Source of the DNA: Nostoc punctiforme PCC 73102
GTDB taxonomy: Bacteria > Cyanobacteriota > Cyanobacteriia > Cyanobacteriales > Nostocaceae
Assembly: GCF_000020025.1 (NCBI RefSeq)
Contig: NC_010628.1
Location: 6,990,001-7,022,000, forward strand
Length of the DNA: 32,000 nucleotides
Direction: 5' to 3'
Shown: positions 1-32,000 of the stretch, piece after piece
How positions within the stretch are numbered: the stretch's first letter is position 1
Layout: each line of letters begins with the position of its first letter
The notes under the pieces: generated by a model
Told to the model about the DNA's origin: nothing
Database searches by the model: none
What the model saw: the letters and a program-made list of their open reading frames with translations, nothing else
Program-made: the position numbers and the translations under genes

Positions 1-924
1 GATATGGCCAGTGACTTACTCAATGGCAATATGTCTAGCGATCCACAGTTGCTATTTGAACAATACAAAAATGCCCTAACAAAACGCTCTCAAGAACTTG
101 AAAGTTGGTTAATCCAAGCAGAAGGTGGGCTTCCCTTCGCTGAATTACTGCGTACTAACTTAAATTTGCTGGCTGAATTGTTAACCAAGGATAGTGCGGC
201 TAAGTTTTTCGACACATTTCGTCAGCGACGGGATGATATAGAAGAATTTATCGAAGATGTGCAAAAGCTGCAATCCTTCTTTAGCACACAAATTAAGCTG
301 TTCCAGCAAGCTCGTAATGACCTGAAAACTCTAGAACCAGAACTACGCCATATTAGTGAGCCAGATTTGCTCAGGCGGGTGGATTTAGTTAAGCAAATTT
401 TGGCGATGTCTGACCCCACTGCCAAGATTCCAGAATTAGCAATGTTACTCCTACCTGTCAAAGATAAGGTGCAGGAAGCGCTAACAACTCAAATCTATCA
501 GGTGGAGAGTAAAAGCAAGGCAATGCGGGAGAAATTAGCTGAGTATGTGACTTCCGCTCACGAAGACATTTCTGCACAGCTTGACCTCAGCAATATCACC
601 CAAGACATCGATAAAGTTGTCACCTCAGTTAACCAGGTAACAAGTATCGATTCTGCGATCGCACGTCAAAGTGAACTAGAAAGCATCCTCCCACAATTGC
701 TGCAAAAAGTAGATCAGCAAGCCAATGAAATCATTCAGCGTCAGTCAAACAATGGCAGTAACGGCAAAGTTACTTGTGTCAAACCCATCGTATCGGTGCA
801 GGTAGCGAGAGTTGCGCCTAAACCCCTACTGGAAACACTCCAAGATGTGGATGTTTATCTAGAGGCGTTGCGGAAAACCCTATTAGATGAGATTCAACAA
901 AATCATCGCGTTCGTCTTGAGTAA
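1..924 (+). CDS. brxC: C-terminal part of a BREX BrxC/PglY-like protein, 5' truncated by the window edge
   Basis: The frame is open from base 1 (gat precedes the first ATG at 4). The gene ends 64 bp upstream of pglX on the same strand, which is the position of brxC in type 1 BREX. The sequence is helical and Q/E/L-rich. The N-terminal ATPase motifs that would prove the call lie outside the window. Confidence 0.55.
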   Translation, partial: DMASDLLNGNMSSDPQLLFEQYKNALTKRSQELESWLIQAEGGLPFAELLRTNLNLLAELLTKDSAAKFFDTFRQRRDDIEEFIEDVQKLQSFFSTQIKLFQQARNDLKTLEPELRHISEPDLLRRVDLVKQILAMSDPTAKIPELAMLLLPVKDKVQEALTTQIYQVESKSKAMREKLAEYVTSAHEDISAQLDLSNITQDIDKVVTSVNQVTSIDSAIARQSELESILPQLLQKVDQQANEIIQRQSNNGSNGKVTCVKPIVSVQVARVAPKPLLETLQDVDVYLEALRKTLLDEIQQNHRVRLE

Positions 925-988
925 TATTACTTAGTTTTACCAATCATTTTCGTACCTTTATTGCATCACCCTATTCCCTCATCAGCTT

Positions 989-3900
989 ATGAACCGCACC
1001 GCTATCAAAAACTTTGCTATTTGGGCGCGTCGTTACCTACGAGAACAAGTTAAAGCTCGTGCTGCCCAATTTGGTATAACTCACAAAAGTATTACAGAAC
1101 CTCAGACAGTGGCGGGGGGACTATTAGTAGCTGGTCAAACGCTAAATACCACGGAAGCAAACCAGTATCATCAACTGCGAAATCGCTTGCAAGATTTAAC
1201 ACTAAGTTCCAGCCAGTCCCAGGCGGTAGATGCGCTGATAGATGAAATTGCCTACACCTGGTTTAACCGTTTGGCGGCATTGCGGTTTATGGAGGTGAAT
1301 GGATATATCGGGCGGGTGTTGAGTAGTAGCGATCCAAATTTGGTAGACCCTGATTTGTTACGCGATGCTAGTTCTATTGCCGAAATGGGAGATTTACCGG
1401 GTCTTGATTTGGATACTCTCAATGAGTGGCGTAGTTTTGCCAATCGTGATCCCAACCCCGATGAGTTTCTCTACCGCCGTTTGCTGTTAGCTCAGTGTAA
1501 AGCTTTGGCAGAGGGAATTCCAGCACTGTTTGACCCTCGCCAGAACTACCAAGCGCTGTTTTTACCTGGAAATTTGTTAAATCAGGATTCAATTGTACGG
1601 CGGCTGGTAAAAGAGATTCCAGAGGAGGACTGGCAGAATATTGAAGTAGTGGGTTGGCTGTATCAGTTCTACATTTCGGAACGCAAGGATGAGGTGATTG
1701 GGGCAAAGTCGAAGGTTGCAGCCGCAGATATTCCAGCAGCGACTCAATTGTTTACCCCCCACTGGATTGTTCGGTATATGGTGGAGAACAGTTTAGGGCG
1801 GTTATGGTTAGAGGCGCACCCAGAATCACGCTTGCGTGAGTATATGCCTTACTATTTGGAAAATCCTAACGATAATGGTGAGGGTGAAAAACCGCAAGCT
1901 TTAACGCCTCAAGAGTTGACCGTGATAGACCCTGCTTGTGGTAGTGGTCATATTTTGGTGTATGCGTTTGATTTGCTGTTTGAAATTTACAAAGAACAAG
2001 GTTATTTAGAGCGCGATATTCCGGCGCTGGTTTTGACGCACAATTTGTATGGTTTAGATATTGATGAACGTGCAGCGCAGTTGGCAAGTTTTGCAGTATT
2101 GATGAAGGCACGGGCAAAGAATTCGCGTATTTTGCGGAAATCTCTGGCTTTGAATATTACGGCGGTGCGTCCTACCCATAGTCAGACTTTACCACCAGCT
2201 ACAGAATTGAATGCTGAAGATTGGCAACCGTTAATTGAGGCTTTTAAGGATGCAGATAATTTAGGAAGTTTAATTACTACGCCAGCTTTTGATGGTGAGA
2301 AATTGAAATGGCAATTAAATAATTTAGAGGCGAGTGATTCGCTATTTCGGGAGTGTGTTACGGCTTTACAAGCGTTATTGTTACAGGCAGAGTTGTTGAG
2401 GAATAAGTATTGGGTTGTGGTTGCAAATCCGCCTTATATGGGAAGTAAAAGTTTAAATGATGTTTTAAGAAGTTTTGCCAATCAAAATTATCCTGATTCT
2501 AAATCAGACGCTTTCTCTATATTTATTGAGCGTTTTTTAAATATGAGTTTACAAAACGGGTTCATTGGCTTAATGACACCATTTACTTGGATGTTTTTAA
2601 GTTCTTATGAGAAATTGCGTAGACGTATATTAAGTGAAAATACAATAACCAGCCTGATTAGACCGGAATATCATGCTTTCTTTGATTCGGCTTATGTACC
2701 AATCTGTACTTTTACTATTTTAAATAAAGCTTTACCTGAATACCAAGGAACTTTTATTGATCTTAATCAATTTTATGGGGCGAATTTGCAACCAATTAAG
2801 GTTTTAGAAGCAATCAAAAATCCTGGCTGTGGATATCTTTATTATTCAAATTCGGTTGATTTTGCAAGAACTCCAGGGAGTGTTATTGCTTATTGGTTAA
2901 GTGAAAAACTATTAAACATTTTTGAAAATGCAGAATCATTAGGTAATGTTTTTGAATCAAAACAAGGTTTGTCTACTGCAAATAATGATCGTTTTCTTCG
3001 TTTATGGTTTGAAGTTAACTTAAATGATTCTGGATTCGGATTATGTAGTCGAGAAGAAGCAAAATTTTCTGGAAAACGATGGTTTCCATATAATAAGGGT
3101 GGTGAATTTAGGAAGTGGTATGGAAATCAAGAATTTGTTATAAATTGGAATAACGATGGAGAAGAAATAGATAGTTTTAGACCAAAGGCAGTTATTAGAA
3201 ATTCTAGTTATTATTTTAAGCCCTCAGTAACTTGGTCTTTGGTGAGTTCAAGCTACTTTGGAGTTAGATACTCAGGAAAAGGCTTTATATTTGATTCAGC
3301 AGGGTCATCTGCTTTTTGTCAATCGGATATGATATTTAGCTTAACTGGTTTCTTGTGTTCAAATATAACTAATAAATTGATTCAAGCAATCAATCCTACT
3401 TTGAATTTCTCATCAGGTAATGTTGCTGCATTACCTTGGATATCAGAAAAAGCAAATATAATTAAACCCAAAATCAATAGTATTGTCGAAAATTGTATTA
3501 ATATTTCCCGTCAAGACTGGGATAACTTTGAAACCTCCTGGGACTTCCAAACCCACCCTCTATTACGCCACAACACCAAACACCTCTCCGAAGCCTTCAC
3601 CATTTGGCAAAGCAAATCAGAAACCGCCTTCCGCGAACTCCAACGCCTAGAAGAAGAAAACAACCGCTACTGGATAGAAGCATACGGCTTACAAGACGAA
3701 CTCACCTCAGAAGTACCCGACGACCAAATCACCATCCGCCACGCCGACTTAAACAAAGATATCCGTTCCCTCATCTCCTACGCCGTCGGCTGCATGATGG
3801 GGCGCTACTCCCTCGACAAACCCGGACTCATCCACGCCGGACAACCATTTGACCCCACCCTACACCAAACCTTAAGCGCCAGCAGTGATGCAATTATTCC

Positions 3901-4525
3901 CATCACAGACCAAGCATACTTTGATAATGATATTGTTACCCGCTTTATAGAATTTCTGCGCGTCGCCTACAGCCCCGAAACCCTTAGCGAAAACCTCAAT
4001 TTCATCGCCAATGCCCTCACCCTCAAAAACGGCGAAAGCGCCCAAGAACGCATCCGTCGCTACTTTCTGCAAGAATTCATTTCTGACCACATTCAAACTT
4101 ATAAAAAACGCCCCATTTATTGGCTGTTTACCAGTGGAAAAAAACGAGCTTTTGGCGCATTACTATATTTACACCGTTACAGCGAAGATGCTCTTGCTCG
4201 TATCCGCACCGATTATGTTTTGGAATTGCAAGTCAAACTAGATGGGGAAATTGCCAGGGCGCAACAACAGCTAGATAATACCACTTTTAGCGCCGCTAAA
4301 AAAGCTGCCACAAACCGCCTGAAAGAACTACAAGCCCAACAGCTAGAACTACGAGATTACCAAGCCAAGCTGCAAACCCAAGCCGATGCGCGAATTAATC
4401 TTGATCTTGACGATGGTGTAGCGTACAACTACACTCGCTTTAAAGGTTTGGTGTATGAAGGAGCAGATTTAAAAATTGCTGACTTAGAAAAAGCCTCGCA
4501 GTGGAAAAGGGAACTGTTGAAATAA
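989..4525 (+). CDS. pglX: BREX PglX N6-adenine DNA methyltransferase and specificity subunit
   Basis: 1178 aa. SAM-binding motif I is IDPACGSGHIL (about 1925-1957). Catalytic motif IV is NPPYMG (2426-2443). Size, N-terminus (MNRTAIKNFAIWARRYLREQV) and the brxC-pglX-pglZ-brxL order all fit PglX. Confidence 0.9.
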   Translation: MNRTAIKNFAIWARRYLREQVKARAAQFGITHKSITEPQTVAGGLLVAGQTLNTTEANQYHQLRNRLQDLTLSSSQSQAVDALIDEIAYTWFNRLAALRFMEVNGYIGRVLSSSDPNLVDPDLLRDASSIAEMGDLPGLDLDTLNEWRSFANRDPNPDEFLYRRLLLAQCKALAEGIPALFDPRQNYQALFLPGNLLNQDSIVRRLVKEIPEEDWQNIEVVGWLYQFYISERKDEVIGAKSKVAAADIPAATQLFTPHWIVRYMVENSLGRLWLEAHPESRLREYMPYYLENPNDNGEGEKPQALTPQELTVIDPACGSGHILVYAFDLLFEIYKEQGYLERDIPALVLTHNLYGLDIDERAAQLASFAVLMKARAKNSRILRKSLALNITAVRPTHSQTLPPATELNAEDWQPLIEAFKDADNLGSLITTPAFDGEKLKWQLNNLEASDSLFRECVTALQALLLQAELLRNKYWVVVANPPYMGSKSLNDVLRSFANQNYPDSKSDAFSIFIERFLNMSLQNGFIGLMTPFTWMFLSSYEKLRRRILSENTITSLIRPEYHAFFDSAYVPICTFTILNKALPEYQGTFIDLNQFYGANLQPIKVLEAIKNPGCGYLYYSNSVDFARTPGSVIAYWLSEKLLNIFENAESLGNVFESKQGLSTANNDRFLRLWFEVNLNDSGFGLCSREEAKFSGKRWFPYNKGGEFRKWYGNQEFVINWNNDGEEIDSFRPKAVIRNSSYYFKPSVTWSLVSSSYFGVRYSGKGFIFDSAGSSAFCQSDMIFSLTGFLCSNITNKLIQAINPTLNFSSGNVAALPWISEKANIIKPKINSIVENCINISRQDWDNFETSWDFQTHPLLRHNTKHLSEAFTIWQSKSETAFRELQRLEEENNRYWIEAYGLQDELTSEVPDDQITIRHADLNKDIRSLISYAVGCMMGRYSLDKPGLIHAGQPFDPTLHQTLSASSDAIIPITDQAYFDNDIVTRFIEFLRVAYSPETLSENLNFIANALTLKNGESAQERIRRYFLQEFISDHIQTYKKRPIYWLFTSGKKRAFGALLYLHRYSEDALARIRTDYVLELQVKLDGEIARAQQQLDNTTFSAAKKAATNRLKELQAQQLELRDYQAKLQTQADARINLDLDDGVAYNYTRFKGLVYEGADLKIADLEKASQWKRELLK

Positions 4526-4557
4526 TTCGTAATTCGTAATTCGTAATTCGTAATTCA
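4523..4557. repeat. Heptanucleotide tandem repeat TAATTCG, 4 copies plus a partial copy (STRR-type)
   Basis: The sequence reads taattcg taattcg taattcg taattcg taattca. It starts on the pglX stop codon and lies between the convergent 3' ends of pglX and xisI. Short 7-bp tandem repeats are typical of heterocystous cyanobacteria. Confidence 0.85.
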
Positions 4558-4587
4558 CAATAAATCATAGTCATTTATCCTACCTCT

Positions 4588-4941
4588 TTAAGCTGTAGCA
4601 AATTCTGTGAAACCTCTTTTACTAGGATGATGGAACCCTAAAACAATATCAGTTTGGGGTATTCCGGCTGATAACAAGTCATCAACAATGCATAAATTAG
4701 TTGCATCTTCTTCCACCCAAATTTTGCTGTTCTTAATACAGAGATACATGATAATATGCTGTATCTGCTTTTTGCCATCCCAGCCAAACCGAAACCAAAT
4801 ATATTGATCTCTTTCTTCATCAAAAGCCAAGCGATCGCTTGCTTCCACTTCTTTAGATTTTGTAATTTCAGCATTAGTCATTTCATAATAATCAAAAAGT
4901 ATCTTCTTAATAGTATTGCGGTATTTTTCTATCTTATCCAT
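4588..4941 (-). CDS. xisI: XisI family protein (fdxN element excision controlling factor-like)
   Basis: 117 aa. The MDKIEKYRNTIKKIL N-terminus and the IWVEEDATN...IVLGFHHPSKRGFTEFA C-terminus match the XisI family as I remember it. The start overlaps the xisH stop by 13 nt, the usual xisH-xisI coupling. Confidence 0.85.
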   Translation of the reverse strand: MDKIEKYRNTIKKILFDYYEMTNAEITKSKEVEASDRLAFDEERDQYIWFRFGWDGKKQIQHIIMYLCIKNSKIWVEEDATNLCIVDDLLSAGIPQTDIVLGFHHPSKRGFTEFATA

Positions 4942-5345
4942 TGCTGAATCTCCTCTTTGTCTGTATTGACGACTATTAATAGAAGTTGATTTTGATTAAT
5001 GACTGCTTGTACAGATTTTCGTTGAAAAAACTTATAATAAACAACATCATCAATAGCTAAATAAAGTGTATATTCTGGCTCAGTAAGTTGAATAAGGTTT
5101 CGATAGACAATGTATTGTCCTAATGCACTGTGAAAATCATACATTAATGATTTGCCCAGAAAACTCTTGATTTCTACAACAATTTTCTGTCCCTGTCGTT
5201 CTGCGGCAATTGGTTTTTCTGCTGCTAAGTCGGCGTAGAGTTCAGCATCCTCATATTTGATAAAGTAAGGATCAGCCGTAATAGTCCAACCGTCTTTTAT
5301 CAATGCGTTTTTGACTTCATCATGATATATGTCTTTGGCTGGCAT
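4929..5345 (-). CDS. xisH: XisH family protein (endonuclease-like fold family)
   Basis: 138 aa. MPAKDIYHDEVKNALIKDGWTIT...AAEKPIAAERQGQKIVVEIKSF...ALGQYIVYR is the XisH signature as remembered. It lies immediately upstream of xisI. Confidence 0.85.
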   Translation of the reverse strand: MPAKDIYHDEVKNALIKDGWTITADPYFIKYEDAELYADLAAEKPIAAERQGQKIVVEIKSFLGKSLMYDFHSALGQYIVYRNLIQLTEPEYTLYLAIDDVVYYKFFQRKSVQAVINQNQLLLIVVNTDKEEIQQWIR

Positions 5346-5445
5346 GGTGGAACTATTCGAGTAATAGTTTAATTATAAAGTGTGTGCCATATTGGGTAGA
5401 AATTGGATTCTAAAATACACTTTCTCATCACTCACCCTGCCTAGC

Positions 5446-8013
5446 ATGAACACCATTCGTATCCAAAACACCCTAGAAACACTCTTCCAAGATTCAGCCC
5501 GTTGGTTGCACCCAGGACGAAGGGTGGTGTTTTGGTACGACCCCGAACAACAATTTATCAGCAGCTTCAATGAACTCCAACTCGAAGGCGTAGAAAAACT
5601 CCAACTCGCTGATACTGCCTTTACCGTCAAATATCACCTGCTGGTCGAGCAACCCAATCAAACTTTTCTACTGTACGCCCCCTTTGCCGAACCTGCGCCC
5701 CAAGAAAACTGGCTTCTAGACATCCAAAAAAGCGGTTTAACTTTCTCTGCGAACCCCGCGGCCCTCATCTATGCAGATTTAGGATTGCGATCGCGCGGTC
5801 TGGAAATTGTCATCCGGGAACATGATAAATTCTTTAAAAGCCGCAAACGGACAGAAGCCCTACAAGCAATGGGTATTTCCCCCGATAGCGACGAACGGGG
5901 ATTACTCCTGGCTATGCTTTCCGTCCTCGCAGGCTTAAAAGTACCCGATGCAGGGACACTGATTCGGCGGGTGCTGCTGGGGGGGTTATTAGAGTCTGAT
6001 AACGCCCTCTGGTCTGATATTGAGCGTTTTATCTCCCCAGAAGCTTTCTGGGAAGTAGTCCAGGAACACACGGACTTTCCTAAGCAAAACCCCAGTTTAA
6101 ACAAGTTATTCGTGCAGTTGCTAATCACCCATTTTGCTAAATCTCTGCACGATACCATCCCGCCCCAGCTAGCAAACCAAGTCATCACTCCTGGACAACG
6201 GGCTTATGCTTTTATCGACCAGTGGATGCGCGACCAGCAGGATTCTCTAGGCTGGAAGATCCTCAGCAGTGAGGTAGCAGAACAATTACATATATTTGAT
6301 GCTATAGAGAATTTAGAGCCGGAAGTTTTATTTGAAGCAGCCAGTTTCGAGGTGGTGGATAAGGTATTAATCCGCACCTGCGTTAAAACACTGCAAATGC
6401 AAATGAGGCAACAAATAACGGAATTGACACCCTGGCGAACTTGGTTACAGGCACGTCATACCCTGATTTGGTTCCCCCAGTATGAGAAGATTTATCAAGC
6501 ATTAGAAGCTGCGATCGCTCTATTGGAATTTAAGCAACAGTATCCAGAAGGATTCCGCCAGCCAGCCCCAATTCTCTTCAAAGCCTACGCCAGCGATTTA
6601 CACTCTTTTGACAAAGCTTACCGCCACTTTATCGTCAAGAGCGATGATGCCCAAGGGGATATCCTCAAGGGTTTGATTGACGATGTGGAAAATTTATACA
6701 CACAATGGTTCCTGGATAGTCTAGGAGAAGCTTGGTCTGATGCCCTTGGCAACAACAACTGGGAATTGGAGGGCATAGCATCCCAAACTAGATTTTTTGG
6801 TAGGCACGTATTCCCAATTTTAGAACGGAGCGATCGCGAAAAAGTATTTGTGATTATCTCCGATGCTTTGCGCTATGAAGTCGCCAGCGAACTCGAAGAG
6901 GTAATAAAAAAAGAAGTTCGGGGTGAAACCAGCCTAGAGGCACAATTGGGAGTTTTACCCAGCGTGACACGGTTGGGTATGGCAGCACTTCTTCCAGGGT
7001 CAAAACTAGAACTGATACCAGGTGATGATGATGTTCGACTGGATGGGCTTAGTACTAAAGGAGCGTCAGCAAGGCAAAAGGTACTAAACCAAAATAGTCG
7101 GGTAGAAGCTACGGTACTTAGTGCCAAAGACCTGCTAGAGATGAATACTGACGAAGGACGGGCTGCTGTGCAACCTTATCGCCTAATCTACATTTATCAC
7201 AACGTCATTGATGCGATCGGCGATCAGGCATCTAGCGAACGTCAAGTACTATCAGCTTGCGGAACAGCAATTAGCGAACTGCTACGGCTGGTAAAGAAAA
7301 TTTGTAATTCTATCAATGGTACAAACGTTATCATCACCGCAGACCACGGTTTTTTATACCAACGTCGCCTTATTCAAGAAGCAGACAAGCGACCCCTACC
7401 AAGTGGTGAAGTAGTACTGGAAAGCAAACGCCGCTACCTGCTAGCACGAGAACAGTTGAATGACTCAACCTTACTGCACTTTAGCCTGCCCTATACAGAA
7501 AATGGCACAGTTGCGATCGTTCCCCGTGGTAGTTTACGCTTTGCCGTCCAAGGTGCAGGAGCGCAGTTTGTCCACGGCGGGGCATCTCTCCAAGAAATCT
7601 GCGTACCAGTTATCACCTATCATCACCAACGGGCGGTTAAAGGAGACGAAGGCCCAGCCCGGAAAGTAGGGGTACAGGTAAGTGCCAGAGTTCGGCGGGT
7701 AACGAATAATCGTTTTACATTGACATTAGTACAAAGTGATGCAGTTGAGGGGAGATGGCGATCGCGTCAAATTACAGTTGCTTTCTACGATCCCCAAACT
7801 AATATACCGATAACAGATGTGCGAGGAGCAAACTTAAGCAGCACTAGCCCTCATCCTAGCGATCGGGAAATTAGCTTAAGGTTGACCGTAACTACTGCAA
7901 ATCCCCCTACTAACGTCTATTTAATAGTTAAGGATGCAGACGATGAGAGTGAATTGCTCCGAGAAACCTGGGCAGTTAGTTTAGGAATTGCTAACGACTT
8001 TGGAGATTTCTGA
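5446..8013 (+). CDS. pglZ: BREX PglZ alkaline-phosphatase-superfamily protein
   Basis: The ORF track opens at GTG 5380. I prefer ATG 5446 (MNTIRIQNTLETLF), which gives the usual PglZ N-terminus with VVFWYDPEQQF. The PglZ-domain motifs VFVIISDALRYE and IITADHGF are present. The gene sits between pglX and brxL. Confidence 0.9.
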   Translation: MNTIRIQNTLETLFQDSARWLHPGRRVVFWYDPEQQFISSFNELQLEGVEKLQLADTAFTVKYHLLVEQPNQTFLLYAPFAEPAPQENWLLDIQKSGLTFSANPAALIYADLGLRSRGLEIVIREHDKFFKSRKRTEALQAMGISPDSDERGLLLAMLSVLAGLKVPDAGTLIRRVLLGGLLESDNALWSDIERFISPEAFWEVVQEHTDFPKQNPSLNKLFVQLLITHFAKSLHDTIPPQLANQVITPGQRAYAFIDQWMRDQQDSLGWKILSSEVAEQLHIFDAIENLEPEVLFEAASFEVVDKVLIRTCVKTLQMQMRQQITELTPWRTWLQARHTLIWFPQYEKIYQALEAAIALLEFKQQYPEGFRQPAPILFKAYASDLHSFDKAYRHFIVKSDDAQGDILKGLIDDVENLYTQWFLDSLGEAWSDALGNNNWELEGIASQTRFFGRHVFPILERSDREKVFVIISDALRYEVASELEEVIKKEVRGETSLEAQLGVLPSVTRLGMAALLPGSKLELIPGDDDVRLDGLSTKGASARQKVLNQNSRVEATVLSAKDLLEMNTDEGRAAVQPYRLIYIYHNVIDAIGDQASSERQVLSACGTAISELLRLVKKICNSINGTNVIITADHGFLYQRRLIQEADKRPLPSGEVVLESKRRYLLAREQLNDSTLLHFSLPYTENGTVAIVPRGSLRFAVQGAGAQFVHGGASLQEICVPVITYHHQRAVKGDEGPARKVGVQVSARVRRVTNNRFTLTLVQSDAVEGRWRSRQITVAFYDPQTNIPITDVRGANLSSTSPHPSDREISLRLTVTTANPPTNVYLIVKDADDESELLRETWAVSLGIANDFGDF

Positions 8014-8104
8014 GCCAATATAGTCACAAGATTTTAGATGTTGGATTATTAACCAACTGACTTCAATCATCTCAGAATAATCACCAGCAGTTCATAACCC
8101 TTGT

Positions 8105-10123
8105 ATGCATGACCTGAATCAAAAACTAAACAGCATTTACCCTGGAAAGGTAGTACGTAAAGACCTGACTAAACGTATTAAAGAAGGTGCTAACGTACCA
8201 GTGTATGTGCTGGAATACCTACTCGGTATGTACTGCGCGACCGACGACGAAACCACCATTGAAGAAGGCGTTACCCGTGTAAAAAACATCCTGGCACAGA
8301 ATTATGTCCGTCCTGATGAAGCAGAACAGATCAAATCTAAAATTCGGGAATTGGGACGATTTACCATCATTGACCGGGTAACGGTAACGCTTAACGACAG
8401 AGATGACATCTATCAGGGAACTTTAATGAACCTGGGTGTCAAAGGCGTAGTCATTGACCCAGAAATTGTCAAACCCAACCAAAAGCTTCTGGGTGGTGGT
8501 ATTTGGTGTATTCTACAACTGGAATATGAAGCAGGAACCAAACCCAGTCCCTTCATTGTCGGAAGTCTCAAACCTATCCAAATGCCTAGTGTGGATATGG
8601 ATGAATTGTTTGCGGGTCGCCCAGCTTTTACCCGCAGTGAATGGATTGACCTGCTGATTCGGTCAACAGGGCTGGAACCCACTACCGTCAGCGAAGATGT
8701 AAAATGGCATCTACTTGCCCGTTTAGTAGCCCTTTGTGAAAATAACTACAACTGCTGCGAACTCGGCCCCCGTTCTACAGGTAAATCACACGTCTACAAA
8801 GAAGTTTCTCCTAACTCAATCTTGGTTTCCGGTGGAAAAACTACAGTAGCGAATCTTTTCTACAATATGTCCAACCGTCGCGTGGGACTAGTGGGTTTAT
8901 TTGACGTGGTTGCCTTTGATGAAGTAGCAGGCATGAGCTTCCATGATAACGACGGTGTACAAATCATGAAAGACTACATGGCATCAGGTTCTTTTGCACG
9001 CGGTAAGGCAGAGATTACCGCTAATGCTTCTATGGTTTTTGTGGGCAACATTAATCAAAGCGTGGAATCCTTAGTGAAGACCTCACACCTGCTGGCACCC
9101 TTCCCCGAAGCCATGATTGACACCGCCTTCTTCGACCGTTTTCACGCTTATATTCCTGGTTGGGAAATCCCCAAATTTAGCCCAGAGAATTTCACCAACC
9201 AGTACGGCTTCATTGTCGATTACTTAGCAGAATGGCTGCGGGAAATGCGTAAACGCAGTTTTGCTGATGCTATAGACCTCCACTTCAGACTAGGTAACAA
9301 CCTGAAGCAACGAGATGTTCAAGCAGTTCGCAAAACTGTATCAGGGCTGCTGAAACTGCTGTTCCCAGATGGCTCATTTAGTAAGGAAGATGTGCGCGAA
9401 GCTCTAGTGTATGGGCTGCGGGTGCGACGGCGCGTGAAAGAACAGTTAAAGAAAATTGGTGGAATGGAATTTTACGATGTGCATTTCAGCTACATCGACT
9501 TGGAAACTCTAGATGAGCATTTTGTCTCAGTACCGGAACAGGGTGGTTCGAGCTTGATTAGTCAGGAAATGCTAACTCCCGGTCACTTGCACTTTGTCAG
9601 CACTGGGGATAGCGGCATAATCGGAGCATTCAAACTTGAACTGCAAGCAGTACCCGGTAGTGGCAAGCTAGTACGTACTGGTGTAGCAACGGCTGGCAAG
9701 ATGAAGGATAGTTTAAACATTGCTATGAATTACTTTAAAGCTAACGCTCAAAGAGTTAGCAGTAGTATTCACCCAAGTAATTTGGATTTTTTGCTCCAGT
9801 TACTAGACTTGCAAGGGTCTGGCGCACCGCAAGAGAGTGGATTAGCATTGTTCGTTTCTTTATGTTCTGCTTCTCTAAAACGAAGTGTTCAAACGCAATT
9901 TGCAATATTTGGGGAAATGACCATTGGTGGGACGATTACACCAGTCAGTAACCTAGCGGGTAGTCTGCAAGTAGCCTTTGATGCTGGCGCTAAACGTATC
10001 CTCTTACCAATGGCAAGCGCCGTGGACTTAGGCAGTGTTCCGCCAGAATTGTTTGCTAAATTTCAAACATCATTTTACGCTGACCCCGTAGACGCAGTAT
10101 TTAAAGCGTTAGCAGTCGATTAA
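8105..10123 (+). CDS. brxL: BREX BrxL Lon-like protease/ATPase
   Basis: 672 aa. The N-terminus KVVRKDLTKRIKEGANVPVYVLEYLLGMYC is characteristic. A P-loop-like GPRSTGKSH and a C-terminal Lon-protease-like region are present. It is the last gene of the type 1 BREX order. Confidence 0.9.
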   Translation: MHDLNQKLNSIYPGKVVRKDLTKRIKEGANVPVYVLEYLLGMYCATDDETTIEEGVTRVKNILAQNYVRPDEAEQIKSKIRELGRFTIIDRVTVTLNDRDDIYQGTLMNLGVKGVVIDPEIVKPNQKLLGGGIWCILQLEYEAGTKPSPFIVGSLKPIQMPSVDMDELFAGRPAFTRSEWIDLLIRSTGLEPTTVSEDVKWHLLARLVALCENNYNCCELGPRSTGKSHVYKEVSPNSILVSGGKTTVANLFYNMSNRRVGLVGLFDVVAFDEVAGMSFHDNDGVQIMKDYMASGSFARGKAEITANASMVFVGNINQSVESLVKTSHLLAPFPEAMIDTAFFDRFHAYIPGWEIPKFSPENFTNQYGFIVDYLAEWLREMRKRSFADAIDLHFRLGNNLKQRDVQAVRKTVSGLLKLLFPDGSFSKEDVREALVYGLRVRRRVKEQLKKIGGMEFYDVHFSYIDLETLDEHFVSVPEQGGSSLISQEMLTPGHLHFVSTGDSGIIGAFKLELQAVPGSGKLVRTGVATAGKMKDSLNIAMNYFKANAQRVSSSIHPSNLDFLLQLLDLQGSGAPQESGLALFVSLCSASLKRSVQTQFAIFGEMTIGGTITPVSNLAGSLQVAFDAGAKRILLPMASAVDLGSVPPELFAKFQTSFYADPVDAVFKALAVD

Positions 10124-10749
10124 AAATCAAGCATGAGAGTCAGGTAATGAGCTAGCCCATCAGCGAGTAATTGTTGACGCAAAGCTGATGGCACCGGAAC
10201 AGAACGAATTTGATAATTTCCTCTTGGGGACGTGGGTTGCAATAGACCCGCATTTACTAGCACTAGTAAGGTGTTGCTAGCAGCCTTTTTATAGGTGGAG
10301 TTTGACCATGCAGCCACAGTTGAATTTTGATCTCGCTTTCCTTCAAAGAAGGTTCGCAAGTCAGCAGTCGTTACGACATAATCAAAACCTTTAATTTTGT
10401 CCAGCAGGACTTCAGCGATGAGTTCGCGCAGAAGGCGGTGTTCTTGCAAAATCAGGAACAATATGGTGAATCGACGGGTATCAGGGTTACTAGTGGCAAT
10501 TAATTGAATATATTCCTCTGGCACTTGTTGAAGGCGTTTGAGAACAGTTTGTAGCGCCCGCTCACGAGAAACTTGGGAGCGTAGTTGAAATAAATCATCC
10601 ACCAATACCCGTTGCCGAATATCTTCCTGGGTTGCACCTTGATACATCAGTTCAGCAACTCGAAGGGTTTCAGTCAAAACAAAAGCGTGGTTAGTACGAG
10701 CAGCATAAGCCGTTTCAGTCATAGTAGTAACAGTAACAAAGACAGGCAA
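10120..10749 (-). CDS. BrxA-like (DUF1819-like) protein, convergent with brxL
   Basis: 209 aa. Size and sequence pattern resemble BrxA as I recall it (LxETLRVAELM...ATQEDIRQRVLVDDLFQLRS...ALQTVLKRL...FLILQEHRLLRELIAEVL...WSNSTYKKAASNTLLVLVNAGLL). Its stop overlaps the brxL stop by 4 nt. The call is from memory and has not been searched. Confidence 0.5.
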   Translation of the reverse strand: MPVFVTVTTMTETAYAARTNHAFVLTETLRVAELMYQGATQEDIRQRVLVDDLFQLRSQVSRERALQTVLKRLQQVPEEYIQLIATSNPDTRRFTILFLILQEHRLLRELIAEVLLDKIKGFDYVVTTADLRTFFEGKRDQNSTVAAWSNSTYKKAASNTLLVLVNAGLLQPTSPRGNYQIRSVPVPSALRQQLLADGLAHYLTLMLDF

Positions 10750-10992
10750 AAACTTTTCTCAAATCCAGACGGTAAGCTATCGTATAGCAATAATCTAGCT
10801 GAGGAAGGTTTTTGGCATCCTACTATGTAAGTCTCCCTTGATATATTCGTCAAGCATGGTAGCTAGAAATTTATATAGGAATACTGTTTGAGTCTTGCTG
10901 GGTATACTGACACTCTAGCCTTTGTCAGGCAAGGTTTAGACTTTTGTAGTTAAGCTTTTTTGGACACTCTACGCAAGCGATCGCATCACACA

Positions 10993-11163
10993 TCATTTCC
11001 CCCGAATTGGAGGAATTTTACCATCATTTTGGGCTTGTTTGATAGCTCGTTTCACAATTAACACTGCCATTTGAGACAAAGAACGCTCCTCTGCATCAGC
11101 CAACAATTGCAGGGCTTCTTTGTCTTCTTCTTCCATATAAAGAGTTACAGTTACTTTTCCCAT
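10993..11163 (-). CDS. Ribbon-helix-helix (CopG/Arc/MetJ-like) small DNA-binding protein
   Basis: I translated this 56-aa ORF by hand because it is below the ORF-track cutoff: MGKVTVTLYMEEEDKEALQLLADAEERSLSQMAVLIVKRAIKQAQNDGKIPPIRGK. It has the beta-strand then two helices typical of RHH proteins. ATG is at 11163-11161 and TGA at 10995-10993. Confidence 0.6.
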   Translation of the reverse strand: MGKVTVTLYMEEEDKEALQLLADAEERSLSQMAVLIVKRAIKQAQNDGKIPPIRGK

Positions 11164-11184
11164 TTCATTATCATAAGCAATTTA

Positions 11185-11217
11185 GTGTGTTTTTAGTTTA
11201 AACACATTAAAACACAC
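11185..11217. promoter_or_regulatory. Operator-like inverted repeat in the divergent intergenic region
   Basis: GTGTGTTTT (11185-11193) and AAAACACAC (11209-11217) are perfect inverted repeats around a GTTTAAAC core. They lie 22 bp upstream of the RHH gene start. A TATAAT hexamer sits at 11248-11253 on the plus strand. Confidence 0.35.
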
Positions 11218-11265
11218 CAATTAACATAAAAACACTTTATTTTAGCGTATAATTACTGATAAGTC

Positions 11266-11307
11266 AAAAGCCAGCCATCAACTTTCTCAGGGCGGATGCT
11301 GGCTTTT
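11266..11307 (+). terminator. Terminator-like hairpin in the leader of the 11336 gene
   Basis: AAAAGCCAGC (11266-11275) pairs perfectly with GCTGGCTTTT (11298-11307) across a 22-nt loop. The GC stem is followed by a T-run. It lies downstream of TATAAT and about 30 bp upstream of ATG 11336. Confidence 0.4.
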
Positions 11308-11335
11308 GGCCCCCATATCACAGGAGACATATACA

Positions 11336-11893
11336 ATGTTAAAGCCTGTTAGCTACAAAACAGATCAACACAGAGCTTATCAACAAGCTTTAGATGATTT
11401 CGGCATCACAGAATTACTAGCAAAGCTCAACAACTACTCTGACGCAGACTTTGATAGCACTTGGATGCAACTCCAGCCGCAAGAAATAGAAAGTCTAGCT
11501 GCGATTCTGATTTCACAGTTAACTCACAGCATCAATGGTAAATTGATTGCCGCTTATCTCAATCTCATCCGCCACAATTACCAAGATATAGCCCCAGGCT
11601 TGATTAGCCTCAAATACCCAGACGCATCTATTCAGCTTCCCGCCAACTTTCCCGACGTAGCGAAGACACCCAGATTTTTATATGGCGATCGCTTGCGTTG
11701 GCTCTCTACCCAAAGCGATACTGACTGGGGTATTGTCATTGGTCGATTTTATAGCTTTGCTAGCGATCGCTGCTGCTGGAGTTGGTGCTACCTGATTTGG
11801 TTGAGCAAAGATAGCCGCAGTGCTGCTTGGACATCTGCCGATATTGCTTGGGAAGAGGATTTAGAACCAATCAGCGAGGAGACAAACTTATGA
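11336..11893 (+). CDS. Hypothetical protein (185 aa)
   Basis: The ORF track opens at TTG 11306. ATG 11336 is preceded by caggag (11321-11326) and is the likelier start. No motif recognised. The stop overlaps the next gene's start (ATGA at 11890-11893), which suggests translational coupling. Confidence 0.5.
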   Translation: MLKPVSYKTDQHRAYQQALDDFGITELLAKLNNYSDADFDSTWMQLQPQEIESLAAILISQLTHSINGKLIAAYLNLIRHNYQDIAPGLISLKYPDASIQLPANFPDVAKTPRFLYGDRLRWLSTQSDTDWGIVIGRFYSFASDRCCWSWCYLIWLSKDSRSAAWTSADIAWEEDLEPISEETNL

Positions 11894-12192
11894 ATCCTCA
11901 TCCACTCAAGCAGCGAGAACAAGATTTGATGCAATTCTATAGTTATTGTCAATTGGGAATAACTCCCAAGCAGTTTTACACCAAGTGGCAAGTGAACCAC
12001 GAAGAAATTGCTCAGATTTGCGATCGTTCCCTATCCACAGTTCGACGCTGGTTTGCTAGAGGTAAAAACTACCGCCGTCCCATGCCAGCCGATTTACGCC
12101 ACCTGGCACTAATGAATTTTTTGCTGGAACACTTTGAGGAGATTCCCGAAGAAGTGTTGCAGAAGCTTTGTTTTCCAGACAAGAGTGAGTAG
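11890..12192 (+). CDS. Small helix-turn-helix DNA-binding protein (100 aa)
   Basis: ATG 11890 overlaps the upstream stop. EEIAQICDRSLSTVRRWFARGKN is a classic HTH segment. The longer 11827 start in the track lies inside the upstream gene. Confidence 0.55.
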   Translation: MNPHPLKQREQDLMQFYSYCQLGITPKQFYTKWQVNHEEIAQICDRSLSTVRRWFARGKNYRRPMPADLRHLALMNFLLEHFEEIPEEVLQKLCFPDKSE

Positions 12193-12230
12193 GAATTGAA
12201 TCTAATTTCAATATCAATTTGATATTTCTT

Positions 12231-12261
12231 GCCAGCCACCGTCACAGTAGGCTGGCTTTTG
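12231..12261 (+). terminator. Rho-independent terminator-like hairpin
   Basis: GCCAGCC (12231-12237) is followed by a 12-nt loop, GGCTGGC (12250-12256) and TTTTG. It lies 39 bp after the HTH gene stop. It has the same GCCAGCC...GCTGGCTTTTG design as the hairpin at 11266-11307. Confidence 0.55.
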
Positions 12262-12295
12262 TCTTGGAAATTACAGATTTTACCAGGAGAATTCA

Positions 12296-12496
12296 ATGAC
12301 CTACCTTGAAAAGCTCAGTCCTTGGTGTATAGTTCGACTTAAACCTAGTATGCAGAACCAGATTGTAGCTCGTTTTCGTCGCCGCAGTGATGCAGAAGCT
12401 CATCTACAAGTTTTATGTCGGCTCATCCCTAGCGTAAGTTTTACACTAATTTTCAATGTGGTGTTAGAGCAACAAGATTTGAATACTGTAAAGTGA
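12296..12496 (+). CDS. Small hypothetical protein (66 aa)
   Basis: ATG 12296 is preceded by caggag (12282-12287). No motif recognised. It is basic (ARFRRRSDAE). Confidence 0.4.
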   Translation: MTYLEKLSPWCIVRLKPSMQNQIVARFRRRSDAEAHLQVLCRLIPSVSFTLIFNVVLEQQDLNTVK

Positions 12497-12528
12497 GTTG
12501 CGATGCCTGCGGCGGGCTATGCCAACGC
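12496..12528 (+). repeat. Dispersed short repeat, copy 1 (AGTTGCGATGCCTGCGGCGGGCTATGCCAACGC)
   Basis: It aligns with 16971-17002 in the same orientation, with roughly 27 of 32 positions identical and one 1-nt indel. It resembles a GC-rich short repeat that I recall being scattered in Nostocales genomes. Confidence 0.5.
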
Positions 12529-12591
12529 ATCTTCCTGTTAACTGAAATTCTCACGCAGACGGAAACTTGCTCTGCCACATCCTTAATCGTC

Positions 12592-12785
12592 GAAATAGCA
12601 AATGCGTTCGCCGAAATAGCAAATGTGATCGCCGAAATAACAATTGTGATCGCCAAAATAACAAATGCGTTCGCCAAAATATCAAATGTGATCGCCGAAA
12701 TAACAATTGTGATCGCCAAAATAACAAATGCGGTCATTGAAATAACAATTGCGAACACCGAAATAACAAATGCAATTGCAAAATC
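12592..12785. repeat. 21-bp tandem repeat, 9 full copies (iteron-like array)
   Basis: Units start at 12592, 12613, 12634, 12655, 12676, 12697, 12718, 12739 and 12760. The consensus is roughly (g/a)aaata(a/g)caa(a/t)tg(c/t)g(a/t)tcgcc. Units 3 and 6 are identical, and triplets of units form a 63-bp higher-order repeat. There are no spacers. Confidence 0.9.
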
Positions 12786-12941
12786 AGTATATTGTCTGTT
12801 CGCAAGTAAAAAACACTCATCCACGAGCTTCTTTCATTGTCAAAAACACATCATTTGTGATGAAATTCTCCACTTTTCTGGAATTTAGAGCGTTAGTGTT
12901 GAATTATTTTCATGATCTAGTTGCGTCTCACGTCTTTACTT

Positions 12942-15900
12942 ATGAACGAACAGCGTCAGCAAGCTTATCTCAACCTTATTCGCAGCCTGTTAGATTCCCC
13001 TAGTGGTGAAGAATCAGAGATTTTAGCAGCAAACCAAGAGTTACTTGATGCTGGCTTTGTGCAGACGGTAGAAGCAGTAGCACAGATGTGTTCCCAACAC
13101 GGAGATGAGAATACAGCGAATTGGTTGCAAAGTTTGGCAATGCAACTAGGGGAAGCGTTGAATCTAGATAATAAAGTAGATTTGCAATCTCTCAGTGAGG
13201 AGGAGATACAGACATATTACCAATTCTTGATGCAGGTACTACAAGCAACCGCAGACAGTAGTGATAATTCCCAGGTAGTTTACCCCTTGCTGGCAAAGAA
13301 TACAGACAAACTTGACGGAGTGTTAGCAGAAATATTGCGTCGTTGGGGGACAAATACACTGGGGGAAGCGAAAGCAGATGAGGCGGAATACGTAGTACAA
13401 GTTATTGCCACATTTAGCAATCTAATTCAGCAATTCCCCTTGGGTAACAAAGCCAGTAATATGGAAATTGCTATCGCTGGCTATGAAGTCGCGCTGACTG
13501 TCTACACCAGAGAAGCTTTGCCTATTGATTGGGCAACGACGCAAAATAATCTGGCAATTGCCTACAGGGAGAGAATTAAAGGAGACAGGGCAGATAACAT
13601 CGAACAGGCGATCGCTGCTTTTATTGCTGCTTTAACTGTCTACACCAGAGAAGCTTTGCCTCAAGAATGGGCAATGACGCAAAATAATCTCGCTGCTGCC
13701 TATTATTCTAGAATTAAAGGAGACAGGGCAGATAACATCGAACAGGCGATCGCTGCTTTTATTGCTGCTTTAACTGTCAGAACTCCTGAAGCTTTGCCTA
13801 TTGATTGGGCAGCAACGCAAAATAATCTGGCAAATGCCTACAGCGATAGAATTAAAGGAGACAGGGCAGATAACATCGAACAGGCGATCGCGGCTTTAAC
13901 TCTTGCTTTAACTGTCAGAACTCCTGAAGCTTTGCCTCAAGAATGGGCAATGACGCAAAATAATCTCGCTGCTGCCTACAGGGATAGAATTAAAGGAGAC
14001 AGGGCAGATAACATCGAACAGGCGATCGCTGCTTTTACTGCTGCTTTAACTGTCTACACCAGAGAAGCTTTGCCTCAAGAATGGGCAATGACGCAAAATA
14101 ATCTCGCTGCTGCCTACAGGAATAGAATTAAAGGAGACAGGGGAGATAACATCGAACAGGCGATCGCGGCTTTAACTGTTGCTTTAACTGTCTACACCAG
14201 AGAAGCTTTGCCTCAATCTTGGGCAATGACGCAAAGTAATCTCGCAAATGTCTACAGGGATAGAATTAAAGGAGACAGGGCAGATAACATCGAACAGGCG
14301 ATCGCTGCTTGTACTGCTGCTTTAACTGTCTACACCAGAGAAGCTTTGCCTCAATCTTGGGCAACAACACAAAATAATCTGGCAAATGCCTACTATTCTA
14401 GAATTAAAGGAGACAGGGCAGATAACATCGAACAGGCGATCGCTGCTTTTACTGCTGCTTTAACTGTCAGAACTCCTGAAGCTTTGCCTATTGATTGGGC
14501 AGCAACGCAAAATAATCTGGCAAATGCCTACTATTCTAGAATTAAAGGAGACAGGGCAGATAACATCGAACAGACGATCGCTGCTTTTACTGCTGCTTTA
14601 ACTGTCTACACCAGAGAAGCTTTGCCTCAATCTTGGGCAATGACGCAAAGTAATCTCGCAAATGTCTACAGGGATAGAATTAAAGGAGACAGGGCAGATA
14701 ACATCGAACAGGCGATCACGGCTTCAACTGCTGCTTTAACTGTCTACACCAGAGAAGCTTTGCCTGAAAACCATGCAGAAACTTCGTTTGGACTGGGAAG
14801 AAATTACCAAGACGCAAACAAGTTTGACTTAGCATATAATACTTTTGAGTATGCCATTGCCACGGTAGAATCTTTGCGAGAAGAAATAGTATCTGGAGAG
14901 GAAAGCAAACGCAAACAAGCGGAACACTTTAACCGAGTTTATAGCAGCATGGTAGAAGTTTGCAGGAAATTAAATAAGATTACCGAAGCAATTGAATATG
15001 TTGAACGTAGTAAAACCCGCAATTTAGTTGAACAAATCCTCGAACGCGACTCTAAAACAATCTTCCCTCCAGAAGTATTCACTCAATTAGAAAAATACAG
15101 GGATGAAATAGCCGTAGGACAATATAAAATCCAAAATGGCAAAGCTGAAAATCTAGAAGTCCTAGCACAACATCTCCAAGAATTGCGACAGCAGCGTAAT
15201 GAATTACAAAACCAATACTTACCTGTTGGTTATGGTTTTAAGTTTGACTCATTCCAGCCCACTTTAAATGAGCAGACAGCCATTATTGAGTGGTATGTTC
15301 TCAACGATAAAATTCTGGCGTTTATTTTCGCAAAACAAGGAGAGATAACAGTTTGGCAATCTCAACCAGAAGAACAACAAGCCTTGTATGATTGGAGAAA
15401 TCAATATTTGCAGAATTACTACGATCAAAAAGACCAATGGCGAAATAACTTAGGGAAAGCACTCAAAGAATTAGCCTCAATTCTGCACATTGATGAAATA
15501 TTAAACCAGATACCAAAGCACTGCGATAAACTCATCCTAATTCCCCATCGATTCCTGCATTTATTACCTCTTCATGCACTTCCAGTCAATCACAATGCTG
15601 AAAATTCGCGCTGTCTTCTAGATTTATTTACTGGTGGTGTGAGTTATGCACCCAGTTGTCAACTACTGCAACAGGTACAACAGCGCAAACGACCTAATTT
15701 TCAATCCCTGTTTGCCATCCAAAACCCCACAGGCGATTTAAACTATACAGATTTAGAAGTACAAGTTATTCAAAGCTACTTTAACACTGCTAATGTCCTG
15801 AAAAAAACAGCAGCGACACTGACAGCTATTAATAATTCCGACTTAAATACTTACCATTGCGCCCACTTTAGCTGTCACGGGTATTTTAACTTAACAAATC

Positions 15901-16496
15901 CCGGTAAATCAGCCCTAATTTTGGCAGATGCGCCTATCGCAGACACACCAACAAAACCCAACTCCGAACGTTATCTGAACGTGCGAGCAGGGGAAACCCA
16001 CGATTTAGACAAATGCCTTACTCTAGATAAAATCTTCACTCTCAAATTAGAAAAATGTCGCCTCGTCACCCTTTCCGCTTGCGAAACTGGATTGATTGAT
16101 TATACAAATACTAGCGATGAATATATAGGTTTACCTAGCGGTTTTCTATTAGCAGGTAGTCCCAATGTCGTTAGTTCTCTTTGGACAGTGGATGACTTAT
16201 CGACCAGCTTTTTAATGATTAAATTCTACGAAAACTTAGTCAAACTTGATAACCTGGAAACAGGAGATATTGCCATAGCCCTGAAACAAGCTCAAAACTG
16301 GCTGCGAAATCTGACTATTGAGGGATTAGACATATTTCTGGAGGAACACAAAACCCAGATTGAAAAAGTCCTTGCTCAACTAAGAGTAGGACAACGCATC
16401 ATATTTCAAGAATCTTTGAAACTAATCAAGCAACGTCAACCCCTACCTTTCGCAAATCCCTACTACTGGGCTGGATTTACAGCTTCTGGACTTTAA
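12942..16496 (+). CDS. TPR-repeat CHAT-domain (caspase-like) protease
   Basis: ATG 12942 (MNEQRQQAYLNLIRSLL) is preferred over TTG 12921. There are about ten 46-aa TPR-like repeats. The C-terminal CHAT domain carries a His/Cys dyad in the contexts AHFSCHG (about 15860-15880) and LVTLSACETG (about 16065-16094). Confidence 0.85.
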   Translation: MNEQRQQAYLNLIRSLLDSPSGEESEILAANQELLDAGFVQTVEAVAQMCSQHGDENTANWLQSLAMQLGEALNLDNKVDLQSLSEEEIQTYYQFLMQVLQATADSSDNSQVVYPLLAKNTDKLDGVLAEILRRWGTNTLGEAKADEAEYVVQVIATFSNLIQQFPLGNKASNMEIAIAGYEVALTVYTREALPIDWATTQNNLAIAYRERIKGDRADNIEQAIAAFIAALTVYTREALPQEWAMTQNNLAAAYYSRIKGDRADNIEQAIAAFIAALTVRTPEALPIDWAATQNNLANAYSDRIKGDRADNIEQAIAALTLALTVRTPEALPQEWAMTQNNLAAAYRDRIKGDRADNIEQAIAAFTAALTVYTREALPQEWAMTQNNLAAAYRNRIKGDRGDNIEQAIAALTVALTVYTREALPQSWAMTQSNLANVYRDRIKGDRADNIEQAIAACTAALTVYTREALPQSWATTQNNLANAYYSRIKGDRADNIEQAIAAFTAALTVRTPEALPIDWAATQNNLANAYYSRIKGDRADNIEQTIAAFTAALTVYTREALPQSWAMTQSNLANVYRDRIKGDRADNIEQAITASTAALTVYTREALPENHAETSFGLGRNYQDANKFDLAYNTFEYAIATVESLREEIVSGEESKRKQAEHFNRVYSSMVEVCRKLNKITEAIEYVERSKTRNLVEQILERDSKTIFPPEVFTQLEKYRDEIAVGQYKIQNGKAENLEVLAQHLQELRQQRNELQNQYLPVGYGFKFDSFQPTLNEQTAIIEWYVLNDKILAFIFAKQGEITVWQSQPEEQQALYDWRNQYLQNYYDQKDQWRNNLGKALKELASILHIDEILNQIPKHCDKLILIPHRFLHLLPLHALPVNHNAENSRCLLDLFTGGVSYAPSCQLLQQVQQRKRPNFQSLFAIQNPTGDLNYTDLEVQVIQSYFNTANVLKKTAATLTAINNSDLNTYHCAHFSCHGYFNLTNPGKSALILADAPIADTPTKPNSERYLNVRAGETHDLDKCLTLDKIFTLKLEKCRLVTLSACETGLIDYTNTSDEYIGLPSGFLLAGSPNVVSSLWTVDDLSTSFLMIKFYENLVKLDNLETGDIAIALKQAQNWLRNLTIEGLDIFLEEHKTQIEKVLAQLRVGQRIIFQESLKLIKQRQPLPFANPYYWAGFTASGL
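13464..14766 (+). repeat. Intragenic 138-bp tandem repeats: 9 very similar copies plus 1 degenerate copy
   Basis: The landmark ggagacagggcagataacatcgaacaggcgatcgc recurs with a 138-bp period, for example at 13581 and 13719. Units encode EQAIAAFTAALTVYTREALPQEWAMTQNNLAAAYRDRIKGDRADNI with only a few substitutions. Confidence 0.9.
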
Positions 16497-16861
16497 GCAC
16501 CAGATTCGGGGACTTTACAAAACTTTTTCGCACCCAGTTTAAACACGCAAATACTGAGTGCAGTTGCTATACCAGGAGGAATGCAAATACCAATAGCGAT
16601 CGCTTCTATCGCTGGAGCAAGCAATCCAGATTCCAAGGCTTCTCTAACTTCTTCCTGACAGAAAAATTGGCGGGATTTTTCCAACCAATCATCTAATCCT
16701 CTATCTGCTTCCTGTGCAGTTTCCCGCATAACCAGCAGTGGAACGGCATCGTCTAAATAACCTTCACACTCTTCGATAGTATCCAAAGCTACTAAAGCCT
16801 GGGGATTATCTGCCAATTCACGGCGAAATTGACTAATTTCCTCTGGTGTAACAGTAATCAT
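16493..16861 (-). CDS. Hypothetical acidic protein with a hydrophobic C-terminal segment (122 aa)
   Basis: The ORF is on the same strand as tniQ and 210 bp downstream of it. Its stop overlaps the CHAT gene stop by 4 nt. The C-terminal LLAPAIEAIAIGICIPPGIATALSICVF looks like a membrane helix. No family recognised. Confidence 0.4.
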   Translation of the reverse strand: MITVTPEEISQFRRELADNPQALVALDTIEECEGYLDDAVPLLVMRETAQEADRGLDDWLEKSRQFFCQEEVREALESGLLAPAIEAIAIGICIPPGIATALSICVFKLGAKKFCKVPESGA

Positions 16862-16970
16862 CTAGTTTTAACCAGTAAATAAATACACAAAAATCTTGAG
16901 TAATTATACATCTAACGCCGAATCCAGAGATGTGGTGCTGACACGATATCAATAGTAGAAGTAATTTTGG

Positions 16971-17002
16971 AGTGCGATGTCTACGACGGGCTACGCCTAC
17001 GC
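16971..17002 (+). repeat. Dispersed short repeat, copy 2 (AGTGCGATGTCTACGACGGGCTACGCCTACGC)
   Basis: It pairs with 12496-12528 in direct orientation. It sits in the 210-bp gap between tniQ and the 122-aa ORF. Confidence 0.5.
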
Positions 17003-17070
17003 CCATTTTCGACAACCAGAAAAATTCACCTAGATACTTGGTTAATTCACACATTTTTCTGGTGTTATCA

Positions 17071-17574
17071 TTAACTCTTCTGTTGCTTTGCCATTTCCGC
17101 AAACAGAGTCCTACATCTATGACAACACCCATCTTCCCACAGGGCAGGCATTTTAAAAGGTGCTTGACAATTTGGACACTTCGCTAAAATTTTGAGTTGA
17201 TGGCGATCGCACTTCCACACCGACTTATACTGCCACTCAATTCTGTGACAAGGCGCTTCAGCATAACAAGCCCCACACAAGCGAATTGGCTCATGCTGCA
17301 TTCCCACTCCAGCAGGTGGTAACATCTGGGCTAACCTTTGGGCATCCACTTCTACTACAGATGCGATCGCTTCCAACTCTTTTTGACTAGGGCGAGGGTT
17401 AAAATGAAATCTTTCCCACCGTGCCACTACAGCACCAATCCCAGCTAAACCACCCAACCCAGCAGGAGATAAATGGTTAGCACGTCTAAACCGACCTAGA
17501 AAATGACTTAGGCTTTCCCCTGGATAGGGTTCTATAATAAAAAGCCAAGGCTTAACATCTGGTGTTGTCATCAC
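17071..17574 (-). CDS. tniQ: TniQ, small type V-K CAST-type target selector
   Basis: 167 aa. DVKPWLFIIEPYPGESLSHFLGRFRRANHLS is the TniQ N-terminal motif. A Cys-rich zinc ribbon is present (CGACY...C..H, CPNCQ...CCHRC). The start overlaps the tnsC stop (ATGA). Length and sequence match my memory of ShCAST TniQ. Confidence 0.85.
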   Translation of the reverse strand: MMTTPDVKPWLFIIEPYPGESLSHFLGRFRRANHLSPAGLGGLAGIGAVVARWERFHFNPRPSQKELEAIASVVEVDAQRLAQMLPPAGVGMQHEPIRLCGACYAEAPCHRIEWQYKSVWKCDRHQLKILAKCPNCQAPFKMPALWEDGCCHRCRTLFAEMAKQQKS

Positions 17575-18401
17575 TTGTACTCTTTCGCCACTTCCTGTAA
17601 AACAGCCTTATCAATCTTCTTAAATCCCTTAGATAAAGAACGAATCGCTGTTTCCCTGAGAATCTCATCCAGGCGGCCAATGTAACCTTCAGTTGCTGAT
17701 GTGAGAATCCGCAGCATATCCTTGCTAGTTAAATTAGAAGAAACAGGCAGTTTCAAAACTCTATCTTCCCAGGCTTGCACAGTATCTTGAAAATCTTTCC
17801 CCGATAACTTGCCGAAGCGATGACAAGCCCGAAAGCGGTTATAGACTTGTTCATCTCGCTTGATTACTGCCTCCAAGCGGTCTGTTCCCACCAATACCAC
17901 AGCAATTCCTAACTTGTCATAAATATCTCGCACCTCAGCAAACGTCTCAGGTTTGAGGCGATCAGCTTCATCAATAATCAGCATTTCTACCCCACACCCC
18001 TTGAGTACCTCCATCGCCCTCCCACGAAAATCAGAAACAGTTCCCTTTGTTGCTCGAAACTTAAGATACTCAATCATCTCCTTGAATAAATCCTTAGAGC
18101 CGCATTTTTGCGGAGGCTGAATATAAACTACAGGCACAATCGGGGGTCGCCCAACTTCTTGCTGTGGCTTTTGCCTGTACCTATAGGCATCACAGGCAAC
18201 CGTCTTGCCAGTCCGTGATTCCCCAACGACTCGACAAGATTGCCGTGCTTTACGCTTGCCATCCAACCAATCATGGAGAGTTTTTACCTGCTGTAAAGGC
18301 ACAATACTCTTACCCTTGAGACGAGCAATTTCAGCTTGCAACCACTCATCATCTGGTTTTACCCCACCCAACTGCTTGGCGATCGCTTGAGCTTCTGTCA
18401 T
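17571..18401 (-). CDS. tnsC: TnsC AAA+ ATPase, Tn7-like and type V-K CAST-type
   Basis: 276 aa. Walker A is GESRTGKT and Walker B is LIIDEADRL. The N-terminus MTEAQAIAKQLGGVKPDDEWLQAEIARLKGK reads like ShCAST TnsC as I remember it. Confidence 0.9.
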   Translation of the reverse strand: MTEAQAIAKQLGGVKPDDEWLQAEIARLKGKSIVPLQQVKTLHDWLDGKRKARQSCRVVGESRTGKTVACDAYRYRQKPQQEVGRPPIVPVVYIQPPQKCGSKDLFKEMIEYLKFRATKGTVSDFRGRAMEVLKGCGVEMLIIDEADRLKPETFAEVRDIYDKLGIAVVLVGTDRLEAVIKRDEQVYNRFRACHRFGKLSGKDFQDTVQAWEDRVLKLPVSSNLTSKDMLRILTSATEGYIGRLDEILRETAIRSLSKGFKKIDKAVLQEVAKEYK

Positions 18402-18404
18402 TGT

Positions 18405-20159
18405 TTAAAACCCGTATTCTTCACGAAGTTGTTCATAGTCCCACACTTCCATGTCTTCGTATTGGGAGTGAACCGTTTCTGTAGATTCCACTTCATCTGG
18501 TTCAACTACTTGGGAAGACAAGGATTCAGTTTTACTTTCGTCAACCCCAGCAGATCGCAAAACCGCCTGTTCCAATTTTTGACGCTCCTTACGGCTTTTC
18601 TTGGTTGCGACAAGAGCATCGCGGTCAACAACTTCTTGCAATAATGATTGGTTACTGATAGTTTTGCCTGCGTTACGGAGTCTGCGACTTGCTGCCTCAG
18701 CCTCATCTAATGCCAGTTGCTCTGTCTCCAAACCTTGAGCGTGAGCGCGGGTGAGAAATACTTCCTGATTGTTTTCCTGGCGATAAACCAAAATTGTTGT
18801 AATGTCTCTGGGGTCAAATCTTAAGTTGACAGTTTCCCCTGCATAACCTGCCAGATATTCTCCTCGATACATCAAATTCTGGAACTGCAAGCAACCACCT
18901 CTTTGTACAGTACGCCGTGACTGCTTCATTAAACAGATATCCAAATCTCGTTCTGGTATTGGTACTGGTACTGTGGGCAATCCTGCTTCCCAACGCTCAA
19001 AGCGAGTTTGATCGCCCATCCGAGCATCAATACTTTGGTTGTAACGGTCAACGATATAGCGTATAAGTAGCTGTTCTAGTTCCCTTAGAGTGAGCCTTGC
19101 GTCTTTTTCCGCATCTTTTGGGCGTTCCTGCACATTAGATCCGGTGTACCCAGGAAGCGTTGAAAATAGTTGGTCATTCAATGTTTTGAAAGGACGTTCT
19201 ACTACTCCACCTTCAGAAGGGCGATCGCGTAAATGGCAGACAAATCCTAATTGCGCTCCAATCTGACTCAAGTGGTTAGAGCGAAAGTCTTTACCGCCAT
19301 CAGTATAAAAATGTTCTGGCTTACCATAGGTTCCCCACTCACAATGCAGTTTGTACTCGAAACCGTACTGTTTGGGTAGAATTGCATGGCGTAACGCTAA
19401 TGCTACTACCCCAGAACTAGGTGCATCAAAGCCCAAGTTGATACCCATAATGCAACGAGAGTAAGTATCAATTACTGTTGTTAGCCAGGGACGACTTAGT
19501 AATTCACCATGTTGATCCACGAGCAACACATCTACGCGGGTATGGTCACATTGCCAAACATGGTTACTGTAATCAACTGATAAATCTTTCCCTTCACGGG
19601 TTTTAACTGAAAGCGTAGTTCCTCTCCATCCAGGGCTACGAATACTCTTGGCTTTTTCTTGCTTTTCTAATATGGGCGCTAATACCCGTAACACGGTTTT
19701 GTAATTGGGTGGCTTAGAGTCCTTTAACTCACGGGCTTTAGCCTCGACTCTGAGAGCAACTTGTTTAGGGGTCATACGTTTACTACCCTTGTTACCCTCG
19801 TTGTAGGTTTTGGTAATGAATTTTTCCCAAAACTCACCAATGCGATGTTTTCCTTTATCAGCCCTACCTGTTTGAGTGAGTCCGACTAAGCCATCGTGTT
19901 CCCAGTTTTTCACCAACCTTTGTACCGTTCGTAACGATACACCTAGTTTCTCTGCTGCTTCCCGCAACTTTTGTCCATAGGTTGTGCGATCGCAGGGTTC
20001 TAGTAAACTTTGGATTACCTCTAGCTTGAGTTGGGCTTCCTCTGAGAGTTGTGTGGCAATTACATTCTTCTCAAGAGTTATATCGCTTTCTCCTAGTAAG
20101 CCTTCTATAGGAATTGCCGAGGGATGAACAGCTAAATCAGGATTTTGCTGACTGTTCAT
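18405..20159 (-). CDS. tnsB: TnsB DDE transposase (Mu/Tn7 family), type V-K CAST-type
   Basis: 584 aa. It has an N-terminal HTH (LRTVQRLVKNW) and an rve-type core with VWQCDHT and FYTDGGKDF. The N-terminus MNSQQNPDLAVHP and the length match my memory of ShCAST TnsB. Confidence 0.9.
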   Translation of the reverse strand: MNSQQNPDLAVHPSAIPIEGLLGESDITLEKNVIATQLSEEAQLKLEVIQSLLEPCDRTTYGQKLREAAEKLGVSLRTVQRLVKNWEHDGLVGLTQTGRADKGKHRIGEFWEKFITKTYNEGNKGSKRMTPKQVALRVEAKARELKDSKPPNYKTVLRVLAPILEKQEKAKSIRSPGWRGTTLSVKTREGKDLSVDYSNHVWQCDHTRVDVLLVDQHGELLSRPWLTTVIDTYSRCIMGINLGFDAPSSGVVALALRHAILPKQYGFEYKLHCEWGTYGKPEHFYTDGGKDFRSNHLSQIGAQLGFVCHLRDRPSEGGVVERPFKTLNDQLFSTLPGYTGSNVQERPKDAEKDARLTLRELEQLLIRYIVDRYNQSIDARMGDQTRFERWEAGLPTVPVPIPERDLDICLMKQSRRTVQRGGCLQFQNLMYRGEYLAGYAGETVNLRFDPRDITTILVYRQENNQEVFLTRAHAQGLETEQLALDEAEAASRRLRNAGKTISNQSLLQEVVDRDALVATKKSRKERQKLEQAVLRSAGVDESKTESLSSQVVEPDEVESTETVHSQYEDMEVWDYEQLREEYGF

Positions 20160-20208
20160 AATGCGAAGCTTTTTTATAAAAACATATTGTTATTCTACTT
20201 AAACAGAA

Positions 20209-20421
20209 AGCGACAGTCAATTTGTCATTATGAAAATACACAAAAGCTTTTTTATCTCTGATGAAGCGACAGCTAATTTGTCACTATTACCCAAAATGAC
20301 AGCTAATCTGTCACTGTCAAGATGTTATCCTAATACTACTAAAACGCTGTAACCTATACCGAGCAAGATTTTAATGGATGACATTAATTTGTCTCGACGA
20401 CATATAATTAGTCACTGTACA
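20209..20421 (-). mobile_element. Transposon left end with five TnsB-type binding repeats, terminating in TGTACA
   Basis: About 20-bp repeats of the form gacag(c/t)(t/c)aat(t/c)tgtcac lie at 20209-20230, 20265-20286, 20295-20316, 20378-20398 and 20395-20421. The minus strand reads TGTACAGTGACTAATTATATGTCGTCGAGACAAATTAATGTCATC from the terminus. This closely parallels the ShCAST left end as remembered. Confidence 0.8.
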
Positions 20422-20425
20422 TTTT

Positions 20426-20456
20426 TGTACAATGACAAATAATTAGTTAATGTACA
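20426..20456 (+). mobile_element. Second, oppositely oriented Tn7-like end remnant
   Basis: TGTACAATGACAAATAATTAGTTAATGTACA starts 4 bp (tttt) from the first terminus. Positions 20411-20436 form a near-perfect palindrome, gtcactgtaca-tttt-tgtacaatgac. I see only one or two degenerate binding repeats. Confidence 0.55.
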
Positions 20457-20506
20457 ATAATTTTTGCATACTTAAAAACAGTAAAGTTCGGTTAAGAGAA
20501 AATATT

Positions 20507-20575
20507 GAATACTTTGGTGATAAAGGATATCAAGGAATTCAGAAAGTTCATGCTAAAAGTAGGACATTTTTACTC
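20507..20575 (+). pseudogene. Fragment of a DDE transposase gene (IS4/IS5-like DKGYQG motif)
   Basis: It translates in frame to EYFGDKGYQGIQKVHAKSRTFLL with no start and no upstream ORF. The DKGYQG(I) motif is typical of IS5/HARBI-like DDE transposases. It is short, so this is only a remnant. Confidence 0.35.
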
Positions 20576-20682
20576 AGGTTGATTAAGCGGACACGATTTC
20601 AACTAAAAACCAATACGGTTTAGTTAGCCATAAAAACCTTAAGTTCTGTAGCGACTGTCTTAAAAGTCAAGCGATCGTTAAC

Positions 20683-20830
20683 AAAAAACCGGTACTCTTA
20701 ACATTGACGCAACTGTGGAACGCTGCGCTAGATTCTGCGGTGGCTGGTACGGGCAAAAAGACTTGTGGCTCTTGGTTAAGATGGTAGCAGCCCGCACCAG
20801 CCACTCCGCTTCGCCGCAGAATCTTCCCCC
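20683..20830 (-). ncRNA. Candidate IS-encoded structured RNA (bridge or seek RNA-like)
   Basis: In the minus sense, GAUUCUGCGG (plus-strand 20814-20823) pairs with CCGCAGAAUC (20731-20740). UGGCUGGU pairs with ACCAGCCA (20796-20803 with 20741-20748). GCGGGC pairs with GCCCGU, including one G-U pair that exists only in the minus sense. There is a 10-nt bulge and a 35-nt apical loop. A second hairpin lies at 20708-20727 and a U-run at 20683-20688. The extent and the 5' end are guesses. Confidence 0.3.
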
Positions 20831-20939
20831 AGTTGCTGGATTTCCCATGGAGATAAAAAAGAGCATAAAAAGTTGACCCAAATGCCACAATGGGATCATC
20901 GGGGGGACTATTCCAAAGTATAAAAACGTTGAGTTGTGA

Positions 20940-21902
20940 TTAAGCGTTGGCAATGGGTTGTAAGTTTTCAGTTACACGCCAAGGCAAATTATCTCGAACC
21001 ATTGCATTTAGAATAACTAACATTTTATGAACGCAAGCAGTGAGAGCTAATTTTTTCGATTTACCACGTTCGATAAGGCGCTCATAAAAGGCCTTGATAA
21101 CCGGATTATGAACCATAGCAACAACAGCACCCATATAAAGAGTGGCACGAACATGAGCGCGACCGCCATTAATCATGCGCTTACCTTTGTGTTGACCACT
21201 ATCATGATTAATTGGTGCAACACCAACTAAGCGAGAAATTTGTTTGGCAGTGAGTTGACCCAGTTCTGGTAAATCCGAAACCAGAGTTGTCGAAATTACT
21301 TGACCAATACCAGGAGTACTTTTAAGTAAATTAACTTTATCAATCCATTGAAGATTGTTTTGCGTCAATTCGGCAATTTTTTGATTGAGTTGTTTGAGGT
21401 GTTCTTCCAGGTATTCAATATGAGCCTCAATATCTGCCAAGGCTTGGCCACGAGTGAGTGAGCGGCGATTCTTTTCGGCTGTCTGCATCTCCACTAATTG
21501 TCGTCTGCGACTAATTAATTCCGATAATTGACGCGCCGTTTCGGATTGAATGGCTAAAACTTGGGGTTTCATCGCTTCGCCAAAATGTGCCAATATTTGT
21601 GCATCAATAGCATCAGTTTTGGCCAGCTTACCCGTAGCTTTAGCAAAATCTCGTCCTTGACGGGGATTAATTAATGCTACTGGTAAAAGTGCAGCTTGCA
21701 ATTGGATTACTAGTTCAGTTTCTAATCCTCCGGTTGCTTCTAGTACAATCAGATTTAAACTATAGGACAAGAGTAGCTTCACTAGATTTGATATTTCTGA
21801 TTCTGTATTTGCCACAATCATAGCTTTACCCAGAGGACGGATATAAACATCTAATGTGGCTTTACTCACATCAATACCTACCCATTGAGCAATATTTTCC
21901 AT
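20940..21902 (-). CDS. IS110-family transposase/recombinase (DEDD RuvC-like domain plus Tnp domain)
   Basis: 320 aa. Family signatures present are WVGIDVSKATLDV, VLEATGGLE, KTDAIDAQILA, LKSTPGIGQVISTTL, INHDSGQHKGKRMINGGRAHVRATLYM and FYERLIERGKSKKLALTAC. Confidence 0.9.
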   Translation of the reverse strand: MENIAQWVGIDVSKATLDVYIRPLGKAMIVANTESEISNLVKLLLSYSLNLIVLEATGGLETELVIQLQAALLPVALINPRQGRDFAKATGKLAKTDAIDAQILAHFGEAMKPQVLAIQSETARQLSELISRRRQLVEMQTAEKNRRSLTRGQALADIEAHIEYLEEHLKQLNQKIAELTQNNLQWIDKVNLLKSTPGIGQVISTTLVSDLPELGQLTAKQISRLVGVAPINHDSGQHKGKRMINGGRAHVRATLYMGAVVAMVHNPVIKAFYERLIERGKSKKLALTACVHKMLVILNAMVRDNLPWRVTENLQPIANA

Positions 21903-22124
21903 ATTTCACTCTCACGGATTGTGTTTGTTATAGTTGATTCTCATCCCCTTGATTACACTCATCCTTGCACGATACGGACTGTATCATCTAAATATCAGTA
22001 TTGAAATTTTTGCCCCTGGCGACTGTTCGAGTTCTGTCAAAGAGATTGTTGTAGTGACCCATGCTACAAAGCGGTCTTTCTTGACCAAGGTTGGGACGGT
22101 CTACTACTATTTCTAAGATACAAG

Positions 22125-22154
22125 GTTGGGTTGAGGAACGAAACCCAACATTTT
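22125..22154. repeat. Hairpin GTTGGGTT-n9-AACCCAAC followed by ATTTT
   Basis: A perfect 8-bp stem (22125-22132 with 22142-22149). The sequence resembles a hairpin repeat I recall as common in cyanobacterial genomes. It might act as a terminator downstream of pstS, but the T-run is on the plus strand only. Confidence 0.3.
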
Positions 22155-22232
22155 CATAGCTTTGTTTGGCTGCGCTTTGCTTCACCCAACCGACAATTTT
22201 TCTGAACTGAACCGTATTGAACTAAAAACTAG

Positions 22233-23327
22233 TTATTCTGCAATTCTGTTTGCAGCAGATTGTACTTGAAGCACAACTTTTTTAGATAAAGGAATATATC
22301 CGAGTTCCAAACTGGATTTTTGCCCTTCAATCAAAGCCCAATCAATAAATTTCCTCAGCGCTTCACCTTTGGCTAGGTTTGGATATTGCTGATAAGTTAA
22401 AAGCCAGCTATAAGTAACGATGGGATAAGACTGTGAACCTGTAGGATCGTTGATAAAAGCAATTAAGTTATCGGTAGGTAACTTCACTAACTCCAAGGTT
22501 TGAGCTACAGATTCTGGTGTGGGCGTAATATAATTACCAAATTTATTTTCCAAAGCAGCCACAGGAAGTTTATTTTGTTTGGCGTAGATGTATTCTACAT
22601 AGCCAATAGCTCCTGGGATCTGTTGAACTAAGGCAGTAACACCTTCGTTACCCTTTCCACCAATTCCTACTGGCCATGCTACAGCTTTACCTGCTGCAAC
22701 TTTGCTTTTCCATTCTGGACTTATAGCACTTAGATGTTGCGTCAACACACTTGTAGTTCCACTACCATCAGTGCGGTATACAACCTGAATCGGTAGATTG
22801 GGCAAATTTACGCCTGGATTAGCTACAGCTATTCTCGGATGATTCCAATTCGTAATTTTTCCGAGAAAGATATCTACATAAACTTGGCGTGATAGCTTTA
22901 AACCATTTGGCGGATTGACTGGAGGTGACTGGGGGGCGGACGCGAGGTTGTAAGCTAGCACTATGGAACCAGCAGTCATGGGTAAAGCAATCACTCCCCT
23001 TTTTATCTTAGTTGCTTGTTCATTTGTAATTCCCACATCACTAGCTGCAAAGTCTACAGTACCTTCAATCAGCTGTTGCACTCCAGCGCTGCTTCCTATA
23101 GCTTGATAGTTAATTTCCACATTGGGATTTTGCTGGTTGTAATCTGAAAGCCAGCGTTCGTACAAAGGCGCAGGAAAACTTGCCCCAGCACCAACAAGAG
23201 AAACACGATTGATTTTTTTATTATCGGCAGTACAAGAAACAATACTCAACAATATAGCGATTACGGGTAGTAGGCAAACCCGTCGTTTAAATTGAAGTTG
23301 AGCAGATATACAAAACTTTAGTTCCAA
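22233..23327 (-). CDS. pstS: Phosphate ABC transporter substrate-binding lipoprotein (PstS family)
   Basis: 364 aa. It has a signal peptide with a lipobox (LLSIVSC). GAGASFPAPLYERW...YQAIGSSAGVQQ...VDFAASD is the PstS/PBP signature. Confidence 0.85.
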   Translation of the reverse strand: MELKFCISAQLQFKRRVCLLPVIAILLSIVSCTADNKKINRVSLVGAGASFPAPLYERWLSDYNQQNPNVEINYQAIGSSAGVQQLIEGTVDFAASDVGITNEQATKIKRGVIALPMTAGSIVLAYNLASAPQSPPVNPPNGLKLSRQVYVDIFLGKITNWNHPRIAVANPGVNLPNLPIQVVYRTDGSGTTSVLTQHLSAISPEWKSKVAAGKAVAWPVGIGGKGNEGVTALVQQIPGAIGYVEYIYAKQNKLPVAALENKFGNYITPTPESVAQTLELVKLPTDNLIAFINDPTGSQSYPIVTYSWLLTYQQYPNLAKGEALRKFIDWALIEGQKSSLELGYIPLSKKVVLQVQSAANRIAE

Positions 23328-23445
23328 TGCTTAATAATTTTCCAATCTGTAGCTGTGTGGGCGTAATTAATTGTAAAACGAGGAAAATAAATTTGAAATA
23401 CAAAGGTACGCAAAGTTTTCAGTTATGCTATGCGTACCTTTACAT

Positions 23446-24843
23446 TTAAACTTCAATAGCCGTCTCTTTCTCCTCAATTTTTGGCTCTGAACTAAGCCGA
23501 TCTAAAATTTCTAAAACCTCTTGTTCAAAAGCAACTTGGGCGCGATTAGTTTTGCCACCAACATATAAGAGATCGCCTTTTTGCAATGCCCATATTTGTG
23601 AATGAGAAAAGTAACTCATCACCACACCCAACATTAATAAACCAAACCCTGAGTAAACAATTGGTATGCCTGGATCGGCTTTAATTTGTAAGCCAGTGCT
23701 ACCAATAACATCCAGAATTTTCAGCTTCACGCCATTGACTTGAGTGGACATACCAGCACGGACTGTATCAACTAATTTACCATTGGGATCATAAATTAAT
23801 ACCATCCCTTGCAAGTCTTTGGCTAGTAAAGAAACACCCTCGCTTAAATCCGGTTTAGTAGGAACCCAGGTTCCCCAAATGCGCCCTTGTCCTTTGGTGT
23901 TCAATAGCGCCATTGGTAGTTGAAAAATTGGGCTATTGTTAAATTGGACGCGAACACCTGCAATTCCCCAATCAGTTTGGTAGAAGGTTATGCCCCGATA
24001 GCGCAGAGGCTCGTTGACAAAAATCTTCTTGTGGTCAACTTCCTCTCCCTGCTTATTTAAGACAGACATATCGGAATAAAATTGATCGATGCCGCCAGAT
24101 GGAGTGTAATCAATCCAAAAACGATTGACGCGCACAGACCAATCTTTCGAGACTTGGGCGGCTAATGGGCCAGCATCGACAATATTTGTGACTTGAAATG
24201 TATCGCCACTAGCAACCATTTCCTGTGCCATAAACCCAGTCATCGCCCCCCAAATTCCCCCTAGCAAAATAGCGACGATGCCAATATGAACGATAATTGG
24301 GCCGATGCGTCCGACTATTCCTTTGCGGGCATAGAGGATATTTTCTTTTTCTCGATCTGGAAAAATTTTATAGCGGCGTTTCTGTAATAGTTGGCTGAGA
24401 GAATTTAGAGAACCATTATCTAGTTCTGCACTTAAAGCTAATTTTTGAAATTGCCGTGGTTCTTCGTAATATTTCCAGCGTTGGGCAGCTTTTAAAGCTG
24501 GTAACTGACGGGTAAAAGAACAAGCAGTTAAGCTAGTACCAAATAAGATGAGTAATGCTAGAAACCACCAGGTACGATATACATGGTCTAACCCAACTAC
24601 CTGAATTACCTTCCAAGTTAAGAAACCAAATAAAGCTGGATGTTCTGGGTAGTTAGCCTGATAAAATGCGGGTGACTGACCTTGCTCAATTACAGTACCA
24701 GTGGAGCTAAAGATTGCAATCAATAGCAGTAGTGCGATCGCTAGTCGTAAGTTAGTCAGTACGGGCAAAAGCTCTTGCCGTAAGAACTGCCCAGGTATTG
24801 CCCACCATTTTAATTCTTTGGACGCTGAATCTTCTAAAGTCAT
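23446..24843 (-). CDS. ccs1: Cytochrome c biogenesis protein Ccs1/CcsB (ResB family)
   Basis: 465 aa. The N-terminal region [36 protein letters not shown]...[23 protein letters not shown] is typical of ResB/Ccs1. It is adjacent to ccdA. Confidence 0.85.
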
Positions 24844-24873
24844 TACGTGTAAAATCTAACAAAGGTATTGATA

Positions 24874-25614
24874 TTAAAAATTGCCGAGGGGAATCCGAGA
24901 AATTAAGGAAAATACACCGAATCCTACCAACAGCGCCCCGCTAACTGGGTTAATCCAACCAGACCAGCGACGCAATTCTAGTAATTTTTTAATTGAAGCT
25001 GTAAAAGTACCCGCCAAAATCAATGGTGCTACATAACCGGCTGTGTAAGAAAGTAGCAAAACAGCGCCTAAAATTAAGTCTTGTGTATTGGCAATCCAAC
25101 CCAGTAAACTGGCTAAAACAGGCGTGCTACAAGGGGATGCGACTAAGCCGAAAGTCAGACCCAGTAAATAAGAACGCAATCCTATAGGTAAATCTTGCGA
25201 AATCCAATTCGTTTCGCCCAAGGATGGAAATTGCAGAGGTAGTGCTTCTAGTAAGTTCAGCCCCATGAGAATGGCAATAATACTGACGATAATCGGCAAA
25301 CCAATTCCCACTTGTCCATAGACTTTTCCTACCAAAGCTGCTATTATACCCATCCCTGCTAACGTAGTTGCTAATCCTAAAGCAAACCAAGTTGATTGGG
25401 CAGCTGCTTGCAAGCGGTTTTTGGCTTCATAACCACCGATGTAACCAATGGTAATTGGCAGCATAGAAAGCATACAGGGTGTAAGACTCGTGAGCAAGCC
25501 GGCTACAAAGATGATACCAACACTGACCACGCTAAGGTGTGCCAGTTGGTTAGAAACGAGGCTGTTGGCAAATTGTTCTAGTTGGTAAATTTGGGTTTGC
25601 AGGTTATCAAGCAT
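24874..25614 (-). CDS. ccdA: Cytochrome c biogenesis thiol-disulfide transporter CcdA (DsbD-like)
   Basis: 246 aa polytopic membrane protein. It carries the two conserved Cys contexts LTSLTPCMLSMLP and LVASPCSTPVL. Confidence 0.85.
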   Translation of the reverse strand: MLDNLQTQIYQLEQFANSLVSNQLAHLSVVSVGIIFVAGLLTSLTPCMLSMLPITIGYIGGYEAKNRLQAAAQSTWFALGLATTLAGMGIIAALVGKVYGQVGIGLPIIVSIIAILMGLNLLEALPLQFPSLGETNWISQDLPIGLRSYLLGLTFGLVASPCSTPVLASLLGWIANTQDLILGAVLLLSYTAGYVAPLILAGTFTASIKKLLELRRWSGWINPVSGALLVGFGVFSLISRIPLGNF

Positions 25615-25795
25615 GGGGAGTTTCTGAGCGGGAAATGCTTACTCTGCTTGAATTGTAGCTTATTTTTGTCTGTAGAGTCAGCAGAAGTGATTATCCAAAG
25701 CTGATATCATCTAAATTTCATCTGGCCAAAGAAATGTATCTAAAATACAATTAAGCTCGAATTATCTCGGAAGAAGCACGGCTGGAGCATTTAGC

Positions 25796-28700
25796 ATGAT
25801 GATTGCATTACCCGGATTTAAAATTGTCACTTTGTTAAAAGCAGGGGTAAAAGCAGTTATATACCGTGGAATCAAGGTTAAAGACCAGTGTCCGGTAATT
25901 ATCAAAGGGCTACGTTCAGAACAGTGTACACCCAATAATATTGAACAACTCAAACATGAGTATGCGATCGCTCAAAAGTTAAATATCGCCGCCGCAGTCC
26001 AGGTTTACGCCTTAGAGATGCACCAGGGAATCCCTTATTTGATTATGGAGGATTTTGAGGCGCGATCGCTTGACCAGTTGCTAGACCAATTTCAAGAACC
26101 TGTTTCGTTCTTAAAGATTGCTATTGAAATCACCAGCAAACTCGCACAAATTCACACTCATCACATTGTCCACAAAGATATTAAGCCACAAAATATCTTA
26201 GTTAACCTGGAAACCAATCAGGTTAAAATTGCCGATTTTGGAATTGCTACTTTCATTCCATATCAGCAGCAAATAGTTAGTAGTTCCAGTCGTATTGAAG
26301 GCAGTTTACCTTATCTTTCACCTGAACAAACCGGGCGGATGAATCGAGGGATTGACCATCGTAGCGATTTGTATTCACTGGGAGTCACCTTTTATGAGAT
26401 GCTCACAGGTCAGCTACCATTTCAAGGCAAAGACCCATTAGAGTGGGTGCATTGTCATATTGCCCAATCTCCGCCATCTCCGAAAAAGCTCAACTCTGAT
26501 ATTCCCCAAATGCTCTGTGACATCATCATCCAATTGTTGTCAAAGGTTGCAGAACAGAGATATCAAAGCGCTTTAGGTTTGCAATTTGATCTGGAACGGT
26601 GCTTAAAGCAATTGGAGACAACCGGAGAAATTCAATCCTTTGTTTTGGGTGAGCAAGATATCTCAGAGCGCTTTCAAATTCCCCAAAAATTGTATGGGCG
26701 AGAACAAGAAATTGCCAAGCTTCTGCAAGCATTTGAGCGAGTTGTTACCCAAGGGAAACCAGAAGTTGTGTGCGTCTCTGGCTATGCTGGGGTTGGTAAA
26801 TCTTCTCTAGTGAAGGAGATTCACAAGCCCATTGTGAGAGAACGCGGGGTTTTTATCTGTGGTAAGTTTGACCAGTACAAACGAGATATACCTTATTCCA
26901 CTATTGTTCAAGCTTTTCAAACACTCGCTCGACAAATTTTAACGCAGCCTGAAGATCAACTTGCCAATTGGAAAAAGCGAATACAAGCAGCATTAGGAAA
27001 TAATGGTAAATTAATCGCAGATGTAATTCCAGAAGTTGAATTAATCGTTGGAGAACAGCCACCTATACCAGAGTTGGGGCCTGCCGAATCTCAAAACCGA
27101 TTCAATTTAGTGTTTCAGAATTTTATCAGTGTCTTTGCTCAAAAAGAGCATCCACTCACTGTTTTTTTAGATGATATGCAGTGGGCAGACAGCGCTACTT
27201 TGAATTTAATTCAAAGCGTCATGACTGAATCTAATATCCAGTATCTCTGCTTCATTTTAGCCTATCGAAATAATGAAGTAGATGTTGTGTATCCCTTTAG
27301 TTTGATGATAGGGAAGGTTTGCCAGTATGGAGCAAGAATAACTGAAATTCTTCTTACTCCCTTGAATCTTGTTTATATAAATCAGTTGATTGCTGATACA
27401 TTGCATAGTTCAGCAGAACGAGTAGAATCTCTGGCTCAATTGATTATCCAAAAAACTGATGGGAATCCTTTTTTTGTCAATGAATTTTTGAAAACATTAC
27501 ATCAAGAAAATCTGCTAATTTTTAACCTCTCTCAATCCTCCCTTTCTAAGGAGGAAAGTAGAGGGGAATGGCAATGGGATCTAGCTCAGATTGAAGCCCA
27601 AGGGATTACAGATAATATTGTCAGTTTGATGATTGGGCGGATGCAAAAACTGCCAACCGCAACTCAAGAGATGCTTAAGTTAGCCTCCTGTATTGGTAAT
27701 CGTTTCGATTTAAAAATTTTAGCGGTCGTTGGTGAACAATCTATTGAAGAAACAGCAAACGCACTTGTTGAAGCAATTTTAAGAGGATTAATTATCCCCA
27801 TAGAGTCAGATGAAACTGCCCATAAAAACTATCGTTTCTATCACGATCGAGTTCAGCAAGCTGCATACTCATTAATTGCTGATGAATCGAAGTCGGCAGT
27901 TCACCTGAGAATTGGGCGACTTTTGCTGAAGAATGCTAGTTATGAAAAAGTTAACGAGCAAATCTTTGATTTAGTCAATCAACTCAATTTCGCAGTTGAT
28001 CTGATTATTGAACAGGCAGAAAAAGATGAATTGATTCGGTTGAATTTAATTGCTGCTAAGAAGGCAAAAGCTTCTACAGCCTACACTCCTGCTAAAAAGC
28101 TTTTTAGCATTGCCATGAATCTTTTAGCTGAAAATGCCTGGATTGAACAATATGAACAAACATTTACCCTATTCAGAGAACTAGCTGAGTGTGAATTCTT
28201 AACGGGAAATTTAGGACAAGCGCAAGAATTATTTGAAATCCTATTCAGTAAAGCAGCATCCTATATGGATAAATCTAATATTTATATGCTGCAAATCAGA
28301 CTCTATCAAGTTGCAGGGAGGTATGAAGAAGCGCTGATATTGGGATTAGAAGCTTTAAAACTTTTTGGGGTGACATTCCCTGATACAAATGAGGAAGTGC
28401 AAGCTGCGATCGCAATTGAAAAAAACCAAGTACTAACCAATCTAGGTAATAGACAAGTATCTGATTTAATTAATTCTATAGTAATCCAAGATCCAAATAT
28501 TAAAACAGTCATTAGTCTGTTGACGACTTTGGGACCACCTACTTATCTTGGTAGACCCGATCTCTTTCCCTTAGTCGTACTTAAGGCAGTTAACTACTCA
28601 CTCAAGTTTGGCAATACGGAAGATTCCTGTTTTGCTTACAGCATGTATGCCATGTTATTGGTTTCCATCTTCCATGATATTCCTACAGGGTACGCATTTT

Positions 28701-31700
28701 CTGAGATGACAATTCAATTAAATGAAAAGTTACATGATTTGAAACTCAGAGGAGTTGTTCTACACATTCATGGAAGCCATATTAACGTTTGGTGTAACCA
28801 CATTGCTACCGATATTCCCTTTTTAGAACGGGGATTTATTGGTTGTGTGGAAGCTGGTGATGTAACGATGGCGAACTATAATGGTTATCAAGGCTCGTGG
28901 CAAATTATCCAGTTAGGTTTTCCACTTGCAGAAACATACAAATCGCTAGAAAAATATACTGCATTCGCCCGTCAGTCTAAACATGAGACTGTCTACCAGA
29001 CAATCAAACTACAGCAAATGCTACTGATGAATCTGCGCGGACTGACTCACCACAATCTGACTCTCAGTAATGATGAATTTAATGAGTCATCCGCTTTATC
29101 TATCATTACAGATGCCGATTTTGTTAGTGGAACTATTTTTTATCATATTATTAAATTAATTATATTTTTTACTTATGGAAAATATACAGAGGCATTTAAT
29201 TCTGCCTTAGAATTGTCTAATTTTCCAGTAAAGACACTAGCATCACTAATTGAAACAGATTACATTTTATATTACTCACTGACTCTAACGGCTCTTTATC
29301 CTACAGTATCCGGTCAAGAGCAAGAACAGTTTTTACAATCCCTAGAATCCCATCAAAAGCAATTGCAATACTGGGCTAACCACTGCCCTGAAAACTTCTT
29401 ACACAAGTCTCAATTAGTAGCGGCTGAAATAGCTCGAATTCAAGGTCGAAACTTGGAAGCAATGCGCTTGTACGATCAATCAATTGCTTCAGCCCGTGAA
29501 CAGGGATTTGTACAATATGAAGCTTTGGCTCATGAGCTAGGCGCTAAGTTTTACTTTGAGCGAAAGTTTGAACTAATTGCCAAAACTTACTTACAAGAAT
29601 CTAAAAATGCTTATATACGCTGGGAGGCATCTGCTAAAGTTAAGCACCTCGAAGAATCCTATCCTCAGCTATTGCCACGACAACAGCTTGTCTCTAATGG
29701 AACGTTTTTCAGCACAGGTGAGCATTTGGACTTTTTATCAATAGTTAAAGCCTCTCAAACTATATCTAGTGAAATTGTTCTTTCGCGGTTGTTGAAGACA
29801 TTAATGCAGATTGTCATCGAGCAAGCAGGAGCAGAAATCGGTTATTTATTGCTTGAACACGAGCAAAATTTGGTAATTGAAGTAGAAGCTAAAGTTAATC
29901 CCCAAGCTGAAAAGCTCAATGTTTCTCGACCCGTATTTCAAGGCGAAATTTCACAATTAATTCCGCAATCAATGCTGAATTATGTTCAACGAACTCAAGA
30001 AACAGTGATTTTGCAAAATGCCACTGAGCAAAATCTGTTTTCGGGAGATGAGTATGTAATCCAAAAACAACCTAAATCCGTACTTTGTTTACCGATCGCA
30101 CGTCAGTTTAAATTACTTGGTATTTTGTATCTAGAAAACAATCTCATCCCCAGCGCTTTTACACAGGAAAAACTTTCCGTACTAGATATTTTAACAGTTC
30201 AAATAGCTATTTCTCTAGAAAATGCTCGTCTTTATCAAGGTTTAGAGAATAGCCAAGAACAGCTTAACCTCGCTTTGAAATCTGGCAAAATTGGCGTTTG
30301 GAGTTGGGATATTGCCAATAATCTATTTGACTGGGATGAACAGGTTTACCAACTATTTGGGTTAACACCTGAAACTTTTGTTGCAACCTCTGAAACAATT
30401 TTAGCCCGTCTGCATCCAGATGATAGGTCATTGCTGGCTCAATCGTTGAGCCGAACCATTAGCGAAGGCGTAGAGCATGATTTAGAATATCGAATGATTC
30501 GAGATGATAGTAGTATCCGCTATCTAGCCTGCCGGGGAAAAGCCTTTTTCAACAAAGCAGGTAAAGCCACACACATGAGTGGTGTTGTGCTTGATATCAC
30601 AGATCGCAAACAAGCTGAAGCCGAACGTATCCAGCTAATTCAAGAGCAAACCGCCCGACAGGAAGCAGAAGCCGATCGCCAACGAGCAGCATTTTTGGCT
30701 CAAGTCAGTGCCACCCTTGCTTCTTCTCTCAATTACGAAAGCACGCTAGCAAGCGTGGCAAACTTAGTTGTGCCTTACTTCGCCGATTGGTGCAGCGTCG
30801 ATCTGCTACAAGACAACCAATCAATTAATCGGGTAGCAGTTGCCCACCGAGATCCAGAGAAAGTTAAACTCGGTTGGGAACTTCATCAGCGTTATCCGAG
30901 AAAGTTGGATGAACCAGTAGGTGTGCCTAAAGTACTGCGTACAGGAATTCCTGAAATGGTAACTGAAATCTCAGATGCACTCTTAGCAAAAGGCATTCCA
31001 GATGCAGAACATCTAAGGATTATACGTGAAATTGGTTTAAAGTCCTGTATGATGTTGCCCTTGATGGCACGTGAAAGAATTTTTGGTGCAATTTCCTTTT
31101 TTACTGCGGAATCAGAACGTCGTTACAGCACGGTTGATTTGTCACTAGCTGAAGATATTGCCCATCGAGCAGCGATCGCCATTGATAATGCCCGCCTTTA
31201 CCAAGAAGCGCAGCAAGCCCAAAAAACGGCAGAGATAGCCCTAGAGCGCATTGCCCGTCTCCAATCGATCACGGCTGCCCTTTCAGAATCGCTGACACCA
31301 GCCCAAGTATCTGAAGTCATTGTAGAACAGAGTATGGCTGCTTTGGGAGCCAATTCTGCCCTCGTCGCCTTACTGAATGAAAACAAGACTGAACTAGAAA
31401 TTGTGCAGACAGTTGGCTATAACCAAGATTTAGTGGACGCTTGGCGGCATTTTCCTATTGATTCACCTTCCCCTTTAGCCGAAGCTGTGCGGACTGGACA
31501 ACCTGCTTGGGCTGAATCAAGACAAAATAGAATAGCTCGTTACCCTCATCTAGCTGAAGCTTACGCCCAATATGACATTGATGCCTGGATTTCTATTCCA
31601 TTGATGGTAGAGGGTTCGGCAGTTGGAGGTATAACTTTAGGATTTGCCCAACTTCAAGAATTTAGCGAAGAAGATCGAGCGTTTATGTTGGCTGTTGCTC

Positions 31701-32000
31701 AACAATGCGCCCAAGCGATCGCTCGCGCCCACCTTTACGAAGCTGAACTAACGGCGCGGAATGCTGCTGAATCAGCAAACCGCATCAAAGATGAATTTTT
31801 AGCCGTGCTATCCCATGAACTGAGAACCCCGCTTAACCCGATTCTCGGTTGGACAAAGCTGATGCGGAGTCGTAAACTTGACCAAGCAACAAGCGATCGC
31901 GCCCTCGAAACCATTGAGCGCAATGCCAAATTACAAACCCAATTAATTGAAGATTTGCTTGATGTCTCCCGCATCCTTCAGGGTAAACTTAACCTCAACT
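25796..32000 (+). CDS. Multidomain sensor: Ser/Thr kinase, AAA ATPase, TPR-like, GAF, PAS, GAF, GAF, His kinase (HstK-type); 3' partial
   Basis: This gene is not in the ORF track because it has no stop in the window. I translated it by hand from ATG 25796 (MMIALPGFKIVTLLKAGVKAVIYRG...). The kinase catalytic loop is HKDIKPQNIL followed by DFG. The P-loop is GYAGVGKSS (about 26780). The HisKA H-box is FLAVLSHELRTPLN (31796-31837), in the same frame as the start. An upstream in-frame stop lies at 25712. Confidence 0.85.
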   Translation, partial: MMIALPGFKIVTLLKAGVKAVIYRGIKVKDQCPVIIKGLRSEQCTPNNIEQLKHEYAIAQKLNIAAAVQVYALEMHQGIPYLIMEDFEARSLDQLLDQFQEPVSFLKIAIEITSKLAQIHTHHIVHKDIKPQNILVNLETNQVKIADFGIATFIPYQQQIVSSSSRIEGSLPYLSPEQTGRMNRGIDHRSDLYSLGVTFYEMLTGQLPFQGKDPLEWVHCHIAQSPPSPKKLNSDIPQMLCDIIIQLLSKVAEQRYQSALGLQFDLERCLKQLETTGEIQSFVLGEQDISERFQIPQKLYGREQEIAKLLQAFERVVTQGKPEVVCVSGYAGVGKSSLVKEIHKPIVRERGVFICGKFDQYKRDIPYSTIVQAFQTLARQILTQPEDQLANWKKRIQAALGNNGKLIADVIPEVELIVGEQPPIPELGPAESQNRFNLVFQNFISVFAQKEHPLTVFLDDMQWADSATLNLIQSVMTESNIQYLCFILAYRNNEVDVVYPFSLMIGKVCQYGARITEILLTPLNLVYINQLIADTLHSSAERVESLAQLIIQKTDGNPFFVNEFLKTLHQENLLIFNLSQSSLSKEESRGEWQWDLAQIEAQGITDNIVSLMIGRMQKLPTATQEMLKLASCIGNRFDLKILAVVGEQSIEETANALVEAILRGLIIPIESDETAHKNYRFYHDRVQQAAYSLIADESKSAVHLRIGRLLLKNASYEKVNEQIFDLVNQLNFAVDLIIEQAEKDELIRLNLIAAKKAKASTAYTPAKKLFSIAMNLLAENAWIEQYEQTFTLFRELAECEFLTGNLGQAQELFEILFSKAASYMDKSNIYMLQIRLYQVAGRYEEALILGLEALKLFGVTFPDTNEEVQAAIAIEKNQVLTNLGNRQVSDLINSIVIQDPNIKTVISLLTTLGPPTYLGRPDLFPLVVLKAVNYSLKFGNTEDSCFAYSMYAMLLVSIFHDIPTGYAFSEMTIQLNEKLHDLKLRGVVLHIHGSHINVWCNHIATDIPFLERGFIGCVEAGDVTMANYNGYQGSWQIIQLGFPLAETYKSLEKYTAFARQSKHETVYQTIKLQQMLLMNLRGLTHHNLTLSNDEFNESSALSIITDADFVSGTIFYHIIKLIIFFTYGKYTEAFNSALELSNFPVKTLASLIETDYILYYSLTLTALYPTVSGQEQEQFLQSLESHQKQLQYWANHCPENFLHKSQLVAAEIARIQGRNLEAMRLYDQSIASAREQGFVQYEALAHELGAKFYFERKFELIAKTYLQESKNAYIRWEASAKVKHLEESYPQLLPRQQLVSNGTFFSTGEHLDFLSIVKASQTISSEIVLSRLLKTLMQIVIEQAGAEIGYLLLEHEQNLVIEVEAKVNPQAEKLNVSRPVFQGEISQLIPQSMLNYVQRTQETVILQNATEQNLFSGDEYVIQKQPKSVLCLPIARQFKLLGILYLENNLIPSAFTQEKLSVLDILTVQIAISLENARLYQGLENSQEQLNLALKSGKIGVWSWDIANNLFDWDEQVYQLFGLTPETFVATSETILARLHPDDRSLLAQSLSRTISEGVEHDLEYRMIRDDSSIRYLACRGKAFFNKAGKATHMSGVVLDITDRKQAEAERIQLIQEQTARQEAEADRQRAAFLAQVSATLASSLNYESTLASVANLVVPYFADWCSVDLLQDNQSINRVAVAHRDPEKVKLGWELHQRYPRKLDEPVGVPKVLRTGIPEMVTEISDALLAKGIPDAEHLRIIREIGLKSCMMLPLMARERIFGAISFFTAESERRYSTVDLSLAEDIAHRAAIAIDNARLYQEAQQAQKTAEIALERIARLQSITAALSESLTPAQVSEVIVEQSMAALGANSALVALLNENKTELEIVQTVGYNQDLVDAWRHFPIDSPSPLAEAVRTGQPAWAESRQNRIARYPHLAEAYAQYDIDAWISIPLMVEGSAVGGITLGFAQLQEFSEEDRAFMLAVAQQCAQAIARAHLYEAELTARNAAESANRIKDEFLAVLSHELRTPLNPILGWTKLMRSRKLDQATSDRALETIERNAKLQTQLIEDLLDVSRILQGKLNLN

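Follow-up and report, generated by a model that had tools for sequence, protein, structure and literature searches.

The tnsB-tnsC-tniQ operon in the window analysed here, a 32-kb stretch of Nostoc DNA numbered from its first base, very probably belongs to an ordinary ShCAST-related CAST (CRISPR-associated transposon) of type V-K, about 27.5 kb (up to 27.8 kb) in length, that carries a type 1 BREX system as cargo, as judged from sequence comparison. The element is one more member of the ShCAST clade in a known family and not a guide-less variant, and its protein genes, right end (RE), tracrRNA and array start are identified and, by their sequences, intact. Read along the minus strand, it would run from the RE (20421-20210) through tnsB, tnsC, tniQ, about 21 kb of cargo, a divergent cvkR, cas12k and the tracrRNA to the CRISPR array, and would be completed by a truncated repeat bearing the anchor spacer (17-18 nt), the left end (LE) and a tRNA-Val(GAC) gene. 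Part of this layout lies left of the window, and features there are given negative window coordinates.

Transposition genes and the right end

The tnsB-tnsC-tniQ operon (17071-20159, minus strand) adjoins the transposon end at 20421 and reads inward from it. The first gene, tnsB (18405-20159, minus strand), encodes a DDE transposase of 584 aa with the Pfam domains Mu-transpos_C, rve and HTH, which matches ShCAST TnsB (7svw) over its full length, aligns with it end to end at 95.9% identity, and has the sequence contexts expected around its acidic residues, CDHT, TDGGKD and PSEGG; these residues we take to be the DDE triad. The product of tnsC (17571-18401, minus strand), an AAA+ filament ATPase of 276 aa (Pfam TniB/AAA_22), is a full-length match to ShTnsC (7m99), with 87.0% identity in an end-to-end alignment and both the Walker A (GESRTGKT) and Walker B (IIDEAD) motifs, and that of tniQ (17071-17574, minus strand; 167 aa; Pfam TniQ) likewise matches ShTniQ (7n6i) from end to end at 89.8% identity. 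An earlier, sequence-only reading of this DNA had described these proteins as ShCAST-like and had proposed alignment to ShCAST as a check; the alignments now made bear it out, and the ORF list gives exactly the protein lengths that it reported.

The RE (20210-20421, minus strand) was recognised as a repeat family, an inverted pair and a set of motif matches, and holds five predicted TnsB-binding sites: a terminal one at 20399-20421, which ends in TGTACA (20416-20421), and inner ones at 20376-20398, 20298-20320, 20268-20290 and 20210-20232. The TnsB site motif occurs seven times in the window (2.4 occurrences expected), and all but one of these fall within 20212-20449; the layout of the sites agrees with the published description (Ziemann et al., 2023; PMC9938897). 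The same work names the tnsB-proximal end of such elements the right end and the end next to the tRNA gene and CRISPR array the left end (Ziemann et al., 2023; PMC9938897). Since the end at 20421 adjoins tnsB, it is the RE by this convention, so that the earlier description of a left end with five TnsB-type repeats ending in TGTACA holds for the sites and the terminal motif but misnames the side. Scans for the site motif and for TGTACA found no inverted cluster of TnsB sites that could form a second end within the window, as the sequence-only reading had also reported.

The RE is followed by TTTT and then, 4 nt beyond it and outside the element, by the TGTACA of a relic transposon terminus, TGTACAATGACAAATAATTAGTTAATGTACA (20426-20456), which amounts to a sixth, degenerate TnsB site flanked by two extra TGTACA motifs and also showed up as a fourth copy of the repeat family found in the RE. 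The flank itself consists of insertion sequence (IS) debris, namely a fragment of an IS transposase, and an IS110 element. Over its whole length (20422-32000), the right flank gave no informative match to any of the fetched Cas12k-bearing loci.

The guide module beyond the window

Within the 32-kb window, tblastn and blastn searches revealed no trace of Cas12k, a MerR regulator, a tracrRNA or a CRISPR repeat, and tRNA and Rfam scans gave no match to a tRNA gene or an Rfam family, in line with the earlier statement that none of the expected partners is present. Two explanations had been offered for this: an element longer than 20.4 kb with its guide module beyond the left edge, and a V-K CAST descendant without Cas12k that retains tnsB-tnsC-tniQ and one end, and either leaves the choice of target to TniQ alone or inserts without targeting, driven by TnsC. 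The two are told apart by a public contig, L001, a Logan assembly of a sequencing run tied to the window by sequence identity alone, which equals positions 1-4549 of the window at 4549 of 4549 bases and reaches 6476 bp further left (window coordinates are L001 positions minus 6476). Five more contigs (L002-L006), which like L001 come from the SRR8435xxx/SRR6394275 runs, agree with it, and among the other genomes even the closest reach no more than 91-96% identity, against its 100% over the 4549 bp.

Besides brxB and the rest of brxC, L001 carries a divergent MerR/CvkR gene and cas12k, as well as the tracrRNA and the opening part of repeat 1 of the CRISPR array. Its cas12k gene (L001 476-2395, or -6000 to -4081; minus strand) encodes a protein of 639 aa that scores 978 bits against the NCBIfam profile V_Cas12k (cut-off 150), aligns over residues 1-639 with ShCas12k (7n3o) at 84.5% identity, and has, like ShCas12k, GVSLG at what is presumably the place of RuvC motif I. 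The cvkR gene (L001 2476-2928, or -4000 to -3548; plus strand; Pfam MerR_1) diverges from cas12k, its product is 81% identical to the CvkR of ShCAST, and it is placed as in the scheme of Ziemann et al. (2023; PMC9938897). The small regulator of V-K elements is of the CvkR/MerR or the Arc type. Directly downstream of cas12k and on the same strand lies the predicted tracrRNA (L001 ~450-232, or about -6244 to -6026; minus strand), delimited by alignment to the ShCAST tracrRNA region, from which it differs by only a few substitutions; the alignment of the 475 nt past cas12k with ShCAST proceeds column by column through tracrRNA, leader and repeat 1. Repeat 1 starts at -6446 and leaves the contig at -6475, so that the first 30 of its 37 nt are on L001. 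JGI metagenome contigs, scanned for an exact copy of the sequence where the leader meets repeat 1, gave no match, and a search of a plasmid collection for an extension past repeat 1 returned only an unrelated transposase match. As in V-K elements generally, where TnsB is the only transposase protein, no TnsA-type Pfam domain was found among the ORFs of at least 80 aa in positions 1-20421 of the window or in the gene table of L001.

With cas12k, the regulator, the tracrRNA and the array start 3.5-6.5 kb left of base 1, by the sequence of L001, the element is an ordinary V-K CAST rather than a guide-less one. Leftward extension and a Cas12k profile search, both proposed in the sequence-only reading, thus uphold its first explanation and overturn the second, in keeping with its own remark that a guide module a few kilobases to the left would make the element an ordinary one. 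A Cas12k-less descendant would account for a 32-kb window devoid of cas12k, a MerR gene, a tracrRNA, a repeat array and a second end, and the link to L001 is 4549 bp of perfect identity and not the source contig itself. We nevertheless regard such a descendant as extremely improbable, and no less so what it requires, a window genome that departs from L001 directly past base 1, given that the contig runs from these identical bases into cvkR, cas12k, tracrRNA and repeat 1, that the same collinear order recurs in three relatives (see below), and that members of the family typically have tniQ and cas12k this far apart. More than 20 kb between these genes is not unusual. Native ShCAST measures 26.7 kb (coordinates 4865812-4892528) and AnCAST, from Anabaena sp. 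PCC 7120, 24,963 nt (Ziemann et al., 2023; PMC9938897), so that the window element is of normal size.

Relatives at the tRNA-Val gene

The far side of the guide module can be read in three relatives, Nostoc sp. WHI (L007), Nostoc sp. KVJ20 (L008) and Nostoc sp. P12646 (L009), which were compared on this side of the element, their tnsB ends falling beyond the DNA fetched. All three are collinear with L001 through tracrRNA, cas12k, cvkR, brxB, brxC and pglX at 91-96% DNA identity, and their Cas12k proteins are 95-96% identical to that of L001; by these sequences, they and the window element are effectively one element lineage. Their arrays are complete, with 7-10 repeats assigned by Rfam to CRISPR-DR15, and are followed by a truncated repeat and its anchor spacer and by an LE with five TnsB sites and a terminal TGTACA, 5-8 nt from which lies a tRNA gene. 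The anchor spacer, AGAGCGCTACGTTGACAT, is invariant in the three and matches tRNA-Val(GAC) with the PAM GTT, and the distance from PAM to transposon end is 58-61 nt. From this collinearity, the window element would have the same completion, that is, the remainder of the array, with GTGGCAACAACCCTCCAGGTACTGGGTGGGTTGAAAG as its expected repeat unit, a truncated repeat bearing the anchor spacer (17-18 nt), the LE and tRNA-Val(GAC). The spacer sets of the three relatives share nothing among themselves, which, together with their varying distance from the tRNA gene, suggests recurrent homing and active turnover of spacers; the turnover concerns a system without adaptation genes of its own. In a compact relative with both ends in one locus (L029), the flanking 5 bp differ, so that no target duplication, which in V-K elements is of 5 bp, can be inferred from it.

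The element could instead be a decayed, immobile CAST, a fixed BREX island in which IS elements active nearby, for instance, may have removed or rearranged the array, the anchor crRNA or the LE. The IS transposase fragment, IS110 and relic terminus at the RE flank speak of local turnover, L001 stops inside repeat 1, before the LE side, and other Nostoc have CAST-free relic termini at tRNA-Val; but all five proteins are full length and keep their conserved motifs, tracrRNA, leader and repeat 1 show no damage and keep the ShCAST register, and each of the three closest relatives retains array, anchor and LE. We therefore consider decay very improbable and keep to an ordinary V-K CAST.

The DUF1636 protein encoded beyond tRNA-Val in Nostoc sp. 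WHI served as a query for the tRNA-side flank. The six members of its clusters that were examined all belong to other strains or samples, with the SRR8435xxx/SRR6394275 runs not among their sources, and the right flank of the window (20422-32000) shows no similarity to four DUF1636 loci without adjoining CAST genes (L088-L091). The relic termini at tRNA-Val sites of other Nostoc without CAST genes are comparable to the one beyond the RE.

Cargo

Between tniQ and cvkR lie about 21 kb of cargo, chiefly a type 1 BREX system interrupted by xisH/xisI and a TPR-CHAT protein, along with smaller ORFs. Two of these, of 99 and 122 aa, come directly after tniQ in the ORF list (16493-17132, minus strand) and have no match in Pfam, PADLOC or NCBIfam. 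The TPR-CHAT protein (12921-16496, plus strand; 1191 aa; Pfam CHAT and TPR_10/12) contains, within its TPR region, the 138-bp tandem repeat (13497-14765) which, with a 21-bp one, makes up the tandem arrays of the window, just these two having been listed before; it also bears a weak, sub-threshold similarity to Csx29. Two further ORFs, of 195 and 121 aa, occupy 11306-12192 (plus strand), and the second has a weak HTH, which profile searches showed not to be a MerR.

The BREX system (1-10749 in the window, plus strand overall, and extending past the left edge) was assigned with Pfam and PADLOC from the window and L001, and all of brxA, brxB, brxC, pglX, pglZ and brxL were found. From the left, it comprises brxB (-3259 to -2612, from the gene table of L001), brxC, which starts at -2615 on L001 and ends in the window with its 3' part (1-924, plus strand), pglX (989-4525, plus strand), xisI/xisH (4588-5345, minus strand), pglZ (5380-8013, plus strand), brxL (8105-10123, plus strand) and brxA (10120-10749, minus strand). 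This order is atypical in that brxA is inverted after brxL and xisH/xisI is inserted between pglX and pglZ. An ORF of 672 aa considered as the missing effector is BrxL by Pfam and PADLOC. BREX is on record as a cargo of Tn7-like transposons, including cyanobacterial ones.

Comparison with known CASTs and proposed mechanism

The reference for these comparisons is the V-K CAST of Scytonema hofmanni UTEX 2349 (Strecker et al., 2019; structures 7n3o, 7svw, 7m99, 7n6i and 8ea3). ShCAST and the window element have the same gene set and order, with protein identity falling from TnsB through TniQ, TnsC and Cas12k to CvkR; they share a nearly identical tracrRNA, a 37-nt repeat ending in GTTGAAAG in ShCAST (30 nt of repeat 1 being visible on L001), and ends that terminate in TGTACA (read at the RE of the window element), and are of similar size (26.7 kb and about 27.5 kb). 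They differ in host, ShCAST coming from Scytonema whereas the closest genomes to the window element are Nostoc; in site, ShCAST adjoining tRNA-Leu(TAG) whereas the relatives of the window element home to tRNA-Val(GAC); and in cargo, which is unrelated past cas12k, cvkR and the tracrRNA, the BLAST match stopping at cvkR (10 kb of ShCAST cargo compared). The V-K order of tRNA, LE, anchor spacer with truncated repeat, array, tracrRNA, cas12k, divergent cvkR, cargo, tniQ-tnsC-tnsB and RE, as set out for AnCAST (PMC9938897), matches that of the window element, read across L001 and the window from array start to RE, and on the tRNA side that of its relatives. AnCAST, too, bears defence genes as cargo, but these are restriction-modification and toxin-antitoxin genes rather than BREX.

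In V-K systems, Cas12k, an effector of about 640 aa derived from TnpB and with an inactive RuvC, is nuclease-dead and recognises a GTN PAM, TniQ caps a filament of ATP-bound TnsC, insertion takes place about 60 nt downstream with the LE first, and array spacers target other DNA. By analogy, the Cas12k of the window element, with its tracrRNA:crRNA, would bind a target beside a GTN PAM, TniQ would cap the TnsC-ATP filament at the bound target, and TnsB, seated on the repeated sites of both ends, would insert the element at that distance from the PAM in the same orientation. The anchor crRNA would guide homing to the tRNA gene, array spacers may send insertion into other DNA, and CvkR would repress cas12k, the tracrRNA and tnsB. 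Homing to tRNA genes, repression by CvkR and the order Cas12k-TniQ-TnsC-TnsB are known from work on ShCAST and AnCAST (PMC9938897). The BREX cargo would give the host resistance to phages.

What looked like the natural loss of a guide module thus results from the place at which the window ends. The close natural variants of TnsB, TnsC, TniQ, Cas12k and tracrRNA found here may be of minor use in engineering ShCAST, and the element adds a little to the view of CASTs as vehicles of defence islands in Nostoc.

Transposase genes and right end

Three closely packed open reading frames on the minus strand (17071-20159), tnsB-tnsC-tniQ, encode proteins of 584, 276 and 167 aa, which Pfam identifies as Mu-transpos_C/rve with N-terminal HTH domains, TniB/AAA_22, and TniQ, respectively. 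In a search against the PDB, each matches its ShCAST chain from first to last residue, with global identities of 95.9% (TnsB), 87.0% (TnsC) and 89.8% (TniQ). TnsB has CDHT, TDGGKD and PSEGG, which we take to be the contexts of the DDE residues, and TnsC has GESRTGKT and IIDEAD, presumably the Walker A and B motifs. Upstream of tnsB, there are five 23-nt TnsB-type sites (20210-20232, 20268-20290, 20298-20320, 20376-20398, 20399-20421), the outermost terminating with TGTACA (20416-20421); a motif scan gave seven matches in the window versus 2.4 expected, six of them within 20212-20449. The ORF list, Pfam, repeat analysis and motif scan thus agree with the coordinates, protein lengths and repeat count of the sequence-only reading. 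What it called an intact left end is the right end (RE), because published V-K CAST naming places the RE at the tnsB side and the left end (LE) at the tRNA/CRISPR side (PMC9938897).

The guide module beyond the left edge

That reading had found neither guide module nor second end in the window, and left open whether they lie off the left edge or whether the element is a descendant lacking Cas12k. The negative observation is borne out for the window: ARAGORN detects no tRNA there, Rfam no family, scans in both orientations no second cluster of TnsB sites, and tblastn and blastn no Cas12k, CvkR, tracrRNA or CRISPR repeat of this element's lineage, while the only tandem arrays are of 21 bp (12586-12773) and 138 bp (13497-14765).

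Looking up PglX by exact protein sequence retrieved six public sequencing-run contigs, the longest of which, L001 (11,025 bp), is identical to the window at 4549/4549 bases (positions 1-4549) and adds 6476 bp leftwards (subtracting 6476 from an L001 coordinate gives the window coordinate); the other five are identical to it in all overlaps. From this identity, L001 is taken to come from the same strain as the window or from a clone of that strain, since the closest other genomes reach only 91-96% across the same genes. To the left of base 1 it carries the rest of brxC, then brxB, followed by cvkR (-4000 to -3548, plus strand), encoding a 150-aa MerR_1 protein 81% identical to ShCAST CvkR, and, divergent from it, cas12k (-6000 to -4081), whose 639-aa product has an NCBIfam V_Cas12k score of 978 bits (cut-off 150) and aligns with ShCas12k over residues 1-639 at 84.5% identity. 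Past cas12k, a further 475 nt can be aligned position by position with the tracrRNA, leader and first CRISPR repeat of ShCAST. L001 ends 30 nt into that repeat, and a contig break at a repeat array is expected of de Bruijn assembly.

Array, anchor and left end in sister elements

Scanning reference genomes with the Cas12k protein yielded 79 loci, three of which (Nostoc sp. WHI, L007; KVJ20, L008; and the MAG P12646, L009) are collinear with the combined sequence of L001 and the window through cas12k, cvkR and BREX. Their arrays (L007 12366-12831, L008 11119-11803, L009 12045-12655) contain 7, 10 and 9 copies, respectively, of GTGGCAACAACCCTCCAGGTACTGGGTGGGTTGAAAG, classed by Rfam as CRISPR-DR15. 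Beyond the array lie a degenerate repeat, a truncated repeat GGGAGGGTTGAAAG and a short spacer AGAGCGCTACGTTGACAT, after which come five near-contiguous TnsB sites and TGTACA, with tRNA-Val(GAC) 5, 6 or 8 nt away. In sense orientation, the short spacer is identical to the anticodon arm of tRNA-Val(GAC), directly after GTT, and the PAM-to-transposon-end distance is 58-61 nt. V-K CASTs are described as homing by means of such an anchor, or delocalized crRNA (PMC9938897), and the same anchor with the same tRNA occurs in at least nine fetched loci.

No spacer is common to L007, L008 and L009, though their shared DNA is 91-96% identical, which points to spacer turnover in a system without adaptation genes (no cas1/cas2); nor do their spacers match the window or any fetched locus. 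The distance from the LE TGTACA to the 3' end of tRNA-Val ranges between 4 and 9 nt in elements whose anchor spacers are identical (L007 13005-13016, L008 ~12045-12057, L009 ~12897-12911; also L017, L020, L029, L074 and L077), and this variation suggests independent, repeated homing rather than one inherited insertion.

The guide module and second end are thus placed to the left of the window: L001 itself shows cas12k, cvkR, the tracrRNA and the beginning of the array, while the remaining array and the second end are deduced from the three sister elements. A guide module together with an end, a few kb left of the window, is what the sequence-only reading had itself named as deciding against a guide-less element, and the element is an ordinary V-K CAST. 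By analogy with its sisters, it would measure about 27.5-27.8 kb, from the RE at 20421 to a predicted LE at about -7090 to -7380, near the 26.7 kb of native ShCAST and compared with 24,963 nt for AnCAST of Anabaena sp. PCC 7120 (PMC9938897); it is not especially large for the family. Because the RE flank is uninformative and the far-end parts come from sister elements, a small chance is left that this element has decayed at its far end, and a slighter one still, close to negligible, that it has no guide module.

Cargo

From tniQ to base 1 the window consists of cargo. Nearest to tniQ are two small ORFs (99 and 122 aa; 16493-17132) on the tniQ strand, neither with a match in Pfam, PADLOC or NCBIfam; the former shares 62 nt with the 3' end of tniQ. 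They are followed by a gene for a 1191-aa TPR-CHAT protein (12921-16496; Pfam), whose TPR region corresponds to the 138-bp tandem array and whose similarity to type III-E Csx29 is weak and sub-threshold (69 bits, cut-off 300); just upstream of this gene, the 21-bp repeat ATCGCCGAAATAACAAATGCG occurs in nine copies. Two further ORFs separate it from a type 1 BREX system, of which Pfam and PADLOC recognize brxA (inverted), brxL, pglZ, pglX and the 3' part of brxC in the window. BREX is recorded as cargo of Tn7-like transposons, cyanobacterial ones included. The layout is unusual in that brxA (10120-10749) comes after brxL rather than at the operon head. A xisI/xisH pair lies on the opposite strand between pglX and pglZ (4588-5345), and 4.9 tandem copies of the 7-nt unit TAATTCG (4523-4556) mark where all six public contigs stop.

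The right-end flank

Only 4 nt (TTTT) outside the RE lies a 31-bp relic terminus, TGTACAATGACAAATAATTAGTTAATGTACA (20426-20456), comprising one degenerate TnsB terminal site between inverted TGTACA motifs, consistent with the remnant end of a previous CAST at this attachment site, next to which the current element inserted. In other Nostoc, single fossil terminal TnsB sites, with or without TGTACA, are seen immediately 3' of tRNA-Val(GAC) with no CAST genes beside the tRNA (L088 8690-8727, L092 ~7590-7625, L095 ~725-761, L096 ~820-857; also L051 and L083, minus strand), preceded in the first four by a conserved flank, GGGTAAAGTCACA. Such sites are scars left where a CAST once resided. A CAST homing to a fossil-bearing tRNA-Val would abut its RE on the fossil, in agreement with the order RE, TTTT, TGTACA at 20421-20456. 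Mobile-element debris borders the RE on its outer side, with a C-terminal IS transposase fragment (…YFGDKGYQGIQKVHAKSRTF…; ~20470-20620, frame +1) and an intact IS110-family transposase gene (320 aa; 20940-21902; Pfam). Chromosomal context follows, with pstS, resB and ccdA (22233-25614) and an open frame of >2095 aa that leaves the window at its right edge (25715-32000) and encodes a multidomain sensor (Ser/Thr kinase, AAA_16/STAND, three GAF, PAS and HisKA domains).

Proposed mechanism

By homology with ShCAST and AnCAST, nuclease-dead Cas12k with tracrRNA:crRNA would bind a target adjoining a GTN PAM, where TniQ would cap a TnsC-ATP filament, and TnsB, bound to the repeated sites of both ends, would integrate the element ~60 nt downstream, LE target-proximal. 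The order Cas12k-TniQ-TnsC-TnsB, tRNA homing and CvkR repression follow the literature (PMC9938897). Transposition is expected to be replicative, since there is no TnsA. CvkR would repress cas12k, tracrRNA and tnsB, the anchor crRNA would direct homing to the tRNA site, and array spacers would direct insertion at other places.

What the first reader, a model, noticed from the sequence alone, without database searches (positions are those of the whole stretch)
20642..22038. IS110/IS1111-family IS with permuted 8-mers at its junctions and a long structured 3' tail, a candidate bridge or seek RNA
Four observations support this. (1) A 320-aa DEDD-type IS110-family recombinase lies on the minus strand. 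(2) GCGACTGT occurs at 20651-20658 and 22019-22026, and AGTTCTGT at 20642-20649 and 22030-22037, in swapped order. Deleting the 1368 bp between the GCGACTGT copies would restore AGTTCTGT-A-GCGACTGT-TCG-AGTTCTGT. A CTGT-core reading fits equally well, so the exact boundary is ambiguous. (3) The non-coding part is longer on the 3' side of the CDS (about 285 nt) than on the 5' side (about 120 nt). That is the arrangement reported for the IS1111 subgroup, whose guide RNA is encoded downstream of the recombinase. (4) The tail folds into a 93-nt hairpin (20731-20823) with stems of 10, 8 and 6 bp. It has a 10-nt bulge, a 35-nt loop, and a G-U pair that works only for a minus-sense transcript. A second hairpin follows at 20708-20727, then a U-run at 20683-20688. 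The tail also contains near-copies of the junction words: GCAACTGT at 20709-20716 versus GCGACTGT, and GATTCTG versus AGTTCTG. These are the kind of target and donor complementarity a bridge RNA needs, but I cannot assign guide loops by eye. The two ORFs called across this tail (20667-20888 and 20678-20953, minus strand) are probably not coding.
Basis: partly seen in the sequence, partly recalled or inferred. Interest (0 to 1): 0.65.

Follow-up and report, generated by a model that had tools for sequence, protein, structure and literature searches.

The report
IS110 element with upstream bridge RNA

Summary
Multi-copy relatives fix the element at window 20650-22124 (minus strand, 1,475 bp counting both CT cores).

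The 220-nt 5' non-coding end holds a two-loop RNA built like the IS621 bridge RNA. Its four guide segments follow the published strand rules:
- CCCAACCT equals the left flank plus the CT core.
- uuuGUAG is the reverse complement of CT-AC(aaa).
- ACAGUCGC equals the 3' terminus of the element.
- GCAAG complements CTTG(t) at its 5' terminus.

Three of these four segments covary with flanks or ends across about 40 insertion events.

Joining the two ends creates TTGACT-17 nt-TATCTT. The recombinase is 32% identical to IS621, with all five catalytic residues conserved. The target is a REP-like hairpin ending in CT-AC.

The other is an invariant structural word.

The 3' tail hairpin is real, conserved and sense-strand-biased. 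It is absent from many active relatives and its loops do not track targets, so it is an accessory module of unknown role.

Verdict: a new member of a known kind.

The parts
20650..22124 (-). Whole insertion sequence, counting the CT core at both junctions (1,475 bp; 1,473 bp with one core)
   Evidence: Three copies in Nostoc carneum share exactly 1,481 bp and three in Calothrix brevissima share 1,475 bp. Both map to these window coordinates. A second copy with an identical protein (L001/L003/L008) diverges from the window after ...GTCGCTACA, at 20646.
22123..22124 (-). 5' copy of the CT core (left target | CT | element start TGTATC)
   Evidence: CT precedes TGTAT at every recovered insertion, including non-REP sites L015, L027 and L102.
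20650..20651 (-). 3' copy of the CT core (...ACAGTCG | CT | ACAGAAC flank)
   Evidence: The end ACA(G/A)TCG-CT is followed by variable sequence in 37 records.
21903..22122 (-). Left end (5' non-coding, 220 nt) that encodes the bridge RNA
   Evidence: This end is conserved even in relatives with about 65% protein identity, whereas the 3' end is not.
22051..22107 (-). Target-binding loop: outer stem GUAGUAGACC/GGGUCACUAC, inner hairpin GGUCaagaaaGACC (22073-22086), and a large internal loop
   Evidence: The stems are 99-100% paired over 24 relatives, with compensatory changes such as AU:14/GC:9. The single-sequence fold of the window also recovers them.
22088..22095 (-). Left target guide CCCAACCU, identical to the top strand of the left flank plus core
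   Evidence: Own-flank match averages 7.2 of 8, against 4.8 of 8 for other guide classes. Class switches: CACACCCT, CGCACCCT, GGTATCCT, TTGCACT, TTGCCT.
22064..22070 (-). Right target guide uuuGUAG, the reverse complement of CT-AC(aaa)
   Evidence: GUAG pairs with CT-AC, AGCAGAAG with CT-TCTGCT, UCCUAAAG with CT-TTAGGA and GCAGUAG with CT-ACTGC. The contiguous match runs 3-8 nt (at least 4 in all but two records).
21943..22046 (-). Donor-binding loop: outer stem AUCUCUUUGA/UCAAGGGGAU, second stem AACUC/GAGU, and variable inner hairpins
   Evidence: The outer stem is 75% paired, with 7 of 10 pairs changed on both sides. It is recovered by the fold.
22019..22026 (-).
   Evidence: It is identical to the 3' terminus ACAGTCG plus the C of the core. 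It switches to CAATCGC together with the terminus in L040-44, L047, L060 and L075.
22030..22037 (-).
   Evidence: GAACTC is nearly invariant in 24 relatives whatever the flank, and it pairs with GAGU. It is not a guide.
21964..21968 (-). Right donor guide GCAAG, which pairs with the top strand CTTG(T) at the 5' terminus
   Evidence: It is invariant. RNAalifold pairs it with columns 1-5, CTTGT.
20940..21902 (-). Recombinase gene, 320 aa
   Evidence: PF01548 plus PF02371. NF033542 scores 212.6 bits against a cut-off of 140. It matches IS621 (8wt6, E 2.7e-36) and ISCro4 (9t56, E 1e-38) over the full length. D11, E55, D97, D100 and S235 align with IS621 D11, E60, D102, D105 and S241.
20652..20939 (-). 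Right end (3' non-coding, 288 nt)
   Evidence: In relatives this end varies from 18 to about 430 nt (434 nt at most). Only the last 30 nt or so are conserved.
20705..20836 (-). Accessory tail hairpin of 132 nt in three stacked stems, with conserved bulges CGAAGCGGA and UAGCGCAGCG
   Evidence: 36 pairs, 9 of them with compensatory changes. There are 13 G.T pairs and no A.C pairs. Covariance model R1 scores 143.8 bits here. It matches once per element, always in the right end, and never in the flanking DNA (about 500 kb searched in all, elements included).
20652..20658 (-).
20665..20670 (-). -35 box TTGACT of the promoter formed when the ends are joined. The -10 box TATCTT is at 22115-22120.
   Evidence: The pattern TTGAC[A/T/G]-17 nt-TAT[A/C][T/G]T is met in 19 of 22 reconstructed junctions. 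The other three read TTGACT-17-TATGTT.
22125..22152 (-). Target: REP-like hairpin AAUGUUGGGUUUCGUUCCUCAACCCAAC, which together with CT-AC ends in the complement of GTAG
   Evidence: The same hairpin flanks L016, L017 and L037. Unoccupied copies ending ...AACCCAACC-TAC occur in L020, L024, L025, L026 and L028.
20640..20649 (-).
   Evidence: The second copy has ACAAAACTAC. Both fit the right target guide's prediction CT-ACAAAG at 6-7 of 8 positions.

Best explanation
The locus is an intact IS110-group (IS621-like) insertion sequence at window 20650-22124, on the minus strand.

Inferred mechanism:
1. The element leaves as a circle whose right and left ends meet at a CT core.
2. That junction assembles a sigma-70 promoter (TTGACT, 17 nt, TATCTT). 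The promoter transcribes a bridge RNA of about 170 nt from the 5' non-coding end, followed by the recombinase gene.
3. The first internal loop of the RNA binds the target. [quoted passage not shown]
4. The second internal loop binds the donor junction. [quoted passage not shown]
5. The DEDD/Ser recombinase exchanges strands at CT. This inserts the element at the end of a REP-like hairpin (...TCAACCCAAC-CT-AC...).

The 132-nt hairpin in the 3' end is not part of the guide. It is a clade-specific accessory module, most likely part of the 3' untranslated region of the recombinase mRNA.

Shown here: the boundaries, the RNA architecture, guide-to-DNA covariation for three of the four guide segments, the promoter geometry and the protein homology. 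Inferred: transcription, circle formation and catalysis.
For: Boundaries:
- Multi-copy relatives define them.
- A second copy with the identical protein at another site diverges at 20646.
- Assembly contigs from the neighbouring genes stop at 22124 and 20676, that is 20646 plus 30 for k = 31.

RNA structure:
- 89.5% of cells pair and 13 pairs change on both sides. None of 500 shuffles reaches this, and slid controls give 36-48%.
- The single-sequence fold of the window gives the same two loops.

Guides:
- The left target guide matches its own flank at 7.2 of 8 positions, against 4.8 of 8 for flanks of other guide classes.
- The right target guide and right flank switch together (CTAC, CTTC, CTTT, extended to 7-8 nt).
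- The left donor guide and the 3' terminus switch together (G to A) in nine records.
- The right donor guide pairs with the 5' terminus.
- The strand rules and loop order equal those published for IS621 (PMC11208160).

Other evidence:
- The junction promoter is present in 22 of 22 relatives.
- The protein is 32% identical to IS621 over 312 aligned residues, with all five catalytic residues. It also matches the NCBIfam model 'IS110 family RNA-guided transposase'.
- Unoccupied targets ending CCCAACC-TAC exist, like the IS621 REP target ATCAGGC-CT-AC.
- Two mini-derivatives that keep both ends sit at different sites of one contig.
Against: - There are no expression, circle or activity data.
- The left donor guide matches only the first core base (C opposite T at the second).
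- Beyond CT-AC the right flank is only loosely specified.
- Three insertions (L015, L027, L102) have left flanks matching only 3-4 of 8 positions. These are off-target events or decayed flanks.
- The donor-loop outer stem is only 75% paired in the alignment.
- My search for the 3' terminus used the guide word itself, so that match is partly by construction. It does coincide with the copy boundaries found independently.
- Rfam holds no bridge RNA family, so no curated model could be applied.
- The role of the tail hairpin is unexplained.
Confidence: 0.88

Rival explanations
1. One reading: an IS1111-type element whose bridge or seek RNA is the structured 3' tail. The near-copies GCAACTGT and GATTCTG would act as guide segments.
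For: The 3' non-coding end (288 nt) is longer than the 5' end (220 nt). The tail hairpin is conserved, has compensatory changes and has G.U pairs only in the sense strand. Most IS1111-type elements carry their RNA downstream (PMC11187229).
Against: - The bulges and stems of the hairpin are the same in elements that target CCCAAC, CACACC and CGCACC.
- GCAACTGT is the paired 3' strand of the outer stem.
- The module is absent from L018, L022, L024-26, L029-33, L040-47, L060 and L075. Several of these are multi-copy.
- All four guide segments are found in the 5' end.
- The order of strand matches is the IS110 order.
- The sub-terminal inverted repeat is 5 bp.
Confidence: 0.03
2. The two permuted 8-mer pairs mark the two ends of a shorter element (about 1.37-1.40 kb, 20642/20651 to 22026/22038), and the sequence beyond 22038 is flank.
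For: The words are exact. One short contig (L008) differs from the window just upstream of CTCGAACAGTCGCC.
Against: - Six copies in two complete genomes, each in a different flank, share sequence up to the position matching window 22124.
- L008 differs by only 2 nt at a contig end.
- The stretch 22038-22124 holds the target-binding loop, whose sequence covaries with flanks.
- Chance expectation for the word pattern is 6-13%.
Confidence: 0.02
3. For the tail only: the 132-nt hairpin is an accessory RNA with a function of its own. It could regulate transposition, or be a hitch-hiking RNA gene like Ssr9 of ISPpu9, rather than a passive 3' UTR structure.
For: It has been maintained with compensatory changes down to 68% protein identity (L049). 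The bulge sequences are conserved and the G.U bias is on the sense strand. Mini-derivatives retain it. There is a precedent in Ssr9, which lies downstream of an IS110-family transposase and is dispensable for transposition (PMC12288879).
Against: - No independent copy was found in the DNA flanking the elements (about 500 kb searched in all, elements included) or in PLSDB plasmids.
- The two 'solo' cases are truncated remnants.
- No promoter of its own was found.
- Its distribution among close relatives is patchy.
Confidence: 0.3
4. For the tail only: the hairpin is a 3' UTR stabiliser or terminator-insulator. It would stop or protect the recombinase transcript before the -35 box at the right end, so that transcription around the circle does not occlude the junction promoter.
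For: It lies between the stop codon and the -35 box. It is flanked by T-runs on the sense strand (TTTTTATGCTCTTTTTT upstream, TTTTTTGTT at 20680-20688 downstream). Relatives without it have other T-rich or hairpin sequences in the same place.
Against: The T-run lies 19-20 nt after the stem, which is not a canonical intrinsic terminator, and the scan found none there. Conserved bulges are not needed for a simple terminator.
Confidence: 0.4

Closest known systems
IS621 of E. coli (IS110 group) and its bridge RNA (Durrant et al. 2024, PMC11208160; Hiraizumi et al. 2024, PMC11208158; PDB 8wt6)
   Same: - Recombinase of the same size class (320 versus 326 aa), homologous over the full length with all catalytic residues.
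- CT core.
- Bridge RNA encoded in the 5' end, with the target loop first and the donor loop second.
- Left guides identical to the top strand, right guides complementary to it.
- A short 4-bp core-inclusive right-guide pairing that can extend.
- Target at the end of a REP-type hairpin, 7 nt-CT-AC.
- A promoter rebuilt at the circle junction.
   Different: - Only 32% protein identity.
- No 5' stem-loop before the target loop in the window copy (L060 has one).
- A long and variable hairpin insert inside the donor loop.
- The left donor guide covers only the first core base.
- A 288-nt right end with an accessory hairpin.
- A cyanobacterial host, and a different REP family.
ISCro4 transposase (PDB 9t56)
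   Same: It is the best solved-structure match (E 1e-38, residues 2-312), another short IS110-group recombinase.
   Different: I did not examine its RNA or its target.
IS1111-group elements with seekRNA (ISEc11, ISKpn4, ISPa11; Siddiquee et al. 2024, PMC11187229)
   Same: DEDD recombinase, RNA-guided site choice, circular intermediate, frequent REP-type or structured targets, and a longer downstream non-coding region.
   Different: In that group the RNA is downstream of the gene, the top-strand match precedes the bottom-strand match, and the sub-terminal inverted repeats are 7-17 bp. Here the RNA is upstream, the order is reversed and the repeat is 5 bp.
ISPpu9 with the Ssr9 small RNA gene (Pares-Guillen et al. 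2025, PMC12288879)
   Same: An IS110-family element inserted in REP sequences, carrying an extra structured RNA module downstream of the transposase that is not needed for guidance.
   Different: Ssr9 also exists as independent copies and forms its own circles, and ISPpu9 circles do not build a hybrid promoter. Here I saw no independent copy, and a junction promoter is conserved.

Membership tests
IS110 family, IS110 group (bridge recombinase systems) | Recombinase with an N-terminal DEDD RuvC-like domain (PF01548) and a C-terminal Tnp domain (PF02371) | tested here: met
   (E 3e-20 and 4e-19). NF033542 'IS110 family RNA-guided transposase', 212.6 bits against a cut-off of 140.
IS110 family, IS110 group (bridge recombinase systems) | Catalytic D, E, D, D and the conserved serine | tested here: met
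   D11, E55, D97, D100 and S235 align with IS621 D11, E60, D102, D105 and S241.
IS110 family, IS110 group (bridge recombinase systems) | No long terminal inverted repeats and no target duplication; the same short core at both junctions | tested here: met
   CT is present at both junctions in the window and in all relatives recovered. Only a 5-bp sub-terminal inverted repeat is present.
IS110 family, IS110 group (bridge recombinase systems) | Structured non-coding RNA with two internal loops, encoded in the left (5') end | tested here: met
   No curated covariance model was available (Rfam has none).
IS110 family, IS110 group (bridge recombinase systems) | The target-loop guides covary with the left and right flanks under the published strand rules | tested here: met
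IS110 family, IS110 group (bridge recombinase systems) | The donor-loop guides match the element termini | tested here: met
   The left donor guide covaries with the 3' terminus (G/A switch). The right donor guide GCAAG pairs with CTTGT but is invariant, so there is complementarity without covariation.
IS110 family, IS110 group (bridge recombinase systems) | A promoter reconstituted at the joined right and left ends | tested here: met
   TTGACT-17-TATCTT in the window, and the same geometry in 22 of 22 relatives. This is sequence evidence only.
IS110 family, IS110 group (bridge recombinase systems) | The RNA is made, binds the recombinase and is required; a circular intermediate forms | not testable with these tools
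   This needs RNA sequencing, pull-down, outward PCR and recombination assays.
IS1111 group | Sub-terminal inverted repeats of 7-17 bp | tested here: not met
   The window has 5 bp (TCTTA/TAAGA at positions 7-11 from each end). Relatives have 4-8 bp at the matching sub-terminal positions where such a repeat is seen.
IS1111 group | Guide RNA encoded downstream of the recombinase gene | tested here: not met
   The guides are in the 5' end. The tail loops do not vary with the target, and the tail module is absent in many relatives.
IS1111 group | The top-strand match lies 5' of the bottom-strand match in the RNA | tested here: not met
   The bottom-strand-pairing guide (CCCAACCU) lies 5' of the top-strand-pairing guide (GUAG). 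This is the order reported for the IS110 type.
IS1111 group | The longer non-coding region lies downstream | tested here: met
   288 nt against 220 nt. The excess is the optional hairpin module, and relatives range from 18 to 434 nt. The feature is not diagnostic.

The most novel reading that the evidence does not exclude
The conserved 132-nt hairpin in the right end (20705-20836) could be a functional accessory RNA of a cyanobacterial clade of bridge-recombinase elements. It might be a regulator that titrates the recombinase or controls read-through into the junction promoter. It might instead be a selfish RNA passenger comparable to Ssr9. Either would be a component not described for IS621-type systems.
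Probability: 0.25. Interest if true: 0.5.

Novelty: new member of a known kind. Interest (0 to 1): 0.33.

Why it matters
- It adds a well-resolved cyanobacterial subfamily to the bridge-recombinase systems, with compact 320-aa enzymes.
- The subfamily shows natural retargeting. At least eight guide classes are matched to their insertion sites. They could serve as orthologues for genome engineering in cyanobacteria, or as a test set for guide-prediction rules.
- A longer 3' non-coding end is not a safe indicator of where the guide RNA lies.
- The accessory right-end hairpin is the only part without an explanation.

Tried and rejected
- **Rfam.** At gathering thresholds over the whole window there were no hits. 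At E up to 10 over the element there were only chance-level hits.
- **Contig L008.**
- **Empty site at this locus.** Contigs carrying the neighbouring PstS-like gene and TnsB all stop at the element, so none was recovered.
- **Independent copies of the tail hairpin.**
  - A metagenome pattern scan gave 14 loci, all at right ends of this element family.
  - L115 and plasmid hit H2 are truncated remnants.
  - The covariance model found none in the flanks.
- **Tail bulge against the bridge RNA.** AAGCGG can pair with CCGCUU next to the right target guide. A 6-mer match is expected by chance about one time in four, and it fails in L015 and L035. This was checked by eye and not pursued.
- **Post-stop sequence against the right flank.** They are 84% alike over 19 nt (D6). 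That is chance level for a region of this size, and the post-stop motif TTTTTATAC is conserved regardless of flank.
- **ACAGAACT as a guide for the right flank.** Rejected, because the word is invariant across relatives with unrelated flanks.
- **Promoter in the integrated state.** A scan of the minus strand found none.
Full report
**Observation.**
- The ORF 20940-21902 (minus strand, 320 aa) carries PF01548 and PF02371.
- The two 8-mers occur at the four stated positions, in swapped order.
- The tail contains a strong hairpin. Its arms are 20730-40/20814-24 (11 bp, perfect) and 20740-54/20790-804 (15 bp, with one G.T), around a 35-nt loop.
- The word pattern alone is weak evidence. Two nearby exact 8-mer repeats occur in 13% of composition-matched random 1.5-kb sequences, and in 6% in swapped order.

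**Boundaries.** I work in the orientation of the gene, which is the window's minus strand.
- A protein-guided scan of one genome per species returned 80 related loci.
- Three copies in Nostoc carneum NIES-2107 share exactly 1,481 bp in three different flanks. Three copies in Calothrix brevissima NIES-22 share 1,475 bp.
- Mapped onto the window, the element runs from CT|TGTATCTTAG... (CT at 22124-22123) to ...AAGACAGTCG|CT (CT at 20651-20650).
- A second copy that encodes the identical protein lies next to a GlcNAc 2-epimerase gene. It diverges from the window only after ...GTCGCTACA.
- Contigs carrying the neighbouring genes stop at 22124 and start at 20676. Those are the positions expected for a k = 31 assembly graph that branches at these boundaries. 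This last point is an inference about the assembler.
- The element is therefore 1,473 bp plus a duplicated CT. The 5' non-coding end is 220 nt, not about 120.

**Bridge RNA in the 5' end.** The 5' end stays alignable in relatives with only about 65% protein identity, whereas the 3' end does not. An alignment of 24 distinct 5' ends (A1) supports two stem-enclosed internal loops.
- RNAalifold finds the first loop's stems with compensatory changes, for example AU:14/GC:9 and CG:16/UA:5.
- My four-helix structure pairs 89.5% of cells. Thirteen pairs change on both sides. None of 500 shuffles reaches these values, and slid controls give 36-48%.
- Folding the window sequence alone recovers both loops, plus a further stem AACUC/GAGU.

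**Guides.** Durrant et al. state the rules for IS621. Left guides pair with the bottom strand, so they read like the top strand and include the core. Right guides pair with the top strand. Every rule is met here.
- **Left target guide.** CCCAACCU (22095-22088) equals the left flank CCCAAC plus CT.
  - It switches with the flank in relatives: CACACCCT, CGCACCCT, GGTATCCT, TTGCACT and TTGCCT.
  - The own-flank match averages 7.2 of 8. Flanks of other guide classes match at 4.8 of 8.
- **Right target guide.** (uuu)GUAG (22070-22064) is the reverse complement of CT-AC(aaa).
  - It switches to AGCAGAAG with CT-TCTGCT, to UCCUAAAG with CT-TTAGGA, and to GCAGUAG with CT-ACTGC.
- **Left donor guide.** ACAGUCGC (22026-22019) equals the 3' terminus ACAGTCG plus C.
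  - Guide and terminus read CAATCGC together in nine records.
- **Right donor guide.** GCAAG (21968-21964) pairs with CTTG(T) at the 5' terminus.
- **Possible handshake position.** The base after the core-pairing part of the right donor guide tracks the last base of the left flank: G with C, and U with A in L041/44/47. This is the handshake position described by Hiraizumi et al.. I read it by eye and did not test it statistically.

**Promoter.** Joining the ends gives TTGACT, 17 nt, TATCTT.
- The -35 box lies in the right end (20670-20665) and the -10 box in the left end (22120-22115).
- The start site would fall just before the first stem.
- The same geometry holds in 22 of 22 reconstructed junctions.
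- No comparable promoter exists in the integrated state.
- This is the arrangement reported for IS621.

**Protein.** The recombinase matches IS621 (8wt6, E 2.7e-36) and ISCro4 (9t56, E 1e-38) over its whole length. It is 32% identical to IS621. D11, E55, D97, D100 and S235 sit at the catalytic positions. It passes the NCBIfam model 'IS110 family RNA-guided transposase'.

**Target.** The left flank is a hairpin, AAUGUUGGGUUUCGUUCCUCAACCCAAC (22152-22125).
- With CT-AC it ends in the complement of GTAG, like a REP element.
- Identical or similar hairpins flank many relatives.
- Unoccupied copies ending ...AACCCAACC-TAC occur in the flanks of L020, L024, L025, L026 and L028.
- The natural IS621 target is ATCAGGC-CT-AC in E. 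coli REPs.

- The left-hand pair straddles the true 3' junction: ACAGTCG | CT | ACAGAACT.
- The right-hand GCGACTGT is the left donor guide. That repeat is therefore a guide matched to its donor DNA, not a pair of ends.
- The right-hand AGTTCTGT covers the end of the donor-loop outer stem, a bulge and the strand AACU(C) of the second stem. It is nearly invariant in relatives with unrelated flanks.
- Its 8-of-8 identity to this copy's right flank is best explained in two parts. The right target guide already selects CT-ACAAA-like flanks, which occur in five of eleven elements with that guide. The remaining three bases match by chance.

**The tail.** Its additional outer stem is GCAACUG.GGAA/UUCC.CAGUUGC.
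- Nine distinct versions give 36 pairs, nine of them with compensatory changes.
- There are 13 G.T pairs and no A.C pairs, so the structure favours a sense-strand RNA.
- Covariance model R1 finds it once per element, always in the right end. It finds none in the flanking DNA (about 500 kb searched in all, elements included). It gives no hit in L018-L026, L029-L033, L040-L047, L060 or L075, several of which are multi-copy.
- The bulges CGAAGCGGA and UAGCGCAGCG are the same in elements that target CCCAAC, CACACC and CGCACC. They are therefore not target guides.
- Right-end length ranges from 18 to 434 nt in the family.
- Two mini-derivatives keep both ends, hairpin included.
- The window has five G at 20826-20830 where otherwise identical copies have four. 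This shifts the frame of both tail ORFs, which also lack any Pfam match.
- The hairpin's function is open. I rate a 3' UTR stabiliser or insulator role slightly above an independent accessory RNA.

**Comparison and verdict.** The element works like IS621 and meets every membership feature of IS621-type systems that sequence analysis can test. It fails three of the four IS1111-group features tested: RNA location, order of strand matches and repeat length. It is a new, well-resolved member of a known kind, with natural retargeting visible across cyanobacteria. The only unexplained part is the accessory hairpin in the right end.

**Limits.** Nothing here shows transcription, RNA binding, circles or activity. 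No curated bridge RNA model was available.

Noticed in passing
window 17071-20461 and 4-16496: The element sits about 190 bp outside the left end of a ShCAST-like type V-K CRISPR-associated transposon. Its genes are tniQ 17071-17574, tnsC 17571-18401 and tnsB 18405-20159. TnsB is about 95% identical to ShCAST TnsB (PDB 7svw). TGTACA-containing 23-nt repeats lie at 20399-20456. The cargo includes a BREX defence system (BrxC end, methylase, PglZ, BrxL, BrxA) and a CHAT/TPR protein. No Cas12k, CRISPR array or tRNA is in the window.
   Followed up: partly
window 20611-20625 and 22205-22219: A 15-nt inverted repeat (93%) brackets the REP-like hairpins and the element. The same TTAACTAAACCGTATTG follows another copy of the element in L106/L115. 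The target hairpin therefore seems to be part of a larger MITE-like host repeat.
   Followed up: no
window 20450-20623 (+): A short ORF containing YFGDKGYQGIQKVHAKS looks like a fragment of a DDE transposase, lying between the CAST end and the element. It has no Pfam match.
   Followed up: no
window 22051-22107 (+): There is a weak sub-threshold Rfam hit (sX15, 22 bits, E 0.55) antisense to the target-binding loop. sX15 and asX7 are complementary plasmid-borne sRNAs of Xanthomonas with 10 copies in Stenotrophomonas maltophilia (PMC3300014). They may be an unrecognised IS110-type bridge RNA.
   Followed up: partly
L040 926-3600; L042, L043: In Lusitaniella coriacea, two copies of a related element lie head to tail, separated only by ACTGC plus CT. 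Their right flanks read CT-ACTGCC(T/C)ACTGCC, so this relative appears to target a tandem heptamer repeat.
   Followed up: no
L105 and L109 (contig Ga0209906_100005): Two copies of an internal-deletion derivative of about 880 bp lie at different sites of one 731-kb contig. Each has the left end, fragments of the recombinase gene and the right end. It looks like a non-autonomous element mobilised in trans.
   Followed up: partly
L029 versus L031, right end: A 135-nt tandem duplication lies inside the right end of an Oscillatoria/Phormidium relative. That right end carries a different structured module sharing short motifs (GGATTCTG, GCGTGAAGCG) with the window's hairpin.
   Followed up: no
L008 1-2 (window 22034-22035): One short contig begins with CT where all other copies have AA, inside the donor-binding loop. 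It is probably a contig-end artefact, but this remains unexplained.
   Followed up: no
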